Source: Flavobacteriales bacterium (lineage in GTDB: Bacteria > Bacteroidota > Bacteroidia > CAIKAF01). Taken from it: a stretch of 64,000 nt of DNA. The stretch is from assembly GCA_025055575.1 (NCBI GenBank), contig JANWWP010000066.1, positions 4,332 to 68,331 of the forward strand, given 5' to 3'. The notes below the pieces were generated by a model. That model saw only the letters and a list, made by a program, of their open reading frames with translations. It had not been told where the DNA came from and made no database searches. Shown in pieces: positions 1 through 64,000 of the stretch (position 1 is the stretch's first letter; every line of letters begins with the position of its first letter). A program made the translations under genes and the position numbers.

Positions 1-57
1 TTCGGCGCCCCGGAGGCCATCCTCTCTGATCCTGAATTGAATGAGTTACTGGGATGA
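1..57 (+). CDS. 3-prime end of an upstream gene (frame 1, ...FGAPEAILSDPELNELLG*), product unknown. Its stop TGA overlaps the next ATG (ATGA), which suggests translational coupling with the HlyD-family gene.
   Basis: Open frame from nt 1 to TGA at 55-57. The ATG of the next ORF sits at 54-56, forming an ATGA overlap. Confidence 0.3.
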   Translation, partial: FGAPEAILSDPELNELLG

Positions 58-1448
58 GTAGATTTTCCAGGAAACGCAAGACACTGCTGCGGCGGCTGAG
101 CCGCGAGGTGCACATTCCGGCCCAACTGGTGGGGCTGGAGAAAGTGTACCAGCCGCGCATGGCCCGGCGCGTGAGCTTGTGGCTTAGAATCCTGATGCTG
201 GTGGGGCTGGGGCTCATGTTTTTGCCCTGGACGCAGAACTTCCAGACCGAAGGCCAGCTCACCACCCTCACACCGGGCGACAGGCCCCAGGAAGTGCCCA
301 GCACCATCGCCGGCAGGGTGGTGAAATGGCACGTGCGCGAAGGCCAGTTTGTGGAAGAAGGCGACACCTTGCTGCAACTGACCGAGGTGAAGACCGAATA
401 TTTTGATACCCAACTCATTCGCCGCACCCAGCTGCAGGTGGAAGCCAAAGAGTCAGCGGTGGATGCCTACATCAATAAAATAAAAGCTTACGACGCGCAA
501 ATCATGGCCCTGGAAAGCAACCTGCCTTTGAAACTGAACCAAGCGCGCAACAAACTGAAGCAAACCGCCCTGAAAGTGCGCACGGACAGCATCGCCGTGG
601 TGGCCGCCGATACCAACCTCACCGTGGCCCGGCGCCAGCTGGAACGCGCGCAGATCCTCTTCAGGGATGGCATCAAACCCCGGCAGGAATTGGAGGATAA
701 ACTCAATAAATTCCAGGAAGCCGAAGCCAAATTAATCAAGTGCAAAAACGACCTTCTCATCAGCCAGAACGAATACATCAACGCTCAGATAGAACTCAAT
801 GCCATTCTGAATGAGTTTAATGAAAAAATTTCCAAAGCCGAAAGCGAACGCGAAGCGGCCAAATCCCAGTTATATGCCACAGAAGCGGAGATTGCCAAAC
901 TGCAGTCCCAGCTGTCCAGTTATATCATACGTTCCGGTTTTTATGTCATCACGGCCCCGCAGTCCGGCTACGTGGTGAGAACATTAAAAGCCGGGATAGG
1001 CGAAATCGTGAAAGAGGGGGAAGCGGTGGCCACCATCGTACCGGCCTCCCAACAGCAAGCCACAGAATTGTATGTGCGCCCCATGGACCTTCCCTTGGTG
1101 CGGCTTGGACATAAAGTGCGGCTCTGGTTCGACGGATGGCCGGCCCTTGTCTTTAGCGGATGGCCTAATGCCAGCTACGGCACCTACGGCGGTATCGTGG
1201 CCGCCATAGATTACAATATCAGTCCCAACGGCAAGTACCGCGTTCTCGTAAAACCCGATCCGTCCGACCATCCCTGGCCCTCGCTGTTGCGCATGGGCAC
1301 CGGCGCCAAAGGAATATTTTTGCTCAACAACGTGCCGCTCTGGTATGAGTTGTGGCGCCAGTTCAATGGGTTTCCACCGGATTTTTATACGGGGGAAGGT
1401 TTGAATGCAAAACCCGCAATCAGTGCCGGAGGTGATGCAAAAAAATAG
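54..1448 (+). CDS. HlyD-family secretion / membrane-fusion (periplasmic adaptor) protein
   Basis: N-terminal TM segment (WLRILMLVGLGLMFL), a biotin-lipoyl-like beta hairpin (GRVVKWHVREGQFVEEGDTLLQL), a long coiled-coil region, and a C-terminal beta domain. It is followed directly by a TolC-like gene. The true start may be the internal Met at about nt 159. Confidence 0.72.
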   Translation: MSRFSRKRKTLLRRLSREVHIPAQLVGLEKVYQPRMARRVSLWLRILMLVGLGLMFLPWTQNFQTEGQLTTLTPGDRPQEVPSTIAGRVVKWHVREGQFVEEGDTLLQLTEVKTEYFDTQLIRRTQLQVEAKESAVDAYINKIKAYDAQIMALESNLPLKLNQARNKLKQTALKVRTDSIAVVAADTNLTVARRQLERAQILFRDGIKPRQELEDKLNKFQEAEAKLIKCKNDLLISQNEYINAQIELNAILNEFNEKISKAESEREAAKSQLYATEAEIAKLQSQLSSYIIRSGFYVITAPQSGYVVRTLKAGIGEIVKEGEAVATIVPASQQQATELYVRPMDLPLVRLGHKVRLWFDGWPALVFSGWPNASYGTYGGIVAAIDYNISPNGKYRVLVKPDPSDHPWPSLLRMGTGAKGIFLLNNVPLWYELWRQFNGFPPDFYTGEGLNAKPAISAGGDAKK

Positions 1449-2871
1449 ATGGCTGGCAGGCCTTTGGGCTTTATTCTTCCTCGTTCAGACAGGCGCCTCC
1501 CAAAAGGTGCTGTCCGAAAAAGACTTCCTGGACTGGGTGTGGCGCTTCCACCCTGTGAGTTACCAGGCAAGCCTGACGGCGTCTATTGCAGAACGCGAAG
1601 TTGGGGCCGCCCGCGGGCTATTTGATCCGGTGCTTTCCGGCAGCTGGGATAATAAAAGGTATGACGCTAAAGAATATTGGCGTGTCTTTCACTCCGAAGT
1701 GAAAGCTCCAATCCTATTCGGACCGGATGTGAAAGTGGGATATGAAAGAGCCGAAGGCATCTTTCTCAACGACGAAAACACGCTTCCCGCAGCCGGGCTG
1801 GTATATATGGGCTTGAGCGTACCTCTTGGCAAAGATCTTATCACGGACGAGCGCCGCACCGCCCTGCGCAGGGCTCAAAACTTCAAAAATATGGGGCTTG
1901 CAGAGCAGGAAACTCTGCTCAATGATTTATTTTTTGATGCTGTAAAAGCCTACTGGGAATGGGCCCTCGCTTATGCCAACCGCGAACTTTTTTCCCAGTT
2001 TGTCACGCTGGCCGACATCCGTTTTCAAGCCGTAAAACGCGGCTATCTGGAAGGCCTGTATGCTGCCATTGATACTGTGGAGGCTCTGATCTTGTTACAA
2101 ACTCGGCAAAATTCCCTGCAGGAGGCCCTACAGGAGTATGTGAATGCCACATTAAAACTTTCAAATTTTTTGTGGGACGAGTCCGGCCGCCCCGTTCTGC
2201 TTCCGGATACATTGATTCCTGTGCGCCTGGGTCCTGAACTTCAGGTGCCGGTGATTAATCAGGCCCAAGCCTTGCGTTTTTTAGAAGCCTTGCAGGAGCA
2301 TCCGGAGTTGCGGATCAAAAGGTTTAAAGTACGTGAGCTTCAACTGGATCAACGATTAAAATTCAACTATCTGCTCCCAGATCTCCGCTTTCAATACAAC
2401 TTTCTGGCAGAACCCATAGGCACAAATCCGATGAATTGGAATTTCAGCCCCTTCCGAAATAATTTTAAATACGGCGCGTCTATAAAATTCCCACTTCTGA
2501 TTCGAACGGCCCGAGCCCGCTACGACGCCGCGCGTTTCAAAACCCGTCAGGGTCTGTATGATGTGGATTTAAAAGAGTTGGAGCTTCGACTCAAGCTGCG
2601 TCAGACCTTTAATAATCTGGAACAAACCGCCCTTCAGGCGGTCATCCAACAAAACATGGTAGAAAATTACCGCCGCCTGAACCAGGCCGAACAAGCCAAA
2701 TTTGAAATTGGTGAAAGTTCGGTCTTTTTGCTTAACCAACGAGAAATAAAATTGATCGAATCCCTTCAAAAAGTGAATGAATTGAAAGCAAAAGGCCGAA
2801 AATTCTTCGCAGAAACCTATTATCGCGTGGGGTCTCCTTGGAAAGGATACACGCCCTACAACGCTCCTTAA
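1405..2871 (+). CDS. TolC-family outer-membrane efflux protein
   Basis: Signal-peptide-like N-terminus, about 480 aa, alpha-helical coiled-coil-rich sequence with the two-repeat architecture typical of outer-membrane factors. It overlaps the HlyD-like gene by about 40 nt (operon). The start may be the ATG near 1435. Confidence 0.62.
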   Translation: MQNPQSVPEVMQKNRWLAGLWALFFLVQTGASQKVLSEKDFLDWVWRFHPVSYQASLTASIAEREVGAARGLFDPVLSGSWDNKRYDAKEYWRVFHSEVKAPILFGPDVKVGYERAEGIFLNDENTLPAAGLVYMGLSVPLGKDLITDERRTALRRAQNFKNMGLAEQETLLNDLFFDAVKAYWEWALAYANRELFSQFVTLADIRFQAVKRGYLEGLYAAIDTVEALILLQTRQNSLQEALQEYVNATLKLSNFLWDESGRPVLLPDTLIPVRLGPELQVPVINQAQALRFLEALQEHPELRIKRFKVRELQLDQRLKFNYLLPDLRFQYNFLAEPIGTNPMNWNFSPFRNNFKYGASIKFPLLIRTARARYDAARFKTRQGLYDVDLKELELRLKLRQTFNNLEQTALQAVIQQNMVENYRRLNQAEQAKFEIGESSVFLLNQREIKLIESLQKVNELKAKGRKFFAETYYRVGSPWKGYTPYNAP

Positions 2872-2916
2872 TTCCAAAAATTCCAATCCTATGAAATTTC
2901 GACTGAGCTTGTCAAA

Positions 2917-3879
2917 ATGGCTGTTTTAAGAAATAAAATCCTAATTCTTTGTTATGGTATTGCCTTGGCAGGAGGCTGGCGTTGCTCGCCCCAAATCATA
3001 CGCCGCGCTCATGTTGCTCATTCAAACAATCCATGTCATTTGACGGCCTACACCATGCCTTCAGAAGGTTTTTTGTGGAACGAAGAAATCCCCTCAAAAA
3101 CCGACGAGAAACTAAATGCACATTTGAGCCTACAAGCCTTAAAGGTGGCCGAGCTCATCGGTATTACTCCTATTTTAGCCCGGCTGTTGGCTTCCGAAAA
3201 TCCAAATCTTTCCTCTCAGGAAACGGTACAACTGACTCAAATAGTTACTCAACGTCTTTTGTGGGCCTCGATGGAAGTGTCTGCCATGGCAGGAGAAATT
3301 GATTGTGAAGAAGAAAAAGCTGATCAGGTGGCAGTGTATTTAGACAATATCATTCAAAACCGACAAAAAAAATTAACAGCTGGGGCTATTATTATAGGCG
3401 CTGTTGGCGCCATAGCCAGCGGCAGCTTACTGGCCCTAGAAAATGGCGGAGATGCTCCAGAATTAATTGGAATTTTTACTGGACTATTTGAGACCACGTT
3501 AGGAGGGTTAATTCTTCTTGATAAACCAAAAATTTTTTTCAGCCATCCACGCAATGCCTTACGCGATATATGGAATGCTCCCACTGCGCCCGAAGCCATC
3601 TCGCCTCTTGTTTGGAGGTTTTTAAACTCCACCTTTTCTCCAGAGGATGGAAAAACCTTACGAATGATCCTTGTAGAACGCTGGTCTGGCTATGGTCAAT
3701 TGGAAAAGACGGCTTCCAAAAAAGGCTCTGGCACCGATTTTCTGTATTTTGGCGACGGTGGTTTTTACACAGCCGACGCACTTCAGAACCGGGCTAATAT
3801 GCTGGACCAGTTAGAGTCCTACATTAACCTGATGAAACAAAGTCTTGCCGAGCTGGCTTCTGCCCTGAATAGAAAATAA
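2917..3879 (+). CDS. Hypothetical protein (320 aa) with one central hydrophobic/Gly-rich helix (GAIIIGAVGAIASGSLLAL). No recognisable family.
   Basis: Long ORF downstream of the HlyD-TolC pair on the same strand. No motif I can assign. Confidence 0.4.
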   Translation: MAVLRNKILILCYGIALAGGWRCSPQIIRRAHVAHSNNPCHLTAYTMPSEGFLWNEEIPSKTDEKLNAHLSLQALKVAELIGITPILARLLASENPNLSSQETVQLTQIVTQRLLWASMEVSAMAGEIDCEEEKADQVAVYLDNIIQNRQKKLTAGAIIIGAVGAIASGSLLALENGGDAPELIGIFTGLFETTLGGLILLDKPKIFFSHPRNALRDIWNAPTAPEAISPLVWRFLNSTFSPEDGKTLRMILVERWSGYGQLEKTASKKGSGTDFLYFGDGGFYTADALQNRANMLDQLESYINLMKQSLAELASALNRK

Positions 3880-3971
3880 AACCACATGGAGTGTGGACCA
3901 ACTTGAATCATACTTAAGGATTTGAAATTAGTGCCCTCCAGGCCTAACTCTGCTCTACCTTTGAAACCAGA

Positions 3972-5615
3972 ATGAATAACAAAATTTTTAGTAAACTTTT
4001 TAATGGGATAGTGGTAGGCATCCTGATTCTCTATGCGGTAGAAGTCAGGGCCCAATGGTTAAGCAAAAGCGCTGAAAAACGACTTCAGAGGCATGTGGCC
4101 TTTCTGGCTTCCGATAAACTCGAAGGCCGGGAACCAGGAACCGACGGCATCGAGAAAGCCGCCCGCTACATTGCCTCAGAATTCAAAAAAGCTGGACTGA
4201 AGCCGGCTGGCGATTCCCTCTGGTTTCAGTATTTTGAATTGCCAGTTAATCCCTCGGATTATAAGGTGAACGTCCATCTGAACGGTAAAGTCTGGGCAGA
4301 TTTTAAGGGGTTTGCCCTTCCCTATTCTGCCTCGGGAGAATTTACTGGTGCCGTGTATTATATGGCTCAGCCCGACACCGTGGCGCGGGTCAGTCTTGGA
4401 GGTATGGCTCTGGCCGTGGAATTGAAGCCCTTGGCCACCCACCAGGCCCACCATAGGCATCCGGATTACCTGGATATGGTGCGTTGGGCCGAAAGAAAAG
4501 GGGCCAAGGCCTTGATTTTTGTGGATAACCATGGCATCCAGCCGGGCTTCAGCGAATTCAAAACCACCGATAAGTTTTTCCGGACCTCGCTTTTGTGTCT
4601 CTTTGCCGGGCCTGGGCTTTCGAAGGCGCTGTCCGATGGTGGGGGACAACTGCACCTCACAGTCCGTCGGCCGAATCCAGTGCGCTCGGCCAATGTAATC
4701 GGATTCTGGGACAATAAAGCGCCCACCACGGTAGTGATTGGGGCCCATTACGACCATTTGGGCCGCAACCACCCCGGATCGCGCAGCGAAGTGCCGGGGC
4801 AAATTCACAATGGCGCAGACGACAACGCCTCCGGAACAGCCGGCCTTTTCGCGCTTGCCCGGGTGCTCCGCCGACCTGAATTTAAAGGCAATAATTATTT
4901 GTTTATTGCTTTCACGGCGGAGGAAAGCGGCCTGCTCGGCAGCGCCTGGTTTGTGCGGTCGCCTTTGTTTTCGAAATACACTTTCAACTACATGCTCAAC
5001 ATGGATATGATAGGCCGGCTTCATCAGCAGTTGGCCATCAGCGGTGTGGGCACATCGCCGGTGTGGGGCAACAATATCAACACTCTGCGCACGGAAGGTT
5101 TTACTGTGAAAACCAGCGCTTCCGGGGTAGGACCTTCAGACCATACTTCTTTTTACTACAAAAACATCCCGGTGTTGCATTTTTTCACTGGCTTGCATGA
5201 AGATTACCATAAACCTTCAGATGATGCGGACAAAATCAACTATGCCGGAATGCGCCAGGTGCTGAACCTTATGCTGGATCTCGTGGCCACTCTGAATAAT
5301 CAGGGGCGCTTGCCCTTCGAAAAAACCCGCGATCAGGAAGATACGCCAACGCCACGCTTCAAAGTAACCTTAGGTATTATGCCGGATTATTTGTACGACG
5401 GTAAAGGCATACGGGTAGAAGGGGTGGTTCCCGGTAAGCCAGCCGATAAGGCTGGACTTCGCGGAGGGGATATTATTCTTGCCATTGGTGCACATGAAAC
5501 TCCAGACATGACAACTTACATGAAGGCTTTGGCATCGTTTGAAAAAGGCGATACCACACCGGTGAGAGTGCTACGCAACGGCGCAGAACAAGTGATGGAA
5601 GTGGAATTTAAATGA
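3972..5615 (+). CDS. M28-family zinc aminopeptidase with a C-terminal PDZ domain, secreted
   Basis: Signal peptide. M28 metal-ligand motifs HYDHLGR, GADDNASGTAGL and FTAEESGLLGS. C-terminal PDZ-like segment GIRVEGVVPGKPADKAGLRGGDIILAIG. Confidence 0.78.
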   Translation: MNNKIFSKLFNGIVVGILILYAVEVRAQWLSKSAEKRLQRHVAFLASDKLEGREPGTDGIEKAARYIASEFKKAGLKPAGDSLWFQYFELPVNPSDYKVNVHLNGKVWADFKGFALPYSASGEFTGAVYYMAQPDTVARVSLGGMALAVELKPLATHQAHHRHPDYLDMVRWAERKGAKALIFVDNHGIQPGFSEFKTTDKFFRTSLLCLFAGPGLSKALSDGGGQLHLTVRRPNPVRSANVIGFWDNKAPTTVVIGAHYDHLGRNHPGSRSEVPGQIHNGADDNASGTAGLFALARVLRRPEFKGNNYLFIAFTAEESGLLGSAWFVRSPLFSKYTFNYMLNMDMIGRLHQQLAISGVGTSPVWGNNINTLRTEGFTVKTSASGVGPSDHTSFYYKNIPVLHFFTGLHEDYHKPSDDADKINYAGMRQVLNLMLDLVATLNNQGRLPFEKTRDQEDTPTPRFKVTLGIMPDYLYDGKGIRVEGVVPGKPADKAGLRGGDIILAIGAHETPDMTTYMKALASFEKGDTTPVRVLRNGAEQVMEVEFK

Positions 5616-6319
5616 CCTTTCCTACACCTCTTTCAGGACCCCGTGCCATTTTGTTCGATATGGACGGGGTCATCGTGGATTCTGAACCCCTCTGGCGCAA
5701 GGCCGAGATCGAGGTTTTCAGTCGTTTTGGTATTTTCCTCACGGATGAAGCGTGCCGGAGCACCCAAGGTCTGCGCTTGGACGAAGTGGTGCGCCTGAGG
5801 ATGCCCCTGCATCCCCCTGCAGAACAGCGGCAGGCGAGGCGGTCTATCATGCGCAGGGTGGCTGAGCTGGTGGAGCGCGAGCCTGTTGACCCGGGTCTGA
5901 TCGAATTTATGAACTTAACAGAAAGTTTAAAAATCCAAAGGGCTTTGTGCACATCCTCTCCGCCCCGGCTCATTCATGCCGTTCTGAAACACACGGGCTG
6001 TGCGTTCCATAAGGTGGTAAGCGCCTGGACCATGAAACGACCCAAACCCCATCCAGCCTGTTATATCCTGTGTTTGCAGAAACTGGGATTAAAAGCTGAA
6101 GAATGTTGGTGTATCGAGGATTCGTTCCGCGGGATGGTCAGCGCCCTAGCAGCCGGCCTACCCGTATGGATCAAGGCGGAAAACACATTAGACCACCAAC
6201 CCTGGCATGGGGCAGCTGTGGGCGTTTTTTTCGATTGGAAAGAGCTTGCACATCGCCTGTTGGCGGCGTTTAATCCAAATACAAGGTCTGCGAACAATCG
6301 GCACACATTCCCCGCATAA
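5612..6319 (+). CDS. HAD-superfamily hydrolase (subfamily IA, phosphatase / beta-phosphoglucomutase-like)
   Basis: Motif I ILFDMDGVIVDSEPLW near the N-terminus. ATGA start/stop overlap with the upstream M28 gene. Confidence 0.7.
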   Translation: MTFPTPLSGPRAILFDMDGVIVDSEPLWRKAEIEVFSRFGIFLTDEACRSTQGLRLDEVVRLRMPLHPPAEQRQARRSIMRRVAELVEREPVDPGLIEFMNLTESLKIQRALCTSSPPRLIHAVLKHTGCAFHKVVSAWTMKRPKPHPACYILCLQKLGLKAEECWCIEDSFRGMVSALAAGLPVWIKAENTLDHQPWHGAAVGVFFDWKELAHRLLAAFNPNTRSANNRHTFPA

Positions 6320-6728
6320 ACAAGTTGGCGTGCCGGACATTAAAGCCTGCAGGAAGTTGCGGACGCGGCATAGGCACTTCTTCCAAGCACAAAGTCCGGG
6401 CACATTTTTCACATTGAAAATGCACATGGTTATCCTTCGACTTCGAATGTTCCTCATAAGGTGCATGGTCATGCCGGCATACGGCAAATCGGACGGTCCC
6501 CTCAGCATCCACCACTCTGTGCACCAGTCCGCTCTCTTCAAAACCCGTGAGGGTTCGATAAAAGGTCACGCGGTCCACATGTTCGGACAAGGCGCTTAAA
6601 ATCTGATGTTGGGTGAGCGCGCCTGCGGCACGGCAAAGGACTTCCAAAATTTTCTGGCGGATGACCGTGGCACGAAGGCCGTGAGAGGCCAATATTTTTT
6701 TCGCCTCCGGCGGCATTTTATTTACCAT
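6270..6728 (-). CDS. Fur-family metalloregulator (Fur/Zur/PerR type)
   Basis: N-terminal winged-helix region (HGLRATVIRQKILEVL). C-terminal His/Cys-rich metal sites (HDHAPYEEH..., HVHFQCEKC...CxxC). Confidence 0.75.
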   Translation of the reverse strand: MVNKMPPEAKKILASHGLRATVIRQKILEVLCRAAGALTQHQILSALSEHVDRVTFYRTLTGFEESGLVHRVVDAEGTVRFAVCRHDHAPYEEHSKSKDNHVHFQCEKCARTLCLEEVPMPRPQLPAGFNVRHANLFMRGMCADCSQTLYLD

Positions 6729-7389
6729 CCAATGAGTGGCTCAAGGCAAAAATAATACAACCAGAAATTACCATCAGCCAGAAAGTAAGGGTTGTTTGAC
6801 CCGACCGACGACGGGCCTGAAGCGCCGCCCGGATGTGGAGGAGGCCGCTCAAAGCCAGTCCCAAGGCCACAAAGTTTTCAAGCCAATACAAACCGCTCTG
6901 GGGGATGTGCACACACAATCCCCCAAGCAGAACTGCCACAACTGTGAGGAAGGCGAGATGAAAAGCTTTGGCAGAAGTGCATCCAAGGCGCCTGAAAAGA
7001 CTTACCAAGGCGGCTTTGTGCAACCACTCATGCAAGCCGAAAATCAGGGATGCTGTGGGAAAGCCTCCACGCGACATATCCAAGGTCAACGCCATCACCG
7101 TTCCTAATAATGTATGCAACCCGTTCAGACTAAACAGAGCCCACACCTGGCCAGATTTTTCCCACCTCCAGCCTCTTTGAAACTCAACAGGCACAAAAAG
7201 CGCTAAGGCCAAAGCCGGCACCACGGACCAGGCGGAGGAAAGCGCCCACTCCGAAAGATGCCCAAATCCAAGCCCCACAAAGCCCCCGGCCAAAAAAGCA
7301 CTGACCAGCCCATCCAAGCGACGGGTCCTAAGGGACATTAATACACCCGCCAAGGAAAACACTGTGATTAAAAGCACGCCAACCCCCAT
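6718..7389 (-). CDS. Polytopic membrane protein, possibly a ZIP-family metal cation transporter. Co-transcribed with the Fur-family gene, with an 11-nt overlap.
   Basis: About 7 predicted TM helices, His/Glu-containing helices (GFGHLSEWAL, GLHEWLHKAAL), and its position directly upstream of the Fur-family gene. The family assignment is weak. Confidence 0.35.
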   Translation of the reverse strand: MGVGVLLITVFSLAGVLMSLRTRRLDGLVSAFLAGGFVGLGFGHLSEWALSSAWSVVPALALALFVPVEFQRGWRWEKSGQVWALFSLNGLHTLLGTVMALTLDMSRGGFPTASLIFGLHEWLHKAALVSLFRRLGCTSAKAFHLAFLTVVAVLLGGLCVHIPQSGLYWLENFVALGLALSGLLHIRAALQARRRSGQTTLTFWLMVISGCIIFALSHSLDGK

Positions 7390-7409
7390 ACAGGGGCAAA
7401 AATAAAATC

Positions 7410-7426
7410 TTGCAACAATGTTGCAA
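7410..7426. promoter_or_regulatory. Perfect inverted repeat TTGCAAC-aat-GTTGCAA. Candidate operator for the downstream Fur-family operon. Alternatively an intrinsic-terminator hairpin for the upstream M50 protease gene.
   Basis: Read directly from the sequence. A 7-bp arm and 3-nt spacer lie in the 41-nt gap between the stop of the M50 gene (7431) and the start of the membrane-protein/Fur operon (7389). A T-rich run follows on the minus strand. Confidence 0.35.
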
Positions 7427-7430
7427 AATT

Positions 7431-8522
7431 TTATGAAGCCGATGGCTTCAGCAAAAGAGCTTCTAAAATATTTTCCGTGTTGATAACACCCACCAGCTTT
7501 TGATTGTCCATCACCGGGGCAATAGACAATCCTTCGCTTTGCAGAATGCGAAAGGCTTCGTTGAGATCGGATTCCGGACTGAAAAAGACCGGCTTAGGGC
7601 AGTCACAGGCCGCGAGGGGGGTGCCCCGATCATGCTGCGCTAAGGCCTTTACCAAAAGATCGCGTGTGATGATGCTTTGAGGCATACCGCCGTCATCCAC
7701 CACCACAAATTCTTTTTCCTGGCCTTTTAAAATGATATCCACCACATCTTGTAAAGTGTGCTGCGGATTCAAGAGTGTAAACCGCGTCATCATAGCATCG
7801 GCCACACGACGGTTGACCAAAATGTGGCTCTGCTGTACCATTTGGAATTCCTGGGCCGCTCCGAAAAAGATGAAAAGACCTATAAAAATGAGAAATGGAT
7901 TGGTCTTGAAACCCCAAAAAATAAATAAGATAGCCATGGCCTGTCCCACCCACATGGCAAGGCGCGTGGCCTGCACACGGGGAATCAGGCTTGCCAGCAC
8001 CGCCCGCAGCACCCGGCCGCCATCCATCGGGAACGCAGGAAGCAAATTAAACAGGGCCAGAAAAACATTGACAAATGCTAAGTTGAGCAGAAAATTATGG
8101 CTATTGACAGCAAGCGCTATCTCCTCCAAATAATATACCTCGGGCGACAACGCCAGCCCCAGAAGCACCAAACCTGCGATCAGGACATTTACGGCAGGTC
8201 CTGCCAAAGCCACCACAAGCTCTTGAACGGGCTTTTCCGGCATGCGCTCCAGCATGGCTACGCCTCCGATTGGATAGAGTGTGATACTCTTAGTGCGGAT
8301 ACCGTAACGCAAAGCAGCCAAAGCGTGTCCCAGCTCATGAAGCGTCACGCAAAAAAATAATGCTAAAATGAAAAGTACAGCCCACATCACTTGGCTAGGA
8401 TCCTGGCTTAGTTTATAATTCACATAGGCCACATAACCGATAATTAATAAGAAGCTCCAGTGCACCCGAATTGGAATGCCCTTTACACTCATGATTTCTA
8501 AGCTAGAAGATGAGAGTTTCAT
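7431..8522 (-). CDS. M50 site-2-protease-family zinc metalloprotease with a C-terminal CBS-domain pair
   Basis: HELGHALAA (HExxH) in a TM helix, multiple TM segments, and a C-terminal tandem CBS region. Confidence 0.75.
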   Translation of the reverse strand: MKLSSSSLEIMSVKGIPIRVHWSFLLIIGYVAYVNYKLSQDPSQVMWAVLFILALFFCVTLHELGHALAALRYGIRTKSITLYPIGGVAMLERMPEKPVQELVVALAGPAVNVLIAGLVLLGLALSPEVYYLEEIALAVNSHNFLLNLAFVNVFLALFNLLPAFPMDGGRVLRAVLASLIPRVQATRLAMWVGQAMAILFIFWGFKTNPFLIFIGLFIFFGAAQEFQMVQQSHILVNRRVADAMMTRFTLLNPQHTLQDVVDIILKGQEKEFVVVDDGGMPQSIITRDLLVKALAQHDRGTPLAACDCPKPVFFSPESDLNEAFRILQSEGLSIAPVMDNQKLVGVINTENILEALLLKPSAS

Positions 8523-8555
8523 ACATTTTAAATCTTCAAAGGTATTATTAATTTG

Positions 8556-9587
8556 CTATACCGCCAGACGCAGCGTCAGTTCCGTCATGAGCACTTCCTC
8601 ATCGGCGCGGGCACCGACGCCTTTGGCTTTTAGGTCGTATTCCAATAAAAGGGCCAAAATCCGGCTGACATCTTCAAAACTGTGATGGTTAAGGGCTTCC
8701 ATATAATCCTGACGGGCGTAAAAATTCAGATTCATGGTTTGTGCCGCCTGTTCCGGCGTGAGTTTTTCGCGTCGGATATAATACATGAAGAGCAGGAGAT
8801 TGGAATAAAAACCAAATATCTGGTTCACATTGCGCAAGAGCGGATTATCACGGGTATTACGGGCCATATTGAGGCCAATACGAAGAATTTGCGTTTTGTT
8901 TTTTCGGGCTAAAGCTTTGTACAATTCAAAAATGTTATACTGGCGGCTAAAACTGACCTTCTCAATCACTTCCTCCCGGTTCACTTCAGCGCCAGGTCCT
9001 ACGGCGATGGCCAGTTTTCGGATTTCGTTGTCCAAACGCACCAGATCAGCCCCCACCAATTCCATCAGCGCCTGGATGGCCTCCGGGGTCAGCCTCACGC
9101 CGGCGTCAGACGCCAAGGAAGCAATGACCGACGGCAAATTTTGCTCACGGGGCTTTTCGCTCTGAAAAAACCGGATCCGTGGGGCATTCATGACATTTTT
9201 CCACACGCTTCTCCGCTTATCGGGCTTACCCTTGTAAGTCATTACAAATACAGTGGAAGGCGTAGGATTTTGAAAAAACGACGTCATGAATTCCATAAAA
9301 TCGCTGCTCTCTCTCTCTTTTTCTGCATCCTGGGCTTCTTTGAGCAGAACGAGCCGCCGAGGTCCCTGCAGGGGAAAACTCCGGCAGTCTGCCAGGAGAC
9401 TTTGCTTCACCAGGCCTTTGCCATAATGCTTTGAAAAATCAAAGGCCTTGGCTTCTTCAGGCAGCACTTGCTCTTCAAACGCATCGCAGAGTTTATCAAT
9501 ATACCAGGGTTCTTCCCCGGTCAGGATATACACCGGCTCCAGCTTTCCGGAGCGGATTTCAGCCATTATTTCCTCAAAGCGGGCCAT
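8556..9587 (-). CDS. holA: DNA polymerase III delta subunit
   Basis: N-terminus MARFEEIMAEIRSGKLEPVYILTGEEPWYIDKL is typical of HolA. About 340 aa. Confidence 0.75.
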   Translation of the reverse strand: MARFEEIMAEIRSGKLEPVYILTGEEPWYIDKLCDAFEEQVLPEEAKAFDFSKHYGKGLVKQSLLADCRSFPLQGPRRLVLLKEAQDAEKERESSDFMEFMTSFFQNPTPSTVFVMTYKGKPDKRRSVWKNVMNAPRIRFFQSEKPREQNLPSVIASLASDAGVRLTPEAIQALMELVGADLVRLDNEIRKLAIAVGPGAEVNREEVIEKVSFSRQYNIFELYKALARKNKTQILRIGLNMARNTRDNPLLRNVNQIFGFYSNLLLFMYYIRREKLTPEQAAQTMNLNFYARQDYMEALNHHSFEDVSRILALLLEYDLKAKGVGARADEEVLMTELTLRLAV

Positions 9588-9701
9588 CGGGTTGCAATTT
9601 TAGAATGTTCCAGACGGACTGTACATAAATTGTGGAAAAGTATTCAACAAATTCAATAACATCCTGCTAAACAAAAAATTTCCTGGTCCCGGCATGTATT
9701 T

Positions 9702-10349
9702 TTATTTAAGGGATGACTTTAAAAGCCTTGGAGGGCTTTTATAAAAATTCATTTCGTCCAGATAACGCCAGGCGGCTTCCGGCATAAGGTGACGCACCGA
9801 ACGCCCCTGTCCAACCCAATGCCGTATCAAGGTGGCTGTAATCTCAATGACGGGCGCCTTGGCGAATACAAAATTTTCATAAAGTGGATCCTTAGCCGGA
9901 AGTGCGTCCTGCACACGACCTTCTTTCAGACGCGGATACACCAGAAAATGGCAATTTCGGGCAAGCCAAGCGCATTCTTTCCACTTCGGAAAACCCAAGG
10001 CATTATCCGAACCCATGATTAGAAAAAACGGATGGTGTGGATACCGATCCAATAAAAGCCGCATGGTTTGAACAGTGTAGCTGGGCAAGGGCATGTGGCG
10101 CTCTACTTCAGAGACGCGCAGGCGGCTGTCATCGCCCACAGCGCGCCGCAACAATTCCACACGATGGTGAAAGGGCAGTAAGGTTTCGCGGCGCTTGTGC
10201 GGGTTTTGGGGCGACACTACAAACCACACCTCGTCCACATAGTTCTCTCCCAGAAAGTAGGCAGCCAGGGCTAAATGACCAATATGCACAGGGTTGAAGG
10301 AACCGAAAAGAAGCCCTGTGCGCGGGGGCGGTTTAGGATTTTTTCCCAT
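9702..10349 (-). CDS. nadD: Nicotinate-nucleotide adenylyltransferase
   Basis: GLLFGSFNPVHIGHLAL nucleotidyltransferase (H/T)xGH motif. About 200 aa. Confidence 0.85.
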   Translation of the reverse strand: MGKNPKPPPRTGLLFGSFNPVHIGHLALAAYFLGENYVDEVWFVVSPQNPHKRRETLLPFHHRVELLRRAVGDDSRLRVSEVERHMPLPSYTVQTMRLLLDRYPHHPFFLIMGSDNALGFPKWKECAWLARNCHFLVYPRLKEGRVQDALPAKDPLYENFVFAKAPVIEITATLIRHWVGQGRSVRHLMPEAAWRYLDEMNFYKSPPRLLKSSLK

Positions 10350-11604
10350 ACTGTTTTTTTAGTTCTTTGATGTAATTTCTCAATTCGGCAACGGATTGGA
10401 ACGGCACCGCATTCGTGGAGTCGGGCAAATGGTACTGACGAAATATGGTAAAGAAAGCGTTGTTGGCCTGGCGCAGTTGATGACGCAGATTTTCGCAGTA
10501 AACCGGGGGAACGGTGGCCTGCAAATGGTCCGAACAACGTTCTGCAAACATGTGGAAATACCATTTTTTCAAGGAATCTTTTTCGGAAGGATGGGCCGCT
10601 AAAAACGCCGGATGCTGATAAAGACTGTCTAACCGGGCCGCACATTGGTTCAGGTAACGAACGTATCTTTTTTCAGTTTTTAAAATCTCCAAGTAGTTTT
10701 GATATCTTACGCTCCCTGGGCCGTATTTGGTTTTCAGATACAAAAGGGCTCCAGCATCACCCACGCGGGTGGCCAAACCTTCACTCAACTCCGTGCTGTC
10801 TGGAATGTACAGAGTGGCATGAAACATTTCGTGGATCAGCACATTGGCCAGATTCTCCTCGCCGGTCTGTAACATTCCCGTTGTCACAGGATCCGGAAAA
10901 TAACCCAGGGTGCTCCAGGCATCCACTATACGCAAACGAACGTCGTAGCCCCTGGCCAGAAGCTCTTCCCATTCCCGCCGCGCCATGATGGGATCCAAAA
11001 AACCCTTGTAACTGACGGAACCAATCACCGGGAATTTCCATAGATACGGCCTCAGGCTGTATTTTTCACATGCCGTGAGCACATACAGTAGGCCTTCCGT
11101 GTGCGCGTAGTAGCGGGTGTAATTGCGGTTTTTTGTGAGTCCCAAAGAGTCGGTGGCAAATTGACGAATGTCCTGCACCCATTTCAGTTTCTGACGCAAA
11201 GTATCCGGCGTGGCCGGATCGCTGAGCATTTTTTCGATACGGCGGGATTGGAGAAGAATGCGCATTTGTCCTTGAAGCAGGTGCCATCCGTACGTGATGT
11301 CCCGTCCAAAATGGAGGCCGGATGAAAAAATTAAAAGCCAGAAAAGATCCAGCGCCAATAGCTTTGTACCACTTTTTCCGCGGAACCATTTTTTTGAAAC
11401 AGTTTTGAAGTCCCGGCTACGCTCCTTGAAGCCAATATTTAAAAACACTCTGAGTTTTCTCACGGTGTTATGGGTAAGCCTGCCCGGAAAGCCACAGGAT
11501 ACAAATTTGGTACAAAAACTTCTCCATGAAAAAACTTTGGAAGGCGCTTCATGGTCTGTGATGGTGCGGCGTTGCTCGGACGGACAGGTGCTTTTGGCCC
11601 ACAA
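10333..11604 (-). CDS. Putative zinc-dependent peptidase (HExxH; predicted-aminopeptidase / DUF2265-like). Start uncertain.
   Basis: HEMFHATLY motif. 17-nt overlap with nadD suggests an operon. The first ~100 codons overlap the opposite-strand PBP4-like ORF, so the true start may lie downstream of 11604. Confidence 0.4.
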   Translation of the reverse strand: MWAKSTCPSEQRRTITDHEAPSKVFSWRSFCTKFVSCGFPGRLTHNTVRKLRVFLNIGFKERSRDFKTVSKKWFRGKSGTKLLALDLFWLLIFSSGLHFGRDITYGWHLLQGQMRILLQSRRIEKMLSDPATPDTLRQKLKWVQDIRQFATDSLGLTKNRNYTRYYAHTEGLLYVLTACEKYSLRPYLWKFPVIGSVSYKGFLDPIMARREWEELLARGYDVRLRIVDAWSTLGYFPDPVTTGMLQTGEENLANVLIHEMFHATLYIPDSTELSEGLATRVGDAGALLYLKTKYGPGSVRYQNYLEILKTEKRYVRYLNQCAARLDSLYQHPAFLAAHPSEKDSLKKWYFHMFAERCSDHLQATVPPVYCENLRHQLRQANNAFFTIFRQYHLPDSTNAVPFQSVAELRNYIKELKKQYGKKS

Positions 11605-12862
11605 TGAAAAACTGCGGCTCCTGCCGGCTTCGGTTCAAAAAATTCTGATTTCATTCGCCGCATTAGAGCTTCTGGGTCCTTCCCATACGTTTTTTTCAGA
11701 TTTTTACCTACAAGAACATTTTTCCGGAAACGGCGTTTGGGAAGGCGCTCTGGTGGTGGACGTCCGGCAAAATCCAGCTTTTGGAACACCAGGGCTGACG
11801 TCTCCTTCCGTCGATTCGCTCACAGCCCTTCTCACAGCAGAATTCAAAAACCGCGGCGCCCAGCGCGTGGCGCTTCAAGTGGTGCCGCTCCTGCGTAGGC
11901 ATACCATGAGCCTGCTGCCAGAAGCCTGGTATGTGGAAGATCTGGCTTTCCGCTATGGCACCCCGCCTCAGCCATTTGTTTATAAAGAAAATCAGGCCGA
12001 ACTAAAAATCACCTGGAATGGAGATCAGCCATTACCTGTTTTTAATGGACGGGAGCGCACCCCAGAATGGCTAAAGACAGACATTCTAGTTGATAGATCG
12101 GCCCGCCGGGGTGGTCAGTGGGAAGGCTCTCTGCAGTGGCAGAATGGCCGGCTTTATTGGCGGCTTGCCCTGCGCATCAAGCCGGGGGATACGGCTGTTT
12201 TTCAAATCCCGAATCCCCGGCCAGAATGCGCATTTTTTGAGGATTTGGCCTCTGGCATAGAACAAAGATTGGGCATTGGCCAGTTCGAAGGGGAGCTGCA
12301 TTATGAGACGGATCCTTTTGCGTTACAGGCGCCCTGGCTTAGGATGGAAAGCCTTTCCTTGGACCGCCTGGATTCTGTGATCAACCACCAAAGCCATAAT
12401 TTCTATTCAGAAATGCTTTTATGGAATTTGTTTGATACTGAAACTGATTACGATGGAAAACTGGAGGCTTTGAAAAAATTCTGGGAAGAGCGCGTCGGCC
12501 CTGGTCTCCGCCTCCGTGACGCCAGCGGGCTCAGCCGGAGCAATTGGATGACCGCTGACTGGATGACACGATGTTTGATGTACATCTATTCCAGCCCGCT
12601 TTTCCCGGCTTTTTATCTTACCTTGCCTCAATGGGGCCTTTCCGGCACTTTAAAAAATCTTGGAAATCCTAAGGATGCCGCACGCGGTTGCGCCCGTGCC
12701 AAAAGCGGCTCCATGCAAGGCGTGCAGGGCTATGCGGGATTCCTGAACACAGCACGCCACGGCACGCTTTGTTTTGCTTTCTTTTTCAACCATTTCTCCG
12801 GCCCTGCCTCGGATATCCAGAAATTATGCACAAGGCTTTTGAACGAATTTTGTAAACCCTGA
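11426..12862 (+). CDS. D-Ala-D-Ala carboxypeptidase/endopeptidase of the PBP4 (S13) family. Proposed TTG start at 11426; the track ORF starts at 11294.
   Basis: SxxK motif (PASVQK), KSG motif (KSGSMQG), about 480 aa. A TTG start at 11426 gives a signal peptide (LKPIFKNTLSFLTVLWVSLPG) and places the active Ser about 68 aa from the N-terminus, as in DacB. It also removes most of the overlap with the opposite gene. Confidence 0.65.
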   Translation: MKPIFKNTLSFLTVLWVSLPGKPQDTNLVQKLLHEKTLEGASWSVMVRRCSDGQVLLAHNEKLRLLPASVQKILISFAALELLGPSHTFFSDFYLQEHFSGNGVWEGALVVDVRQNPAFGTPGLTSPSVDSLTALLTAEFKNRGAQRVALQVVPLLRRHTMSLLPEAWYVEDLAFRYGTPPQPFVYKENQAELKITWNGDQPLPVFNGRERTPEWLKTDILVDRSARRGGQWEGSLQWQNGRLYWRLALRIKPGDTAVFQIPNPRPECAFFEDLASGIEQRLGIGQFEGELHYETDPFALQAPWLRMESLSLDRLDSVINHQSHNFYSEMLLWNLFDTETDYDGKLEALKKFWEERVGPGLRLRDASGLSRSNWMTADWMTRCLMYIYSSPLFPAFYLTLPQWGLSGTLKNLGNPKDAARGCARAKSGSMQGVQGYAGFLNTARHGTLCFAFFFNHFSGPASDIQKLCTRLLNEFCKP

Positions 12863-12866
12863 CTTC

Positions 12867-13451
12867 ATGGACCAAAAATATTGGGACCAACGCTGGATGT
12901 GTGGAGACACTGGCTGGGATATCGGCTATCCCGCCCCGGCGATCCTCGATTATGCTGCCGGACTGCCGGATAAAACGATCCGCATTTTAATTCCTGGCTG
13001 CGGCAATGCCTACGAAGCTCAAGCCTTGCTGGATATGGGATTTAAGGATGTGCATCTCCTGGATATCTCCCCCACCCTGACGGACCGCCTGAAAGAACGT
13101 TTTCAGCCATGGTCTGGTCATATTCACATTCATTGCGAAGATTTTTTTGAGCACCAGGGCTCCTACCACCTTATCCTGGAACAAACATTCTTGTGCGCCC
13201 TGAATCCCTCCCAGCGCGAGGCTTATGCCCAAAAATGCCAGCAACTTCTCTATGCCGGCGGACGCTTGGCCGGGCTCCTGTTCGACACAATCTTTGAACA
13301 GGAGGGTCCGCCCTTCGGTGGAACAGCGATGGAATACCGTGCATTATTTGGAAAATATTTCCGCATTCTGAAGCTGGAAAAATGCCTTCTGAGTATTCCA
13401 CAGCGCCAGGGCCGGGAGGTATTTTTTGAAGTCGAAAAAATAGGCCCCTGA
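12867..13451 (+). CDS. TPMT-family (thiopurine S-methyltransferase-like) SAM-dependent methyltransferase
   Basis: N-terminal WDQRWMCGDTGWD motif and glycine-rich SAM site ILIPGCGNAYEA. Confidence 0.65.
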   Translation: MDQKYWDQRWMCGDTGWDIGYPAPAILDYAAGLPDKTIRILIPGCGNAYEAQALLDMGFKDVHLLDISPTLTDRLKERFQPWSGHIHIHCEDFFEHQGSYHLILEQTFLCALNPSQREAYAQKCQQLLYAGGRLAGLLFDTIFEQEGPPFGGTAMEYRALFGKYFRILKLEKCLLSIPQRQGREVFFEVEKIGP

Positions 13452-13591
13452 TGCACGATACGCATACAGGTTTGGGTTGTGGTAACTTTATTTTAGAAAT
13501 TTATTTTACAATACTTACACAAATAAAAAATTACTCAGTTAGTCATAATTCACCTTAAATGATTTAAGTTTAATTTATACCAATGTAAGTT

Positions 13592-15487
13592 TTGAAAAAT
13601 CTTCCAGGGATATTCAATGGCCTCGGAATTGGTTGGCATGGTCTAACAGCCACTTGTATAATTCTTTTCACTTTTCCGGCCCTTGATTTTCAAACTTTTT
13701 CGGGTCTGGACCCCGCTTATTTTTATGCGTTAAATTATTTCTTTAATCAACGCCTCGTAGCTGGGCAGGATTTTATTTTTTCTTATGGCCCTTTAGGTTT
13801 CCTGAAAGACCCGCAGGCAGCCGCTGGCTTAGACCTGGTGGGGGTTGTAGGTATCCTGATTTTACGATGGGTTCTAGCAGGGTATTTATTGCAGTTGTCC
13901 TGCCTGCATGCACGTCTTCCCCTGCCTCTGGGAATATTTCTGGTTTTGTTGACTCTGGCTCAGCTTCAAAGTTTGGACTATGTGCTTATTCTGTTGGCGG
14001 CTTCAGCTCGTATGGAATTCGGCCGATCCGGGCGCTGGATTCATGCTTCTGTGGCGTGGGCCACAGTGGCTCTTGGAGCTTTGGTGAAAATCAACATTGG
14101 CTTCACAGCCCTGACCCTGACCGGTGCACTGGTCTTTCTGGAAACGATTCAAAACGGGCAATGGAAACGGTTTTTAACTGAACTGACCTTGCTGCCCAGC
14201 TTTTACTCTATATTTTGGTTTTTGGTCTATGGCCACTGGAAAGGCGCCCTAGACTATGTGCGCAATAGCTTTCTCTTGTCTCCCGATAATCTTCATACCA
14301 CACACCTGCCCACCGCACTGGACTTGGACGCCTTGTGGGCCGCTTTAGGTCTGTTTTTTTTGGCAGGGCTTTGGAAAGCCCGCTTTCAGAGGGATTGGAT
14401 GGGGTGGAGTATGGTGCCCGCATTCTTTTTAGTTTTTAAATACAGCGTCGCCCGTTGTGATTTCAGCCATGTGATCCATGGATTCCACTTTCTGGTAGTG
14501 GCTGGGGCGTTGTGGATTTTTTCAGGCCGGGGAGGTTCGGCCACGATAGCGTTTTGGGGTTTGGCGCTCATGTTGTGGCGGTCGGCCTTGCATTCTCTGC
14601 CCTACGTGCCACAGCCCGTCGCTTTTCCGGAAATCAGCCTGCGCGGATTTCGACAATCGGTGTGGAATTATTCTCAAACACATCAAAAAGCCCTCGACAT
14701 GCTCCCCGATAATCTGCGCGCTGATACGCTCCCCGGGCCATGGTTGCAAAGACTGAAGGATGCCAAAGTGGATTTTTTCCCCTGGGTCACCTCGTCGGTG
14801 GCATTGTACGGGCTCCGTTATCATCCCCGACCTTTTATGCAGCATGGACTGGCTTCCGGACCTTTTTTCGATCGTTTGAATGCCGGATGGCTGCTTTCAT
14901 CCAAAGGGCCCGATTATGTCATTTGGCACGGCGGATGGGACAGCTCAGGCATAGCCACTATGGACGGGCGATATGTGGGACTGGAACACACCCGCACCCT
15001 GGAAGCATTGATGCAAGGCTATGAAGTGGCGGAATCGGACAGCCGAATGGGCCTTCTCCTGAAAAGAAAAACGTTTAAAACCACCCCCGCAATTCCAGAA
15101 CCGAATGAATTGAAATGCTTTGAACGGTTAATGTGTAGATGGAATCAATGGGTTTTCATTCCTTCTGAAAATAAAGACAGTAGGCTTTTAGGCCGTCTTT
15201 CAGGAAATGTAAGTTTAAGTGGATTTTTGAGAAAATGGCTGTTTAAAGACGCCGTGTTGGATGTGGAAATTCAGGACCATTTGGGTAGGATTTTCAGGCA
15301 CAGGCTAGCGTTGCCGGGCGCTATGGATAGAATGTACATACATCCTTACTTTCCCGAATTCCCCTTTTTGCACTTAGGAGTTTCGGTCAAAGCTTTACGC
15401 TTAATATTAGTGGAAGGCGTGCCTGTGCTGAAGGAACCCTTCGTTCTGGAACTGTTTCAACAAGAAACGCTCCCTGTGGCCCCTTAA
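13592..15487 (+). CDS. Large polytopic membrane protein (631 aa): about 10 N-terminal TM helices plus a ~300-aa soluble C-terminal domain. GT-C-like architecture, no recognised family.
   Basis: Hydrophobic helices through about aa 330, then a hydrophilic C-terminus. Preceded by a 140-bp AT-rich promoter region. Immediately upstream of gmd/fcl. Confidence 0.4.
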   Translation: MKNLPGIFNGLGIGWHGLTATCIILFTFPALDFQTFSGLDPAYFYALNYFFNQRLVAGQDFIFSYGPLGFLKDPQAAAGLDLVGVVGILILRWVLAGYLLQLSCLHARLPLPLGIFLVLLTLAQLQSLDYVLILLAASARMEFGRSGRWIHASVAWATVALGALVKINIGFTALTLTGALVFLETIQNGQWKRFLTELTLLPSFYSIFWFLVYGHWKGALDYVRNSFLLSPDNLHTTHLPTALDLDALWAALGLFFLAGLWKARFQRDWMGWSMVPAFFLVFKYSVARCDFSHVIHGFHFLVVAGALWIFSGRGGSATIAFWGLALMLWRSALHSLPYVPQPVAFPEISLRGFRQSVWNYSQTHQKALDMLPDNLRADTLPGPWLQRLKDAKVDFFPWVTSSVALYGLRYHPRPFMQHGLASGPFFDRLNAGWLLSSKGPDYVIWHGGWDSSGIATMDGRYVGLEHTRTLEALMQGYEVAESDSRMGLLLKRKTFKTTPAIPEPNELKCFERLMCRWNQWVFIPSENKDSRLLGRLSGNVSLSGFLRKWLFKDAVLDVEIQDHLGRIFRHRLALPGAMDRMYIHPYFPEFPFLHLGVSVKALRLILVEGVPVLKEPFVLELFQQETLPVAP

Positions 15488-15511
15488 ATTATCTAATTTT
15501 GCCTTTAGTTT

Positions 15512-16627
15512 ATGACCAAACGCGCGCTCATCACAGGCATCACCGGACAAGACGGGGCCTATTTAGCAGAATTTCTCCTACAGAAGGGCTATGAAGTACA
15601 CGGCATCAAACGCCGCAGCTCCTTATTTAATACCGATCGGATTGATCATCTGTACCAGGACCCACATGATGCCAACACCCGCTTTCATTTGCATTATGGA
15701 GATCTGACGGACTCTCTCAATCTGACGCGGATTATTCAGGAAGTCCAGCCCGATGAAATATACAATCTGGGCGCCATGAGCCATGTGAAAGTGAGTTTTG
15801 AGGAGCCGGAATACGTAGCCAGCGCCGATGGCCTGGGGGCCTTACGCATTCTGGAAGCTGTACGGCTTCTGGGTTTGGCCGAGCGAACGCGGGTGTATCA
15901 GGCTTCCACCTCAGAATTGTATGGCTTGGTGCAAGCTATTCCCCAAAACGAAAAAACCCCGTTTTATCCCAGGTCTCCTTACGGTGTTGCCAAATTGTAT
16001 GCTTTCTGGATCACTGTCAACTACAGGGAAGCCTACAACATTTTTGCTGTGAATGGGATTTTGTTTAATCACGAAAGTCCTGTACGGGGCGAAACTTTCG
16101 TCACCCGAAAAATCACACGCGCTGCAGCCCGCATTGCGCTGGGTCTTCAGGATTGTTTGTATTTGGGCAACCTGGATGCCAGAAGGGACTGGGGGCATGC
16201 ACGGGACTACGTGGAAGCCATGTATCTGATGCTCCAGCAGCCCGAACCGGAGGATTACGTCATTGCAACTGGCGTCACGGTGCCCGTGCGTCAGTTTGTG
16301 CACATGGCCTTCTCGGAACTGGGTATCGCCCTTGCCTTCGAAGGCCAAGGCAAAGAAGAAGTGGGCCGTGTGGCCCATTGCAGCCACCCGGAATTTCAGC
16401 TTCCGGAAGGCAAAGTGGTGGTTCGGGTGGACCCAAAATATTTCCGTCCCACCGAAGTGGATCTGCTTGTGGGCGATGCCTCCAAAGCCCGAGAAAAGCT
16501 GGGTTGGACACCTAAATATAATTTGGAAGCCTTGGTGCAGGAAATGGTGGCTTCTGACCTGGCTCTATTTCGTAAAGAGAAATATTTAAAAGAAGGCGGC
16601 CATCGGATTTTGCATTACGGAGAGTAA
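15512..16627 (+). CDS. gmd: GDP-mannose 4,6-dehydratase
   Basis: [37 protein letters not shown]..., highly characteristic of Gmd. About 370 aa. Confidence 0.95.
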
Positions 16628-16638
16628 AAAAGGTCTTC

Positions 16639-17613
16639 ATGGAACGTTCCAGCAAAATTTATGTCGCAGGCCACCGGGGTATGGTAGGGTCAGCCATTGT
16701 CCGACGGCTTCAGGCAGAGGGCTACAACAATCTCACGCTTCGTACCTCCACAGAACTCGATTTGCGCAACCAGAAAGCTACAGAAGATTTTTTTGATACG
16801 GAAAGACCCGAATATGTTTTTCTGGCGGCGGCCCGCGTGGGCGGCATTTGGGCCAACAGCACCCGACCGGCGGATTTTTTATATGATAATCTGCTCATTC
16901 AGTGCAACGTCATTCACGCAGCATGGAAATTTGGAGTGAAGAAACTTTTGTTTCTTGGTTCCTCTTGCATTTATCCCCGCCTTTCACCGCAACCCATTCG
17001 AGAAGAATATTTGCTTACGGGGCCTTTTGAGCCGACTAATGAGCCCTACGCGCTGGCTAAAGTGGCCGGTTTGAAAATGTGTACTGCCTATCGGCGTCAA
17101 TATGGTTGCAATTTTATTACCATCATGCCCACCAATTTGTATGGGCCCGGGGATAATTATGATTTGTATTCATCCCATGTTTTGCCGGCTCTTCTGCGTA
17201 AATTTCACGAAGCCAAAATCCAAAATTCAAACAAGGTCATAGTATGGGGCACTGGAAGCGTATTACGAGAATTTATGCATGTGGATGACCTGGCGGATGC
17301 ATGTCTTTTCCTTATGCTGCATTATGACGAAGAATTGTGGATGAATTGCGGAACGGGGGAAGAACTTTCCATTCGCCAGTTGGCTGAAATTATTCAGGAA
17401 ATCACAGGCTGCAACGCCGCCATAGAGTTTGACCCGCAAAAGCCCGACGGAATGCCGAGAAAATTACTGGACTCCAGCCGCCTAAGAGGTCTGGGATGGC
17501 AACCACGCATCGGATTAAAGGAAGGAATACGGGATGTGTACCAAAATTCTTTCCTAAAAGAGTACAATTCTGCGCTCATGCGGGAAAAAGCCATTCCCAT
17601 GGCTTCAAATTAA
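16639..17613 (+). CDS. fcl: GDP-L-fucose synthase (GDP-4-keto-6-deoxy-D-mannose 3,5-epimerase/4-reductase)
   Basis: KIYVAGHRGMVGSAIVRRL Rossmann motif, catalytic Cys in LFLGSSCIYP, His in SSHVLPALLRKFHEA. Confidence 0.9.
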   Translation: MERSSKIYVAGHRGMVGSAIVRRLQAEGYNNLTLRTSTELDLRNQKATEDFFDTERPEYVFLAAARVGGIWANSTRPADFLYDNLLIQCNVIHAAWKFGVKKLLFLGSSCIYPRLSPQPIREEYLLTGPFEPTNEPYALAKVAGLKMCTAYRRQYGCNFITIMPTNLYGPGDNYDLYSSHVLPALLRKFHEAKIQNSNKVIVWGTGSVLREFMHVDDLADACLFLMLHYDEELWMNCGTGEELSIRQLAEIIQEITGCNAAIEFDPQKPDGMPRKLLDSSRLRGLGWQPRIGLKEGIRDVYQNSFLKEYNSALMREKAIPMASN

Positions 17614-17630
17614 CGGAAGAAATCGGCTGC

Positions 17631-18635
17631 ATGGCAATGGACTTGGACAGCCGGATTTTTGTGGCCGGCCATAGGGGGCTGGCAGGGTCGGCCGTGCTTC
17701 GAAGGCTTCAAAAAGAAGGCTTTAGACACCTTTTCACGGCCCCGTCTTCCATTTTGGACTTACGCCGGCAGAAGGATGTCCAGATTTTTTTCAATGAGAC
17801 TCGGCCCGAATTTGTTTTTATGTGCGCTGCCACAGTGGGAGGCGCCGAGGATAATCTTCAAAGACCCGGGGCGTATTTGTATGACAATCTGATGATGCAA
17901 GCCAACGTCATTAATGCGGCTCAGGCTTCAGGAACCCAAAAACTTCTTTTAATAGGTTCCTCCTATTTGTATCCAGCTCAAGCACAGCAACCCATGGTGG
18001 AAGATGCGCTGTTGACAGGCAGCTTTGAACCCGTAAAAGAATTTTACTCCCTTTCCAAAGTGGTGGGCATTAAACTTTGCGAAGCTTTTAAGCGACAAAT
18101 GGATCTAAACTTTTTTTCTGTGATGCCCCCCAACCTCTATGGACCTGGCGACAAATATGATACCAGGTCCGCACACGTCATTGCTGCCTTGTTAAGACGG
18201 TTTCATGAAGCCAAAGAAAAAGGCACGCAGGAAGTGGTCATTTGGGGCAGCGGCTCGGCTCTTAGGGAGTTCCTTCATGTAGATGATTTGGCTGATGCCT
18301 GCGTGTTTCTCATGAAAAACTTTAATCCGGAAAGTTTTCCCGATAACCTTGGGATGCCTTGGATCAATTGCGGATCCGGAGAGGAGATCAGTATTCGGGA
18401 TTTGGCCCAACTCATTCAAAAAATCGTAGGATATACTGGAAAAATAATTTTCGATCCCACCCGGCCCGAAGGTGCGCCCAGGCGCCTTTTAGACAGTTCC
18501 CGGCTGCGAAGGTTGGGGTGGCAGCCCACCAAGGATTTGCGAAAAGGTCTTGAAGAAGTGTATCAAAATTTTTTCTTAGCCGATTATGCCCGCAGCCTTG
18601 AGCGGGAGGCCCGCAAGTCCTCTGCCGCATCATGA
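17631..18635 (+). CDS. Second Fcl-like SDR paralog (GDP-sugar epimerase/reductase family) with the catalytic Cys replaced by Tyr
   Basis: RIFVAGHRGLAGSAVLRRL, LLLIGSSYLYPA (Cys replaced by Tyr), SAHVIAALLRRFHEA. Start taken at ATG 17631, just after the fcl stop. The track ORF start at 17496 overlaps fcl. Confidence 0.75.
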   Translation: MAMDLDSRIFVAGHRGLAGSAVLRRLQKEGFRHLFTAPSSILDLRRQKDVQIFFNETRPEFVFMCAATVGGAEDNLQRPGAYLYDNLMMQANVINAAQASGTQKLLLIGSSYLYPAQAQQPMVEDALLTGSFEPVKEFYSLSKVVGIKLCEAFKRQMDLNFFSVMPPNLYGPGDKYDTRSAHVIAALLRRFHEAKEKGTQEVVIWGSGSALREFLHVDDLADACVFLMKNFNPESFPDNLGMPWINCGSGEEISIRDLAQLIQKIVGYTGKIIFDPTRPEGAPRRLLDSSRLRRLGWQPTKDLRKGLEEVYQNFFLADYARSLEREARKSSAAS

Positions 18636-19570
18636 AAAATTTCCACCCGCGGGTGAAATGCAGTGCCTTTTCCCTCAACAGGGATGAAGAACTGAAAAAT
18701 CTCTTGTTATCTGTATTTCCTGAAGCGGTCATCGGCCCCACAGACGAGAATATTCCACTCGACGAATTTTTAGATTTTGCCTCGGATGCCGAAGCCCTCA
18801 TTGTAGGGCGGGAAAAGGTGGATGAACGGCTGTTCGAGGCAGCGCCCCATTTAAAGGTGATTTCCAAATATGGGGTCGGTGTGGATAATATTGATTTCAA
18901 TGCCTGCCAGGCTCATGGAGTCCACGTTCTCCATGCAACGGGTGTCAACCGCCAATGTGTGGCCGAACTCACGCTGGGCTTCATTCTGGCCAGCCTGCAC
19001 AACATCGTTTTCTCCGACAGACTCCTGCGCCGGGGCCAATGGGTGAAAGACGGAGGATGGGACCTGGCCGGAAAAACAGTAGGTATTGTAGGCTTTGGTA
19101 ACGTAGGAACGCAGCTTGCCAGGCTGTTGCAGCCCTTTGAGGTGAAAATCTTGGTGCATGATATTTTAGACAAAACAGATGCTTGCAAACAATTTTTACA
19201 TACCCAACAAACAGACCTGAACACGCTTCTTACAAGTTCAGATATAGTTTCCCTGCATGTACCCCTAACATCTCTGACAAGGAAAATGATAGCAGCACCT
19301 CAATTTGCCATCATGAAAACAGGGTCCATTTTAATTAACACCGCACGCGGCGGAATCCTCGATGAAAGCGATCTTTTGAATGCCTTAAATTCGGGGTCAA
19401 TACGAGCAGCCTGTCTGGACGTCTTTGAAGAAGAACCACTTACCCAACACCCTTTATTGCAGCACCCACGGGTTATCACCACGCCACATATCGGAGGAAA
19501 CAGCCGTGAAGCCCGTCGCGCAATGGCACATGCCGCTATTTCGATGTTAGCGGAATATTTAAAAATTTAA
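18632..19570 (+). CDS. D-isomer-specific 2-hydroxyacid dehydrogenase (phosphoglycerate/glycerate dehydrogenase-like), NAD-binding
   Basis: GKTVGIVGFGNVGTQLARLL NAD-binding motif. ATGA overlap with the upstream gene. Confidence 0.8.
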   Translation: MKNFHPRVKCSAFSLNRDEELKNLLLSVFPEAVIGPTDENIPLDEFLDFASDAEALIVGREKVDERLFEAAPHLKVISKYGVGVDNIDFNACQAHGVHVLHATGVNRQCVAELTLGFILASLHNIVFSDRLLRRGQWVKDGGWDLAGKTVGIVGFGNVGTQLARLLQPFEVKILVHDILDKTDACKQFLHTQQTDLNTLLTSSDIVSLHVPLTSLTRKMIAAPQFAIMKTGSILINTARGGILDESDLLNALNSGSIRAACLDVFEEEPLTQHPLLQHPRVITTPHIGGNSREARRAMAHAAISMLAEYLKI

Positions 19571-19654
19571 ATCTTAAAAAATACTAAGATTTCAGGCAAC
19601 TATTCGTTAAAAAGAGGTCTACTAAAAAAGGTAAGACAAAGGATTACTATTTAA

Positions 19655-20830
19655 TTGTCACATTTTTGGGTCTTGGAAAATTCTGAAAAAAAGAAAATTT
19701 GGCTTTCCTCACCGCACATGTCTGGCTACGAGGAAGCCTATATTAAGGAAGCGTTTGCATCGAATTGGATCGCACCCTTGGGTCCGCATGTGGATGCTTT
19801 TGAAAAAGCGCTGTGTTCTTATACTGGAGCTCGGCATGCCGCAGCCTTATCCTCCGGTACGGCAGCTTTGCATTTGGCTTTAATGCTGTGCAATGTGCAG
19901 CGGGGGGATGAAGTGATTTGCCAGTCTTTTACCTTTTCAGCTTCCGCCAATCCCATTGTTTATCAGGGGGCAACTCCGGTATTTGTGGACAGTGAGGAAG
20001 ACACTTGGAATATGGACCCCCAACTGTTGGAAGAAGCCCTGAAAGATCGACTGGCACGCGGTAAAAAAATAAAAGCGGTCATCGCAGTGCATTTGTACGG
20101 CATGCCGGCAAAATTGAATGAAATTAAAGCGCTGTGCGAAAGGTTTGAAGTACCTTTAATTGAAGATGCGGCTGAGGCTCTGGGTAGTCAATACCGAGGT
20201 CGTGCATGCGGCACTTTTGGTCGTTTTGGGATTCTCTCCTTCAATGGCAATAAAATAATCACCACCTCTGGGGGCGGTGCCCTATTGGGCGAAGAGGCTC
20301 AAGCCATCGAAAAAGCCCGGTTTTTGGCTACACAGGCACGCGATCCCGCACCCCACTATCAGCATTCACATATCGGATATAACTATCGACTTAGCAATGT
20401 GTTGGCTGGAATAGGAAGAGGTCAAATGCAAGTGTTGGATGAACGCGTCGCTCAAAGACGTAGAAACTTCGATAGATATGTGCGGATTTTCTCTGGTTTT
20501 CCGGGTATTGATTTCCAACCGGAAAGTCCAGATAATTTTTCCAACCGCTGGCTCACTTGTATCCTGATAAATCCTGAGTTGGCAGGTTTTGACAGAGAAA
20601 AATTGAGGTTGGCTCTGGAAAATGAAAACATTGAAAGCCGTCCTTTGTGGAAACCCATGCACTTGCAACCGGTGTTTAAAGATGCGCCTGCCTATGGCGG
20701 CAGCGTCTGTGCCCGTTTATTTCAGGATGGATTGTGTCTTCCTTCCGGCTCCAATCTGAGCCCGCAAGATTGGGAAAGAATTGAAGAGACGCTGTATTCT
20801 GTTCTAGAATCTAATACGGTCTCACGATAA
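19655..20830 (+). CDS. DegT/DnrJ/EryC1/StrS-family PLP-dependent sugar aminotransferase (PglE/WbpE-like, nucleotide-sugar 4-aminotransferase)
   Basis: N-terminus LSSPHMSGYEEAYIKEAFASNWIAPLGPHVDAFEKAL closely resembles PglE-type enzymes. PLP lysine in SFNGNKIITT. Confidence 0.85.
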   Translation: MSHFWVLENSEKKKIWLSSPHMSGYEEAYIKEAFASNWIAPLGPHVDAFEKALCSYTGARHAAALSSGTAALHLALMLCNVQRGDEVICQSFTFSASANPIVYQGATPVFVDSEEDTWNMDPQLLEEALKDRLARGKKIKAVIAVHLYGMPAKLNEIKALCERFEVPLIEDAAEALGSQYRGRACGTFGRFGILSFNGNKIITTSGGGALLGEEAQAIEKARFLATQARDPAPHYQHSHIGYNYRLSNVLAGIGRGQMQVLDERVAQRRRNFDRYVRIFSGFPGIDFQPESPDNFSNRWLTCILINPELAGFDREKLRLALENENIESRPLWKPMHLQPVFKDAPAYGGSVCARLFQDGLCLPSGSNLSPQDWERIEETLYSVLESNTVSR

Positions 20831-22788
20831 TGAGAAGGATAACTTTTCGTCTCAGCGGTCATCTTGGGCGGTATCTATCCAGAAGGTACATGTCCCGCAT
20901 CACTGTTCTGGTGACGGATATTTTCCTTTCTGGCGTGGCATACGCTATAAGTTTTATCATTTTTTGGCAGTATGTAAAAAAGACCCCGCTTCTGGAGCAT
21001 CTTCCGGCGCTTGTATGTGTGAGCATGGTGGTTAAGGGCTTGTGGTTTTTTGTTTTCAAGACCTACAATGGAGTTGTCCGCTTTGCAGGAGAGAAAGATG
21101 CTTTTCGCATTTTGGCGGCCCACTTTTTTGCTTTGGCCAGTGGCCTGGCCATAAATAAATTTTTGTTAGAACCTCTCCTGGGTTACAGAGGGCCTAACTC
21201 TGTTTTGTTTTTTGATTTTCTCACCGGTACTTTCTTTTTGGTAGGCTATAGAGTTTTTATCCGGATCATTCTGGATAAAAGTCAGGCCGGATTTGGTCTA
21301 AAAATTCCCACCCTCATTTACGGGGCCGGTCAATATGGCTACATCACAAAAAGAGCTCTAGAAAAAGATCCTCAAAACCGCTTCAGGATTGTAGCCTTTG
21401 TGGATGACAACCCCGCTCTGAATAAAAAGATTGTGGACGGCGTTCCGGTGTATCACACGGAAACAAACCTAGAACGGCTCGTCCGGGAGAACGATATTCG
21501 GCAAATAATTATTGCTATTCAAAGCCTGAGCGAAAAACGTAAGAAAGACATCATCGAACAATGCCTTGCACTCAATTTAAAAGTGCTGAAGGTGCCTTCC
21601 GTGCGCAGTTGGATTCACTCCGAAATGAGCGCGGCCAAGCTGAAAGATGTCCGGCTAGAAGACCTGCTTGGTCGCGAACCTATCGTCATTCACACCGAAG
21701 CCATTTCCAACCAATTAAAAGATCGTCGAGTGCTTATTACGGGAGCTGCCGGTTCCATCGGGAGCGAAATCGCCCGCCAGGTGGCAGGGTTCCAGCCGGC
21801 CGAACTGGTGCTCCTGGATAATGCAGAAAGCCCCTTGGTGGAAATTCATCTCGAATTGCAGGAAAGCGCCCAGGATCAAAATATCGCCGCTGTAGTGGCC
21901 GATGTTTCTGACAGCGGCCGAATGCAAGAAATCTTTTCCCGCTTTAAGCCTGAAATAGTTTTTCATGCGGCTGCATACAAGCATGTGCCCATCATGGAAC
22001 TCAATCCCTCTGAAGCCGTTCGGGTGAACGTGCTGGGCACAAAACTGCTGGCAGATCTTTCGGTGGAGTATGGAGTGGAAAAATTTGTCATGGTGTCCAC
22101 CGATAAAGCCGTTAACCCCACGAACGTGATGGGGGCCAGCAAGAGAATTGCCGAAATCTACACCCAGTCCTTGGATAAACTGGCTTTAGAAGGTCGGCAT
22201 CGGACCCGATTTGTGACCACCCGTTTTGGTAATGTGTTGGGCTCCAACGGGTCTGTGATTCCCCGTTTCCGTAAGCAAATAGAAAACGGCGGACCGGTCA
22301 CCGTCACGCATCCGGACATTACACGCTACTTCATGACCATTCCCGAAGCCTGTCGTCTGGTGCTGGAGGCCGGAGTGATGGGCCAGGGAGGTGAAATTTT
22401 CCTTTTCGACATGGGCGAAAAAGTGCGAATCCTGGATTTGGCCGAAAAAATGATCAAACTCTCCGGTAAAAAACCTTATGAGGAAATAGATATTGTCTTC
22501 ACGGGTTTGCGTCCCGGGGAAAAGCTCACCGAAGAGCTGCTCTGCGACTCAGAAAAAGCGCTTCCCACCCACCATCAGAAAATCATGAAAGCGCGCGTGG
22601 CCGAATATAATTTTACCTATGTTCAGTCTAAATTACAGGCCCTGATTCGGGCTTACGAAACCCGCGAAGACATGGCCCTCGTGGCTGTCATGAAAGAGAT
22701 GGTCCCTGAATATGTGAGCAACAATTCTGTTTTTTCAATTTTGGATAAGTCGCCCGTGATGAATGATTTGTCCGGAGAAGGCCTCTAA
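20830..22788 (+). CDS. Membrane-anchored NDP-sugar 4,6-dehydratase of the PglF/CapD/WbpM family
   Basis: 4 N-terminal TM helices, Rossmann motif VLITGAAGSIGSEIARQV, and TDKAVNPTNVMGASKRIAE (YxxxK-type SDR). TAATG stop/start overlap with the aminotransferase. Confidence 0.85.
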   Translation: MRRITFRLSGHLGRYLSRRYMSRITVLVTDIFLSGVAYAISFIIFWQYVKKTPLLEHLPALVCVSMVVKGLWFFVFKTYNGVVRFAGEKDAFRILAAHFFALASGLAINKFLLEPLLGYRGPNSVLFFDFLTGTFFLVGYRVFIRIILDKSQAGFGLKIPTLIYGAGQYGYITKRALEKDPQNRFRIVAFVDDNPALNKKIVDGVPVYHTETNLERLVRENDIRQIIIAIQSLSEKRKKDIIEQCLALNLKVLKVPSVRSWIHSEMSAAKLKDVRLEDLLGREPIVIHTEAISNQLKDRRVLITGAAGSIGSEIARQVAGFQPAELVLLDNAESPLVEIHLELQESAQDQNIAAVVADVSDSGRMQEIFSRFKPEIVFHAAAYKHVPIMELNPSEAVRVNVLGTKLLADLSVEYGVEKFVMVSTDKAVNPTNVMGASKRIAEIYTQSLDKLALEGRHRTRFVTTRFGNVLGSNGSVIPRFRKQIENGGPVTVTHPDITRYFMTIPEACRLVLEAGVMGQGGEIFLFDMGEKVRILDLAEKMIKLSGKKPYEEIDIVFTGLRPGEKLTEELLCDSEKALPTHHQKIMKARVAEYNFTYVQSKLQALIRAYETREDMALVAVMKEMVPEYVSNNSVFSILDKSPVMNDLSGEGL

Positions 22789-23762
22789 TCTGCTGAAGAA
22801 GGTTCCAGGTGTTCCAGATGAAAACCTGAATTCTCAAGTCCGTTTAAAAAACCGGCATTATCCTGAATTTTTCGACCGGCTCTTTGGATACTTTCAGGAA
22901 CAATCCAGCCATCTCGACACCTAATTTTAAGTATTGTACCCTGACGAACTAAAGTTCCAGGCTTCCAAGTTGAAAATCCAACAGAATCTGATTCAGCCCG
23001 CGCTTTATATATTTTCCAAATCTCCTGGGCGCCCGTTTTTTTTGTCATCCTGCACCAAGCTCCTGGATAGGGCGCCAAACCACGAATGAAATTTCGAAGA
23101 TATTGGCAGGATAGGGTCCAATCTATCTGAGTGTTTTCAGTCGTCAGCTTTGGAGCAGGGGTTGGCATTTTCCCTAACTGGCTTTGGGGAAGGGCATCCC
23201 GAATATCATGATTTTTCAGCCATTCCAGCGTCTCATCTACGATAGCGGGCGCTATGGTCTTCATTTTTTCATAGACATCACCCGCGGTGTCTTCCTCATC
23301 AATTTCTATCGTTTTTTGGAGGATAATTTTCCCTGCATCAATATTTTCATTGATGAAGAAAGTGGTGAGTCCGGTGGTTTTTTCACCCTGAATCACAGCA
23401 TGCTGAATGGGCGCAGCGCCTCTATATGAGGGCAGCAAAGAAGCATGTAAATTGATAGTACCCCGCGGGGGAATTTTCCACACCTCCTCTGGAAGCTTTC
23501 TGAAAGCTACCACCAGAAAAACTTCTGCATCAAAGCTTTTGAGTTTTTGGATGAACTCTGAATCCTTTAGATTTTCAGGCTGAAGCACCGTAATTCCAGA
23601 ATTCAGGGCTAAATCCTTCACAGGAGAAGGCAGGACTTGGAGGCCCCTGCCCGAGGGCTTGTCCGGGGCTGTCACAACAGCTACAACCTGATGATTGGCT
23701 TGCAGCAGATGTCGTAAGACTTGGGCAGCAAAATCCGGTGTTCCAAAAAAAACCAGACGCAT
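22785..23762 (-). CDS. fmt: Methionyl-tRNA formyltransferase
   Basis: MRLVFFGTPDFAAQVLRHLL, and the Formyl_trans N- and C-domain layout. About 320 aa. Confidence 0.9.
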   Translation of the reverse strand: MRLVFFGTPDFAAQVLRHLLQANHQVVAVVTAPDKPSGRGLQVLPSPVKDLALNSGITVLQPENLKDSEFIQKLKSFDAEVFLVVAFRKLPEEVWKIPPRGTINLHASLLPSYRGAAPIQHAVIQGEKTTGLTTFFINENIDAGKIILQKTIEIDEEDTAGDVYEKMKTIAPAIVDETLEWLKNHDIRDALPQSQLGKMPTPAPKLTTENTQIDWTLSCQYLRNFIRGLAPYPGAWCRMTKKTGAQEIWKIYKARAESDSVGFSTWKPGTLVRQGTILKIRCRDGWIVPESIQRAGRKIQDNAGFLNGLENSGFHLEHLEPSSAD

Positions 23763-23829
23763 GGTTGTTGATATAATGTTAATTCGCTTAATTCTTGCTT
23801 AATATTCCCGAAACGATGGGTTTTCTTCA

Positions 23830-26800
23830 ATGCACTTTATTTGCCCCGTGAAAAAATTCATACTTTCTTATCTAATAATCACGATTTTACATTTTAATTT
23901 TAATTCTAAAATATGGGGTCAATGCTTTGAAATTGAAAGCATTCTTGTGGATGCCTGTGGAAGTCCGGAGTCTAATAATGAAATGCTTATCTTCAGAGTG
24001 GGCAATACACCCCTTAATGTCAATAACATGTCGGTCACATGGCCGAATAATCCATTTTTGGGCATCTGCCAAAATGCTGTGACAGCCAACAATGTAGCTT
24101 GGTTCAATTCCACAGTGCAGGGTTGCGGATATTTTCTTGAACCGGTTAACGGTATTCTGCCGGCTAACAAGCGTGTGTTTTTGTTCACAAGCACAAATAT
24201 TGTGCAAAGTGCCCACACGTTTCCCAATCTGAATGATACTGTGATTGCTTTGTTCCAATGCCCGGGCGCCACTTCAGGCCATTTTGCCAACTATGACGGA
24301 AGTCCGGGTTTACGGACGACCATCATCACTTTTTCTCAACCCTCCCCTTGTTCTGACACAGTCACCTACAATAAAATCAATCTCATCAATATTAATGGCG
24401 GCTATGGCGGCGGCTCGGCTCTGCAGAACGGAGCCACCGTTCTGTTTGCACCCGATGGCACGCCCACCTATGTAAATCCCGGATGCAATCCACAGTATGT
24501 TCCTTTCACCCTCAGCATCAACAATCCTCCCGCCTCGGCCTGCCCTGGCGACCTCCTTTTCCTGAATGCTTCAGCCACAGGGCAGATCTTTTCGATCCAA
24601 TGGTCTGGAGGCAACGGAACCCTGCTGGGCGCCGGCCTCCTCAATCCCAATTACCAGGTGGTGCCTGCAGACGCCGGAGGTTTTACGATCAGTGTCACCG
24701 CCACGGATGTATGTGGTAACACCCTCACGCAGACGGCCAACATCAATGTGCCGGTTCAACAAAATCTCACGGTTTCTCCATCCGGACAAATACAGGCCTG
24801 TCAAGGGCAGTCGGTTACCCTAAATGCCTCGGGCGGCAGTGGCAGCTACAGTTGGAACAGTGGTCAAAATACAGCCCAAATTACTGTGGGTGTGCCCGGC
24901 ACTTACGTGGTGACCTCCTCAGATGCCTGCTACTCCTACACAGATAGTGTGTCGGTGGCATTTCTGCCTGTTCCTACCCTTACACTCAATCCCAACGGCA
25001 ACCAAAACTTATGCCAGGGCAATACGCTGCAACTTACGGCTTCTGTGAATACAGGCACTCCTGTCTGGTCCACGGGCCAATCCGGTAATTCAATATCCGT
25101 GAGCACCGGTGGCACCTATTCTGTGAGTGTTTCTAATAGTTGTGGAACAGCTTCGGACTCTGTTCAAATTACAGTTACTAACGCGCCTTCTCTGAGTGTT
25201 TCGCCGGCCGCCACAGTCCAAATCTGTGCAGGTCAATCCCAAACCATCACGGCTTCCGGAGCTCAGGCTTACGTGTGGTCCACAGGGGCCTCGGGGGCTT
25301 CGGAAACATTCAGTCAAACCGGTACTTTTTGGGTGGCCGGATCTAACGCCTGCGGCACGGATACCGTGAACATCACGGTGAACCAAGGCCAAGCCCCAGT
25401 GGCCGAAATTTCTTTTCAGGGTGACACCGTACTCTGCCCAGGCGAAACCTTAACGCTCACCTCGGTCAACGGATCCTCCACAGACCAATGGAGCACCGGG
25501 ACGGTGGGAAATCAAACCACCATCACGGCAGCGCCGGTGACAGTGACGCTCACGGTGAGCAATGCCTGTGGTACCAGCACCGATGTCGTCTCGATTAGCG
25601 CAGGCACCTTGCCCGTGGCGTCCATCACCACCTCCACAGGCGGCACCACACTGTGCAGTGGCTCCAGTCTCACACTTACAGCTTCGGGTGGAGATACATA
25701 CCAGTGGTCCTCAGGCGCCACGGGTGCAACACTTAATGTGACGACGGCCGGTACTTTCACCGTCACAGCATCGAACATTTGCGGTTCCGATACAGAAAGC
25801 CTGACCACGACAGTGATCAATCCGCCGGTGGCGCAGATTACACCCGGGGGAAGCACGTCTTTCTGTGACGGTGATTCGCTGCTTCTCACAGGTTCCGGTG
25901 GTGATACTTATACTTGGAGCACAGGCGAAACAACTTCCTCTATTTACGTGAGTTCAGGTGGAACTTACACCCTTACCGCCACCAACGCATGCGGGTCTAA
26001 TCAAGCCTCCATCACCTTAACGCTCATTCCGCTGCCAGAAGTCAACATCACCACGCCCGGCCCGGTGAATCTTTGCCAAGGGTCGCAAATTACGATTTCC
26101 GCCACTGCCAACGAACCTGTCTCGTGGAGCAATGGAGGTATCGGTCCTTCCACCACCGTATCCTCCGGCGGCACTTTGACGGCTTCAGCCACCAACGCCT
26201 GCGGCACCTCCACTTCCACCATTGTCATCAACGAAACCCCCTTGCCCCAGGTCAATATCTTACAAAACAGTCCCTTGGTGGCTTGCTCGGGAAACACCGT
26301 GCAGTTGGAGGCCATAGCCAACACTCCTGTGCAATGGAATAACGGCCTTACGACCAACACGGTTTCTGTGAATGCTTCAGGTACTTATGTGGTGACGGCA
26401 AGCAATACTTGTGGCACAGCCAGTGATTCGGTGCAGGTGATCATCACGGGGCCGCAGGCGGGTATTGTCGCTGATCCGCCCAGCGGCAATGCTCCTTTAA
26501 ACGTTCTGCTTTCAAGTTCTTCCACCGGCGCTACAGGGCTCTCCTGGAATGTTGCAGGGGCCACTTACACGTCCAATTCTTTCAATCATGTATTTTACGA
26601 GGCCGGCACATACGATGTAGTTTTGGTGGCGTCAGACGACAATGGCTGCAGCGACACAGCCACGCTTAAGATAGTGGTGGGCGACCAGTTTGAGGTATTC
26701 ATTCCCAACGTTTTCACGCCCAATGGAGATGGTATTAACGATGAATTTAAAATTGTTGCCACGGGAGTTAAATTATTTCGATGCACCATCTTCAACAGGT

Positions 26801-26964
26801 GGGGCAATGAAATATTTTCATGGGATGACGTCAACGAAGGTTGGAATGGGAAATCCGTTTTCGGAGGACGTGCCCCCAGCGGCGTGTATGTGTTTGTTGC
26901 TGAAATTACTAACCTTTCTGGGGACATCAAATCTCTCCGAGGCCACATCACTTTGTTTGAATAA
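23830..26964 (+). CDS. Large secreted adhesin-like protein with tandem Ig-like repeats and a T9SS type-B C-terminal sorting domain (gliding-motility-associated CTD)
   Basis: C-terminal FIPNVFTPNGDGINDEFKI... is the hallmark of the type-B CTD. About 9 tandem ~77-aa repeats with the pattern LCxGxxLTLTASGGxxYxWSTG...GTYTVTASNxCG. Confidence 0.7.
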   Translation: MHFICPVKKFILSYLIITILHFNFNSKIWGQCFEIESILVDACGSPESNNEMLIFRVGNTPLNVNNMSVTWPNNPFLGICQNAVTANNVAWFNSTVQGCGYFLEPVNGILPANKRVFLFTSTNIVQSAHTFPNLNDTVIALFQCPGATSGHFANYDGSPGLRTTIITFSQPSPCSDTVTYNKINLININGGYGGGSALQNGATVLFAPDGTPTYVNPGCNPQYVPFTLSINNPPASACPGDLLFLNASATGQIFSIQWSGGNGTLLGAGLLNPNYQVVPADAGGFTISVTATDVCGNTLTQTANINVPVQQNLTVSPSGQIQACQGQSVTLNASGGSGSYSWNSGQNTAQITVGVPGTYVVTSSDACYSYTDSVSVAFLPVPTLTLNPNGNQNLCQGNTLQLTASVNTGTPVWSTGQSGNSISVSTGGTYSVSVSNSCGTASDSVQITVTNAPSLSVSPAATVQICAGQSQTITASGAQAYVWSTGASGASETFSQTGTFWVAGSNACGTDTVNITVNQGQAPVAEISFQGDTVLCPGETLTLTSVNGSSTDQWSTGTVGNQTTITAAPVTVTLTVSNACGTSTDVVSISAGTLPVASITTSTGGTTLCSGSSLTLTASGGDTYQWSSGATGATLNVTTAGTFTVTASNICGSDTESLTTTVINPPVAQITPGGSTSFCDGDSLLLTGSGGDTYTWSTGETTSSIYVSSGGTYTLTATNACGSNQASITLTLIPLPEVNITTPGPVNLCQGSQITISATANEPVSWSNGGIGPSTTVSSGGTLTASATNACGTSTSTIVINETPLPQVNILQNSPLVACSGNTVQLEAIANTPVQWNNGLTTNTVSVNASGTYVVTASNTCGTASDSVQVIITGPQAGIVADPPSGNAPLNVLLSSSSTGATGLSWNVAGATYTSNSFNHVFYEAGTYDVVLVASDDNGCSDTATLKIVVGDQFEVFIPNVFTPNGDGINDEFKIVATGVKLFRCTIFNRWGNEIFSWDDVNEGWNGKSVFGGRAPSGVYVFVAEITNLSGDIKSLRGHITLFE
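24770..26450 (+). repeat. Tandem in-frame ~230-bp coding repeats (Ig-like, SprB/HYR-type, with a conserved Cys pair) inside the T9SS adhesin gene
   Basis: Visible periodicity in the translated ORF. The boundaries are approximate. Confidence 0.55.
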
Positions 26965-26978
26965 AAATTAAACTATTT

Positions 26979-27464
26979 TTGCAGGCCATGAGATTTTTAT
27001 GCTATGGCCTTTTGGTCTTGTTTGTATCCTGGGGATGTAAAAAAGAAAAACCCCTGGAGAAAGGCCAAATGAAAATGAAAATCAATGGAAAAAGTATACG
27101 GCTTACCTTCGGAGGTCAAATCACTATCGTTCAAGATACTATTGCCACGGCCACAGCCAACAGCGGCCCGCAAGGTCCATTCAAAAGAATGACGCTTCAG
27201 TTCAACCGATTTGGCACGGGTGAGCTCAATAACACTCCGGAGTATCCCATCCGAACGATCATGACCTATCAGGAAAGCAACGCCACTTTTTCATCCCATT
27301 ATCTCAATAATCTCATAGGCGAAGCTTCTGCCACTGTGGAAGAGATCAACACTGGCGAACGGTTTGTAAAAGGTAAATTCAAAGGATATCTAAGGGGCCT
27401 CACCGGCTCATTAGAAACACGGAATATCGAAGACGGCGAATTTTTCCTGGCAATTAGCCTGTAA
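26979..27464 (+). CDS. Hypothetical small lipoprotein (161 aa)
   Basis: Signal peptide with Cys (LLVLFVSWGCKKEKP). Lies 15 nt downstream of the adhesin gene. Confidence 0.45.
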   Translation: MQAMRFLCYGLLVLFVSWGCKKEKPLEKGQMKMKINGKSIRLTFGGQITIVQDTIATATANSGPQGPFKRMTLQFNRFGTGELNNTPEYPIRTIMTYQESNATFSSHYLNNLIGEASATVEEINTGERFVKGKFKGYLRGLTGSLETRNIEDGEFFLAISL

Positions 27465-27562
27465 AAGGCATTTGTACTTAAATTTGTTTGCATGGAAGAA
27501 TTTATTGATTGCCGTCCATAACTCTTAAATGGATTTTCAAAAATCCATAAAAATTGATACCA

Positions 27563-28621
27563 TTATTTTGGGATGAGCAAGGCGGTTATTTTTACCATTG
27601 TTAATAATAAAAACACCGCCACCAACTGATGGGCCACCCCAAGAACCAAGGGCACGGCCAGCACAAGTGTCAAAATGCCCAACAACACCTGCACATGCAC
27701 CCACAGAATTAACTGACGTCCCGAAGCGGACCAAATGCCCCCCGCTCTTACCAACCGAAAACCCATCCAGGTGAGAAGACCATACACTACCCAAGCCCAG
27801 GTGCGGTGAAAAAATTGAAGCCCGGATTCATTTTCCAAAAAATTCACATACCAAGGCTGAGCCGCCCACACCGACTCCGGAATCCAGGCATCCCCCATGC
27901 GCGGCCAGGTATTGTATAGCTGCCCCGCATCTTTCCCGGCCACAAACGCACCGTAGATAATCTGGAGAATGAGGGCCAAAAGGGAAATCCACAGCAGGCT
28001 TTTTTTGACAGGAGGAGTTCCCTGTGCGGTTTGAACCCGCGGAGGATTCAAACGCAGCAACTGCCAGTAAATGGCCACGGCAATGGTCAGGGCCGTGCAT
28101 AGATGGGCCGCCAGCCTAAAGTGGCTCACGCGCGGTTCATCCACCAGGCCGCTTTTCACCATATACCAGCCCAAGAAGCCCTGAACACCTCCCAGAATTC
28201 CAATCAACAAAATACCAGGCAGCATAGGCCGGGGTATCTGACGGCGAATCCAAAAAGCAGCAAGAGGAACAATATAAACAAGCCCTATAAGGCGGGCAAT
28301 GAACCGATGGATCCATTCCCACCAGAAAATGGTTTTGAAATCCTGCAGGGTAAAGCCAGAATTTTTATATAAAAACTCCGGTGAATTTTTGTATTTATCA
28401 AATTCGTTCTGCCAGTCCTGTTCTGTTAAGGGCGGAAGAACTCCGGTCACGGGCCGCCAGTCGGTGATGGAGAGTCCGCTTTCTGTGAGACGGGTGATAG
28501 CGCCTACCACCACCATCAGCACCACCAGCACCAAGCCCGTGCGCAGCCAAAGGCGCACAGGATGCAGTGCGCGGTGAGGTGAATTCTCGGGCGTCAGGGA
28601 TGCGCTGGTCGGAGGTACCAT
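27563..28621 (-). CDS. ctaA: Heme A synthase (COX15/CtaA family)
   Basis: AITRLTESGLSITDW motif and multiple His-containing TM helices. Confidence 0.8.
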   Translation of the reverse strand: MVPPTSASLTPENSPHRALHPVRLWLRTGLVLVVLMVVVGAITRLTESGLSITDWRPVTGVLPPLTEQDWQNEFDKYKNSPEFLYKNSGFTLQDFKTIFWWEWIHRFIARLIGLVYIVPLAAFWIRRQIPRPMLPGILLIGILGGVQGFLGWYMVKSGLVDEPRVSHFRLAAHLCTALTIAVAIYWQLLRLNPPRVQTAQGTPPVKKSLLWISLLALILQIIYGAFVAGKDAGQLYNTWPRMGDAWIPESVWAAQPWYVNFLENESGLQFFHRTWAWVVYGLLTWMGFRLVRAGGIWSASGRQLILWVHVQVLLGILTLVLAVPLVLGVAHQLVAVFLLLTMVKITALLIPK

Positions 28622-28639
28622 TTCGGCCGAATCGGATTT

Positions 28640-31459
28640 TTACTTTTCTGGTTTCAAAACAAACAAAGCTTCGTGGGTGTCGTTAAAATATTTCTGGGAC
28701 CATTCCTGTAATTTTTTGATTGTCAAGGCATCTAGCCAAGTATTGTAAGCGGTGAAATCAAAGAAAGGTTTTTGATAGAGGGCCATTCTGAAAAGTTGAC
28801 CTGCCCACCATTCGTTGGTTTTTTGATCGGTTTCCAGCTCACGACGTAAGGTTTCCCGCACTTTTTGAAGATAGGAAGCCTCCGTGCCTTTTTCCTTCAC
28901 TTCGCGTACCACGCGGCGCGTTTCAGATACAAGCTCCTCCACTCTCTGTGGATCACAACTAAATTCGATCTCAGATTCAAAATGGGGCTCCGGCCATGGG
29001 GCCACGACAGTGCGGCACCGCACATAATAAACACCGCCCTTGTCTTCCCTCAGAACTTCGCGAAGCCTGATGGCCATCAGACTTGCGGCCGCCTTGGCCT
29101 CCCAAGCGCTTTCATCCGAAAATTCCGAAGCGCCATGGATTTTGAAAACCACCTGAGATTTGGGATCCAGGCCTTTGTTAAGGATATATGAATATTTGCC
29201 CTTCACAGGACGATCGCCGCGGTCCACCCAGTTTTCCCTCTGCCTCGATGCCGGCAGGGAAGCTATGTAGGTCGTCACCAGGTCCTGACATATTTCCTCG
29301 TCCAGACTTCCCACAATGATGAAGGCAAAATCGCCGGGATTGGCCAGCCGCTCCTTCATGATGGCCCGGGCCCGCTCCGGATTAACTGAATTCAGCTTCT
29401 CCGCTATAGGCCTCAGGTAGCGCGGGTGGCGGTTGTGGTACAAAAAATTCACACTGTCATTGAATACCACTTCGGGGTTGTTCACCATCAAGGCCAGCGC
29501 CGTTTTTTCTTTTTCCAAAGCCAAGCGCACTCCATTGTCGTCCATCCGGGGATTTTGGAAGTACAAGTACACCATTTGAAACAAGGTTTCAATGTCGCCT
29601 TTTGCGCTTTCTCCGTTCAAAGTTTCGTAATATTTTTCCACAGAGAACGACAGGTTCAGATTTTTGCCCTTCATCATTTTCTCAAGAGTGGAAGCGTCAA
29701 AGGGGCCCAGGCCGCTCTCCCGCATCATGGCATCCACCATTTCGGCATGTATCAAATCTTGGTCCTCATATATAGAGGTGCCCCCTCGGCTCACAGCCCG
29801 GAACAGGATCTGATCATTTTTGAAATGGGTGGGCTTAAAATAAACCCGCGCCCCATTGGCCAGGATAAATTCACGGATATCTGTGTCCGGTAAGGTTCGG
29901 GTCATGCGCACGGCGCCTTTTTGAGGTTTTTGGTCCAGAAGGCTCTCCGCAACCCGCACTTCCGAGAGGGGCTCCGGACTGGAAGACAGGGCTTTTTCAA
30001 AAGCCTGGCGAAAATCCTCTTCTTTAGGCGGTATTTCACCTTCTTTTTCAGCCCCCATGGAAATGATCTTAGGAAAAGCCAGCCGGCTTATATATTCCGG
30101 CAAAAGGGCTTTCACATCGGCCATGGAGAGTTCAGAAAGAAGGCGCTTTTTCTTTTCGTATTCTGCCTCAGGGGCCGGAAAAGGCTGATCCTGAAGAAAA
30201 TGACCCACCAGGCGCATGGCCAGTTTGTCGGATTCCCGCTTATCCCGCTCGTTGTATTCTGTTTCGGCTTGTTTTAAAAGATCGGCTTTTTGACGGTCCA
30301 ATTCAGCCTGGGTGAAGCCATGAAGTTGCACGCGGCGCAATTCGGTGGCCAGCCATTCGGTGGCAAGAACATCCTGACCCGGCTTGGGCACCACCACCCC
30401 AAAAAAGGCACTGTTGTTCCGAAGAAAATCAAAAGCCCCCGCAAAACCAAACAGATAGGGGCTTTCAGGCTTTTTAGCCAGATCCGAGAGCCGTTCGTTC
30501 AACATACCGTTGATCAGGTCTGTGGTGAGCTTCCGCTTGTAATCAGCCTCTGTTTTAAAGGGCTTTTTTTCCAGCATATAAATCAATTGCACGGCGTTGA
30601 ACATGGCTTCGGGATCACGCACCACGGCCACTTGAAGACGGTCGTTGGCAGGCACCTTGTAAGACTCACGACGCCGCGGTACGGACGGCTTGGACAGGGT
30701 TGAAAAGTGCTTTTTGATTTTACCTTCCATATCGGAGGGGTTAACATCCCCCACCACCATCACGGCCATCAGGTCCGGCCGATACCAATCGCGGTAGAAC
30801 CGCCGGAGCACCTCATGCTTAAAACTTTCTAAAATGTCTTTTTTTCCGATGGGCAGACGATCGCCATAGCGCGTGCCTCCAAATATCACAGGCCAGTATT
30901 TCTGCCGCATACGCTCCTCAGCGCCCTGCCCCAACCGCCATTCTTCCACCACCACGCCGCGCTCCTTCTCTACTTCCTCCGGATCGAACGCCAGTCCCCC
31001 AGCCCAGTCGGCCAGGATTTCAAGCGCTTTGTCCACCACGCCGGCGCTGTCGGTGGGCACCTGCAGCATGTACACGGTTTCGTCAAAACTGGTAAATGCA
31101 TTCAAATGGGGTCCAAACTTGGTGCCCACGCTTTCAAGAAAGTTCACCAATTCGTTTTTCTGGAAACGGCGGGTTCCATTAAATGCCATGTGTTCACAAA
31201 AGTGGGCCAAACCTTGTTGGTCGTCATCTTCCTGGCAGGAGCCCGCGTTTACCGCCAGGCGCATTTCCACCCGTTTTTCGGGCTTGCTGTTACGAAGAAT
31301 GTAATATTTAAGTCCATTGGGAAGGACACCGGTGCGGACGGCAGGGTCCAATGTGAAAAAAGGCGGATTAGAGGCCTTTTGGCACCAACTCTTGCCCGTC
31401 CAAAAAAACAAAAAAATGGGAAGGACCCTTAAAAGGTATGGCCTGAAATAAGTGTACAT
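28640..31459 (-). CDS. M16-family (pitrilysin/insulinase-like) zinc peptidase, single-chain two-domain, secreted
   Basis: Inverted zinc motif HFCEHMAFNGT (HxxEH), signal peptide, about 940 aa. Confidence 0.8.
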   Translation of the reverse strand: MYTYFRPYLLRVLPIFLFFWTGKSWCQKASNPPFFTLDPAVRTGVLPNGLKYYILRNSKPEKRVEMRLAVNAGSCQEDDDQQGLAHFCEHMAFNGTRRFQKNELVNFLESVGTKFGPHLNAFTSFDETVYMLQVPTDSAGVVDKALEILADWAGGLAFDPEEVEKERGVVVEEWRLGQGAEERMRQKYWPVIFGGTRYGDRLPIGKKDILESFKHEVLRRFYRDWYRPDLMAVMVVGDVNPSDMEGKIKKHFSTLSKPSVPRRRESYKVPANDRLQVAVVRDPEAMFNAVQLIYMLEKKPFKTEADYKRKLTTDLINGMLNERLSDLAKKPESPYLFGFAGAFDFLRNNSAFFGVVVPKPGQDVLATEWLATELRRVQLHGFTQAELDRQKADLLKQAETEYNERDKRESDKLAMRLVGHFLQDQPFPAPEAEYEKKKRLLSELSMADVKALLPEYISRLAFPKIISMGAEKEGEIPPKEEDFRQAFEKALSSSPEPLSEVRVAESLLDQKPQKGAVRMTRTLPDTDIREFILANGARVYFKPTHFKNDQILFRAVSRGGTSIYEDQDLIHAEMVDAMMRESGLGPFDASTLEKMMKGKNLNLSFSVEKYYETLNGESAKGDIETLFQMVYLYFQNPRMDDNGVRLALEKEKTALALMVNNPEVVFNDSVNFLYHNRHPRYLRPIAEKLNSVNPERARAIMKERLANPGDFAFIIVGSLDEEICQDLVTTYIASLPASRQRENWVDRGDRPVKGKYSYILNKGLDPKSQVVFKIHGASEFSDESAWEAKAAASLMAIRLREVLREDKGGVYYVRCRTVVAPWPEPHFESEIEFSCDPQRVEELVSETRRVVREVKEKGTEASYLQKVRETLRRELETDQKTNEWWAGQLFRMALYQKPFFDFTAYNTWLDALTIKKLQEWSQKYFNDTHEALFVLKPEK

Positions 31460-31842
31460 GACTTTAGAGGCGTGATTAGATTTCGGCCCCTAAAGTACGT
31501 CCAGAATAAAAAATTGTTCGGAAGAAAATTTTGATTTATTGAAATAGAAACTTTTAAATAAACTTTCCCTGATTTTAGAAGACTTTCTGATATTGGGTTG
31601 AGTCATTAGGATTTAAACCCAAGCCGCCTTGTGAACAATTAAATTTTCATTGAATAATTTATAAAAACTTATATATTTGAATCGCTAAAATTATTGTTTT
31701 TTTATTGAATTCCATAAAATCTAAACCCAAATATTAGGCTAAAACTGTCTTTGGAACCGCGGGTGAGAAAATCATGTTATTGCCAGTTAAACAAGCAGAA
31801 TTAAAAATAAATATAATACGGCAAAAGAATCACCAATACTTA

Positions 31843-32325
31843 CTAAGGAGCATCCATAAATTCTGCTTCGATGGAAGATTCGCCGCACTTATTGGTACCT
31901 TTCATTCCGATATTATCTGGACGATCATTAAACCGGCCAATCTTTAAAAAGAAATTATTGCGACACCAGGAAAAGTTGGACGGTAAATAATCGCTGGAGC
32001 GCACACCATTATCGGAAAATTCAATTCGGTTATCGCTGGGGTAAACATTCCCTTTGACATTAGTAGTACGACGATAATCCCTGGAATCCAATCTAAAAGT
32101 TTCTTCTAAAATACCTGTAAATGAGTTGTCATCATAGACCTTCACCCCGTATAACTTATACTGAAGGTAACCATACCCTCCTTCTAAAATACTTGCAGAA
32201 AATCTGCCGCCCCCATACCAAGTGCGTTCCAAAACTTCTTTCACGCTTTGGGCATGAACTACTAAAAGGTCAATAGAAAAACAGATGATGAAAACAAAAA
32301 AATTAATCAAATATTTTTTTATCAT
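31843..32325 (-). CDS. Hypothetical small secreted protein (160 aa), low GC
   Basis: Signal peptide MIKKYLINFFVFIICFSIDLLVVHA. Lies directly downstream of the large tail-fibre-like gene. AT-rich codon usage, unlike its neighbours. Confidence 0.4.
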   Translation of the reverse strand: MIKKYLINFFVFIICFSIDLLVVHAQSVKEVLERTWYGGGRFSASILEGGYGYLQYKLYGVKVYDDNSFTGILEETFRLDSRDYRRTTNVKGNVYPSDNRIEFSDNGVRSSDYLPSNFSWCRNNFFLKIGRFNDRPDNIGMKGTNKCGESSIEAEFMDAP

Positions 32326-32370
32326 TTTACAAAGATGCCAAAAATCTTTTATAAAAATTCAAAATATGGG

Positions 32371-35300
32371 TTACTCATGAGCGGATACGTTACCGGAAGC
32401 ATTAAAGATCCAAGACCTAAGCTGGCTGTTTTCTTGTTTTAATTGCTTTAATTCTTGCTCTAACTGAAGGACCAATTTTTCGAGATATTCCTGTTTTTGA
32501 GCTGCCTTTTGGCTTCTCTCGTTCAAGGCTTGAATGCCTAAAAGAGCCACCCCGGCCACATCAGAAGCCGCCAGAGAATGAGAGGCTCCCGGTGCGTTTT
32601 GAACCCCTGTATGAAAGGCAGAGAAGAAATCTTCGGCATAGGGCCCGATGTGATATTCATCAGATTCTTTATAAAACCAACCTTCCACTTTTAGTTGGGA
32701 TATTTTTTGAAGCACTTCGTCCGGAACCAAGGCCGTGAATCTGTCTTTTTTGCCGCGCGTGGAAACGTTTGTCCAGACTCCGCCAGCTGAAAGATAGGCG
32801 CCATTTCCATTGCTGCTGTTCGTACCCACATGGATGGGGTGGTCCCCATCGAAACGATTGACCACCAAAAAGCCGGATGGGCTGCCTGATCCGCTTCCAA
32901 AAAAGTACACGCGATGGGTTTCAGTAACAGTGGGGGAAACGTTTTGTCCAAAAACAAGATTGAAAGAAGCATTTGCCGTATTACCAATTCCGCCCAGAAC
33001 CGTGCTGTAACCACCTGATACTACGTTATCCTGCCCTCCAATAACAGAGCCATAAGAAGCGGAGCTATAGATGGCGTTATTTGTGCCACCGGCTATGGTA
33101 CCACCAGAGGCTAAAACCGAATTATTGTCACCGCCTCCCACTGTGGCATAATCATTGTCAATCTGGTTATTAGACCCACCTGAAATGGTGCCTGTGGTCC
33201 ACCCCTCATTAATGACATTATTGTATCCACCCGAAATTACGTGGTAATAGTCCGTCCCTCCGCTGCCTCCAATTTGATTGAACGCACCGCCGCCGATACA
33301 TGAATAATATCCGTTCACGGAATTATTTGCTCCCCCTGCAACCACTGAACCTTCATAATTTACGAAATTGGCGTTACCCCCGCCTATGAAACCATAATCT
33401 GATCCAACAAGATTACCCTGGCCCCCTGAAACCGCACCATACTGCGAAATCACTTGGTTATCGGAGCCACCCCCAATAAATCCATAAGGCCCTCCGGAAT
33501 TGATGCTGTTATTAATGCCTCCAAATAGGGCAGAACCATATGAATTGGCGTCATTAGAATAGCCACCCCCGATGGAGGCGAACTGTCCAGCTACAGTGTT
33601 TGTAGACCCTCCCAACAATGCGCTTGAGTTTCCAGTAGCACTATTTAATATGCCTCCAGCAATCACCGAGTAAGTGCCGCTGGCAGAATTATTTGCCCCC
33701 CCGCCGATGGATGAAGTATTCCCTGTGGCAAAGTTGGAAGATCCCCCAGCCACCGTGGCCGTTGTGTTGGAAGCCTGATTTTGAAATCCTCCTGCCACCA
33801 CGGAAGCCCCTCCCGTAGCCTGATTCTGGTATCCACCTCCCACTGCGCTGTATATGGCGGCACTCGAATTGCCTTGACCTCCTCCAATGAAGCTGTTGTC
33901 GCCTGAACTGGTGTTGTTAAGGCCTCCGGCCACCACCGCGTCGGCTCCACTGGCCGTGTTGCGCCGGCCACCAGAAATGACCGCGTGATTCCCGGATGCC
34001 ACTTGTGTGGCTGACATTCGATCTATTTGCCAATCCACTGCCCTAAGACCCCGTGGATTCCCACCGAGGTCCCTTTGGATGCTCCAGGCCGGAGCAGAAA
34101 ATCCCGGAGGATTCAAAATCAGTGAATTTTGGTTTTGGACACGCAACTGGAGGGGTTGATTGTCCAGCGTTCCCACAAATGCCGCCGTGCCAGATTGAAG
34201 ACCAATATTACCATTCACGACGAGGCGTTCACTGGGACTTGTGGTATTTATACCCACATTCCCCCCGCTTGTCACACGGAGTCTTTCACTATTATTGGTT
34301 CTGACAACCAGCGGATTGGCATCCGTGGTTCCCAGAAAATTCGTGGTAGGATCGGTTCCACCATTCCCATTCAGCAGCCAACCACTTCCACCGCCTCCCA
34401 GAACCGAAGGGTCTAACCAGGACAAATTGCCACTGCCATCCGTCTGAAGAATTCCAGCGGAAGGCGTAGTTACCGGAGACAATGTAGAAGGCCAAGTGTA
34501 GGTGATGTTTGAAGTTTGACTTTGGGCCCTGAAAGCTGTGTACTCAGCGCTGCCGCTGGCATTGGAGGTGGGTTCATAAAAACGCAATTCCCGGGCTGTG
34601 TTGTCTCGGTTGTAGAGCCAAAGATTAACGTCTACGAAGGCTGCAATATTAGAGAATGAACTTAAGTTGGTGGAAGTTGGAGTAATCTGTCCACTATAGC
34701 CAAAACTATAACTTCCAAGAGTGAGCCTTTGTCCTCCAGCGATAGCACTGTATGCTCCTGAAGCAGAATTGTGCGCGCCACCGCATACAACACTGGTGTT
34801 TCCAGAAGTCTGATTGTTGCTGCCTCCCCCTATAAAACTGTGGTTGCCAGGGGCCTGGTTACCGCCTCCCCCAGAAATTGTGGAAGCATATCCATTGGCC
34901 ACATTCACGCCCCCACCTCCTACTGTTGCATATTCACTACTGGCAACATTGGACCTACCGCCGGCAACCGTGGTGTAGTAATGCGAACTTTTATTGTATA
35001 TGCCCCCGCCGATGACACTCGCATATCCGCTAGCCACTTCGTCCAGGTTCGCTCTGGCACTTTGCAAATCCACAGCATGCTCCCCTCTTGTGTTTCCCGT
35101 ACCGCGTTGAATACTCCAGTTGCCTGGTGAAGTACCGGGTACATTCATTCGAAACACCTCGGTGTTGTTGGCGCGGAATACAATTGGTTGATTATCAGTA
35201 GTTCCTATAAAATTTGTGGCCGGATTCGTACCGCTGTTACCCGTTAGGTTCCAAAAGTTGCTATTAGTCCACACAGGAGTGCCCGCTCCACCTATCGTCA

Positions 35301-36153
35301 GAATTTGATTTGCCGTACCTGGAGCCAACCAGGTGGGGGGCAGGGAAGCGCCTGAAGAAAGGAGCAAACTACCGTTTAATCCGGCAGAGTTGTTAGGCAT
35401 GAAAGCATTATCAAGGCGAAGATTTCCGCTCACATGAAGACGCTCTGTCGGAGTGGAGGTACCCACCCCAACGTTACCTGAGGCTGAAATCCTTAAACGT
35501 TCGTTACTATTGGTTGAAAAAGCCAACTCATTGGCAGCGGCCCTGTACATACCCATGCTGGTCGTAGAGTTAAATCGAAAGGCAGGGACAGAAGCCGTCC
35601 CGTCGTTGGCAATAAATCCACTCTCGGCCCGCACCCCCCCAGCCACATGCAACTTATGACTGGGGGATCCGGTGACTCCAATCCCCACAGAACCCGAGCC
35701 TGTAAACCGAAAATCAAAACCAGCCTGGGCAATATCTGTGTTTTGAAGAAGCGTACCGCCCAGCTGAATATGGCTACCCGTCATTGTGAGCCCATTGTCG
35801 GCCGTCACGTTGGCTACACCATTTTGAAGCCGAGTCCATTGAGTGCCATTCCAATAATAAAATCCAGGCGTCACATTCGTCGGAGGAGTGCCCGCCGTGG
35901 CGGTATTGTAAACCAAAAGGCCTGTAGCGCAACAGCTCACCACGGTTGTGTTGTCCAAAGTTCCTGTGAGAGCAAGCCTTGGAACCAACACACCACGATT
36001 CCCCGCCTTGATATCTAACTGAGCGCTGGCATCCGGAGAGGATCCGTCCGTATTTATACCCACATTTTGACCCAAGAGGCCAAAGGGCAAAGTTATCAAC
36101 AAACCACTGTAAAAAATTTTATTCAAAGTGTAGTTATTATTTTTTATTTTCAT
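32371..36153 (-). CDS. Surface fibre protein with phage-tail-fibre-like architecture: signal peptide, long Gly-rich YadA-head / Hep_Hag-like repeats, C-terminal peptidase-S74 intramolecular-chaperone domain and coiled coil
   Basis: Repeats of the form NxASGxYSxIgGGxxNxAsGxxSxVaGG across aa ~370-1000. C-terminus STRGKKDRF...IGPYAEDF...SDVAGVALLGIQALNERSQ...LEQELKQLKQENSQL matches the S74 auto-cleaving chaperone domain of phage endosialidase / L-shaped tail fibres. Confidence 0.65.
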   Translation of the reverse strand: MKIKNNNYTLNKIFYSGLLITLPFGLLGQNVGINTDGSSPDASAQLDIKAGNRGVLVPRLALTGTLDNTTVVSCCATGLLVYNTATAGTPPTNVTPGFYYWNGTQWTRLQNGVANVTADNGLTMTGSHIQLGGTLLQNTDIAQAGFDFRFTGSGSVGIGVTGSPSHKLHVAGGVRAESGFIANDGTASVPAFRFNSTTSMGMYRAAANELAFSTNSNERLRISASGNVGVGTSTPTERLHVSGNLRLDNAFMPNNSAGLNGSLLLSSGASLPPTWLAPGTANQILTIGGAGTPVWTNSNFWNLTGNSGTNPATNFIGTTDNQPIVFRANNTEVFRMNVPGTSPGNWSIQRGTGNTRGEHAVDLQSARANLDEVASGYASVIGGGIYNKSSHYYTTVAGGRSNVASSEYATVGGGGVNVANGYASTISGGGGNQAPGNHSFIGGGSNNQTSGNTSVVCGGAHNSASGAYSAIAGGQRLTLGSYSFGYSGQITPTSTNLSSFSNIAAFVDVNLWLYNRDNTARELRFYEPTSNASGSAEYTAFRAQSQTSNITYTWPSTLSPVTTPSAGILQTDGSGNLSWLDPSVLGGGGSGWLLNGNGGTDPTTNFLGTTDANPLVVRTNNSERLRVTSGGNVGINTTSPSERLVVNGNIGLQSGTAAFVGTLDNQPLQLRVQNQNSLILNPPGFSAPAWSIQRDLGGNPRGLRAVDWQIDRMSATQVASGNHAVISGGRRNTASGADAVVAGGLNNTSSGDNSFIGGGQGNSSAAIYSAVGGGYQNQATGGASVVAGGFQNQASNTTATVAGGSSNFATGNTSSIGGGANNSASGTYSVIAGGILNSATGNSSALLGGSTNTVAGQFASIGGGYSNDANSYGSALFGGINNSINSGGPYGFIGGGSDNQVISQYGAVSGGQGNLVGSDYGFIGGGNANFVNYEGSVVAGGANNSVNGYYSCIGGGAFNQIGGSGGTDYYHVISGGYNNVINEGWTTGTISGGSNNQIDNDYATVGGGDNNSVLASGGTIAGGTNNAIYSSASYGSVIGGQDNVVSGGYSTVLGGIGNTANASFNLVFGQNVSPTVTETHRVYFFGSGSGSPSGFLVVNRFDGDHPIHVGTNSSNGNGAYLSAGGVWTNVSTRGKKDRFTALVPDEVLQKISQLKVEGWFYKESDEYHIGPYAEDFFSAFHTGVQNAPGASHSLAASDVAGVALLGIQALNERSQKAAQKQEYLEKLVLQLEQELKQLKQENSQLRSWIFNASGNVSAHE

Positions 36154-36358
36154 GTATTAATTGTTTTGGTTTAATGTTCACAAATTTAATAAATTAAATA
36201 CCCAGAAGTATTCATTTTGTTTTTTTTAACTATGTAATAATGCCAAAAGATCAAACTTTAGCATTTGTTTATTTTTTTCAAACAATAGTTATGTTTATAT
36301 TGTAACAAAAAATTTGAATAAAAACTTGATTTTAAATAATTTATTATTTATTTGAAAA

Positions 36359-36373
36359 TTATTTTGCCATCCC
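36359..36373 (+). promoter_or_regulatory. TTATTTTGCCATCCC motif (Bacteroidetes -7-like TAnnTTTG variant) about 70 nt upstream of the hotdog/GT2 operon
   Basis: The identical 15-mer recurs 13 nt upstream of panB at 43627..43641. Confidence 0.3.
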
Positions 36374-36442
36374 CTATCGTATTTCCACCCGAGTTATACC
36401 CCGAGAATAATTAATTATTTACTTTAGCCACGTAGATCCACG

Positions 36443-36850
36443 ATGAGTTTTAATTTAGTTACGTATATTAAGGAAACTGAAACTTTGTTCCAAATTAAGG
36501 CTGAAAGAAACTTGCATGGCACATCGTGGCAATGGGAAGTGCATGTGTCCAGCAGCCATCCCATTCTGGCCGCTCATTTCCCCGGACTGCCTGTAGTGCC
36601 GGGCATCATGCAACTGCATCTGGTGCGCCGGGCTGCAGAACATGTATTAAAAAAATCTCTGGCTTGGGAAGGTCTTCAGAAAGCCAAGTTTTTTAATCCC
36701 TGGACGCCGTCCCAAGCCCCAGTTGCCTTGCTCATGCTTTCCATCCAGGAAGGGCCGGACAAAACCACCGGACGCTGGCGCGTGGATGCCCGGATTGCCC
36801 ACGGGGAAATGGCCATTTTGCAGGTAAAAGGACAACTGCGCGCATGCTAG
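36443..36850 (+). CDS. FabZ/FabA-like hotdog-fold (3R)-hydroxyacyl-ACP dehydratase-family protein
   Basis: HFPGLPVVPGIMQLHL matches the FabZ active-site region HFPGxPVxPGVL. Confidence 0.6.
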   Translation: MSFNLVTYIKETETLFQIKAERNLHGTSWQWEVHVSSSHPILAAHFPGLPVVPGIMQLHLVRRAAEHVLKKSLAWEGLQKAKFFNPWTPSQAPVALLMLSIQEGPDKTTGRWRVDARIAHGEMAILQVKGQLRAC

Positions 36851-38070
36851 TCCCTGAGGAAAAAGCTGAAATCATTCGGCTAAGCCGGCAATTCCGGGTG
36901 TGTTGCGTGGTACCGTTTTTCAACAACCGACAGCATGTCACTCAAGTTCTAAAGCAGCTCCTGGCTCTGGGCTTTCCGGTGATTGCTGTGAGCGATGGCA
37001 GCACCGATGGTTCTGCAGAGGAAGTTCAGCCATTGAATCTTCGCGCCTTTCTGAAATATTCCCCCAACCGCGGAAAAGGCTATGCCTTGCGCCTGGCCTT
37101 CCAGAAATCTCTGGAACTTGGCTACGCATATGCCATCACGGTGGATGCGGACGGGCAGCATGTCCCTTCCGAAGCGCTGGCGCTTCTGAAAGCGCTGGAG
37201 GCCCACCCGGGTGCCCTGGTGGTGGGAGCGCGCCGCATGGAAGGAAAGGAGCAGTCCCAAGCCGCCGGATTTGCCAATCGCTTTTCCAACTTCTGGTTTG
37301 GCGTGCATGCCCTCCAAAGGCTTTCCGATACCCAAAGCGGCTTCAGGCTGTATCCGCTGAGAGCTGTGACAGGCTTGCGCCTGATGGGCCGACGTTATGA
37401 ATTTGAAGTGGAAGTCCTTGTGAAAGCGGCCTGGCGGGGCATTAAAATTGTGGAAACCCCGGTAGATGTCTGCTACCCGCCCCGGTCCGAACGGGTGAGT
37501 TTTTTCAGGCCCGGCTGGGATTTTTTCCGTATTTCCCTCATGAATACCTACCTCACGTTGGGGGCCCTGCTTTACGGACACTGGGTCATTCTGGCCCGGA
37601 GGTTGTCTTGGAAAAGTCTGACCAGCTTCCTGCGCCGTCATGTTTTCAGCCGCGAGGAACCTGTGTGGAAAAAAGCCGCCAGCATTGGCCTGGGGGTGTG
37701 CATGGGCATCGTGCCTGTGTGGGGTTGGCAAATGCTGTCGGCCGGTATTTTAGCCCACATGCTGAAATTAAATAAAGGTTTGGCCGTTATCAGCTCCAAC
37801 ATCTCCATGCCGCCCATGTTACCTTTTATTATTTGGGGAAGTGTGGAAACCGGCGCCCTTTTCTTTCCTCCAGAACGGCGGTTCAAACCTCGTTGGGAAT
37901 ACCTGCAAGCCGATCCCTGGCAAGCCTTAGGAGCGGGAGGTATGCAATATGTCCTGGGCGCTGTGGCACTGGGTATCCTGGCCGGTCTTGCGGCTTTTGT
38001 TATTTCTTTGCCCCTACTTCATTTAGTCCGCCAGAAGAATTGGAAGAAACAAGTCCCGCCCTCCGCCTAA
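36844..38070 (+). CDS. GT2 polyprenyl-phosphate glycosyltransferase (GtrB/ArnC/DPM1-like) fused to a C-terminal DUF2062-like membrane domain
   Basis: VVPFFNN...SDGSTDGS, NRGKGYAL, ITVDADGQH and DTQSGFRLYP motifs. C-terminal TM helices. 7-nt overlap with the hotdog gene. Confidence 0.7.
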   Translation: MLVPEEKAEIIRLSRQFRVCCVVPFFNNRQHVTQVLKQLLALGFPVIAVSDGSTDGSAEEVQPLNLRAFLKYSPNRGKGYALRLAFQKSLELGYAYAITVDADGQHVPSEALALLKALEAHPGALVVGARRMEGKEQSQAAGFANRFSNFWFGVHALQRLSDTQSGFRLYPLRAVTGLRLMGRRYEFEVEVLVKAAWRGIKIVETPVDVCYPPRSERVSFFRPGWDFFRISLMNTYLTLGALLYGHWVILARRLSWKSLTSFLRRHVFSREEPVWKKAASIGLGVCMGIVPVWGWQMLSAGILAHMLKLNKGLAVISSNISMPPMLPFIIWGSVETGALFFPPERRFKPRWEYLQADPWQALGAGGMQYVLGAVALGILAGLAAFVISLPLLHLVRQKNWKKQVPPSA

Positions 38071-38087
38071 GAAACCTTCTCCGGCAC

Positions 38088-40589
38088 TTGTCCAGCCCGC
38101 ACCTGCTATCACTTGCGGCTGGGGTTGTTGCCTTTGCATTTCCAATTTTAAAAGGTTGGATGCAAGCGCCGGCTTACAAAGTGAGCGGCCATGTGATAAA
38201 CGAAAAAACCGGCGAGCCTGTGGCATTTGCCAATATTGTCTTTAAAGGCACCCTCATCGGCACCGTAACAGATACCGCCGGCTTTTTCAAGTTGGAAGCC
38301 CGAAAGCCCCATGACAGCCTGAAGATTTCCGCCGTCGGTTTTAAAAGCCGGACCGTGGCGGCCCGCTTTGACGGCAAACCTTTGTGGATACAACTGACTC
38401 CGGCTACCATCGAAATCGGACCCGTGGTCGTGAAAGCCGGCGAGAATCCTGCGTTTCGCATCCTGCGCCGGGTCCATGAACGAAAGCCCTATCACAGCCT
38501 CGAAGGCCTGGACTACTTCCAGTATGAGGTGTACAATAAAATGGAATTTGATATCCATGATTTTAATAAAAAACTCACGCGGAATTTTTTACTCAAACCT
38601 ATTGACTTCATCTTTGAAAATGTGGACACCACACAGGAAGGTAAAGCCATGCTTCCTGTTTTTATCTCTGAAACCATTTCGGATTTCTATTTCCGGCGCG
38701 AACCCAAAGCCGCCCGGGAATACATCCGGGGCAGTAAATTCAGTGGAGTACAAAACCCCAAGCTCGTTCAGATTCTGGGGCAAATGGGTTTCCAGGTGGA
38801 CATTTACAAAGACTTTAATGTGATTTTCAACAAGAATTTTCCCAGCCCCCTCAATCCAGCCCTCAATTTGTATTACCGATATTACCTGGACGACAGCCTC
38901 CATGTGGAAGGACGTCTGACATACCTCATCAACTTTAAACCCCGCAACGACCGCGATATTGGCTTTGAAGGCACCTTACTGATAGATGCCGAGGATTACG
39001 CCGTCAAAGATGTGGACATGCGCTTCTCTGAAAAAGGGAATGTCAACTTTGTCCGCGCCTTTCGGATCAAGCAGGTATTCGAACGTATAGACAGCGCCGG
39101 CCGCTGGTTTTTATCCAAAAATGCCATCATCGCCGATCTTACTGTCTTAGAAAAGGAAAAAAACCTGATGGGTGTGCTGGCCCGCCGCACCACCACCTAC
39201 CGCAAAATCACTCTGAACCAGCCCGCGGAAGCGCGATTTTATGGTGGTGTGGATGATGTGGTTGTGCTGGAAGGCGCCGACCAGAGGGATGATCAATTCT
39301 GGCGTGAAGTGCGCCATGAGGCTTTGGTGAAGCGCGAAGAAAATATTTATAAAATGGTGGATAGCCTGAATAAAAACAAATATTTTAAGTTTTTAAAGGA
39401 ATCGGTGCGGGTTTTAGGTTCAGGCTATGCGCGGGTGGGTAAATTCGACATTGGCAACATCCACACATTTGTCAGCTGGAACCCTTCAGAAGGCTGGCGC
39501 GGCAAGATCGGCGCCCGCACCAACCGTTTTCTGAGCAAATATGTGGAAGGCAACGGCTGGCTGGCTTACGGCTTTCGCGACCGCACGGTGAAATACGGGG
39601 CCGAATTTGTGTACTTCCCATTGAGCATGTTCCGCCGCCGGCACAACGTTGGCGCCTCCTACAAATTTGATATGGAGCAGATTGGCCTCAGCAACAACGC
39701 TCTTTCGGTGGATCACTTTATGACGGCCCTCTTTCGCACCGGCCCGTTTGACCGGCTCACCCTCACACGCGAAGGTATCCTGTGGTACGAACACAATTGG
39801 TTTGCAGGGTTCGTGACGCGTCTTTCCTTTATTTACCGCGACGTGGCGCCGCGGGGCACTTTCCGCTTCCAAACCCTGGATGCCCATGGCGACCTGGCTG
39901 AGTTTCCCAGCCTCCAAAATGCCGAATTGCGCTTCAACCTGCGCTTTGCTTTCCGCGAACGGGTGCTCAGCAGCGATTTCAGACGCCGGGTTTTCATCAA
40001 CAAATATCCCGTTGTGGCCGCCGAGGTGGGCAAAGGATTCTCGGGCATTTTAAACAGCGACTTTGACTTCCTGCGTGCCAAACTTCAAATCAACCACAGA
40101 CTGCGCATCGGCAAACTGGGCTTCATTGATTATATGCTGGAAGGCGGTCGCACCTGGGGCCGGGTACCCTATTACATGATGGAAATCCACACCGCCAATC
40201 AGAACATCGTGAATGACGAAGCGGCCTTTAACCTCATGAAATTCTACGAATTCGTGAGCGACCGCTATTTGGCTTTTTACATGGAAAACCACTTCGAAGG
40301 TTTTTTCTTTAACCGGATTCCGGGAATCCGAAAGCTCAAATGGCGTGAATTTTTAGTGAACAAAATCCTGATCGGCTACATGGATCCTCAAAACCGCAAC
40401 TATCCTCTGCTTTACCCCGCGGGTCTCAACAGTTTGAACCCCCGCCTTCCCTACTGGGAAACCGGCTTTGGGTTGGAAAATATTTTCAAAATCCTACGGA
40501 TTGATTTTCTCTGGCGCGTCACCTACCGCACGAGCAACCGCTTTGATTACGGCTGGTCCATCAAGCCTTCTCTCTATTTGAGATTTTAA
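38088..40589 (+). CDS. Large secreted protein with an N-terminal carboxypeptidase-regulatory-like (CarbopepD_reg) domain and a ~700-aa beta-rich domain (DUF5686-like). Start uncertain.
   Basis: VSGHVINEKTGEPVAFANIVFKGTLIGTVTDTAGFFKLE is a typical CarbopepD_reg fold. The track ORF start at 37833 overlaps the GT2 gene by 240 nt. An in-frame TTG at 38088 gives a signal peptide, and the first ATG is at 38160. Confidence 0.5.
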   Translation: MSSPHLLSLAAGVVAFAFPILKGWMQAPAYKVSGHVINEKTGEPVAFANIVFKGTLIGTVTDTAGFFKLEARKPHDSLKISAVGFKSRTVAARFDGKPLWIQLTPATIEIGPVVVKAGENPAFRILRRVHERKPYHSLEGLDYFQYEVYNKMEFDIHDFNKKLTRNFLLKPIDFIFENVDTTQEGKAMLPVFISETISDFYFRREPKAAREYIRGSKFSGVQNPKLVQILGQMGFQVDIYKDFNVIFNKNFPSPLNPALNLYYRYYLDDSLHVEGRLTYLINFKPRNDRDIGFEGTLLIDAEDYAVKDVDMRFSEKGNVNFVRAFRIKQVFERIDSAGRWFLSKNAIIADLTVLEKEKNLMGVLARRTTTYRKITLNQPAEARFYGGVDDVVVLEGADQRDDQFWREVRHEALVKREENIYKMVDSLNKNKYFKFLKESVRVLGSGYARVGKFDIGNIHTFVSWNPSEGWRGKIGARTNRFLSKYVEGNGWLAYGFRDRTVKYGAEFVYFPLSMFRRRHNVGASYKFDMEQIGLSNNALSVDHFMTALFRTGPFDRLTLTREGILWYEHNWFAGFVTRLSFIYRDVAPRGTFRFQTLDAHGDLAEFPSLQNAELRFNLRFAFRERVLSSDFRRRVFINKYPVVAAEVGKGFSGILNSDFDFLRAKLQINHRLRIGKLGFIDYMLEGGRTWGRVPYYMMEIHTANQNIVNDEAAFNLMKFYEFVSDRYLAFYMENHFEGFFFNRIPGIRKLKWREFLVNKILIGYMDPQNRNYPLLYPAGLNSLNPRLPYWETGFGLENIFKILRIDFLWRVTYRTSNRFDYGWSIKPSLYLRF

Positions 40590-40654
40590 ACCCGGAAAAA
40601 AAGTGTCGAGATTTTGAACGAAAAAATCAGGCATAGGGTCTTACTACCCACCCA

Positions 40655-43324
40655 TCATCTTTGAATGACAAATCTCTGTCTGGCCGCTCCTTTATCATAT
40701 ACATATTCCAACCAATACACGCCCGGGGCAAAGTGTTCGCAAGGCAGAACGAGAGAAGTTGTGCCCGCTGGCAGGATCATCCGATGCACGCGGCGGCCCT
40801 GAGCATCTGTCAAATGTAAAGCAGCCGACTGCGAACTTTCCGGTAAGTCCCGTATCATCACATGAAGTGTGGCTGGATTGGGATACATTAAAAAGCCCGG
40901 GGCATAGGACGGTGCATCCAGTGCAACGGAGGACTGGGCATATACGGTGGTGGCTGTGTTGGTGCGGATAGGCAGATTGTAGTCAAAATAGATATCGGCA
41001 AAGTTGCCCACCACTTCATTTAAGGACCAGGTGGGCACGTGTTGGATCCGAAATTTAACAAATCCGCAGGAACCGATGGGGTCACTGGCGCTGTCGGGCA
41101 GCATGATGTTGTCAAAGCGGAACTCGAGGATGTGGCCGTCCCGAAAAGTCCAATCCATCGGCTGGTGGCTGGAACTGATGATTTGAATGGTTTGGGGAAG
41201 CAGGAGAGACGATAAGGTGTCGCGCAGGAGCACAGTGTGAGCCGGCGCATTACCTACATTTTGGAAATGAATGGTATATGTGAGAAACGAAGGCGGATTC
41301 ACGGACCACAAAGTGTCTTTGTCCACTTCCTTATAGTTGGGATCGTAAGGGCCCACCACAGTAAGATTGGCCACCGAAACATTATCGGCCGGCTGATTGT
41401 CATTGGCTTGCGGATACACCTGAGCTGTGGCCGCGACAGGCGCTCCGAGCGGCGCGGAAACCGGCACCTGAAACTGCACCACCATCACCGCCGAAGCGAG
41501 TGGATTGAGGGTTCCAAGATTCCAAGTCAGCGTGTTGGCATTAAAGTAATCGAAAGGGGGCGCCGCCGTCAGAAAATTGACGAGCGGTGAAAATTCCAAA
41601 GACACAGAGGCATTCTGAGCTACGGTGCCCACATTCTGGCACGTGATCAAATAGGCCAGAACATAGCCTGGCTTTGGCAAAGTGAGGGCGGTCAGGTCCA
41701 CCCGGAGATCGTGCACGTTGCCTTGAGGCATGAGGGGAAAATCATGGCCCGACGAAATGGCTCCCAAAGCGGGAAAAGCAACCGTGTAATTAGAAGGCCC
41801 TGTGGGTGTATAGTATTGAGGCACTGTGGCCAGCGCCACACTGTGAGAACCTTGGGGAACAGGTAGATCATAAAAGCCGTTGGACCCCGAATGCGTGATG
41901 AACGCGGGATTATTATTAGCCCACACAACCACCTGGGGCAGAGCCATTTCCGTACTATCCCAAAGACCATTGCCATTGAGATCAGAATAAATCTTACCCT
42001 GAATCCTGTTGCCTTCCGGATGAATTTTAGCCACAAGCCCGACACTCACTGTGGCTGAAAGCCCCCCCAGGGTCGTATGGCCATAGGCCACGGTGCCCAC
42101 ATACAAGGCGTCCGAGGACATCGCCAGGGATTGCATCAGATGGTTGTTGGAAGCGCCGTCGGTCTGAATGACCCAGTCCGGGCTTCCGTCTGGATTGAGG
42201 CGGGCTACAAAATTTCGGTATGTTCCATTGGCGGAGAGCAGATGCGTGCCCCAAGGAAAGGAAACATTAAAATTGCCCACAACAAATACGTCCCCATTGG
42301 GTGCGCAGCGCAACTCCTTGCCTTCCTCATTGCCCGGTCCGCCCACATTATAAACCCACTCGTAGGCGCCACCGGCATTGATTTTGCCCAGCAAAATATC
42401 ATCCCCTCCAAGTCCGGTTAGCTGAATTGTATCAAATTGGGCCTGGGTATCAAAGTTTCCTGTAAAATAGAGGTTGCCTTGTGCATCGGCACTTGCGCCT
42501 ACCACTTCGCCGCTAAAAGAGGATAAGGCGCTCCACTGAAACTGTCCGGCGCCATTGAACTTGGCTATAAAATGATTATGGCCCTGCATGCTCTGGCTGC
42601 TGCCTGCATAGGAAACCGTGGCCGATGTGCTGAAACCGCAGACATACACATTGTCCCAGGCATCGCTGGCCAGGGTCCACATGGATTCAATGCCCGGCCC
42701 CCCAATAGAGGCTCCCCATAATAAAGTGCCGTTATTATCCAGCTTAATGAGAAACACCTCATAGCTTGGACCCGACATGTTAAAACTGCCATACGAAAAG
42801 TTCCCCACAAAAATTCCGGAGACATAGATCTCTCCAGCCGGATTGATCTCCAGGCCCAAACCTGAATCATTACCAGCACCACCGGCGCGGGCGGCGTACA
42901 AAACGGCGCCGCTGGCCGCGTCTAATTTTACGATAAACACATCGTTGCTGCCCAGGGAAGTGAGAGTATAGGAACCGATGGTTAAGGTTCCCTGGAAAAT
43001 ACCTAAAACCCATACGTGCCCATTATGGTCATACTCAATATCATAGACGTAATCACCTCCGGTGCCGCCCCAATTCTGAACCCATAATACCTGGCCGGCC
43101 GGGTTGCGTTTGACCACGGCCACATCTTGCTGCCCTAAAGAATTGAGGGTTTGGCCTCCAATGTTGGCCGTACCCACAAACTGTCCTGCAGCAAAGGAAT
43201 TATTCAGTATATCAGTGCACAAACGCCCGGGCGCCAAATCATCCGTCTGAAGCCATTCCGAAACCTGACCATAAGCGCATCCGAAGAGAAGATAAGAAAA
43301 AGCAAAAAAAAGATTTTTGTACAT
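40655..43324 (-). CDS. Secreted beta-propeller (SBBP-repeat) protein with a T9SS type-A C-terminal sorting domain
   Basis: Repeated YxxGxxxGxDxGxxIxxDxxGNVYVxGxF units. C-terminus ...FAPGVYWLEYVYDKGAARQRFVIQR is typical of Por_Secre_tail. Confidence 0.65.
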   Translation of the reverse strand: MYKNLFFAFSYLLFGCAYGQVSEWLQTDDLAPGRLCTDILNNSFAAGQFVGTANIGGQTLNSLGQQDVAVVKRNPAGQVLWVQNWGGTGGDYVYDIEYDHNGHVWVLGIFQGTLTIGSYTLTSLGSNDVFIVKLDAASGAVLYAARAGGAGNDSGLGLEINPAGEIYVSGIFVGNFSYGSFNMSGPSYEVFLIKLDNNGTLLWGASIGGPGIESMWTLASDAWDNVYVCGFSTSATVSYAGSSQSMQGHNHFIAKFNGAGQFQWSALSSFSGEVVGASADAQGNLYFTGNFDTQAQFDTIQLTGLGGDDILLGKINAGGAYEWVYNVGGPGNEEGKELRCAPNGDVFVVGNFNVSFPWGTHLLSANGTYRNFVARLNPDGSPDWVIQTDGASNNHLMQSLAMSSDALYVGTVAYGHTTLGGLSATVSVGLVAKIHPEGNRIQGKIYSDLNGNGLWDSTEMALPQVVVWANNNPAFITHSGSNGFYDLPVPQGSHSVALATVPQYYTPTGPSNYTVAFPALGAISSGHDFPLMPQGNVHDLRVDLTALTLPKPGYVLAYLITCQNVGTVAQNASVSLEFSPLVNFLTAAPPFDYFNANTLTWNLGTLNPLASAVMVVQFQVPVSAPLGAPVAATAQVYPQANDNQPADNVSVANLTVVGPYDPNYKEVDKDTLWSVNPPSFLTYTIHFQNVGNAPAHTVLLRDTLSSLLLPQTIQIISSSHQPMDWTFRDGHILEFRFDNIMLPDSASDPIGSCGFVKFRIQHVPTWSLNEVVGNFADIYFDYNLPIRTNTATTVYAQSSVALDAPSYAPGFLMYPNPATLHVMIRDLPESSQSAALHLTDAQGRRVHRMILPAGTTSLVLPCEHFAPGVYWLEYVYDKGAARQRFVIQR

Positions 43325-43626
43325 AACAATTTCAATTCTTAAACTTTAACTGTTTGTTGGAACGTTCATGAGACGCCTGAAATTCTGGAAAGGTTGCTTT
43401 CACAGAACCTAATTTATTCTTTGAAAATTAAAATTTAATATTAATAAATATATTTGGCTCATGTAGAAAAATTTATTTCAAATTCGGAAAGATGCTTTCA
43501 ATATATTTTTTGCTATTCTCCGCCTAGAAATCTTTTAAATAAAATATTTAGAAAAATTCAATTTCTAATTTTGAACTACTGAAAAATATAATGGATGTTA
43601 TGAATTATTTTGGAGATTTTCTGATG

Positions 43627-43641
43627 TTATTTTGCCATCCC
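43627..43641 (+). promoter_or_regulatory. TTATTTTGCCATCCC motif 13 nt upstream of the panB start, with a TTTG about 16 nt further upstream as a -33-like element
   Basis: Identical to the 15-mer at 36359..36373. Confidence 0.3.
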
Positions 43642-43654
43642 ATTCCAAACCATT

Positions 43655-44470
43655 ATGTCCACGCACGGCGAAATTAGAAAGGTGACCACCCACCGGCTTC
43701 AGGAAATGAAACAAGCCGGGGAAAAAATCGCCATGCTCACGGCATACGACTTCACGATGGCGCGTCTGATTGACAAAGCAGGCATCGATGTCATTTTAGT
43801 GGGGGATTCGGCCTCCAATATCATGGCAGGCCACGAAACCACGCTTCCCATCACCTTAGACCAAATGATTTATCACGCCGCTTCGGTGATTCGTGGAGTC
43901 CAACGGGCCCTGGTGGTGGTGGATCTGCCCTTTGGCAGTTATCAGGGCAATTCCAAAGAAGCCTTGAACTCAGCCATCCGCATCATGAAGGAAACCGGAG
44001 CCCATGCTGTGAAAATGGAAGGGGGCAGCGAAATTGAGGAATCTGTGCGGCGCATCCTATCGGCTGGAATTCCCGTGATGGGCCACCTGGGGCTCACCCC
44101 TCAATCTATTTACAAATTTGGAACATACACCGTACGGGCCCGGGAAGAAAAAGAAGCCGCCAAGCTCCGGGCGGATGCGGCCTTGCTGGAAGAACTGGGA
44201 TGTTTTTCTATCGTGCTTGAAAAAGTGCCGGCGGCCCTGGGCAGAGAGGTGGCACAATCTTTACACATTCCCGTGATTGGTATTGGCGCCGGATCGGGTG
44301 TGGACGGCCAAGTGCTCGTGACGCACGATATGCTGGGCATTAACCACGAATTTCGACCCCGCTTTCTGCGTCAATATTTGCAACTGCATGAACTGATGAC
44401 CCACGCTTTCCAGCAATACATCCAGGACGTTAAAACCGGGCAGTTTCCCTCTACCTCCGAACAATACTAG
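43655..44470 (+). CDS. panB: 3-methyl-2-oxobutanoate hydroxymethyltransferase
   Basis: [29 protein letters not shown], and the PanB active-site context. Confidence 0.9.
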
Positions 44471-45288
44471 GCCGGTGATACGACGTCCTCAACCCGACCC
44501 AGTTGGGCCAGAGCTTTGATATTTTTTAAAACAATCTTTTTTCCAGGGGTGTCAATCAGACCCTCAGCTTTCAGGTCGCTTAGGATGCGAATCAGGGATT
44601 CGGTGGCTGTGCCCACAAGGCTGGCCAGATCATCCCGGGTCAGCCGCACGTCGACAGCATTATCGGAGTCGGTTCCAAAATCCTGACGAAGGAGTAATAG
44701 TATCTCTGCCACCCTTTCTTTCACAGATTTTTGAGCCATGTTGGTGATAATACGTGCCGCTTCTCCCAACTCATGGCAGGCCCGCCTCATCAGGACCATG
44801 GAAAATGTGGCCTCGCTCCGAAGAAGCCTTAGGATCACTTCTTTGGGGATGAAACACACTTCGGTTTCTTCCAGGCACGCCGCGGAGGACGAATAAGGTT
44901 CCCCGCTCAGAAGGGCTCGGTAGCCAATGAGATCCCCGCTTTTGGCAAATCGGATTATTTGGTCGCGGCCGTCGATGCCGGTCTTGTATAGCTTTATTTT
45001 CCCTTTACTAACACAATACACGCCATGCGGAAAACCTCCCTCATGAAAAATATTTTCTCCTTTTTTAAAAGTGTAACAAACTTTTTTCTGGTCTAATTCC
45101 TCATAGGACAGATTTTCAAAATCGCAAAAAGCCGATTGATGGCGGCTTGAGCAAAATACGCAGGGCGGTTTCTCGGAGCTTTTTCTCACTTTCTGATAAG
45201 ACTTTTCAAAATTATGATAAAACTGACAAAAATCATTTTTACACTTCTCAAATACTTCCAATTTTGATGCCTGATGCTGGAGACTCAA
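44467..45288 (-). CDS. Crp/Fnr-family transcriptional regulator with an N-terminal Cys-rich extension (FNR-like)
   Basis: cNMP-binding beta-roll ([25 protein letters not shown]), C-terminal HTH ([22 protein letters not shown]). N-terminal cysteines CQFY...CVFCSS...C. Confidence 0.75.
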
Positions 45289-47712
45289 CTAGACAGCTCC
45301 CAAAATGTGGATACTGAACGTCTTTCCTGTTTTCATTGCGGGCAGAAGTGCGAAGGCCAACCGGTGGTGTGGGATGAGCATGCTTTCTGCTGCCAGGGCT
45401 GCGCTGTGGTCTACGACCTTCTGACCACCCATGGCCTTGACACCTATTATGCTCTGGGAGAAAAACCGGGCATTTCCATGCGTCAGAAACCGGACAACGA
45501 CCAATACGCCTTCCTGGATATTCCTGAAGTCGTGGACGCCCTGGCTGACTTCCATGATGGGAAGACACTCCGACTGACCTTTGAAATTCCGGCTATCCAC
45601 TGTGCTTCCTGCGTGTGGCTCCTGGAAAATTTGCACAGACTGGAACCGGGCATCCGCCAGGCTCAGGTGCAGTTTCTTCGGAAAGAGGTAGCCTTCATCC
45701 TGGATACCGAACACATCACCCTGAGGCAGCTGGCCGAACGGCTGCACAGTTTGGGTTATGGCCCCCGCATTCAGCTGGACGCCACAGAGAAAAAAAGACC
45801 CCTCCGGAATTCTGGAAAAGATTTTTTGAATCGGCTGGGAGTGGCGGGCTTCTGCTTCGGAAATATTATGCTGCTCAGCTTTCCGGAATATTTCCACCTG
45901 GATGCGGTGGCTGAATCTTCCTTTCGCCGATTCTTTGGCTGGCTGAATCTGTTTTTGGCTCTGCCGGTGCTATTTTATAGCTCCAGGGATTTTTTTCACT
46001 CGGCTTTTGTGGCGTTGCGCCACAGGGTGGTCAATATTGACGTGCCCCTGGCACTGGGCATCGTGGTCATGTTTGTACGCAGTGCTTGGGAAATCATTTC
46101 CGGCACCGGTGCCGGATTTATGGATGCCCTGGCCGGCCTTGTTTTCCTCCTTTTAGTGGGTCGTTGGTTTCAAAATAAATCTTTTGAAACGCTCTCTTTT
46201 GAACGCCACTTTAAATCTTATTTTCCCCTCAGCGTCAACGTGGAGACCCCGCAAGGCCTCAAGCCGGTCCCTTTAGAGGGTTTAAAACCCGGGGATGTGG
46301 TGGTGCTTAAAAATCAGGAACTCATCCCGGCCGACGGGGTGGTGGAAGAGGGCGTGGGGCAAATCGATTACAGCTTTGTGACGGGCGAAACCTTACCTGT
46401 GCAACGCGTGCCCGGCGAAAAAGTATTCGCCGGCGGCCGGCAAACAGGAGGCATGTTGAAAGTGCGACTGACAAAAAATATTTCCCAAAGCTACCTCACC
46501 GCCCTCTGGAATGCTCCAGCCTTTCAGAATGCCCGCCCGGCTTTTCTCTCTTCCAGAACCCATGTGGTGAGCCGCTATTTTACTTTAGCCCAATTGCTCG
46601 TTGCCGGCCTGGGGGCCGCCATATGGCTGCCCGTGGATGCCGGGCGTGCGCTGCACGTTTTTACATCCGTCCTCATCATCACCTGCCCCTGCGCCTTGGC
46701 ACTCACAGTGCCCTTTGCTTTCGGAAATTCTCTCCGGATTCTGAGCCGCCGAAAGTTTTATCTCAAGAATGCCGACGTTATTGAAAGTCTGGCGCGGGTG
46801 GATACTGTAATCTTTGACAAAACAGGCACTTTGACGAAACCGGATGAAAAATCCGTGGAATATACAGGAACACCCTTGACGGAGCAAGAGCAAAGCCTTA
46901 TCCGATGGGCATGCCTCACTTCCACCCATCCTCTTAGCGCCAGCCTGGCCTCCCATCTTGAAAAGATTCCCATACCTGAGCAAGGCCCACCCGTACAAGA
47001 AATTCCCGGGAAAGGCCTTTCGTGTGGCCCTCTTCAACTGGGCTCTGCAGAATTTTTAGGACAGGAGGCCCGGGCCGCTGATGCGTTTCTGGACAACTCC
47101 AGCGCGCAAGTGTATGTGGCGTTCGGGGAAGAAGTCAAAGGGCACTTTACCATCCAAAGTCATTTTCGGGAAGGCCTCCCGGAGCTCTCAGAACACCTCA
47201 CGCGAATGGGACAACGGTTGGCTGTCCTCTCCGGCGACAAAGACCACGAGAAACCCATTTTGCAACAAATTCTCGGGGCCCAAGTGGAAATGGCCTTTCG
47301 CCAAAAGCCTGAAGATAAAATGCATTTCATTCAGAAGCTTCAAAAAACGGGTCGTTGCACCCTGATGCTGGGGGATGGCCTCAACGATGCCGGCGCCTTG
47401 CGCCAGGCGGATGTCGGTGTGGCCCTCACAGAAGAAAACGGCGTCTTTTTCCCGGCCTCAGATGCCATGTTGCGGGCTTCCGCCTTGCCACAACTGCCGG
47501 CTTTTTTGAAGCAGGCCCGCCACACTCTTCTCACTGTCCGCCTGTCCTTTATCATTTCCTTGTTTTACAACAGCGTAGGGCTATATTTTGCCTTAACAGG
47601 AACGTTGAGGCCGGTGGTGGCCGCCGTTCTCATGCCAGTGAGTTCTGTGACTGTAATGCTGTTTACAGTGGGAACCACATTTTTATTCGCACGAAAAAAT
47701 AAATTACTATAA
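45274..47712 (+). CDS. ccoI: P1B-type heavy-metal (copper) translocating ATPase of the CcoI/FixI type
   Basis: N-terminal CFHCGQKC...FCCQGC, TM CPC motif (IITCPCALAL), DKTGTLT, GDGLNDAGAL. Confidence 0.85.
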   Translation: MLETQLDSSQNVDTERLSCFHCGQKCEGQPVVWDEHAFCCQGCAVVYDLLTTHGLDTYYALGEKPGISMRQKPDNDQYAFLDIPEVVDALADFHDGKTLRLTFEIPAIHCASCVWLLENLHRLEPGIRQAQVQFLRKEVAFILDTEHITLRQLAERLHSLGYGPRIQLDATEKKRPLRNSGKDFLNRLGVAGFCFGNIMLLSFPEYFHLDAVAESSFRRFFGWLNLFLALPVLFYSSRDFFHSAFVALRHRVVNIDVPLALGIVVMFVRSAWEIISGTGAGFMDALAGLVFLLLVGRWFQNKSFETLSFERHFKSYFPLSVNVETPQGLKPVPLEGLKPGDVVVLKNQELIPADGVVEEGVGQIDYSFVTGETLPVQRVPGEKVFAGGRQTGGMLKVRLTKNISQSYLTALWNAPAFQNARPAFLSSRTHVVSRYFTLAQLLVAGLGAAIWLPVDAGRALHVFTSVLIITCPCALALTVPFAFGNSLRILSRRKFYLKNADVIESLARVDTVIFDKTGTLTKPDEKSVEYTGTPLTEQEQSLIRWACLTSTHPLSASLASHLEKIPIPEQGPPVQEIPGKGLSCGPLQLGSAEFLGQEARAADAFLDNSSAQVYVAFGEEVKGHFTIQSHFREGLPELSEHLTRMGQRLAVLSGDKDHEKPILQQILGAQVEMAFRQKPEDKMHFIQKLQKTGRCTLMLGDGLNDAGALRQADVGVALTEENGVFFPASDAMLRASALPQLPAFLKQARHTLLTVRLSFIISLFYNSVGLYFALTGTLRPVVAAVLMPVSSVTVMLFTVGTTFLFARKNKLL

Positions 47713-47902
47713 GATGTTAAAATGTTTATTATCAAGACAGTGGAGTTTATTTTCCTTGATTAAATTTCTTGGATAACACAAGGAATGGGTTACGGGTTGA
47801 GACAATATAATATCCCATTTCTCAGATAGGTCCTGAGACTCCATACGGGCTAAAGGATTTAGACTCCGACATTGGTGTCTTTTTCTTTTTATTTGCCAAT
47901 GT

Positions 47903-48691
47903 GTGACCAACCCGAAAAAAAATGGTATCTCACCGGGGGAAAGTTGCTGTATGAAAAAGGAAAAATCCGGAACCTGTCAGAAAAAAATTCCTGATCTGGC
48001 ACACAGAATTGTTTACGAAGACAACCATCTTCTGGTGATCAATAAATGGTCTTCCGAAATCGTTCAGTCGGATAAAACCGGAGACCTTCCCTTGTGTGAA
48101 CAGGCAAAGTCTTTCTTGAAAACAAAGTATCAAAAGCCTGGACAGGTTTTTTGTGGGGTGGTGCATCGGCTGGACCGCCCGGTGTCGGGGTTGGTGCTAT
48201 TTGCCAAAACAGGAAAAGCCTTGGCGCGGTTAAATAAATTGCTTCAGGAACGTCAAATCCGGAAGTTTTACTGGGCGCTCACACGGCAGGCTCCCCCTCA
48301 GGATGCAGGAATCCTCGAAGGCTTTCTGACGCGCAATAAACGCTTGAATAAAAGTTTTTTTTCTCCGACGGAGTCCCCTGAGGCTCTTTCGGCTTCTCTG
48401 GCATTTAAAGTCCTCCACAGGTTTGACCGTTTAACTCTTTTAGAAATTGAATTATTCACAGGTCGCCACCATCAGATACGCGCATCTTTGGCTTTTTTGA
48501 AGTGCCCCGTGGCCGGTGACGTCAAATATGGGGATCGAAGGGCCTTGAGAGACCAGTCTATTGCCCTACATGCACGAAGGCTCGAACTGGTCCATCCCGT
48601 CAGCGGGGAAAGACTTCTTTTGGAAGGCCCTTGTCCCTCGGGCGGCATTTGGGAATCCGTAGGCTTATGCAATGAAGGAGATCCTTATTAA
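47903..48691 (+). CDS. RluA-family pseudouridine synthase
   Basis: HRLDRPVSGLVLFAKT catalytic-Asp motif. Confidence 0.8.
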   Translation: MTNPKKNGISPGESCCMKKEKSGTCQKKIPDLAHRIVYEDNHLLVINKWSSEIVQSDKTGDLPLCEQAKSFLKTKYQKPGQVFCGVVHRLDRPVSGLVLFAKTGKALARLNKLLQERQIRKFYWALTRQAPPQDAGILEGFLTRNKRLNKSFFSPTESPEALSASLAFKVLHRFDRLTLLEIELFTGRHHQIRASLAFLKCPVAGDVKYGDRRALRDQSIALHARRLELVHPVSGERLLLEGPCPSGGIWESVGLCNEGDPY

Positions 48692-48743
48692 CTTTGCGGC
48701 CCGAAAATTGCATACAACCCCTGTGTTAAATACTAATTCCATC

Positions 48744-49301
48744 ATGAAATTCATTTTAAGAAGCGTCGGTTTGGCTGGTTTCTGTGCTGTATTCTTAATT
48801 GCCCGCCCCTGCAATGCCATAGCTCAAAACAAAAAGTTCGGCCACATCAATTCCGAAGATATCATTCGTCTGATGCCGGAGTCTGTGGAAGCCGACAGCA
48901 CGCTGGCCCGATTCGAAAGAGAACTTCAAAATGAACTCTACGCCATGTACAAAGAACTGGAAGACCTTGCCAAGGACTACCGGGATAAGTTTAAAGAGAG
49001 AAGTGAAGCCGTAAATCGCATTAAAGAAGAAAACATCCGCGACAAGCAACAAAAATTCGAAGATACCCAGCGTATTTTCCAGCAGGAAATCATGGAAAAA
49101 CAACAGAAAGTCTTCGCGCCGATCAAAGAAAAATTTGATAAAGCCGTGCGTGAAGTGGCAAAAGAAATGGGTTTATCCTATGTTTTTGACAGCAGCATGG
49201 GCACCTTCATCTACTATGATGAAAGCGATGATATATCGGCACAAGTGAAAAAGAAACTGGGGATCTCTTCCTCTGGCACACCGCCCTCCCAAAATAAATA
49301 A
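48744..49301 (+). CDS. OmpH/Skp-family periplasmic chaperone
   Basis: Signal peptide (MKFILRSVGLAGFCAVFLIARPCNA), then a highly charged coiled-coil-rich sequence. About 185 aa. The track ORF begins upstream at 48672. Confidence 0.65.
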   Translation: MKFILRSVGLAGFCAVFLIARPCNAIAQNKKFGHINSEDIIRLMPESVEADSTLARFERELQNELYAMYKELEDLAKDYRDKFKERSEAVNRIKEENIRDKQQKFEDTQRIFQQEIMEKQQKVFAPIKEKFDKAVREVAKEMGLSYVFDSSMGTFIYYDESDDISAQVKKKLGISSSGTPPSQNK

Positions 49302-49362
49302 AAAATTGAAAGAGAGGGTTTAATCCGCAGAATGCCCCTCTCCGGCAAGCCTTTTTACATTT

Positions 49363-50559
49363 GTGCCCATGGGTTGTGACGGCGCGTGCGATGCGCGGGT
49401 CAAAATTGGGAATACCCCGGTTGCAGGATGCGGAAGCTCCGGCCGGTGCGGCACAAGCACTTGTAACAAGCTCAACACCTACGATTGGTTTCCGGCCGAA
49501 ATATTTGAAGACCGGCGGAAAGCATTTCCCTGGGTAGAAGTGCGCTTCAAAAACACCCGTAAGGATTTTTTTCTGAATACTGTGGGTTTCCGCCTTCGGC
49601 AGGGAGAAGTTGTGTGTGTAGAGGGCGCTCCTGGCTTCGATGTGGGCGTAGTGTCCCTGACGGGGCCTTTGGTGCGCCTGCAAATGAATAAATTGAACCT
49701 GGACCCAGAAAAAATGGTGGAGGCAAGGAAAATTTTGAGGCCCGCACGCCAGTCGGACGTGGACCGCTGGCAGAACATCATCCGGCAGGAGACAGAGTTC
49801 TTGAAAAAAGCCCGGGAAATCGCTTCTGAATTGGCTTTGGACATCAAAGTGAGCGATGTGGAAGCCCAAGGCGACGGCACAAAAGTGATTGTGTATTTTT
49901 TTTCGGAGGAAAGGATTGATTTCAGGGAAATGGTGAAAAAGCTGGCCCATAGTCTAAAAATGCGCGTGGAAATGCGGCAAATCGGGGCCCGGCAGGAAGC
50001 CGGCCTCATGGGCGGGTTGGGGAGTTGTGGCCGCGAACTCTGCTGTGCCACCTGGCTGAGGGATTTCAGAACTGTGACCACCAGCGCTGTGCGCTACCAA
50101 TTTTTAAGTATCAATTCTCAGAAACTGGCCGGGCAATGCGGTAAATTGAAATGTTGCCTGAACTACGAGCTGGATATGTACCTGGAAGCTTTTCAGGAAA
50201 TGCCTTCCTACAAAACAGCTTTGCATTTTGAGCAAGGAAAAGCCGTCGCAGTAAAGGTGGATATTTTCAAGCGTCAAATCACCTACGAGAGCCTGTGGCA
50301 GCCGGGTCATTTTTTCACGCTGGATGAAGCTCTTATCCTTTCGGTGATGGAAGCGAATAAACGGGGAGAAAAACCTGCGGCTCCGGATGTTTCTGCGCCG
50401 TCCGTGGTGCAGCGTACGCTTCAAAACATGGAAGATTCCTTGGATTTTGTCCTGGAAAGCCCTGCTGAACTGAATGCGGAGCATTCCCAGTCAAATCAAA
50501 ATTCCAAGAAACACCGACATGGGAAAAAACCAAAACGCAAATCCAACCCCAATGAATAA
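49363..50559 (+). CDS. PSP1-domain protein (YaaT-like)
   Basis: N-terminal Cys cluster (GCDGAC...GCGSSGRCG...C...LNTYDWF). PSP1 C-terminal signature ELCCATWL...CGKLKCCLNYE. Confidence 0.8.
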   Translation: MPMGCDGACDARVKIGNTPVAGCGSSGRCGTSTCNKLNTYDWFPAEIFEDRRKAFPWVEVRFKNTRKDFFLNTVGFRLRQGEVVCVEGAPGFDVGVVSLTGPLVRLQMNKLNLDPEKMVEARKILRPARQSDVDRWQNIIRQETEFLKKAREIASELALDIKVSDVEAQGDGTKVIVYFFSEERIDFREMVKKLAHSLKMRVEMRQIGARQEAGLMGGLGSCGRELCCATWLRDFRTVTTSAVRYQFLSINSQKLAGQCGKLKCCLNYELDMYLEAFQEMPSYKTALHFEQGKAVAVKVDIFKRQITYESLWQPGHFFTLDEALILSVMEANKRGEKPAAPDVSAPSVVQRTLQNMEDSLDFVLESPAELNAEHSQSNQNSKKHRHGKKPKRKSNPNE

Positions 50560-51064
50560 GTCCGTAACGCGGCGGCTGCTTGGATTTGTAGCGTTTTCAA
50601 TTTTCCACATTACCGGATGCAAAAAAGCTCCTTATTACGAAAAAACAGTGGAAATTCCCCACGCACAATGGAAAGAAACGGACACCTTGCGTTTTACATT
50701 AGCGAAACCCGACACCGGGATGCGCTATACATTAAGCTTGGGGTTCCGGATTGGCAATTCCTATCCCTATTCTAACCTGTACATTATTTTCATTTCGCGT
50801 TTTCCAGATAAACGCTTTTCTCAAGACACCCTGCAGTTTCTTTTATCGGATGCGCGCGGCCGGCCCACGGGAAATTGTTCAGGGAAAGTGTGCGATTACA
50901 ATTTTGACTTGCGGAAAAATCTGAAGTTTCCCTTGCATGGCGATTACATATTTGAGGCGGTGCAGGCCATGCGCACTCCAAACGGCAATTTGGCTGATGT
51001 GAGGGCTCTATATTTGCGGGTGGACCCAGATGCGCCACCCGCCAGTGTGTCTCCTCGCCAGTGA
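50552..51064 (+). CDS. gldH: Gliding-motility lipoprotein GldH-like (about 170 aa)
   Basis: Lipoprotein signal LLGFVAFSIFHITGC. Its size and its position between the PSP1 gene and a PBP1A gene match the conserved Bacteroidetes gldH neighbourhood. Assigned from context and memory, not from a motif. Confidence 0.5.
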   Translation: MNKSVTRRLLGFVAFSIFHITGCKKAPYYEKTVEIPHAQWKETDTLRFTLAKPDTGMRYTLSLGFRIGNSYPYSNLYIIFISRFPDKRFSQDTLQFLLSDARGRPTGNCSGKVCDYNFDLRKNLKFPLHGDYIFEAVQAMRTPNGNLADVRALYLRVDPDAPPASVSPRQ

Positions 51065-51085
51065 ATCCAAATGTTTTCGTAGAGA

Positions 51086-53371
51086 ATGAATAAAGCAGCA
51101 ACGAAACCATTCCGTCCCCGTAGGATTTGGCTGGTGGTATTTTTTCCGTTGCTTTTCTTTCTGTTGCTTCTCGCGCTCGGACGCCTTGGGGTCTTTGGAA
51201 GCCTGCCTTCCTTCAAGGAATTGGAAGACCCGCGCAGCCAGATGGCTTCCATTGTGTATTCGGCGGATGGTTATGTGCTTGGAAAATACTACATTCAAAA
51301 CCGCTCGCCGGTGACCTTTGACGCCCTGAGTCCTTCGCTTGTGGACGCCCTTGTGGCCACGGAAGACGAACGGTTTTTCAGCCACACCGGCATTGATGTG
51401 GAAGCCCTTCTGCGAGCGGTGTATGGTGTATTTACCGGACGCAGCAAAGGAGGCGGCTCCACCATTACACAACAGTTGGCAAAAAATCTTTTTCATGAAG
51501 TGCCGAGATCCAAAATCAAGCGTGCCCTACAAAAAATAAAAGAATGGATTATCGCCTTGCAATTAGAACGTGCTTATACCAAAAAGGAAATCATTGCCAT
51601 GTATCTGAACACTGCGGACTTTGGCCATCAAATTTTTGGAGTTGCCACAGCATCCTACGTGTTTTTCAATAAAAAGCCTTCCGAACTGGAACCCCAGGAA
51701 GCAGCTCTCCTCGTAGGCCTTTTAAAAGCGCCCACCTACTATAGCCCCATCCGCCATCCCGAACGCGCCTTGCAAAGACGCAACACAGTGATAGAACAAA
51801 TGGTAAAAAATAAGAAATTGGATGAAGCCCAAGGGGAAACCCTTAAAAGTCTGCCTTTGTTGACCCAGGATCAAGGTCTGAGCGAGCGCCTCAAAAAAAA
51901 CCAATACGGCGTCGGTGAGCTGGCGCCCTATTTTCTGGCTGAAGTGCGGAAAGACCTTATTCAATGGTGCAAAACACATATCAATCCTACCACAGGCGAG
52001 CCTTATAATCTCTACACCGATGGACTCCGGATTTACACCACCATTGACTCCCGCATGCAACGCTATGCCGAACAGGCGGCCCGCGAACACATGGCGGAAT
52101 TGCAGCATCTGTTCTTCACCACCAAAAAAGGCGCTCCCAACGGCCCCTTCGACAGCCGTATGAAAAAGGAAGAAGTGACCCGGCTTCTGGAGCAAAGCGT
52201 GCGCACTTCACCCCGCTACAAAGCCATGCGGGAAGAGGGCCTCAGCGATGAGGAAATTCTCCGCTTTTTCCGAACCCAGAAGGTCCCCATGCGCGTTTTT
52301 TCTTACAAAGGAGAACGAGATACTCTCATGACACCATGGGATTCCATCGTGTACTATAAATATTTCCTTCAAACCGGCCTCCTGGCCTTGGAAAACAAAA
52401 CCGGACACATCAAAGCCTGGGTGGGTGGTATTGATTTTACGCATTTTAAATATGACCACGTCCGGGACAGCCGGCGCCAAGTGGGATCTACATTCAAACC
52501 TTTTGTGTATGCCATGGCCATGCAGGAAGGCATTTCCCCTTGTTTCATGGTACCCAACGTGCGCGTATGTATAGGCAATTGGTGCCCCAGCAACTCCAAC
52601 GACTACAAGGAGGGCATGATGGTATCCCTGAAGGAAGCTCTGGCCAATTCAATAAATTATGTATCGGCATATTTAATGAAAAAATACGGCCCTCACGCTA
52701 TTATAAAATTGGTCAGGAAGATGGGCATCACAGCTGAAATTCCTCCGGTGCCCTCTATTTGTCTGGGAACGGCCGATATTTCCGTATACGAAATGACCAG
52801 CGCCTTTAGCGTGTTTGGGAACAAAGGCATGTATGTGAAGCCCAATTACCTGTTACGCATTGAAGACCGCAACGGAAACCTGATTGAAGAGTTTTTTTCG
52901 GACCGCCACGAAGCCATGGACGAGCGCTCGGCTTTTCTCACTTTGGCCCTGATGAAAGGCGTGGTGGAGAGCGGTACGGGGAGCCGCCTGCGCTACCGGT
53001 ATAAATTTACTTTTCCCGTGGCCGGAAAAACCGGCACCACTCAAAACAATTCGGACGGTTGGTTTATTGGCATCACCCCGGACATCACCGCCGGCGTATG
53101 GGTGGGTGCGGAAGACCGTACAGTGCGATTCAGCAGCACTTTCTACGGGCAGGGTGCCAATACAGGACTGCCTGTATGGGCCCTTTTTATGTTGAAGGTA
53201 TATCAAGACCACACCCTCAACTACCACCGAGGCGACTTTGAACCGCCCCCCGGAGAAATCCGGACAAAAATCAACTGTGCCGAATGGCGACCTGAAGAAC
53301 AGGAAGAAAACACCCGCATCATTGAAAACTTTGATAACCTGCCCCCGGCCGAATCCACTGATGTCCCCTGA
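51086..53371 (+). CDS. mrcA: Class A penicillin-binding protein 1A (bifunctional transglycosylase/transpeptidase)
   Basis: GT51 motifs EDERFFSHTGID and GGSTITQQLAKN. Transpeptidase motifs STFKPFVY (SxxK) and KTGTT. Confidence 0.9.
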   Translation: MNKAATKPFRPRRIWLVVFFPLLFFLLLLALGRLGVFGSLPSFKELEDPRSQMASIVYSADGYVLGKYYIQNRSPVTFDALSPSLVDALVATEDERFFSHTGIDVEALLRAVYGVFTGRSKGGGSTITQQLAKNLFHEVPRSKIKRALQKIKEWIIALQLERAYTKKEIIAMYLNTADFGHQIFGVATASYVFFNKKPSELEPQEAALLVGLLKAPTYYSPIRHPERALQRRNTVIEQMVKNKKLDEAQGETLKSLPLLTQDQGLSERLKKNQYGVGELAPYFLAEVRKDLIQWCKTHINPTTGEPYNLYTDGLRIYTTIDSRMQRYAEQAAREHMAELQHLFFTTKKGAPNGPFDSRMKKEEVTRLLEQSVRTSPRYKAMREEGLSDEEILRFFRTQKVPMRVFSYKGERDTLMTPWDSIVYYKYFLQTGLLALENKTGHIKAWVGGIDFTHFKYDHVRDSRRQVGSTFKPFVYAMAMQEGISPCFMVPNVRVCIGNWCPSNSNDYKEGMMVSLKEALANSINYVSAYLMKKYGPHAIIKLVRKMGITAEIPPVPSICLGTADISVYEMTSAFSVFGNKGMYVKPNYLLRIEDRNGNLIEEFFSDRHEAMDERSAFLTLALMKGVVESGTGSRLRYRYKFTFPVAGKTGTTQNNSDGWFIGITPDITAGVWVGAEDRTVRFSSTFYGQGANTGLPVWALFMLKVYQDHTLNYHRGDFEPPPGEIRTKINCAEWRPEEQEENTRIIENFDNLPPAESTDVP

Positions 53372-53395
53372 CCGGCATTTTCACTTCCAAACAGC

Positions 53396-54871
53396 ATGGG
53401 GGTAATCATCCGGCAAAGCGCCAGAAATCTTATTTTTAATTATGGTGGCTTTGCGCTGGGCGCTTTCAATACCCTTGTCCTGATGCCCCGCTACCTTTCA
53501 CGGGAACAGATTGGGGTCTTGAATACTTTCACTTCTTATTCCTGGATTCTGGCCACCATATGCCTGTTCGGCATGCCTCTTGTCATCGTACGCTTTTATC
53601 CCGCTACGGAGGGCATACAACGCCGGCAACTCATCCAGTCGGCCGCCACCCTACCCTTATTGCTGGCCATCACGGCAGCCCTCGCAGGCCTCCTGTTTCC
53701 ACAACTGGTGACCCTTGTGGTACCGAATCCAGAGCCCATTTTTTTGCGCTATCACTCCTGGATATTTTTTATGGTGATAATGCACGTGGCCTTCGAAATT
53801 GTGGCCGCCATTCTAAGGTCCGAACTCAGGACAGCCCCGCCGGTCTTTTGGCGCGAAGTTTTTTTAAGGGTCTTCAACCTGGTACTATACCTTGCCTACG
53901 GCGCCGGATTATTTGATTATTCTATGCTGGTGGGCGGCTTCGCCTTGTCATCGGCCGTCTTGCTTTTGGGATTGATAAGCCATGTGCGCTCCAAAATCGG
54001 ATTTAACCCAGGCCTTCACTTTAAAAAGGAATGGTTAAAGTACGGGAGTTATAATTTGATTGGGGCCAGTTTGGTTTTTGTTGTGTATCAATTGGATATC
54101 GTGATGTTGCACCGCTATGGGTATTTAAATTTGATTGCAGTGTATACCATAGCCATGTTTATGGCTTCCACCATTCAGCTGCCTTTCAGGGCTTTTTCCG
54201 TGGTGGCAGTTCCTGTGCTGGCCAAAGCCTTCGCAGCCCACGATCTGAAGCAGGTGGGCCAGATTTACCGGAGAAGTTCTGAAGTCATGTTGGTGGCCGG
54301 CGGGGCCTTATCCTTATGGATCCTTTGGTGTGCCGAAGATTTTCGGTACTTCCTGCCTGCGGACTACCGACCCCATCTTGTGGCTCCCTTAGGGTTCCTT
54401 GTGCTGGCCAAATGGCTCGACATGGCCATGGGGCTCAATGGCGCCATCATCAACCAATCCCACCACTACAAGTTTGATATATGGGCCAACCTGATACTGC
54501 TTGCCACAGCCCTAGTTTTTAATGTTCTTCTCATACCTTCCATGGGTGTGCCCGGGGCTGCCCTTGCCACTTGCATCAGTGTTTTTCTGTACAATGTGGT
54601 GCGCTATGTCTACATCATTTTTCGTTTGGGCATCCATGGTTTCGGCTGGAATGCCCTCCACATAGCCCTGTTTTATGTCATTTCGTGGTGGACCCTCACA
54701 CGTATTTCTTTTTCGGGTCATCCGGTAGCGCTCATCTTTCTGAAAACGGTCATAACAGCCCTTTTAGTAGGGATTTGGATATGGGTTTTAAAACCCTCCA
54801 GAGAAGTCTGGGTCCTGTTTCAAAATACCATAAAATCTTTAAAAAATACAGAAATAAAAAATTTATTTTAA
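53396..54871 (+). CDS. MOP-superfamily polysaccharide-biosynthesis protein (Wzx-like oligosaccharide flippase)
   Basis: About 12 TM helices. N-terminal RQSARNLIFNYGGFALGAFNTLVLMPRYLSREQIG is typical of the polysacc_synt family. Confidence 0.7.
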   Translation: MGVIIRQSARNLIFNYGGFALGAFNTLVLMPRYLSREQIGVLNTFTSYSWILATICLFGMPLVIVRFYPATEGIQRRQLIQSAATLPLLLAITAALAGLLFPQLVTLVVPNPEPIFLRYHSWIFFMVIMHVAFEIVAAILRSELRTAPPVFWREVFLRVFNLVLYLAYGAGLFDYSMLVGGFALSSAVLLLGLISHVRSKIGFNPGLHFKKEWLKYGSYNLIGASLVFVVYQLDIVMLHRYGYLNLIAVYTIAMFMASTIQLPFRAFSVVAVPVLAKAFAAHDLKQVGQIYRRSSEVMLVAGGALSLWILWCAEDFRYFLPADYRPHLVAPLGFLVLAKWLDMAMGLNGAIINQSHHYKFDIWANLILLATALVFNVLLIPSMGVPGAALATCISVFLYNVVRYVYIIFRLGIHGFGWNALHIALFYVISWWTLTRISFSGHPVALIFLKTVITALLVGIWIWVLKPSREVWVLFQNTIKSLKNTEIKNLF

Positions 54872-54990
54872 AAATAGATTTTTCCAAAATGAAAAAAAGA
54901 CTATAGGCCATGAATTTTGAAAATATTTTCAATCTAATAACCTAAAGATTAAATAATTTCCACTATCCTTGACGACTGTTTTTTGACCAC

Positions 54991-56103
54991 ATGAAACCAT
55001 TGGCTTCAGGCAAAGATCCCCAGTCAAAAACTTTTTTCCGAACCCCTAAAATAGATTGGCCCAAATTAATTCCCTTCATAGCCTGCACAGCCCTCGTTTT
55101 TTCAGCAGAGAACTACCTGTCATCCGCATTACCGGATACCCTAATTTATCGTTTTCCCCTGACGCACAATCAGGTACTCAGTGGGTCGTACCTTTTCACT
55201 TCGCTACTTTTTCTTTTCTTCGGATATCTGTACTTTAGGAAAGGTGATTCAATCCTTAAATATAAAAAATTCCTGCCCATAATGTTAGGAATTTTCAGTG
55301 CTCTGGCCGCGGCACTGCTTTTCATAAAAAACGTTGTTTTTTTTTGGTTTGCTTCCCTTCTCATTCTGATTGTCTGGGTGCATTTACAAATTCTTGCAAT
55401 GGAGGCTTTTGCAAAATATGCATCCGCCCGCATCATGAGCATGGCTTTCGGATATTATTTCTTAGTTATATGTATATTCAGTAGCGGTTTCTCGCTGCTT
55501 TTTCTGGTACTATTTAAGAACTTTTCAGGAATTTGGATTTCGGCCGCCTGTGCTCTGATGGGTATCATTTTAATATCAAAATCCCCAAAATTTAACTTAG
55601 AAAATTCAGAAGAAAATATTCCGCCCAAGCGGAATACGAAACTATTTTTTCAATTTTTAATAACTTTTCTGTTTGGTTTAATGGCCGGCTTTGCCTGGGG
55701 AATTCCGGAAATTGAACTGCCCGCCTTGGTGAGGGGCCATGGGGCCCAGGAAATCCTTTTTAGTGTGAACTCATTATATCTTTTTTCCCTGGCTTTCCTT
55801 GGATTTTTTGCCTGGCCGTCGGGAATTGCACAAAAATACCGGGATAGTGATATTATGTTTTTAGTTTCTTTCCTGATAGGTTTAATAATTTATATTACAA
55901 TTATATCTTTTCAAGAAAATCCATTTCTTACGCTTTTATTACTCGTTTTTTTCTTAGCTTTTTTAAGCAGTTTGGTCGTTGCCGCGTGCACCTCCACGGC
56001 CAAACGCATTCAAATAACGGAGAAGAAGGGCGCCTGGATGACCGGCGCTTTGCTTTGGAGTGGATTTATGCTCGGACGGGCTCTTGCTGCATTTTTTCTA
56101 TGA
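54991..56103 (+). CDS. Polytopic membrane protein (about 10 TM), low GC, no recognised family (possibly Wzy-like or a transporter)
   Basis: Hydrophobic helices throughout. AT-rich codon usage unlike its neighbours. Lies adjacent to the Wzx-like gene. Confidence 0.4.
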   Translation: MKPLASGKDPQSKTFFRTPKIDWPKLIPFIACTALVFSAENYLSSALPDTLIYRFPLTHNQVLSGSYLFTSLLFLFFGYLYFRKGDSILKYKKFLPIMLGIFSALAAALLFIKNVVFFWFASLLILIVWVHLQILAMEAFAKYASARIMSMAFGYYFLVICIFSSGFSLLFLVLFKNFSGIWISAACALMGIILISKSPKFNLENSEENIPPKRNTKLFFQFLITFLFGLMAGFAWGIPEIELPALVRGHGAQEILFSVNSLYLFSLAFLGFFAWPSGIAQKYRDSDIMFLVSFLIGLIIYITIISFQENPFLTLLLLVFFLAFLSSLVVAACTSTAKRIQITEKKGAWMTGALLWSGFMLGRALAAFFL

Positions 56104-56905
56104 GCTCTCCGTAGAGCGCCGCCACCTTGTCAGAGGACTTTCGGGCCGCCTCTAAAACCATGTCATGCGACACTTCCTCCACCTGGCCTTCGATACCCAG
56201 ATCGGTGATAACACTTAGGCAACAGACTTCCATACCCAAATAACGGGCCATTATCACTTCAGGCACCGTGCTCATACCCACCGCATCGGCTCCTATGATG
56301 CGGATGTAGCGATACTCTGCCGGTGTTTCAAAAGCCGGTCCACGCACCCCGGCATACACGCCTGAATGCAGGTGGATGCCTTTTTCCGTGGCGATACTCC
56401 GGAGCAGCTGATTGAGTTTGTTGCTATAGGCTGCGCTCATATCGGTGAAACGCGGGCCCAGATTGTCATCGTTTTCACCGCGGAGCGGGCAATCCCCCAT
56501 CAGGTTGATGTGGTCTTCCACCAACATAATGTCTCCTACCCTAAACGATGGATTCACGCCACCTGAGGCATTGGTAATGAGTAACTTTTTCACACCCAAC
56601 AGGTAGGCAAGCATCACGGGTGCCACCACCTTGCGCATGGGAAGCCCTTCGTAGTAATGCAGTCTTCCTTCAAAGATCAGACCCGTGCGCTGTCCGTAAC
56701 GGCATACCGACAAACGGCCGGAATGACCTTTCACACGGCTCTTCGTAAACCCTGGAATTTCGGAGTATGGCACCGAATGAATTTTTTCAAAATATTCCAC
56801 GACGGAGGCCAAACCCGAGCCCAGGATGATGGCGAATTCGAACTCTAAAAGCCCGGATTGCTGCTTAAAATTTTGCGCAAAATCTCTAAGTTCTGAAGGT
56901 ATCAT
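56066..56905 (-). CDS. Purine nucleoside phosphorylase (PNP family I, PunA-type)
   Basis: IILGSGL, GHSGRL...GLIFEGRLHYYEG and GMSTVPEVI motifs. Start taken at Met 29 of the track ORF (about 279 aa). Confidence 0.8.
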   Translation of the reverse strand: MIPSELRDFAQNFKQQSGLLEFEFAIILGSGLASVVEYFEKIHSVPYSEIPGFTKSRVKGHSGRLSVCRYGQRTGLIFEGRLHYYEGLPMRKVVAPVMLAYLLGVKKLLITNASGGVNPSFRVGDIMLVEDHINLMGDCPLRGENDDNLGPRFTDMSAAYSNKLNQLLRSIATEKGIHLHSGVYAGVRGPAFETPAEYRYIRIIGADAVGMSTVPEVIMARYLGMEVCCLSVITDLGIEGQVEEVSHDMVLEAARKSSDKVAALYGELIEKMQQEPVRA

Positions 56906-57926
56906 GTATTTTCTGGTAGAATAGTTCTTCCTGGTGGACATCTTTAAACTGGAACTCCGAACGGGCCACCCAGAGGATGTGTTTTCCAAGCCCTGACTTC
57001 CAGCTATCGAGTTCCCTAATCTTCACCCAATCTTTTTCTGTAGTGACCAAGGCTTTATTCTGAAAAGGCAACATGTCAAATTCTGTGACAATCTCCCGAA
57101 AATCGTTTTCTGAATAGGTATGATGGTCTGCAAACATACGCTTTCCGCAAATTTTTCCCCAAGGTCTTAAGGTATTCAGAAAATGTTCCGGGTGGCCGAT
57201 ACCGCAAAACACAAAAAAAGCATCTCCTTCCGGTCGTTCAAAAACATGGCCTCCCGGAAAAGCCTGAAAACCTGTGATGCAAACTTCCCCTTCTAAAACT
57301 AGGGTACGGGGATGAAATTGTATTTTTGAAACCTCTGGGTAAGGGGGTTGAAGTTTGGTCCACACCACCACATCGGCCCTTCTCAGGGCGCTCAGAGGCT
57401 CCCTCAGGCGACCGGCCGGAAGAAGCCAGCGCGGAAACCGAATATCCCGACCACTCAAAAGCACGACCTGAAGCCCAGGTGTGACAGCTCTGTGCTGGAA
57501 TGCGTCATCCAAAATGATGAGCGCCCCCTCTCCGGTCATTTGCAGAGCTTTCTCCACACCGGAAACCCGATTTTCGGCCACCACCACAGGCACTTCAGGA
57601 AATCTCCGGGCGACCATCACGGCTTCATCCCCCCCGTGCCGTGTGGAAGTTTCCGGACTTACCACCAGGGCCCCGCGGGTGGTCCGCCCGTACCCCCTGG
57701 ACACATACGCCACAGCCTTATCCTCGGCTCTAAATTTTCCTATCAAATGGATGCAAAAAGGGGTTTTTCCACTGCCACCGACGGAAATGTTGCCCACACC
57801 AATCACGGGACTGGAAAATGTTTTAGATTGAATCCATCCGGCATCGTACAAAGCATTCCGAATGGCGACAGCCAGTGCATACACCCAGGAAAGTGGCCAT
57901 AAAAGCCCTGCTAAAAAAGTTTTCAC
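56886..57926 (-). CDS. lpxK: Tetraacyldisaccharide 4-prime-kinase
   Basis: P-loop GNISVGGSGKTP, about 345 aa. Confidence 0.85.
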   Translation of the reverse strand: MKTFLAGLLWPLSWVYALAVAIRNALYDAGWIQSKTFSSPVIGVGNISVGGSGKTPFCIHLIGKFRAEDKAVAYVSRGYGRTTRGALVVSPETSTRHGGDEAVMVARRFPEVPVVVAENRVSGVEKALQMTGEGALIILDDAFQHRAVTPGLQVVLLSGRDIRFPRWLLPAGRLREPLSALRRADVVVWTKLQPPYPEVSKIQFHPRTLVLEGEVCITGFQAFPGGHVFERPEGDAFFVFCGIGHPEHFLNTLRPWGKICGKRMFADHHTYSENDFREIVTEFDMLPFQNKALVTTEKDWVKIRELDSWKSGLGKHILWVARSEFQFKDVHQEELFYQKIHDTFRT

Positions 57927-58051
57927 CTAGGATTGGGTCTTCTGTGGGTTGAGAAAACGCAAAAAAAAGTCCCGGCAAACATAATTTAGGAAAAAAATTT
58001 TTTCTTATTTAGCAGAAATTAATAATTTTGTCCTTTGAACAGAACCACTTT

Positions 58052-58393
58052 CCTATGAAAAAATCCCTGTTTTTACTTTCTACCGCACTGATATTGAGCA
58101 CTTCGGCTCTTTTCTCAACCCCTGTACTCCCACCCGCTATTAGACCTTTTGCTGTGGAAGGCCTTCAGCAGGAACGTGCCATTCCGGCCCATAGCTTTAT
58201 ATATATTTCCAGCAAATATGCGCTTGAAATGATAGAAATTTTCGATGATCAGGGCAACCTGTACGAGAAAATTCCACTTCAGGCCACCACATACTATGCT
58301 CTGGATATCCGCAAATGGCCTCTGGGCGTTTATACGGTTAAAGTGACGAACAATATCAGCACCCTCAAAAGAAAAATTTTAAAGGTGCGTTAA
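58052..58393 (+). CDS. Very small secreted protein (113 aa) consisting essentially of a signal peptide plus a T9SS type-A C-terminal sorting domain
   Basis: MKKSLFLLSTALILSTSALFS signal. C-terminal ...EMIEIFDDQGNLYEKIPL...LDIRKWPLGVYTVKVTNNISTLKRKILKV matches the Por_Secre_tail pattern (iFDxxGr..., GvYxVKV, Kxxk). Confidence 0.5.
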   Translation, partial: PMKKSLFLLSTALILSTSALFSTPVLPPAIRPFAVEGLQQERAIPAHSFIYISSKYALEMIEIFDDQGNLYEKIPLQATTYYALDIRKWPLGVYTVKVTNNISTLKRKILKVR

Positions 58394-58414
58394 AGACGGG
58401 TTCCCTCTTTTGTT

Positions 58415-59335
58415 TCAAATTCTTCCTGAAGAGGCCGGTATCGATACCGGCCTTTTTTGTTGGTTTTTCACCTCTTCAAAAAGCGTGTGGATGAGACCGT
58501 CGGATAAGCCCAGTTTTGGCACCACAATGCTAGAGACGTTCAAACGGTCGGCTATTTTCAGGAACACCTCGGCGGCGGGTACAATCACGTCGGCCCTGTC
58601 CTGATTGAGACCCAATTTTATCAACCTATCCTCGTAAGAAAGGCGGCAAAGCTGCTGATACACTTCTTCCAGTTTTTTTCGCTTCAGAATTTGGCCCTCT
58701 TTCAATCCGGCCAAACGATGCAATTTGTTGATATTGCCGCCGGTGCCTATAATCCGGATACTGCGTTTGCCCCGAAACAGATTCAATTGACGAAACATGC
58801 GTTTCCATTCCGATTTAAGATTTTGTCCTTTGAGCATGCGCAAAGTCCCAATATTATAGGATCCCGAAAATACCACGTGGCCATTGGCATAGAGGGTAAG
58901 CTCTGTACTGCCGCCGCCTACATCCACATACAAATACTGAAACTTTTCAGGCAGATTTAAATCGGATAGATTGGCAAAGATTAACCCGGCCTCAGACTGG
59001 CCATCAATAATTTGTATCTCGAGACCTGTTTGGTAATAAACCTCCTGTACTACCTGAAGACTGTTAGCGGCTTCCCGCATAGCGGATGTGGCTACAATCC
59101 GAAAATGATCGCACTGGTGCACTTCCGTCATTAGGGCAAAAATCCTGAGCGCCTTCACCAGAGTCTGAACTTTTTCAGGACTGATTTTGCCTGCTTCAAA
59201 AACTTCATCCCCAAGCCTGACCGGCAGCCGGACCACAGAGATTTTTTTGAAAACCGGGCCGGAAGGCCCTTCGTACACATTATAAAATATAAACCGGACG
59301 GCGTTAGAGCCAATGTCGGCTGCTGCAAGCCTCAT
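58415..59335 (-). CDS. Ppx/GppA-family phosphatase (exopolyphosphatase / guanosine pentaphosphate phosphohydrolase)
   Basis: N-terminus MRLAAADIGSNAVRF (the actin-like ATPase fold of Ppx/GppA). Start taken at Met 10 of the track ORF. Confidence 0.8.
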   Translation of the reverse strand: MRLAAADIGSNAVRFIFYNVYEGPSGPVFKKISVVRLPVRLGDEVFEAGKISPEKVQTLVKALRIFALMTEVHQCDHFRIVATSAMREAANSLQVVQEVYYQTGLEIQIIDGQSEAGLIFANLSDLNLPEKFQYLYVDVGGGSTELTLYANGHVVFSGSYNIGTLRMLKGQNLKSEWKRMFRQLNLFRGKRSIRIIGTGGNINKLHRLAGLKEGQILKRKKLEEVYQQLCRLSYEDRLIKLGLNQDRADVIVPAAEVFLKIADRLNVSSIVVPKLGLSDGLIHTLFEEVKNQQKRPVSIPASSGRI

Positions 59336-59561
59336 GGGGCGCAAAGGAAAGGATTTATACATGCCAACGCTCCGATTTCGGAAAACGTTTTATTATGCCC
59401 CAGAAATCTCATAAAAAATGTTATTGTTCCCTTCTCGTGTGAGATTTCGGCAGAAAAAGTGATATCCCGCCATCGGGCCATTTTTGGAGACCCTCAAAGA
59501 AAAAACTCGAAAAACTTTGGAATGAGGTTCTCCTTGGATTTTTTTTAACAAAAAGAGAAAT

Positions 59562-60623
59562 CTATCCTGCCTGCTTCTGCCACCGCGCCACCAAGGGATC
59601 CATCCGCCGGAACCAGAGCGGCGGGAGAAGACTCAGCCACATGCTGCCCGGGTAGCCCAAAGGCAACTGGGGTGTCTGTTCAAAGTAGCGCAAATTCTGG
59701 TACTTCCGGGAGGCTTTATAGTGATGGTCGCTGTGGCGCGTCAATTCATACAGCAAAATACGGCCCAGCACATGCTCTGAATTCCAAGAGTGATAGGGTT
59801 TCACGGATTCATACAAACCCGGGCGGACTTCTTTTCGACGCAGACCGTAATGTTCGATGTAGTTCACCGTCTCCAGCAGGAGAATACCGCCCACGGCGGC
59901 CGCCAGAAAAGCCAAAAGTCCTTTGGCTCCGAAAACAATGCCCACAAGCACCAACAGAGCGGTTTGAAAAAAAACATACCACAACATTTCATTATGCCAG
60001 CTCCACACTCTCTTGCCTTCGTTTTTGAGTCTTTGCACTTCCAGTTCCCATGCCGACCTCAGACTTCCAGAAACAGAGCGCCACCAAAATCTGTATACAT
60101 CCATGCCTTGGGGCGCAGAAGCAGGATCCCGGGGGGTACTCACATAGCGGTGGTGTCCGCGGTTGTGCTCAATATAAAAATGCATATACAGGCAACCTAA
60201 AAGCTGAAAGCGGGACAGAAAACGATCTAAAGGACGCGCATGATGCCCCAGTTCGTGGGCCAGGTTGATGCCCATAACCCCACAAAGAATGGCAGCCGTC
60301 CAGGCTGACCCCATCACTTCCCACCAAGACATAGGCACACGGCTCAAACGCACCAAATACATCCCCATCAATAACCAAAATAAAGGGATATTGACGTACA
60401 ACAACACATCGAAGAACCGATGGCTTTGCCGAGAATCTTCCAAATCCTCAGGGATATTCCTATAATCAAACGGAAGATAATATTCCAAAACCGGAATCAG
60501 GACAAAAGCCACAAAAGGCAAAAGAAATGTGAAAGCCCCTCCCCGATGAAAAGCCAAAAATCCTAAAACTGGGATGAGGTAGGCATATAAATACTTCCAG
60601 TCCCGCTTTAAAATGCTTTTCAT
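59562..60623 (-). CDS. Integral-membrane alkane 1-monooxygenase-family (AlkB-like) fatty-acid-desaturase-superfamily hydroxylase
   Basis: His boxes HELGHH, EHNRGHH and LTRHSDHH, plus the NYIEHYGL (HYG) motif. Confidence 0.72.
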   Translation of the reverse strand: MKSILKRDWKYLYAYLIPVLGFLAFHRGGAFTFLLPFVAFVLIPVLEYYLPFDYRNIPEDLEDSRQSHRFFDVLLYVNIPLFWLLMGMYLVRLSRVPMSWWEVMGSAWTAAILCGVMGINLAHELGHHARPLDRFLSRFQLLGCLYMHFYIEHNRGHHRYVSTPRDPASAPQGMDVYRFWWRSVSGSLRSAWELEVQRLKNEGKRVWSWHNEMLWYVFFQTALLVLVGIVFGAKGLLAFLAAAVGGILLLETVNYIEHYGLRRKEVRPGLYESVKPYHSWNSEHVLGRILLYELTRHSDHHYKASRKYQNLRYFEQTPQLPLGYPGSMWLSLLPPLWFRRMDPLVARWQKQAG

Positions 60624-60796
60624 AGATGCGCCCCCTATTAAAAATTTTACTTCAAAATTAACTCAAACTGTTTTTTAAAGTTTAAGCTACTGCAATCATC
60701 CGTATATCAAAAAGAACCACCCTGCGGAAAAAGAAAAAAGTAAGAAGAAAACCAAGAGCCTCCCTACCCGTTGATAGTTTTGCATCCAAAATTCAA

Positions 60797-61480
60797 GTGA
60801 GCCGCCTGTATGTGGTGCCCACGCCTTTGGGCAATCTCGGTGACATCACCCTCCGGGCCCTGGAGGTGTTGCGCGGTGTCCATTTCATCCTTGCCGAAGA
60901 TACAAGGACCTCTGGCCACCTCCTGCGTCATTATGGCATTGAGAATGAACTGGTGGCATATCACCAGCACAATGAGCACCGCATCACCCCTCAAATCGTG
61001 CAACGCATCAGGGAACATGGACCGGCTGCCCTTGTGAGCGATGCCGGCACCCCGGGCATTTCGGATGCCGGCTACTTGCTAGTGCAGGCCTGCGTGGAAG
61101 CCGGGGTGGAGGTGGAGTGTCTGCCGGGTGCCACAGCGCTCATCCCCGCGCTCATTCAGTCGGGTTTTCCGGCCCATGCTTTTGTATTTGCTGGTTTTGT
61201 GCCGCATCATAAAGGGCGGCGCACTTTTTGGGAGGGGCTGCGCCACGAAACCCGCACGGTAATTTGTTACGAATCGCCCCACAGGATAGCCAAAGCGGCG
61301 GGCGAGATGGAAGAAGCGCTGGGACCCGAAAGAAAGGTGTGTTTGGTGCGGGAAATTTCAAAAAAGTTTATGGAAACCTGGCGGGGCACAGCACGGGAAT
61401 TTGTAGCCCATGTGCAGGAAAAGAAACCCCGCGGTGAAATGGTGCTTGTGATACATGGCGCGGAAAAAAAACAGAGCTGA
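60797..61480 (+). CDS. rsmI: 16S rRNA (cytidine1402-2-prime-O)-methyltransferase
   Basis: LYVVPTPLGNLGDITLRALEVL, tetrapyrrole-methylase fold. About 225 aa. Confidence 0.85.
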   Translation: MSRLYVVPTPLGNLGDITLRALEVLRGVHFILAEDTRTSGHLLRHYGIENELVAYHQHNEHRITPQIVQRIREHGPAALVSDAGTPGISDAGYLLVQACVEAGVEVECLPGATALIPALIQSGFPAHAFVFAGFVPHHKGRRTFWEGLRHETRTVICYESPHRIAKAAGEMEEALGPERKVCLVREISKKFMETWRGTAREFVAHVQEKKPRGEMVLVIHGAEKKQS

Positions 61481-62867
61481 ATACCACATTCTCACCGTCA
61501 CCGGGTGGGCTGGAGAAGGGCATGGTGTAGGACGTCTTCCGGATGGCCGGGTGGTGTTTGTGCCCTGGGCTTTACCCGGAGATGAAGTGGAGGTGGCCTG
61601 TCTTCGAACTAAAAAAAACTTCTTACAAGGGCGCGTGGTGCGCCTGATCCAACCCTCTCCCCAGCGCCAGGAAGCGCCCTGCCGCCATTTTGGCCAGTGT
61701 GGCGGATGCACTTTACAACATACACCGTACGCATATCAGCTCCAGTTGAAACAGCAGCATTTGGAAGGCCTGCTGCGCCATCTCGGACGCTTTCCCGCTC
61801 CGCCCGTGGAGGCGCCCCTGGCCTGTCCTGAGCCCTGGGGCTATCGCAACAAATTGGACTTTGCTTTTTCTGAACGGCGGTGGCTCCCTGCGGAGCAGCT
61901 CGGAAATCCGGATGTTCCGGCCGCACCCGGTTGTGGTTTTCATGTGGCGGGTCATTTCGATAAAGTGCTGCACATTGAAAAGTGCCTCCTTCAACCGGAA
62001 AATAACGACCAACTCCGGAAAGCTTTTCACGAGGCGGCCCAAAAACGTGGAATCTCCTACTACAATGCCCGAACCGGCCAAGGCATGCTCAGGGGTTTGA
62101 TATTACGCTGCAACCGGCGCGGAGATTGGATGGTTGTTTTGGTTGTGAACGCTGGGGGTGCCTCCATTGCAGAGGAGATGCTGGCCTCTGTCGCTGAGGA
62201 TTTTCCATCCGTCGTTTCATGGTTCTATATTGTCAATGGTAAAGCCAACGATAGCCTGCACGACTTAGTTCCGGTGCTTTGGAAAGGTCAGCCTTGGCTG
62301 GAGGAAAGTCTTGCGGGTCTGCATTTTCGGATCCATCCGAAGTCTTTTTTCCAGACCAACCCTTCCCAGGCGGAACGGCTTTATCTTCTGGCCCGTGAGA
62401 TGGCCGAAGCCGGGCCTGAAACGCGACTTCTGGACCTGTATTGCGGCACCGGCACCACCACGGCCATCCTGGGCCGCTATGCCCGTCAGGCCTTAGGTGT
62501 GGATGTGGTGCCCGAAGCCATAGAAGATGCACGGTACAACGCTCTGAGGAATGGCCTGCACCACGTGGAATTTATCTGCGGGGATTCCGCCCGGATTCTC
62601 ACCGGCGATCATGTGGCCCGATGGGGCCTTCCCGACGTCCTGGTCACCGATCCACCCCGCGCCGGCATGACTCCCACCGTGTGCCAGGAAATCCTGCGGC
62701 TCCGACCGCAGCGGATGGTGTACATCAGTTGTAATCCGGCCACTTTGATCCGCGATCTGAATCACCTTTCCGAGGCCTACGAAGTGCGCCGCATACAACC
62801 GGTGGACATGTTTCCCCACACCCGACACCTGGAATGTGTGGCCCTTCTCACCCTAAAACCCCACTGA
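61455..62867 (+). CDS. rlmD: 23S rRNA (uracil-5)-methyltransferase RlmD/RumA family (TRAM domain, Fe-S cluster, SAM MTase)
   Basis: TRAM-like N-terminus, CRHFGQCGGCTLQH cluster, SAM site LDLYCGTGTT, catalytic region near DPPRAG. Confidence 0.85.
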   Translation: MARKKNRAEYHILTVTGWAGEGHGVGRLPDGRVVFVPWALPGDEVEVACLRTKKNFLQGRVVRLIQPSPQRQEAPCRHFGQCGGCTLQHTPYAYQLQLKQQHLEGLLRHLGRFPAPPVEAPLACPEPWGYRNKLDFAFSERRWLPAEQLGNPDVPAAPGCGFHVAGHFDKVLHIEKCLLQPENNDQLRKAFHEAAQKRGISYYNARTGQGMLRGLILRCNRRGDWMVVLVVNAGGASIAEEMLASVAEDFPSVVSWFYIVNGKANDSLHDLVPVLWKGQPWLEESLAGLHFRIHPKSFFQTNPSQAERLYLLAREMAEAGPETRLLDLYCGTGTTTAILGRYARQALGVDVVPEAIEDARYNALRNGLHHVEFICGDSARILTGDHVARWGLPDVLVTDPPRAGMTPTVCQEILRLRPQRMVYISCNPATLIRDLNHLSEAYEVRRIQPVDMFPHTRHLECVALLTLKPH

Positions 62868-62889
62868 AACAGCCTTTTAAATTTGTTCT

Positions 62890-64000
62890 GTGAAAATAGC
62901 CCTCGCTCAAATCAACACCATCATCGGACACTTTGAAAACAACGTCCGGCGCATTCAAGCCGCCATTCTTGAAGCGGAAGAGGCCGGCGCCCGCCTGGTG
63001 GTGTTTCCAGAACTTTCAATTTGCGGCTACCCACCCCAGGATTTTTTAGAGTTTCAGGAATTTATTGACAGCAGCCTTAAAGCGGTGGAAGACATCGCAC
63101 GCTTCAGGCCGAATATGCCGGTGGTATTGGGGGCGCCTATGCCCAACCCACACGTCCTGGGCAAAAATTTGCTTAACTGTGCCTTATGGCTTCAGGGTGG
63201 GAAGATTCATCACCAGACTGCCAAAGCCTTGCTCCCCAACTACGATGTGTTTGACGAATACCGGTATTTTGAGAGCGGCCGACGGTTTGAGACGGTGGCT
63301 TATGAAGGCTATCGTTTTGCCCTCACCGTATGCGAAGATATCTGGGATACTGAGGAAGACAGGGCCTATGTGGTCTCCCCTCCTGAAGCTTACATTCCCC
63401 TCCAACCCCATTTTCTCATCAATATTTCCGCCTCGCCTTTTCATCCCGATCAGCAGGAAGCCCGCTACAACGCCATGGGACACTGGTGTGCGCGCCTGGG
63501 CGTGGAGGGACTGTACTGCAACAGCGTGGGAGCCCAGACTGAATTGATTTTTGATGGAGGGTCGTTTCGGATGAATGCACGGGGTGCGGTCACGCATCGG
63601 GCCTCTTTTTTCACCGAGGATCTCTTGATCACAGACCACGGAGCGCCGCCTTTGAACTATAACGACCCGGACGGCTTTGAAAAGGTGTATCAGGCCCTCC
63701 TGCTGGGCCTGCGGGATTATTTCAGCAAGCAAGGTTTTCGCAAAGCCATTGTGGGGTTGAGCGGGGGCATTGACTCGGCTCTGGTGACCGTGTTGGCCAC
63801 CCGAGCCCTCGGGCCGGATAATGTGCTGGCCCTGCTGATGCCGTCCCCATTTTCGTCAGAGCACTCTGTGACAGATAGCATGATGCTGTGCGAGAATTTG
63901 GGCATTCGGTATGAAGTGCTTCCCATCGGCCCGGTGTTTGAGACTTTCCTCAAGACCCTGGAAAGGCCCTTTAAAAACACCGAATTCGGGGTGGCCGAAG
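62890..64000 (+). CDS. nadE: Glutamine-dependent NAD+ synthetase, 5-prime partial (runs off the window end), GTG start
   Basis: CN-hydrolase domain (VKIALAQINTIIG...VVFPELSICGYPPQDF) followed by the NAD-synthetase PP-loop (VGLSGGIDSALV). Absent from the ORF track because no stop falls within the window. Confidence 0.8.
   Translation, partial: MKIALAQINTIIGHFENNVRRIQAAILEAEEAGARLVVFPELSICGYPPQDFLEFQEFIDSSLKAVEDIARFRPNMPVVLGAPMPNPHVLGKNLLNCALWLQGGKIHHQTAKALLPNYDVFDEYRYFESGRRFETVAYEGYRFALTVCEDIWDTEEDRAYVVSPPEAYIPLQPHFLINISASPFHPDQQEARYNAMGHWCARLGVEGLYCNSVGAQTELIFDGGSFRMNARGAVTHRASFFTEDLLITDHGAPPLNYNDPDGFEKVYQALLLGLRDYFSKQGFRKAIVGLSGGIDSALVTVLATRALGPDNVLALLMPSPFSSEHSVTDSMMLCENLGIRYEVLPIGPVFETFLKTLERPFKNTEFGVAE

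Follow-up and report, generated by a model that had tools for sequence, protein, structure and literature searches.

We identify, on the forward strand of the 64,000-nucleotide stretch analysed here (the window), which comes from a Flavobacteriales-type bacterium, a seven-gene cluster that we read, with a probability of roughly 0.55, as a two-module sugar-precursor operon whose first gene encodes a glycosyltransferase from an as yet unclassified GT-C family. The modules are GT-C/gmd/fcl-1/fcl-2/2-HADH, the last being a 2-hydroxyacid dehydrogenase gene, and pglE/pglF; we separate them because the pglE–pglF pair is missing from one relative of the locus (L005) and lies behind an 84-nt gap. What is modestly new is the 631-aa membrane protein that heads the operon, together with a copy of fcl that lacks the catalytic cysteine, while the rest of the locus is ordinary precursor biosynthesis (Table 1).

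Table 1. Genes of the cluster and one further glycosyltransferase gene of the window
Feature	Positions	Strand	Basis
631-aa integral membrane protein, predicted GT-C-like fold	13592..15487	+	AlphaFold model, Foldseek, conservation
gmd, GDP-mannose 4,6-dehydratase	15512..16627	+	TIGR01472 592.6 bits (cut-off 415); PF16363 E 1.8e-151
fcl-1, very likely canonical GDP-L-fucose synthase (3,5-epimerase/4-reductase)	16639..17613	+	NF047922 482 bits (cut-off 500)
fcl-2, diverged Fcl paralogue, 55% identical to Fcl-1	17631..18635	+	NF047922 405 bits (cut-off 500)
2-HADH, short (312 aa) D-isomer-specific 2-hydroxyacid dehydrogenase, PGDH/glyoxylate-reductase-like	18632..19570	+	PF02826/PF00389
pglE, predicted PglE-like PLP-dependent sugar aminotransferase (UDP-4-keto-6-deoxy-HexNAc to 4-amino sugar)	19655..20830	+	PF01041 E 1.9e-96
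pglF, predicted PglF/WbpM-like membrane-anchored UDP-GlcNAc 4,6-dehydratase, 652 aa	20830..22788	+	PF02719 E 3.8e-118, PF13727
GT2+DUF2062 protein, polyprenyl-phosphate sugar synthase type	36844..38070	+	PF00535 + PF09835

Layout of the cluster and its precursor genes

All seven ORFs of the co-directional glycan-precursor cluster proposed in a preliminary description of this DNA were recovered, together spanning positions 13592-22788. The ATGA/TAATG overlaps also proposed there occur at two of the six junctions, namely fcl-2/2-HADH, where the last 4 nt of fcl-2 are also the first of 2-HADH (ATGA), and pglE/pglF (1 nt, TAATG); the other four are gaps of 24 (GT-C/gmd), 11, 17 and 84 nt. Judged by sequence, five assignments are solid: Gmd, the canonical Fcl, the PglE-like aminotransferase, the PglF-like dehydratase and the D-2-hydroxyacid dehydrogenase. 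Both of the nucleotide-sugar branches anticipated earlier, one leading to GDP-L-fucose and the other to UDP-4-amino-4,6-dideoxy-HexNAc, are represented. Gmd scores above the curated equivalog cut-off of TIGR01472. Fcl-1, though just under the cut-off of its model, is very likely a true Fcl; it retains all catalytic residues of known GDP-L-fucose synthases, and its motifs GSSCIYP, Y..K and H are conserved in all orthologues. Gmd and Fcl-1 would together convert GDP-mannose to GDP-L-fucose.

In Fcl-2 the fold of these enzymes is kept, as are the reductase pair Tyr/Lys and the acid His, but a tyrosine stands in place of the general-base cysteine (GSSYLYP versus GSSCIYP, aligned to GDP-fucose synthases in the PDB). 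This cysteine (C109 in E. coli, C116 in human) is the general base for both the C3 and C5 epimerisations in GDP-L-fucose synthase, and its mutation in the human enzyme abolishes activity (C116A) or slows the enzyme about 1000-fold (C116S) (PMC12362431). Since the replacement is found in all three orthologues (window, L001 and L003), Fcl-2 is probably not a fucose synthase. Its product is probably a different GDP-6-deoxyhexose, which it would most likely form from the same 4-keto intermediate, as the cysteine base for 3,5-epimerisation is missing. The conserved change makes Fcl-2 a ready candidate enzyme for a rare GDP-6-deoxyhexose. Its start codon was placed at the ATG at 17631, in agreement with homologues (the ORF list extends to 17496); L005 and L007 lack this gene.

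For the amino-sugar branch, the closest solved homologues are Campylobacter jejuni PglE (1o61/4ztc, E ~1e-102, NGNK lysine motif aligned) and PglF (5bju, E 1.4e-87, STDKA motif aligned), the enzymes of the first two steps to di-N-acetylbacillosamine. The PglE-like protein, a member of the DegT family, reaches 399 bits against a LegC-family model (cut-off 420), with a start codon uncertain by about six codons (the L001 version has 385 aa); the PglF-like protein combines an N-terminal TM region with CoA_binding_3 and Polysacc_synt_2 domains. The pair would supply UDP-4-amino-4,6-dideoxy-HexNAc for a glycan built by enzymes encoded elsewhere. Unlike the C. jejuni Pgl system, the locus has no PglD acetyltransferase, PglC or PglB, and the C-4 configuration of the product may be of either the bacillosamine (gluco) or the AAT-Gal (galacto) type. 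In line with the preliminary description, no initiating phosphoglycosyltransferase, hexapeptide (PglD-like) acetyltransferase, Wzx or Wzy appeared when almost every ORF of at least 150 aa in the window was compared with Pfam. A few membrane ORFs in the window lack any Pfam match.

The 2-HADH translation shows the catalytic Arg/Glu/His motifs NTARG, EEEP and TPHIGG. Its top NCBIfam match is PGDH (TIGR01327, SerA), with 247 bits (cut-off 454) to a model that describes the long form; its closest PDB match is 1wwk, and the NCBI name of an identical protein is phosphoglycerate dehydrogenase. Homologues at 43-47% identity are found both inside and outside polysaccharide loci. The gene adjoins gmd–fcl in all relatives, even in L005, where pglE–pglF is absent, and a hydroxy-acyl decoration of the amino sugar, once suggested as its role, is pure speculation. 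Given this absence and the 84-nt gap, the earlier view that the two sugars are paired in one glycan is not supported.

Predicted fold of the 631-aa membrane protein

By decorating the surface glycans of bacteria outside the cytoplasm, GT-C enzymes influence serotype, sensitivity to phages and recognition by the immune system; new families of them are still being described, GT136 dating from 2024. The 631-aa protein gave zero Pfam and NCBIfam matches, as did 10 distant relatives at E values up to 0.1, and no significant HMM match to the named GT-C families (Pfam PMT, PMT_2, STT3, Glyco_transf_22, Alg6_Alg8, YfhO, Arabinose_trans and others). A sequence profile search of the PDB yielded nothing relevant, and we found no sequence similarity to any characterised glycosyltransferase. 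The missing PMT/PMT_2 match, along with a negative hhalign comparison of the family profile with a PMT_2 protein, sets it apart from ArnT and PMT (GT83/GT39).

An AlphaFold (AF2) model built from 150 sequences (pLDDT 92.9, pTM 0.93) nevertheless supports the GT-C-like layout that had been proposed for this protein. It shows 11 TM helices, the first of them followed by a helical periplasmic loop (EL1, residues 28-80, with a helix at 39-52), and a beta-rich C-terminal domain (about 335-631), predicted to be periplasmic and ending in a lectin/CBM-like beta-sandwich. Loop charges obey the positive-inside rule for an N-in topology, with Lys/Arg in the predicted cytoplasmic loops. The top 10 Foldseek matches are all GT-C enzymes (EmbB with E 1.8e-5 and probability 1.0, EmbA/C, AglB and AftD), as is every long structural match (Emb, AftD, AglB, ArnT, Pmt and PglB), and the C-terminal domain matches the AlgX CBM and galectins with probabilities of 0.95-0.99. 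Non-catalytic GT-C-like folds exist, and PIG-U/GAB1 is among the structural matches.

The best of these matches, the mycobacterial arabinofuranosyltransferases EmbA/B/C and AftD (GT53 and related; E 1.8e-5 to 4e-3), join a GT-C membrane domain to periplasmic carbohydrate-binding modules and use a polyprenyl-monophosphate donor and a polysaccharide acceptor. Compared with them, the protein described here is about half the size (631 versus 1,050-1,400 aa), lacks sequence similarity, reaches TM-scores of only about 0.3 and belongs to a Gram-negative Bacteroidota host. Across the 150 sequences (17-48% identity), D40 in EL1 is invariant and R288, H293, D394, D458 and R460 are shared by 90% or more; R288, D290 and H293 form a motif after TM9, and D60 and D73 are invariant inside the subfamily. 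A similar arrangement is described for Citrobacter youngae ORF12 of CAZy GT136, with a candidate catalytic Asp, D31, and an essential Arg, R349 (PMC11127046). Set against the published description of ORF12, the predicted architecture agrees in the number of TM helices (11), in a small helical domain that follows TM1 on the periplasmic side and in a beta-rich C-terminus resembling a CBM. D40 and R288 correspond in position to the ORF12 Asp that closely follows TM1 and to its Arg in the loop behind TM9 (PMC11127046).

We infer a catalytically active protein with a lipid-monophosphate donor and a glycan acceptor. Placed in the inner membrane, it would expose D40 (after TM1), R288/H293 (after TM9) and D394/D458 (soluble domain) to the periplasm and, as ArnT, Emb and Gtr enzymes do, would transfer a sugar from polyprenyl phosphate to a periplasmic glycan, with the lectin-like domain helping to bind the acceptor.

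Gene neighbourhoods in relatives

About 4,800 clusters at 50% identity make up the unnamed superfamily of this protein; a large family without a Pfam or NCBIfam model is now tied to a GT-C fold and to glycan-gene neighbours. Four of five distant relatives examined adjoin small GT2 genes resembling ArnC, AglJ or Dol-P-hexose synthases, as well as NDP-sugar SDR genes, and this proximity to polyprenyl-phosphate sugar synthase-type GT2 genes recalls the three-component systems of the Gtr type (PMC11127046). Such a GT2 flanks 16 of 74 non-redundant metagenome loci, with none nearby in the remaining 58. GT2 leads the Pfam families found among 108 immediate neighbours, ahead of methyltransferases, SDR epimerases and GT1. 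Two-SDR sugar-modifying pairs parallel to gmd and fcl also adjoin distant members; gmd itself does so almost never outside the subfamily (1/74 loci).

The protein's own subfamily is rare (nine sequences, one GTDB species representative). The block of GT-C, gmd, fcl and 2-HADH recurs wherever a relative offers enough context (L001, L003/L004, L005/L006 and L007), and for these genes the linkage implied by the preliminary description holds across relatives. Its order is kept at 35-95% identity, with differing flanks upstream (window) and downstream (L005); the GT-C/gmd junction, 24-44 nt long, outlasts rearrangements on either side, and pglE–pglF and fcl-2 come and go. This arrangement goes beyond chance. 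It may partly reflect inherited synteny, since every member of the subfamily belongs to a single narrow clade. Nor is tight spacing proof of common function, because in relatives the GT-C gene is packed equally tightly (4-10 nt) against an upstream heme A synthase gene (ctaA).

In contrast to GT136 and Gtr loci, the window locus contains neither a GT2 synthase nor a flippase, and its genes make GDP-6-deoxyhexoses rather than PRPP-derived pentofuranoses or UDP-Glc. No ORF or Pfam match in the locus corresponds to a small GtrA/SMR/MATE flippase, and no polyprenyl-phosphate sugar synthase (GT2) occurs in it or within 10 kb in L001, L003, L005 and L007; GT2, flippase, initiating transferase and acetyltransferase genes are likewise missing up to 10 kb away in any subfamily relative. 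The only GT2 in the window, the GT2+DUF2062 protein, is a possible partner, although 21 kb separate its gene from that of the GT-C protein. Its top NCBIfam matches, AglJ and PpgS, are both far under cut-off, and in relatives its gene is not near the GT-C gene.

Alternative roles for the membrane protein

The preliminary description had left the choice between an oligosaccharyl and a glycosyl transferase. We favour a transferase of single sugars from polyprenyl monophosphate onto a glycan, because ArnC/AglJ-type GT2 genes lie near relatives, Emb/AftD are the best matches and the C-terminus is lectin/CBM-like. It is improbable that the protein is instead an oligosaccharyltransferase, ligase or polymerase that transfers to proteins or lipid A-core a preassembled undecaprenyl-diphosphate-linked glycan in which fucose and a bacillosamine-like sugar both occur. 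PglB, AglB and STT3 are among its structural matches, and PglF/PglE sugars typically stand at the reducing end of such glycans; yet the relatives associate with monophosphate-sugar synthase GT2 genes, not with Wzx or initiating transferases, the CBM-like domain suggests a glycan acceptor, and the L005 locus lacks pglE–pglF. Its top matches, Emb, AftD, Pmt and ArnT, are also monophosphate-donor enzymes. A subfamily of this size cannot be a phylum-wide O-glycosylation enzyme and is far too rare for the locus to bear on the Bacteroidota O-oligosaccharyltransferase question.

A role as a non-enzymatic scaffold or transport-related membrane protein, as PIG-U has in GPI transamidase, is equally hard to favour. 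The PIG-U/GAB1 matches do score level with true transferases, and the missing sequence similarity to characterised glycosyltransferases fits such a role, but a strictly invariant EL1 Asp and an Arg/His pair where TM9 reaches the periplasm, conserved in some 150 very divergent sequences, match the catalytic layout of GT-C enzymes such as GT136 (D31/R349), and the neighbourhood is enriched in glycan genes. A less remote alternative, which we hold at a clear minority, is that the protein is a real lipid-donor glycosyltransferase functionally unrelated to its neighbours. In that case gmd, fcl and pglEF would feed cytoplasmic GT-A/GT-B enzymes elsewhere, for an O-antigen, a capsule or a Bacteroidota O-glycan, and the GT-C protein would use another donor, for example from the GT2+DUF2062 protein. 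The missing GT2 and flippase, the equally tight ctaA junction and the rarity of gmd beside other family members all agree with this, and to our knowledge GDP-sugars are not directly usable by GT-C enzymes. The persistence of the GT-C/gmd junction through rearrangements on both sides and the two-SDR pairs beside distant members instead favour the operon reading, under which the fucose branch would be linked to the GT-C donor.

A bolder extension of the operon reading, which we regard as doubtful, is that the protein founds a new CAZy-level GT-C family which, in this clade, would use a polyprenyl-phosphate-6-deoxyhexose of GDP-sugar origin (with L-fucose or the sugar made by the Cys-less Fcl-2) to modify a surface glycan in the periplasm. 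We know of no lipid-linked 6-deoxyhexose donor derived from GDP-sugars in bacteria, nor of a polyprenyl-phosphate-fucose donor, for which a literature search also gave none. If true, the superfamily would represent a widespread, overlooked route of post-assembly glycan decoration. For the family as a whole, D40, R288, H293, D394 and D458 are offered as candidate catalytic residues.

Layout of the locus and its nucleotide-sugar genes

The preliminary description had presented the locus as co-directional genes joined by overlaps. The ORF list gives seven ORFs at 13592–22788, all on the + strand and facing an opposite strand without a sizeable gene, but overlaps occur at only two of the six junctions and the other four are gaps (see table). 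The start of fcl-2 is most likely the ATG at 17631 rather than the 17496 of the mechanical ORF list, since it is called so in L001, a 95%-identical contig. The G+C content of the locus (0.47–0.50) is the same as that of the remaining window and so carries no mark of a recent island; a scan for promoter and terminator consensus sequences gave counts no higher than in shuffled sequence. CHU_C, Por_Secre_tail and GldH genes lie nearby, consistent with Bacteroidota.

Features discussed here, with window positions unless another locus is named
Feature	Position	Strand	Length (aa)	Junction with next gene
TPMT-type methyltransferase	12867–13451
GT-C protein	13592–15487	+	631	24-nt gap
gmd	15512–16627	+		11-nt gap
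fcl-1	16639–17613	+		17-nt gap
fcl-2	17631–18635	+	334	4-nt overlap (ATGA)
2-Hydroxyacid dehydrogenase	18632–19570	+	312	84-nt gap
pglE	19655–20830	+		1-nt overlap (TAATG)
pglF	20830–22788	+	652
M16 peptidase and heme A synthase (COX15/CtaA)	27563–31459	−
ORF with faint Peptidase_S74 match	32371–36153	−	1,260
GT2+DUF2062	36844–38070
GT2+DUF2062 and DUF5686/CarboxypepD_reg	36844–40589
Two polytopic membrane ORFs	53396–56103		491, 370
491-aa ORF of these	53396–54871		491
Spacer at the place of fcl-2	L005 13993–14970
Tandem GT-C-type genes	L011 2156–6917
Dehydrogenase homologue and TPMT-type methyltransferase, housekeeping context	L014 8001–9524
Polysaccharide locus with dehydrogenase homologue	L016 5315–12205

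The nucleotide-sugar genes of the locus are ordinary. Gmd can be assigned unambiguously, its TIGR01472 score of 592.6 bits exceeding the cut-off of 415. Fcl-1 reaches 482 bits with the GDP-L-fucose synthase equivalog, whose cut-off is 500; it retains the GSSCIYP motif together with the Tyr/Lys pair and the His and is very probably a genuine Fcl, which supports the GDP-L-fucose branch claimed earlier. The same holds for the PglF/PglE pathway, as the nearest solved homologues are C. jejuni PglE for the DegT-type aminotransferase (1o61/4ztc, E ~1e-102) and C. jejuni PglF for its partner (5bju, E 1.4e-87), in which STDKA is kept and the usual N-terminal membrane/CoA_binding_3 region is present. 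The pair would make a UDP-4-amino-4,6-dideoxy-HexNAc, whose configuration could be gluco, as in bacillosamine, or galacto, as in AAT-Gal.

Fcl-2 shares 55% identity with Fcl-1. Its reductase Tyr and Lys and its His are retained, but GSSCIYP reads GSSYLYP in all three available orthologues (window, L001 and L003). In Fcl, this Cys (E. coli C109, human C116) serves as general base in the epimerisation of C-3 as well as of C-5; in the human enzyme, exchange for Ala (C116A) abolishes activity and exchange for Ser (C116S) slows it ~1000-fold (PMC12362431). Because the Cys-to-Tyr change is conserved and the Cys is the epimerisation base, Fcl-2 is conserved rather than decaying, yet lacks one defining feature of a fucose synthase. 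Its product would be a different GDP-6-deoxyhexose, and Fcl homologues with other such products are known or proposed (PMC8787198). A paralogue with a conserved Cys-to-Tyr change is a modestly novel point of the locus. The gene is dispensable within the clade, since it is missing from L007 and its place in L005 is taken by a non-coding spacer. That spacer, ~1 kb, AT-rich and without an ORF of at least 60 aa, is not an fcl-2 pseudogene; a deleted gene, a mobile remnant or an RNA are candidate origins.

The dehydrogenase has the complete Arg/Glu/His catalytic set of D-2-hydroxyacid dehydrogenases and is similar to phosphoglycerate dehydrogenases of the short form and to glyoxylate reductases; beyond the clade, identity falls to 42–48% in a broad cloud of ~306–312-aa proteins. 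A 47%-identical homologue from an unrelated lineage (L014) sits in a housekeeping context, with a TPMT-type methyltransferase directly after it. Another, 43% identical, lies within a large polysaccharide locus of a Reichenbachiella contig (L016), flanked by SIS_2, GFO_IDH_MocA, DUF386 and inositol-phosphatase-family genes, which suggests an uncharacterised sugar pathway employing this type of dehydrogenase. The hydroxy-acyl role proposed earlier for the enzyme is possible but weakened, because it stays with gmd–fcl in L005, where pglE–pglF are absent.

The GT-C-fold protein and its family

The 631-aa protein has no Pfam or NCBIfam match, and a profile search of PDB sequences gave it no name; ten distant relatives likewise match neither Pfam nor NCBIfam. 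A word-indexed search of 5.8 billion proteins returned nine clear homologues (38–95% identity) and one marginal one (E 8e-4), and GTDB holds only one species representative. An exhaustive HMMER profile search, in contrast, gave 4,843 cluster representatives at E <1e-3, of which 409 fall at <1e-30, all full-length; source names of cluster members read 'hypothetical' at best. The protein therefore belongs to a rare subfamily within a large unnamed superfamily. An hhalign comparison of the 150-sequence family profile with a neighbouring PMT_2 protein gave no match.

An AlphaFold model built from 150 sequences (pLDDT 92.9, pTM 0.93) superseded an AF2 model from 10 sequences that reached a pLDDT of only 70. 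It predicts 11 TM helices; TM1 is followed by a loop of 53 residues with a helix in it, and the C-terminal domain is periplasmic and ends in a beta-sandwich; Lys and Arg residues are located in the predicted cytoplasmic loops. In Foldseek searches against the PDB, the top ten matches were all GT-C enzymes (EmbB, EmbC, EmbA, AglB and AftD; E 1.8e-5 to 4e-3), and the C-terminal domain matched the AlgX carbohydrate-binding module and galectins (probability 0.95–0.99). Conservation was read from 150 sequences that are 17–48% identical to the query, apart from one copy at 95%. D40, in the first loop, never varies. At least 90% of the sequences also retain R288 and H293, which lie where TM9/10 reach the periplasm, along with D394, P397, R413, D427, D458 and R460. 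The GT-C-like layout put forward from sequence is thus supported by the structure searches and the placement of conserved residues, and no transporter fold was found; the resemblance is nevertheless one of fold alone. An unnamed, large family with a predicted GT-C fold is the other modestly novel point of the locus.

Among the closest described parallels is ORF12, a GT136 enzyme whose predicted architecture is the same when compared by published description rather than by sequence. Two of its residues, an Asp that immediately follows TM1 and an Arg beyond TM9, were shown to be essential (PMC11127046); D40 and R288 correspond to these in place. By analogy, the protein would work like ArnT/Gtr/Emb/GT136-type enzymes, yet it is a sequence member of no named family checked.

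Gene order in relatives and the wider superfamily

The order GT-C, gmd, fcl, (fcl-2), dehydrogenase is kept at the loci of the subfamily relatives (L001, L003/L004, L005/L006 and L007). Linkage of the proposed operon accordingly holds for this core block in all relatives but not for pglE–pglF, which come next in L001, L003 and L007 and are absent from L005; an 84-nt gap upstream of pglE is consistent with these two genes being a separate module. Upstream, the relatives carry an M16 peptidase and ctaA (immediately before the GT-C gene in L003, L005 and L007), whereas PBP4 and a TPMT-type methyltransferase occupy that side in the window. There, ctaA and the M16 peptidase are displaced and inverted, so a local rearrangement in this lineage placed PBP4 and the methyltransferase upstream. 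The methyltransferase, absent there in relatives and without a homologue beside distant family members, is unsupported as a member of the system. That a TPMT-type methyltransferase adjoins both the GT-C gene of the window and the L014 dehydrogenase may be coincidence.

At four of five distant loci examined, a small GT2 adjoins the GT-C-like gene, with best matches to ArnC, AglJ, PgfS or dolichyl-phosphate hexose synthase, and tyvelose-epimerase-like SDRs are also present; the fifth has a PMT_2 protein. At L011, a distant superfamily member comes right after a PMT_2-family GT-C protein, so that two different GT-C-type genes stand in tandem. A metagenome scan of 79 loci (74 non-redundant) found such a GT2 in the flanks of 16 of the 74, within 3 kb in 15. 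When 108 immediate neighbours were counted by Pfam family without bias, Glycos_transf_2 came first (11), followed by class I methyltransferases of types other than TPMT (8), Epimerase/GDP_Man_Dehyd (6), GT1 (4) and Polysacc_synt_2 (4). Such neighbours are the hallmark of GT-C enzymes supplied with polyprenyl-monophosphate sugars, though the pattern is by no means general across the family.

Proposed role and alternatives

We envision that the 631-aa protein would transfer one sugar, carried on polyprenyl phosphate, to a glycan in the periplasm, with its lectin-like C-terminal domain binding the acceptor. The donor may come from the linked GDP-6-deoxyhexose branch. This is the weakest step, because the locus has neither a synthase GT2 nor a flippase; for the same reason it is not a three-component system as defined. 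A search for earlier examples of a polyprenyl-phosphate-fucose donor gave none. The sole GT2 in the window, a GT2+DUF2062 protein that is AglJ/PpgS-like at low scores, lies 21 kb from the GT-C gene, without conserved synteny in relatives.

The protein could instead be a real GT-C enzyme functionally unrelated to its neighbours, which we consider unlikely, at roughly one chance in four. Short intergenic distances are not peculiar to the glycan genes, as ctaA ends only 4–10 nt before the GT-C gene in relatives, and all subfamily genomes come from one narrow clade, which calls for caution; the differing flanks mean that the core block survived rearrangement on both sides. An oligosaccharyltransferase or ligase is improbable; in its favour, AglB is among the structural matches. 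A general, phylum-wide Bacteroidota O-oligosaccharyltransferase is ruled out by distribution, since hardly any sequenced genome carries the subfamily. We give similarly little credence to a non-catalytic scaffold. In its favour, the structural matches include the non-catalytic GT-C-like proteins PIG-U/GAB1; against it, the conserved residues form a periplasm-facing cluster in the model.

Elsewhere in the window, the GT2+DUF2062 gene, whose product is of the polyprenyl-phosphate sugar synthase type, precedes a DUF5686/CarboxypepD_reg gene, the two ORFs overlapping by ~240 nt in the mechanical list. Two polytopic membrane ORFs occupy a T-rich stretch of low GC (0.415) downstream of a class A PBP; the longer resembles a Wzx/flippase by eye only, with no Pfam match, and the shorter has only a weak match to MFS_1. 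On the − strand, a 1,260-aa ORF without a significant Pfam family bears a faint Peptidase_S74 (endosialidase chaperone) match near its C-terminus.

Follow-up and report, generated by a model that had tools for sequence, protein, structure and literature searches.

In a 64,000-nucleotide stretch of DNA from a Flavobacteriales bacterium (the window), the gene directly following a canonical GDP-L-fucose synthase gene, fcl1, encodes a paralog, FclY, in which the epimerisation cysteine is replaced by tyrosine. Because this exchange is accompanied by a rebuilt sugar pocket, FclY most likely makes a second GDP-6-deoxy sugar. With moderate confidence we propose that it uses NAD(P)H to reduce a GDP-4-keto-6-deoxyhexose, with its 3,5-epimerase activity lost or cut short, and so yields a second GDP-6-deoxyhexose.

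GDP-L-fucose synthase (GFS; other names GMER, Fcl or WcaG) is the textbook case of a single active site that performs two epimerisations and a reduction in a set order. To our knowledge, natural retuning of this order for other 6-deoxyhexoses is known only through point mutants and the distant heptose reductases of Campylobacter. FclY, a young duplicate beside its parent with a short list of fixed pocket changes, would be a natural experiment on product stereochemistry and possibly a biocatalyst for a rare GDP-sugar. The impact is limited: the clade is a tiny one of uncultured Flavobacteriales, and precedents exist.

The fclY locus and its origin

The gene belongs to a module with a conserved order: a GT-C-fold membrane protein, gmd, fcl, fclY and a 2-hydroxyacid dehydrogenase. 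In the window the module and the genes that follow it are:

13592..15487, + strand: polytopic membrane protein of 631 aa whose fold is of the GT-C glycosyltransferase type; heads the module
15512..16627, + strand: gmd, GDP-mannose 4,6-dehydratase, source of GDP-4-keto-6-deoxy-D-mannose (TIGR01472, 592.6 bits, cut-off 415)
16639..17613, + strand: fcl1, canonical GDP-L-fucose synthase with LFLGSSCIYP and SSHVLPAL (NF047922, 482 bits)
17631..18635, + strand: fclY, GFS/Fcl paralog of 334 aa with a Tyr/His dyad replacing Cys/His (translation, phmmer, NF047922, AF2)
18632..19570, + strand: D-isomer-specific 2-hydroxyacid dehydrogenase, its start overlapping the fclY stop (ATGA); no equivalog assignment
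19655..22788, + strand: DegT/LegC-like aminotransferase (19655-20830) and PglF/CapD-like membrane 4,6-dehydratase (20830-22788) (TIGR04181, 399 bits; PseB, 180 bits)

The two motifs of fcl1, whose Cys codon (TGC) lies at 16966-16968, bear out its initial annotation as a canonical Fcl. It ends 17 nt upstream of fclY. The genes of the module are tightly packed, with no terminator-like site on the + strand in the intergenic gaps, and promoter and terminator scans returned chance levels. Among related loci, gmd is syntenic throughout, and the order gmd-fcl1-fclY recurs in five further loci, with fclY always immediately after a canonical fcl1. The dehydrogenase lies directly downstream at every locus; its presence in the same place where fclY is absent weakens the idea that it is specifically tied to FclY. 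The aminotransferase and membrane dehydratase pair is found in loci L001-L004 and L008, is missing after the dehydrogenase in L005 and L006, and probably forms a separate amino-sugar branch. We considered the DegT protein as a ColD-like 3-dehydratase of the colitose type and rejected this: the PLP lysine motif SFNGNK is present, and profile scores place the protein with LegC/PseC-type aminotransferases. The module contains neither a ColD-like 3-dehydratase nor heptose genes, and Gmd is its sole source of ketosugar. Neither in the window nor in L001-L008 does the module, flanks included, contain a gene of the cupin/RmlC family.

By its profile scores fclY is a tandem duplicate of the fcl that the lineage itself carries, with fcl1 as the probable parent. 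A profile of the Tyr-bearing clade scores its members at 600-652 bits, Fcl1 of the lineage at 474-485 bits and other Fcl proteins at 466 bits or less; the top matches from outside the clade are the lineage's own Fcl1 proteins. Fcl1 and FclY also have a C-terminal tail motif in common. Two related lineages, of the L006 and L008 types, do not carry fclY, which is therefore accessory. A decayed copy in the 976-nt gap of L006 and L007 was looked for and rejected: tblastn gave no similarity, and the gap (31% GC) has no Rfam match.

The motif GSSYLYP is common to all six clusters formed at 90% identity (P0001-P0006), which come from independent JGI, Logan and NCBI assemblies. These clusters are 59-64% identical to the window protein and 59-81% identical among themselves, and the orthologs are 317-334 aa long. 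The clade is under purifying selection, with a dN/dS of 0.062 between two fclY orthologs and 0.047 for the neighbouring fcl1. Conservation in six clusters together with this ratio led us to reject sequencing error or a pseudogene. At the DNA level, the pattern GSSYxYP-17aa-EPxKEFY, verified on the window and L001-L005, had no match in 185,579 GTDB species representatives; it had none in the JGI metagenome collection either, a result that is not readable as absence, P0004 being derived from JGI. In a profile search of 1.84 billion representatives at 50% identity the clade has no separate representative, its members falling under canonical Fcl clusters, and the search thus informed only on other non-Cys variants. 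For Bacteroidota, literature searches turned up no publication describing an Fcl paralog with a Tyr/His dyad.

Active-site residues kept and changed in FclY

By sequence FclY is a GFS/Fcl paralog. Its translation (17631-18635) carries LLLIGSSYLYPA and SAHVIAAL, and it matches GFS structures in the PDB with phmmer E-values of 1e-95 to 1e-87. The match to E. coli GMER (1bws; E 4.5e-88) is ungapped across the active-site region and pairs Ser110 of FclY with Ser107, Tyr112 with Cys109, Tyr139 with Tyr136, Lys143 with Lys140, and His182 with His179; MAFFT alignments agree with this register. The placement of the tyrosine at the Cys109-equivalent position, on which the initial annotation rested, thus holds by both methods. 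The same alignments confirm its statement that the His motif (SAHVIAAL) and the Rossmann fold are kept: the extended-SDR cofactor motif G13-x-x-G16-x-x-G19 is intact, and an AF2 model (pLDDT 93.7) superposes on E. coli GFS 1gfs with TM-scores of 0.90/0.95. The score of FclY against the NCBIfam equivalog NF047922 (406 bits) is under the 500-bit cut-off, a weak test taken alone, as canonical Fcl1 is also under it (482 bits). The active-site features are:

17844..17876, + strand: GDP/sugar-binding loop-helix with clade-specific changes (alignment to the canonical set)
17958..18059, + strand: stretch with the retained reduction triad Ser110 (17958-17960), Tyr139 (18045-18047) and Lys143 (18057-18059), and with clade-specific residues (alignments)
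17964..17966, + strand: Tyr112 codon TAT, aligned with E. coli Cys109 and human Cys116; Tyr invariant in 6/6 clade members
18153..18155, + strand: Lys175 codon AAA, for canonical Asn172, in the loop leading to His182 (alignment)
18174..18176, + strand: His182 codon CAC, the counterpart of E. coli His179, retained (phmmer, alignment)

The Cys replaced by Tyr112 is the general base for epimerisation, and it is present in 234/234 canonical relatives. The His179 equivalent serves as the epimerisation acid and in human GFS also touches the GDP alpha-phosphate (PMC12362431). Throughout the clade the triad, the cofactor glycines, the His and the GDP contacts are invariant; among residues retained in FclY are Asn165, Trp202, Arg209 and Arg282 (E. 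coli numbering), with Lys283 conservatively replaced by Arg.

Around these conserved elements the pocket has been rebuilt. We compared positions that are at least 80% conserved in the canonical set (n=234) with a clade consensus, held by at least 5/6 members, that is seen in no more than 5% of canonical sequences. Eleven positions emerged: C109Y and ten others (I69A, A71D, F79Y, L105I, I110L, L129F, T132V, N133K, A139S and N172K). In the loop-helix the changes are Ala72, Asp74 and Tyr82, where 97% of canonical sequences have Ile, 88% Ala and 92% Phe, respectively; Asn75 is kept. The equivalent human segment, residues 74-82, becomes ordered upon GDP binding; there the alpha-phosphate binds to the main-chain NH of Leu76, and Asn79 is part of the sugar pocket (PMC12362431). 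Next to the triad, the clade has Val135-Lys136-Glu-Phe138 in place of canonical Thr-Asn-Glu-Pro. Lys136 corresponds to E. coli Asn133 and human Asn140, which points into the sugar pocket, and N133 and the 69-72 segment are both sugar/GDP-pocket elements in the human enzyme (PMC12362431). At the position of Lys175 canonical sequences have Asn in 81% and Lys in 0.9%. The rebuilt pocket gains two cationic residues (Lys) and one anionic residue (Asp).

Relation to characterised enzymes

GFS, represented by the E. coli enzyme (1bws/1gfs) and human TSTA3, is closest to FclY by sequence and structure; FclY is 44% identical to the E. coli enzyme and 53-59% identical to Fcl1 of the lineage. It is like GFS in its length class, Rossmann motif, Ser/Tyr/Lys triad, His179, GDP contacts and place after gmd, and unlike it in having Tyr for Cys109, ten more near-invariant positions altered, and the status of a second, accessory copy. 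Changing this Cys to Ser in GFS (E. coli C109S, human C116S) causes premature reduction and yields C3-mono-epimerised GDP-(6-deoxy)-D-altrose; in human C116S this product amounts to about 70%, the exchange for Ser lowers activity ~440-fold, and human C116A is inactive (PMC12362431). Unlike these single mutants, FclY has a bulky Tyr in a co-adapted pocket that is upheld by selection.

A tyrosine at the same position is found in MlghC (Cj1428c) of C. jejuni NCTC 11168, a GDP-4-keto-heptose C4 reductase without epimerase activity (PMC7949155; PDB 7anc, 7m13, 7cxt). MlghC is likewise an extended SDR (GSGYMYP in MlghC, GSSYLYP in FclY), and its Tyr points into the active site. It is, however, only 33-35% identical to FclY, has Arg at His179 and Phe at Tyr136, contains a ~30-residue insertion (345-350 aa), acts on heptoses, and has a cupin epimerase, MlghB, as a separate partner. 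DdahC of C. jejuni 81-176 (PDB 7anh) is a GFS-like pure C4 reductase with a Thr/His dyad that makes the 6-deoxy-D-altro configuration (PMC7949155). FclY resembles DdahC in combining a non-Cys residue with a kept His and an intact Ser/Tyr/Lys triad, and differs from it in that DdahC has Thr rather than Tyr, a heptose substrate, a partner cupin C3 epimerase and an insertion. The DdahC single mutant T110Y, which would have had a Tyr/His dyad, was not obtained by its authors (PMC7949155); FclY is a natural instance of the dyad that mutagenesis failed to produce. The insertion in Campylobacter reductases of the MlghC/DdahC type (345-373 aa) lies past the helix following His179 and is absent from the FclY orthologs. 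These C4 reductases match FclY in two stretches at 222-245 bits, and true GFS enzymes at 296-323 bits.

The simplest reaction proposed for FclY, reduction without epimerisation, would be that of Rmd and Tld/GTS, which make GDP-6-deoxy-D-mannose and -D-talose. Both belong to another SDR lineage: the alignment of Rmd 6x3b to FclY gave 38 bits (E 9e-9), against 323 bits for GFS. If FclY reduces the Gmd product without epimerisation, it would represent an independent, GFS-derived route.

Proposed function and alternatives

The comparisons above show the residue equivalences, conservation, purifying selection, synteny, origin by duplication and fold; that FclY is active, on which substrate, with epimerisation lost or cut short and to which product, is inferred. 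FclY would be a neofunctionalised copy of the lineage GDP-L-fucose synthase that still binds GDP-sugar and NAD(P)H, and its intact Ser110/Tyr139/Lys143 triad would still reduce the 4-keto group. Tyr112 has taken the place of the thiolate that serves as base for epimerisation, first at C3 and then at C5, and the sugar pocket has been rebuilt around this Tyr (Lys136, Lys175, Asp74, Ala72, Tyr82, Leu113, Val135 and Phe138). As the most likely consequence, 3,5-epimerisation would be lost or halted early, and reduction of the Gmd product, GDP-4-keto-6-deoxy-D-mannose, would yield a GDP-6-deoxyhexose that is not GDP-L-fucose. Provided that hydride transfer keeps the GFS geometry, candidate products are GDP-D-rhamnose (no epimerisation), GDP-6-deoxy-D-altrose (C3 only) and GDP-6-deoxy-L-gulose (C5 only); were the sugar flipped, the talo or L-gluco series would result instead. 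Fcl1 and FclY would share one Gmd pool and supply two GDP-6-deoxyhexoses per cell. That product or mechanism differs from GDP-L-fucose synthesis, as the initial annotation suggested, is well motivated by the GFS mutants, the MlghC precedent and the ten co-substitutions; the choice of product stays broad, and D-rhamnose, 6-deoxy-D-talose, 6-deoxy-D-altrose or the outcome of Tyr-based full epimerisation may each apply.

Some features count against this reading. His179 is kept, and the two newly gained lysines might turn Tyr112 into a competent base for full or partial epimerisation by lowering its pKa. Unlike the Campylobacter reductases, FclY has no separate cupin epimerase in its module, and Fcl1 would be the one evident source of an epimerised substrate. 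The kept His and GDP contacts are equally expected of a plain GFS. A more specific form of the proposal, which we regard as speculative, makes FclY a natural mono-epimerase/reductase: Tyr112 paired with Lys136 or Lys175 would be a weaker or differently placed base that inverts one centre (C3 or C5) before reduction, and the lineage-specific GT-C transferase that heads the module would then receive the sugar on a polyprenyl-phosphate carrier.

SDR enzymes have the Tyr/Lys pair as their standard acid/base, and FclY might be a full GDP-L-fucose synthase isozyme, with Tyr112, activated by Lys136 or Lys175, as the base for both epimerisations. The two Asn-to-Lys changes fixed alongside the Tyr, the retention of His182, the triad and all GDP contacts, and the public annotation of P0001, a MAG protein identical to the window protein, as 'GDP-L-fucose synthase [Flavobacteriales bacterium]' are consistent with it, and human GFS retains activity as H186K, a sign that some change in dyad chemistry is tolerated (PMC12362431). 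We nevertheless consider it unlikely. A redundant copy is not expected to fix about eleven rare pocket substitutions and then keep them under purifying selection; the Cys is universal in the canonical set, and even its conservative exchange for Ser costs ~440-fold in activity and alters the product (PMC12362431). The only characterised Tyr-bearing enzyme, MlghC, is without epimerase activity (PMC7949155), and the equivalog score falls below its cut-off.

The constant position of fclY directly after fcl1 would fit another arrangement, in which FclY would be an epimer-selective C4 reductase fed by Fcl1. It would take GDP-4-keto-6-deoxy-L-galactose, or its C3 epimer, to the opposite C4 outcome, for example GDP-6-deoxy-L-glucose. 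MlghC, with Tyr at the same position, reduces a 3,5-epimerised 4-keto sugar to the L-gluco configuration (PMC7949155), and when reduction is blocked GFS makes the fully epimerised 4-keto product, according to the account of Menon et al. given in PMC12362431. Yet FclY has none of the Arg, Phe and insertion that distinguish MlghC, and in wild-type GFS the steps are tightly coupled, with a single product released (PMC12362431), so that little free intermediate may be available in the presence of NADPH. We judge this reading improbable on the comparison as it stands.

It is quite improbable that FclY acts on some other GDP-ketosugar, such as a 3,6-dideoxy, heptose, uronate or amino-sugar intermediate, recognised by the new Lys, Lys and Asp. 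The charged residues gained by the pocket, the heptose and 3-deoxy substrates taken by GFS-like reductases of C. jejuni (PMC10680097) and the occurrence of non-Cys GFS-like variants in unrelated contexts speak for it, but the module encodes no producer of such a sugar, Gmd being its only ketosugar source. Least probable of all is a dead or weak pseudoenzyme serving as a structural or regulatory partner, in an Fcl1 heterodimer or as a stabiliser of Gmd: the epimerisation base is lost, human C116A is inactive, GFS is a dimer (PMC12362431) and fclY is dispensable in related lineages, but the catalytic, cofactor and GDP-binding residues are invariant, the substituted pocket residues are likewise invariant rather than drifting across orthologs 59-81% identical, and the dN/dS of fclY is near that of fcl1.

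Dozens of GFS family members in the representative set do not have the catalytic Cys, and the label 'GDP-L-fucose synthase' is over-propagated. Among the non-Cys variants in unrelated contexts, P0161 is a GFS-like protein with a Tyr/Thr dyad whose gene adjoins radical-SAM and transketolase genes.

A tyrosine at the Cys109-equivalent position

The plus strand of the window carries a tightly packed gene row from 13.6 to 22.8 kb:

13592-15487, +, membrane protein of 631 aa
15512-16627, +, gmd (TIGR01472, 593 bits)
16639-17613, +, fcl1, canonical fcl
17631-18635, +, fclY, the gene under study
18632-19570, +, D-2-hydroxyacid dehydrogenase, its ATG overlapping the fclY stop (ATGA)
19655-20830, +, DegT/LegC-like aminotransferase
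20830-22788, +, PglF/CapD-like dehydratase

A mechanical ORF list starts fclY at 17496, within fcl1; the orthologs start at the ATG at 17631, and so does P0001, a public protein of 334 aa with 100% identity. Fcl1 scores 482 bits against the 500-bit cut-off of the NCBIfam GDP-L-fucose synthase (GFS) equivalog, with every catalytic residue present.

The initial annotation reported that FclY has Tyr in place of the catalytic Cys but keeps the His motif, next to a canonical neighbour. The Fcl1 translation contains LFLGSSCIYP and SSHVLPAL, and FclY contains LLLIGSSYLYPA and SAHVIAAL. A phmmer search of all PDB sequences aligns FclY to E. coli GFS (1bws, E 4.5e-88), ungapped around the motif, and equates FclY Ser110, Tyr112, Tyr139, Lys143 and His182 with Ser107, Cys109, Tyr136, Lys140 and His179; two independent MAFFT alignments give the same register. 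The Tyr112 codon is TAT (17964-17966) and the matching Fcl1 codon TGC, so that the difference is a single transition. Since motifs, residue equivalences and codons agree, the observation is right in all its details.

Conservation and origin of fclY

GSSYLYP occurs in six protein clusters (P0001-P0006, the Tyr clade) among the 120 best homologs from a search of 5.8 billion clusters; the remaining homologs all have GS[ST]C[IV]YP. Identity to the window protein is 59-64% for P0002-P0006. A six-member profile scores its own members at 600-652 bits, and below the gap that follows, the search found zero additional Tyr-type members. The dN/dS of fclY is 0.062 between the two closest orthologs, compared with 0.047 for fcl1, 0.011 for gmd and 0.080 for the dehydrogenase, and FclY diverges faster than Fcl1 (ortholog identity 59-81% vs 69-88%). 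fclY is a functional gene under selection. An assembly error or a decaying copy is ruled out by the six-cluster conservation together with this dN/dS.

The order membrane protein, gmd, fcl1 (Cys), fclY (Tyr), 2-hydroxyacid dehydrogenase is repeated in five further loci from independent samples. Because the best non-clade matches to the Tyr-clade profile are Fcl1 proteins of the same lineage (474-485 bits, with other Bacteroidota Fcl at 466 bits or below), because Fcl1 and FclY share a C-terminal tail motif (HF-x-x-[DE]-[YL]-[AN]-[RK]) absent from other Fcl proteins, and because the genes lie in tandem, the sequences point to fclY being a duplicate of the lineage's fcl. It is an accessory gene, since the slot lacks it in three related loci (L006, L007 and L008). 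In L006 and L007, from two NCBI MAGs (GCA_026418395.1 and GCA_025055635.1), fcl1 and the dehydrogenase are separated by 976 nt of 31% GC (locus GC 48%) that contain no ORF and show neither tblastn similarity to FclY nor an Rfam match; this stretch, at 10967-11942, is identical in the two assemblies. L008, an ENA contig, has fcl, 194 nt and then the dehydrogenase. The dehydrogenase, being present without fclY, is therefore not specifically linked to FclY, despite the gene overlap where both occur.

The dehydrogenase falls under all NCBIfam equivalog cut-offs (best PGDH, 247 bits vs 454), and its closest PDB relatives are short archaeal-type PGDH (1wwk) and glyoxylate reductases. Its position is unchanged in loci without fclY. 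Genes for CtaA (heme A synthase) and an M16 peptidase immediately precede the module, in the same orientation, in L001, L003, L005, L006 and L008. The window instead has them about 5 kb downstream, on the minus strand (27566-31459), a local rearrangement; upstream of its module are genes for an S13 D-Ala-D-Ala carboxypeptidase and a TPMT-like methyltransferase (11294-13451).

Remodelling of the sugar pocket

The Tyr clade (n=6) was compared with 234 relatives having the canonical Ser/Cys/Tyr/Lys/His set, scoring columns that are at least 80% conserved in the canonical proteins and in which five or more of the six clade members carry a common residue present in at most 5% of those proteins. Eleven columns qualify (E. 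coli numbering): I69A, A71D, F79Y, L105I, C109Y, I110L, L129F, T132V, N133K, A139S and N172K. Less strictly conserved positions follow the same trend (P135F, T164P, S178A, P182A, P207A, D278E, K283R). The GDP and cofactor residues Asn165, Trp202 (5/6 members), Arg209 and Arg282 and the glycine motif are kept.

In human GFS complexes, the segment equivalent to 67-75 becomes ordered upon GDP binding, the main-chain NH of Leu76 (Ile69, FclY Ala72) contacts the alpha-phosphate, and Asn79 (Asn72, kept in FclY) and Asn140 (Asn133, FclY Lys136) face the sugar pocket (PMC12362431). The changes therefore cluster on the sugar side and spare the machinery for nucleotide binding and hydride transfer. A confident AF2 model of FclY (pLDDT 93.7) has E. 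coli GFS as top structural match (TM 0.90/0.95), followed by Campylobacter reductases. The most divergent ortholog, P0006 (L005, 8219-9172), has Ala for the guanine-stacking Trp (Trp202, human Trp208), which is found in every other FclY ortholog and 96% of canonical GFS.

Precedents and predicted activity

Both epimerisations in GFS use Cys109 (human Cys116) as general base and His179 (human His186) as general acid; C3 is inverted first, then C5, before C4 reduction by Ser/Tyr/Lys (PMC12362431, PMC8787198). Human C116A has no activity. C116S works at a rate about 440-fold lower and yields about 70% C3-mono-epimerised product, since reduction outpaces inversion at C5; E. coli C109S behaves similarly, and H186K keeps activity (PMC12362431, PMC8787198). 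The C116S product is named 'GDP-D-altrose' in the source (PMC12362431), which we read as GDP-6-deoxy-D-altrose because the paper names the 6-deoxy intermediate.

The key substitution has characterised but distant precedents. Two GFS-like C. jejuni proteins, DdahC (Thr/His) and MlghC (Tyr/Arg), reduce C4 but have no epimerase activity and depend on cupin epimerases encoded separately; the Tyr that MlghC has at the Cys109 position faces the active site, Phe replaces its canonical Tyr136, and a Tyr/His single mutant was not obtained (PMC7949155). The checked sequences read GSGYMYP...SRVLPAL (7anc/7m13/7cxt) and ASTTVYP...SHVLPG (7anh). MlghC thus shares the Tyr with FclY but pairs it with Arg, whereas FclY has His. 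Non-Cys variants are common among the 150 nearest 50%-identity representatives (P0121-P0270), with dyads Ala/His (6), Thr/His (3), Ser/His (2), Phe/His, Tyr/Thr, Phe/Thr, Asn/His and others, and a separate set of pocket changes in each. The pattern suggests that GFS-like reductases have radiated widely and are mostly uncharacterised; functional labels derived from GFS would be unreliable among them, and the representatives themselves are unnamed. One of them, P0161 (Tyr/Thr; L009, 6309-7253), lies between radical-SAM and transketolase-like genes. A literature search found no description of a Tyr/His paralog next to fcl in Bacteroidota. FclY forms a new, very small subfamily within a known enzyme family.

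FclY is best explained as a neofunctionalised GFS, predicted to act as a C4 reductase. Binding of a GDP-4-keto-6-deoxyhexose and of NAD(P)H would be retained, as would C4 reduction, with the epimerase programme lost or truncated; from the Gmd product the enzyme would thereby make a second GDP-6-deoxyhexose. At C4, GFS re-establishes the D-manno configuration, and L-galactose and D-mannose differ at C3 and C5 only. From carbohydrate chemistry, unchanged hydride geometry would give D-rhamnose (no epimerisation), 6-deoxy-D-altrose (C3 only) or 6-deoxy-L-gulose (C5 only); flipped sugar binding would be needed for the talo, ido and L-gluco series. The altered product or mechanism proposed in the initial annotation is reasonable and partly supported.

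A full GFS with a Tyr/Lys base is the first alternative: the retained His and two new lysines suit Tyr as a base, but the pocket changes are coordinated and then frozen, which argues against a redundant isozyme. FclY could also be an MlghC-like reductase supplied with epimers by Fcl1. A third alternative is a wholly different substrate; no cupin epimerase, ColD-like dehydratase or heptose genes were found in the module or its flanks, in the window or the related loci. A pseudoenzyme is disfavoured by the same coordinated, frozen changes. Reduction of C4 by a neofunctionalised FclY remains the preferred reading.

The GDP-sugars of the module may, speculatively, pass via a lipid carrier to a glycosylation step at the periplasmic face, since GT-C enzymes take polyprenyl-phosphate-linked donors. 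About 14 kb from the module, at 36844-38070 (+), a GT2 glycosyltransferase domain is fused to a DUF2062 membrane domain, a type of enzyme that could load sugar onto polyprenyl phosphate for a GT-C transferase.

Follow-up and report, generated by a model that had tools for sequence, protein, structure and literature searches.

The fibre gene and its surroundings

The window, i.e. the whole 64-kb stretch of DNA analysed here, carries on its reverse strand, at 32371-36153, an intact ORF of 1260 aa with an ATG start, as an earlier note made from the sequence had described. The encoded fibre protein is modular, and its predicted features are collected in Table 1. The gene is under purifying selection, with a dN/dS of 0.22 relative to a 93%-identical syntenic orthologue, GGG beta-roll block A having the highest value among the modules (0.59), and three intact orthologues are found. 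The upstream motif TAAATTTG may be suggested as a well-placed candidate promoter element; -7 promoter-like motifs show no enrichment in the window (36 found vs. 42 expected). The small downstream ORF announced in the earlier note does exist; it has no Pfam, NCBIfam or PHROG match, is annotated as hypothetical, is identical in two MAGs and is frameshifted in a 91%-identical orthologous region (L001), and it is doubtful that it is a gene and part of the fibre system.

Table 1. Features of the fibre gene, its product and its flanks, in the direction of transcription.
Feature	Residues	Position	Strand	Basis or remark
Bacteroidota-type -7 promoter-like motif TAAATTTG		36181..36188	-	28 nt upstream of ATG
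Putative signal peptide (MKIKNNNYTLNKIFYSGLLITLPFGLLG, then Q29)	1-28	36070..36153	-	Hydrophobic h-region and conserved Gln at +1
N-terminal beta-rich domain	29-115	35809..36069	-	Pfam PF26696 (PTL_trimer) by homology
Beta-helix stalk 1	116-295	35269..35808	-	phmmer to Bdellovibrio MAT fibres; motif scan
Stalk module A (WNLTGNSGTNPATNFIGTTDNQPIVFRANN...)	296-365	35059..35268	-	Internal duplicate of residues 586-715
GGG beta-roll block A	366-480	34714..35058	-	About 7 repeats of 15 residues
Connector module (…FVDVNLWLYNRDNTARELRFYEP…)	481-585	34399..34713	-	Module scan of relatives
Stalk module B	586-715	34009..34398	-	Third capping-loop motif, VGINTTSPSERL at 633-644
GGG beta-roll block B	716-1070	32944..34008	-	About 23 repeats of 15 residues
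Pre-cleavage tip (…PIHVGTNSSNGNGAYLSAGGVWTNV)	1071-1130	32764..32943	-	Predicted distal end of mature fibre
S74/ICA chaperone alpha/beta core	1131-1195	32569..32763	-	Family profile, dyad, fold search
Predicted nucleophile Ser1131	1131	32761-32763	-	Conservation and MyRF alignment
Predicted general base Lys1136	1136	32746-32748	-	Conservation and MyRF alignment
Long C-terminal helix / coiled coil	1196-1260	32374..32568	-	AF2
Downstream 160-aa ORF		31843..32325	-	Hydrophobic N-terminus

N-terminal region, stalk and beta-roll

In the leader of the fibre protein, a basic n-region is combined with a hydrophobic stretch at residues 13-28 (mean Kyte-Doolittle 1.75), after which Gln29 stands directly before a conserved (N/Q)VGI motif, and Gln occupies the +1 position in 59 of 60 homologues, after leaders of 18-27 aa. 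This context fits the 'Q-rule' given for signal peptidase I sites of Bacteroidetes in PMC5837995 and suggests a signal peptide, as in the earlier note, here placed at residues 1-28 and directing Sec export. The conserved beta-rich domain that follows (PF26696) is presumed to be the base or anchor of the fibre. No relative of this domain was found in the PDB; the relatives that share it also carry BclA_C, DUF1566 or YadA_head domains, and one of them, P0103, which comes from a Bdellovibrionaceae-labelled MAG, combines N-domain, stalk, beta-roll and S74 module. A profile built on N-domain plus stalk matches tens of thousands of protein clusters, a number in which the N-domain is overcounted owing to the repeated stalk motif in the profile.

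The capping-loop motif is present in three copies in the fibre protein, two of them in stalk 1 (VGIGVTGSPSHKL at 156-168 and VGVGTSTPTERL at 228-239). Residues 149-293 are matched by phmmer to the Bdellovibrio MAT fibres Bd2133 (8ond, E=1.5e-7) and Bd3182 (8ojn, E=2.7e-4), and stalk module B gives a weak match to Bd2133 (domain 2). Short matches of stalk 1 to cyanophage tail fibres are also found. The PTL_trimer N-domain and the homology of the stalk to MAT fibres are additions of the present analysis to what had been noticed before. When 121 proteins were scanned, query included, stalk module A was present in 102 of them and the connector module in 82, the latter lying immediately before the variable tip in many relatives.

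The Gly/Ser/Asn-rich repeats pointed out in the earlier note are real, but they amount to about 470 aa in two blocks (about 30 repeats) rather than about 600 aa, and their period is 15 residues, with autocorrelation peaks at lags 15 and 30, and not 14. The YadA_head and Hep_Hag models of Pfam do not match the fibre protein and UspA1_rep reaches only 14 bits, so that the Hep_Hag pattern previously proposed does not hold at the level of Pfam models. The homology to a head domain does stand: GGG-type 15-residue repeats are shared with YadA-like heads and with the UspA1 head of Moraxella catarrhalis (3pr7, 3ntn), the latter far beyond composition (phmmer E=3.2e-19). The local alignment to the UspA1 head has a z of 18.5 for block A and 15.6 for block B against 300 shuffles; residues 372-465 of block A match 3pr7 with a domain E of 2.2e-13, and residues 746-880 of block B match both 3pr7 and 3ntn. 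As in the UspA1 head, a left-handed parallel beta-roll in a trimer would be expected. At the onset of block B, residues 696-804 match the tail fibre of cyanophage Cy-LDV1 (E=1e-9).

A predicted S74/ICA module at the C-terminus

Judged from profiles and a structural model, the C-terminus appears to be a divergent S74/ICA module with the ICA fold, i.e. an alpha/beta core and a long C-terminal helix. PF13884 (Peptidase_S74) scores 17.2 bits on the full protein and 20.7 bits on the isolated segment, below its gathering score of 22, and matches 50 of the 56 aligned sequences (55 homologues and the query segment), with a best E of 3.7e-13. The AF2 model of the C-terminal 166-aa segment has a pLDDT of 89.3 and shows a helix at residues 102-165 of this segment (pLDDT 95-98). 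Its nine best Foldseek matches in the PDB are all ICA domains, although with weak E-values (0.014-1.9): MyRF (7dc3), the top match, with a probability of 1.0 and a TM of 0.5-0.6, then phage GA-1 (3gud) and endoNF (3gw6). MyRF, a eukaryotic membrane-bound transcription factor, is relevant here only as another domesticated copy of the phage module. The HMM check that the earlier note had proposed for its S74 and Hep_Hag calls thus strictly fails at curated Pfam thresholds, but stronger tests rescue both, namely, for the S74 call, the family profile, the fold search and the conserved dyad and, for the head repeats, the direct homology to the solved head of UspA1. The chimera seen in the earlier note, in our terms a head beta-roll of the YadA/UspA1 type joined to a C-terminal intramolecular chaperone of the phage S74 type, is supported.

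The predicted dyad lies at the N-terminal edge of the domain with the canonical S-x4-K spacing, Lys1136 being invariant and Ser1131 at least 90% conserved in the family. In the profile alignment these residues align to MyRF residues 587/592, which are equal to S911/K916 of endoNF (PMC8326128). The W1159/Y1161 aromatic pair, at least 90% conserved, aligns to Y615/Y617 at the cleavage centre of MyRF. In phage T5 pb1, the corresponding pair is Ser1264/Lys1269 and the cut occurs just before the Ser (PMC4690869), as is predicted here. Like phage S74/ICA modules, the module is C-terminal, of about 130 residues (134 in T5), with an alpha/beta core and a predicted coiled coil, which is trimeric and part of the ICA domain in both T5 pb1 and MyRF (PMC4690869, PMC8326128), and the likeness in fold rests on the Foldseek ranking. 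Unlike them, it is borne by a secreted cellular protein instead of a virion protein, and its sequence is divergent, the query motif S-T-R-G-K-K having a Thr in place of the Asp of S-D-x-x-x-K.

Because of this Thr, the catalytic competence of the module is not guaranteed. The module could be a trimerisation or folding device only, with proteolysis lost and the coiled coil staying as the distal end of the fibre, a reading consistent with this substitution, with the failure of positions 1-6 of the Pfam S74 profile, which hold the SDxxxK motif, to align to the query, and with the coiled coil being the main driver of trimerisation in MyRF (PMC8326128). The conservation of Ser1131, Lys1136 and the aromatic pair across the subfamily argues against it. 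Furthermore, the Ser is followed by S in 37 of the 56 sequences, by D in 11 and by T in 4, and the SS and ST variants grade into SD members within one alignment. We therefore regard a loss of proteolysis as rather unlikely, and favour a module that would still cleave.

Export and attachment to the cell

As the earlier note had stated, neither an autotransporter barrel nor a T9SS CTD is present: YadA_anchor, Por_Secre_tail and CHU_C have no match at E≤1. The T9SS type-A model TIGR04183 has none either (Pfam and NCBIfam models, E≤1), and the fibre protein is thus rejected as a T9SS cargo by its own CTD. The remark of that note on the export route also stands; the protein has no barrel, T9SS CTD or lipobox, and as no outer-membrane export signal is present, surface display of the fibre is an assumption.

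An indirect dependence on the T9SS has to be weighed here, in which the N-domain would dock onto a separate T9SS cargo or, alternatively, the export signal of a CTD-bearing ancestor would have been lost and the protein would be periplasmic. In some relatives with the same S74 module, the coiled coil is indeed followed by a T9SS type-A sorting domain (P0063, with 26.9 bits for TIGR04183, cutoff 23, and 41 bits for S74; P0030, with 31.4 for PF18962, cutoff 27), and T9SS cargo genes are encoded by the organism of the window. In addition, one neighbour recurs beside PTL_trimer fibre genes, cluster 1 as a whole being seen in 34 of 80 genome loci; its core family, seen in about 15 of them, is a T9SS cargo protein whose gene lies on the same strand at a distance of 5-70 nt. 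Yet this partner family is absent from the 64-kb window, a CTD is lacking in the protein of the window and no remnant of one is present downstream, and a loss of function is unlikely given the purifying selection and the three intact orthologues. A T9SS-dependent route is accordingly given a low probability for this protein.

A chromosomal gene

All 20 neighbouring ORFs tested at 11.3-54.9 kb (±20 kb) are housekeeping or without matches, and they gave no match to a phage, tail or contractile-injection gene. The gene is thus not in a prophage, the discovery by which the earlier note would have been refuted. The GC contents of the gene, the window and the neighbours are 0.500, 0.494 and 0.502±0.035, respectively, and in a related genome the gene occurs in synteny together with both flanks, at 86-93% identity. 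The flanks are indeed AT-rich, as had been noticed (23.5% GC at 36154-36442 and 33.5% at 31460-32370), but other intergenic regions are equally so. Since the gene does not differ from its neighbours in GC content and the orthologue shares the AT-rich flanks, the horizontal acquisition and the phase-variable control formerly suggested are unsupported; neither invertible-promoter repeats nor slippage tracts were found.

These data also bear on whether the gene codes for the tail fibre of a phage or prophage or for a tailocin fibre, or is a recent relic of such a gene, a reading that is largely refuted and very improbable. Phage tail fibres do contain relatives of three parts of the protein, namely its S74 module, its capping-loop stalk segments and the onset of its beta-roll; an IMG/VR phage region with portal and terminase genes (L098) encodes a protein with GGG repeats and S74, and the model of the N-domain bears a weak resemblance to proteins from uncultured phages. 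Among viruses, however, no close relative of the entire protein is found; viral S74 relatives are 29-44% identical vs. up to 73% for chromosomal ones, and none of the 80 viral genes contains the N-domain or stalk modules. Together with the phage-free surroundings, the synteny and the native composition, the Sec signal peptide speaks against this reading, as virion proteins need none. Finally, in spite of about 470 aa with strong homology to the UspA1 head, a trimeric autotransporter adhesin (type Vc secretion) is refuted, as the YadA_anchor barrel, the defining translocator of such adhesins, has no match at E≤1 in Pfam or NCBIfam and the C-terminus consists of the S74 module and coiled coil.

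A probable MAT-like fibre and its family

Of the 8000 candidates scored, 1358 are relatives of the fibre protein at E≤1e-10. It is a rather typical representative of a very large family that has been little studied and comprises thousands of relatives; literature searches found no ligand or phenotype for any Bacteroidota member. Of the relatives that have been studied, the nearest are the 'MAT' (mosaic adhesive trimer) fibres of the predator Bdellovibrio, among which chromosomal fibres ending in S74 have been described (Caulton et al., 2024, PMC10769870), so that the novelty implied by the earlier note was overstated; structures of MATs are available (8ojn, 8onb, 8onc, 8ond), Bd3182 being an example of the S74 subgroup (PMC10769870). 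The fibre protein and the MATs are both chromosomal and not phage-borne, of about 1000 aa, with a signal peptide and then a conserved beta-rich N-domain (likened by layout), a beta-helix stalk with capping-loop motifs and direct sequence homology, and, by prediction for the query, a C-terminal S74 chaperone/protease. In its sequences the family also behaves like MATs, with a shared stalk and varying C-terminal tips, including TNF/BclA-like and lectin-like domains: stalk and beta-roll recur in over 100 of the best 120 relatives, the S74 module is present in 33 of the 121 proteins scanned (120 relatives and the query), and the remaining ones carry several unrelated beta-rich tips on the same stalk. 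In contrast to MATs, the host is here a Flavobacteriales MAG for which nothing points to predation, a UspA1-type 15-residue beta-roll not described for MATs makes up 37% of the protein, and the predicted cleavage motif is STRGKK and not SDxxxK.

Taken together, we consider it probable (about 0.65) that the gene encodes a chromosomal, Sec-exported, homotrimeric MAT-like fibre that cleaves itself between V1130 and S1131. The signal peptide would be removed between G28 and Q29. The C-terminal S74/ICA module, from its long coiled coil onward, would set three chains in register and nucleate the folding of the upstream beta-structure into a trimer, which would proceed from the C-terminal to the N-terminal end and give a shaft of two UspA1-type left-handed beta-roll blocks in alternation with beta-helix stalk segments of the MAT type. 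After a correct trimer has formed, the Ser1131/Lys1136 dyad would cut and free the 130-residue chaperone (S1131-E1260), leaving a mature fibre of about 1100 residues (Q29-V1130) whose conserved tip (…NGNGAYLSAGGVWTNV), with a motif nearly invariant in the family (VG..NGNGAYL..GG.WTN), would be exposed distally. The strongly conserved PTL_trimer N-domain would hold the fibre to a cell-envelope partner. The presumed polarity, N-terminus proximal and C-terminus distal, is opposite to that of trimeric autotransporters, and UspA1 has a C-terminal membrane-anchor barrel that the fibre protein lacks. Its role would likely be adhesion or the recognition of a surface ligand.

One tentative possibility, to which we give little weight, is that the PTL_trimer N-domain could define a widespread, CTD-independent way of mounting phage-like trimeric fibres on the Bacteroidota surface, possibly by docking onto an adjacently encoded, T9SS-secreted partner. 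If this were true, the protein of the window would be a single cartridge from a set of exchangeable fibres, much like the receptor-binding proteins of phages, and its S74 module would be a quality-control step before display.

A probable fibre resembling the mosaic adhesive trimers of Bdellovibrio

The window protein, publicly recorded as 'hypothetical protein NZM15_09255' (MCS6980274.1), shares its stalk with solved fibres of Bdellovibrio bacteriovorus. Its residues 149-293 are homologous to Bd2133 (E=1.5e-7) and Bd3182 (E=2.7e-4), two of the mosaic adhesive trimer (MAT) fibres (Caulton et al., 2024, PMC10769870), and it contains three copies of the MAT capping-loop motif. The MATs, 21 in number, are chromosomally encoded and about 1000 aa long, each composed of a signal peptide, a conserved beta-rich N-domain without PDB relative and a trimeric beta-helix shaft; 13 of them end in an S74 module, shown to self-cleave, and 8 in swapped adhesive tips (PMC10769870). 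No relatives outside Bdellovibrio are found in the supplement of that study. The N-domain of the window protein (residues 29-115) is a member of the curated Pfam family PF26696 'PTL_trimer', which is carried by every N-domain homologue listed and by the orthologue, and on which nothing was found in the searchable literature. Neither the MAT stalk homology nor the PTL_trimer domain had been seen in the earlier note. Whole-protein scans with Pfam, NCBIfam and PHROG give sub-threshold or irrelevant matches only, namely S74 (17 bits), LysB and bZIP, both due to the coiled coil, and LbR_Ice_bind, due to the beta-roll. An ice-binding or antifreeze reading, based on weak PF21300 matches, was dropped as a similarity of repeat type only.

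Of 8000 candidates scored against the full protein, 1358 are relatives at E<=1e-10, mostly from MAGs of Bacteroidota, Kapaibacteria and Ignavibacteria, plus one Bdellovibrionaceae-labelled MAG; where named, they are 'tail fiber domain-containing' or 'beta strand repeat-containing' proteins. When modules are scanned in 121 proteins (the best 120 relatives and the query), stalk and beta-roll are present in more than 100, the N-domain in 38 and S74 in 33, always C-terminal. N-domain and S74 occur together in 11, the others ending in several unrelated beta-rich tips, and N-domain relatives are also found with BclA_C, DUF1566/Lcl_C or YadA_head. The mosaic, tip-swapping behaviour that defines the MATs is also that of the window protein's family.

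A profile of the N-domain and adjacent stalk matches 47,899 representative clusters (E<=0.001), a figure inflated by the stalk motif, and species-representative genomes hold at least 593 loci, with a best N-domain identity to the window protein of 68%. The best 80 loci are almost all from Bacteroidota and frequently contain tandem arrays of up to seven genes.

In these loci (L002-L081), the PTL_trimer proteins are 85 to 1413 aa long, arrays reach 7 genes per 12 kb and several loci can occur per genome, examples being three loci of Aureispira sp. Cli_1 and two loci with 7 N-domain ORFs. On comparison, the arrays look like a diversified repertoire, similar to the 21 Bdellovibrio MATs. Ten stretches of the relative P0338 (1432 aa) match the N-domain/stalk profile, and some other proteins match it up to ten times or far from the N-terminus; therefore, either the module is not strictly N-terminal or the stalk motif of the profile is highly repeated there.

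A divergent S74 module with a conserved dyad

The earlier note had assigned the C-terminus to peptidase S74. The window protein itself remains below the Peptidase_S74 (PF13884) cutoff of 22 bits, scoring 17.2 bits over its full length and 20.7 bits when the segment is taken in isolation, but its last 166 residues have 88 homologues, and PF13884 is matched by 50 of the 56 aligned sequences (best E=3.7e-13). Lys1136 does not vary in this subfamily, Ser1131 is conserved to at least 90%, and the two keep the canonical S-x4-K spacing. Directly after the nucleophile the window protein has Thr, a position occupied by S, D or T in 37, 11 and 4 of the 56 sequences, so that the subfamily grades into canonical SDxxxK. 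The AlphaFold2 model of the C-terminal segment (pLDDT 89.3) combines an alpha/beta core with a helix of 64 residues; the nine PDB matches that Foldseek ranks highest for it, with modest E-values, are all intramolecular chaperone (ICA) domains, namely MyRF 7dc3 (probability 1.0, TM 0.5-0.6), phage GA-1 3gud and endoNF 3gw6.

The untrimmed C-terminal profile, when compared to the PDB, is swamped by coiled-coil proteins. After trimming, MyRF is the sole remaining match (E=0.14), with S1131/K1136 placed on positions 587/592 and W1159/Y1161 on Y615/Y617. S587/K592 form the catalytic dyad of MyRF, equivalent to S911/K916 of endoNF, and the cut occurs at P586|S587 (PMC8326128); in T5 pb1, Lys1269 activates Ser1264 and cleavage falls between Thr1263 and Ser1264 (PMC4690869). 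As a lone match at this E-value makes the sequence-to-PDB link weak, the S74 case rests on the homologues that match Pfam, on the fold ranking and on the conservation of the dyad. We take the C-terminus for a divergent but genuine S74/ICA module, and the earlier assignment holds in spite of the protein's own sub-cutoff score. That the module is non-catalytic in the window protein is unlikely. The predicted cut, V1130|S1131, would release a chaperone of 130 residues, compared to 134 in T5.

In the relative P0110 (1387 aa), the S74 module is internal within the C-terminal 260 aa and is followed by another stalk module (…LTGNAITGTEFLGTTNAQPLVIRTDNTERMRI…), after which comes one more beta-rich tip. 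Cleavage by this S74, if it occurs, would leave two pieces of fibre.

Export and links to the T9SS

The leader has a basic start followed by hydrophobic residues 13-28, and Gln29 comes next, immediately ahead of a conserved (N/Q)VGI motif. Gln is found at the equivalent point in 59 of 60 homologues, whose leaders are 18-27 residues long. Judged from sequence, this arrangement fits a predicted cut by signal peptidase I that follows the 'Q-rule' of Bacteroidetes (PMC5837995). A putative Bacteroidota-type -7 motif is located 28 nt upstream of the fibre ATG; a sigma-70 promoter and terminator scan, which does not apply to Bacteroidota, gave nothing useful.

No YadA_anchor, T9SS CTD or lipobox is detected in the window protein, nor any T9SS CTD remnant downstream of its gene, which confirms the earlier statement that autotransporter barrel and T9SS CTD are both missing. 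Two relatives of its S74 module, related to window-protein residues 1095-1260, nevertheless possess a type-A sorting domain of the T9SS, placed behind the coiled coil: P0063 (272 aa), above the TIGR04183 cutoff and at 26.7 bits against 27 for PF18962, and P0030 (243 aa), above the PF18962 cutoff and at 22.8 bits against 23 for TIGR04183. In these two proteins, S74 self-cleavage would part the fibre from the signal for its secretion and anchoring, a separation of which we know of no description. The tails of P0092, P0095, P0104 and P0106 are not claimed as T9SS CTDs (Pfam and NCBIfam E ~0.1 only). For the window protein, a T9SS-linked docking, or a retention in the periplasm, is an unlikely alternative.

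Many PTL_trimer genes elsewhere directly adjoin a T9SS cargo gene. This neighbour, in other Bacteroidota, lies on the same strand as the fibre gene and 5-70 nt away (loci L010, L014, L015, L017, L032, L037, L039, L043, L048, L056, L057, L058, L069, L073 and L075). The encoded protein, about 413-440 aa (or about 1170 aa) long, carries a signal peptide, reads '…ARLVFNN…' at its N-terminus, contains the motif 'VDRFW' internally and has a T9SS Por_Secre_tail, which scores 34.1 bits in L014; its N-terminal part matches no Pfam family, and the window encodes no member of its family. It could serve PTL_trimer fibres as a partner or anchor.

Phage-type modules and beta-roll repeats

Deposited phage genomes share short pieces only, covering at most 9% of the query; these are found in cyanophage tail fibres and correspond to capping-loop segments and to the start of the beta-roll. 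In IMG/VR the S74 module has 140 relatives, which are 29-44% identical to it, whereas chromosomal relatives reach 73%; N-domain and stalk modules occur in none of the best 80 of these 140. The overlap with phages and the closer chromosomal relatives therefore indicate modules of phage-fibre type in a gene that is not a phage gene. Each of the 20 further ORFs tested from 11.3 to 54.9 kb is a housekeeping gene or has no match, and phage, tail or contractile-injection genes are found nowhere among them, so that the gene does not belong to an ordinary prophage. They include genes for nucleotide-sugar and polysaccharide enzymes, PBP1, an S13 carboxypeptidase, CtaA, an M16 peptidase, PanB, a P-type ATPase, a GT2 glycosyltransferase, a DUF5686 protein and two T9SS cargo proteins. 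In spite of the shared modules, a fibre of a phage or tailocin is highly improbable.

One viral locus, L098 (IMGVR_UViG_3300010355_001866), is a genuine, high-GC phage region, with portal and large and small terminase genes within 1-7 kb of a protein in which GGG beta-roll repeats are combined with an S74 module of the canonical type (SDRNAK) and with a coiled coil. The N-terminus of this protein resembles a signal peptide (MKALARILVCLMITASTGQTQ), which is odd on a virion protein.

The Gly/Ser/Asn-rich repeats of the window protein, described before as about 600 aa with a period of 14, are real, but fall into two separate blocks (residues 366-480 and 716-1070); in total these comprise about 470 aa and some 30 repeats, and the period is 15 residues. 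Neither Pfam Hep_Hag nor YadA_head matches the window protein, but a PDB sequence search retrieves the UspA1 head (3pr7, E=3.2e-19; 3ntn, E=1.5e-6), in both blocks and in a consistent repeat register, and local alignments to this head reach z=18.5 and 15.6 against 300 composition-preserving shuffles. These matches and z-scores bear out the 'YadA-like head' reading, in the sense of a UspA1-type GGG beta-roll. For all these repeats, a type Vc autotransporter is refuted by the missing barrel.

A stable resident of the locus

The orthologue P0089, in the syntenic region of a related genome (L001), is 93% identical and has the same gene neighbourhood, and the non-coding flanks are 86% (upstream) and 91% (downstream) identical. 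The GC content of the fibre gene is 0.500, compared to 0.494 for the window and 0.502±0.035 for its neighbours. Compared with the orthologue, the gene as a whole has a dN/dS of 0.22, with a minimum of 0.08 in the N-domain and a maximum of 0.59 in the first beta-roll block. Synteny, conserved flanks, native GC and this overall dN/dS therefore identify the fibre gene as a stable, functional resident. The AT-rich flanks from which the earlier note had suggested horizontal acquisition or phase-variable control are present, but other intergenic regions of the window are equally AT-rich, and the first suggestion finds no support. Neither does the second, as no invertible-promoter-type repeats or slippage tracts were found.

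Coordinates of the fibre gene, its neighbours and related features
Feature	Locus	Position	Strand	Remarks
Fibre ORF	window	32371-36153	minus	1260 aa, ATG start
160-aa ORF	window	31843-32325	minus	downstream of fibre gene; hydrophobic N-terminus, GC 0.38
ApeI-like dehydratase-fold ORF	window	36443-36850	plus	divergent from fibre gene
GT2-DUF2062 glycosyltransferase	window	36844-38070	plus	divergent from fibre gene
DUF5686 outer-membrane-type protein	window			after GT2-DUF2062 gene
T9SS cargo gene	window	40655-43324	minus	889 aa; DUF5122, DUF11, DUF7619, Por_Secre_tail
Counterpart of 160-aa ORF	L001	13833-14312
Counterpart of 889-aa cargo gene	L001	2785-5499
GGG-repeat and S74 protein	L098	5433-8447	plus	1005 aa
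Cargo neighbour of PTL_trimer gene	L014	7417-8688
Cargo neighbour of PTL_trimer gene	L015	4639-5877
Cargo neighbour of PTL_trimer gene	L037	3283-5921		two copies

The low-GC small secreted protein reported downstream corresponds to the 160-aa ORF, which two MAGs carry in identical and annotated form (MCS6980273.1, MCX7650627.1) and which has no family matches. Its counterpart in L001 is split by frameshifts, though 91% identical in nucleotides, and the ORF may be a decaying or spurious gene. The two genes divergent from the fibre gene and the DUF5686 gene after them keep their order in L001. The counterpart of the 889-aa cargo gene consists there of several short called genes only, two of them with DUF7619 and Por_Secre_tail pieces; this gene appears degraded or rearranged in L001.

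Proposed course of fibre formation and its meaning

The analysis itself shows the homologies, the conservation of the dyad, the selection signal and the genomic context. From these we infer the following course for the trimerisation, cleavage, display and function of the window fibre, and give it a probability of roughly two in three. The protein would be exported by Sec and its signal peptide removed; the C-terminal ICA and the coiled coil would then nucleate trimerisation, and the beta-roll and beta-helix shaft would fold. Self-cleavage would follow at the predicted V1130|S1131, and the PTL_trimer domain would hold the mature fibre at its N-terminus, the conserved distal tip being presented for adhesion.

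The window gene adds no new principle: the domain reading of an unannotated protein is correct, and the design principle of its very large family was already published for Bdellovibrio in 2024. The reading as a MAT-like, S74-processed trimeric fibre nevertheless gives the 'hypothetical' MCS6980274.1 a testable mechanism. The CTD-bearing relatives and the recurrent T9SS-cargo neighbour provide leads on how the outer membrane could be crossed, or the fibre attached to it, without barrel, lipid anchor or T9SS signal. Finally, the Bdellovibrio fibre design is extended to a very large uncharacterised family of Bacteroidota and neighbouring phyla.
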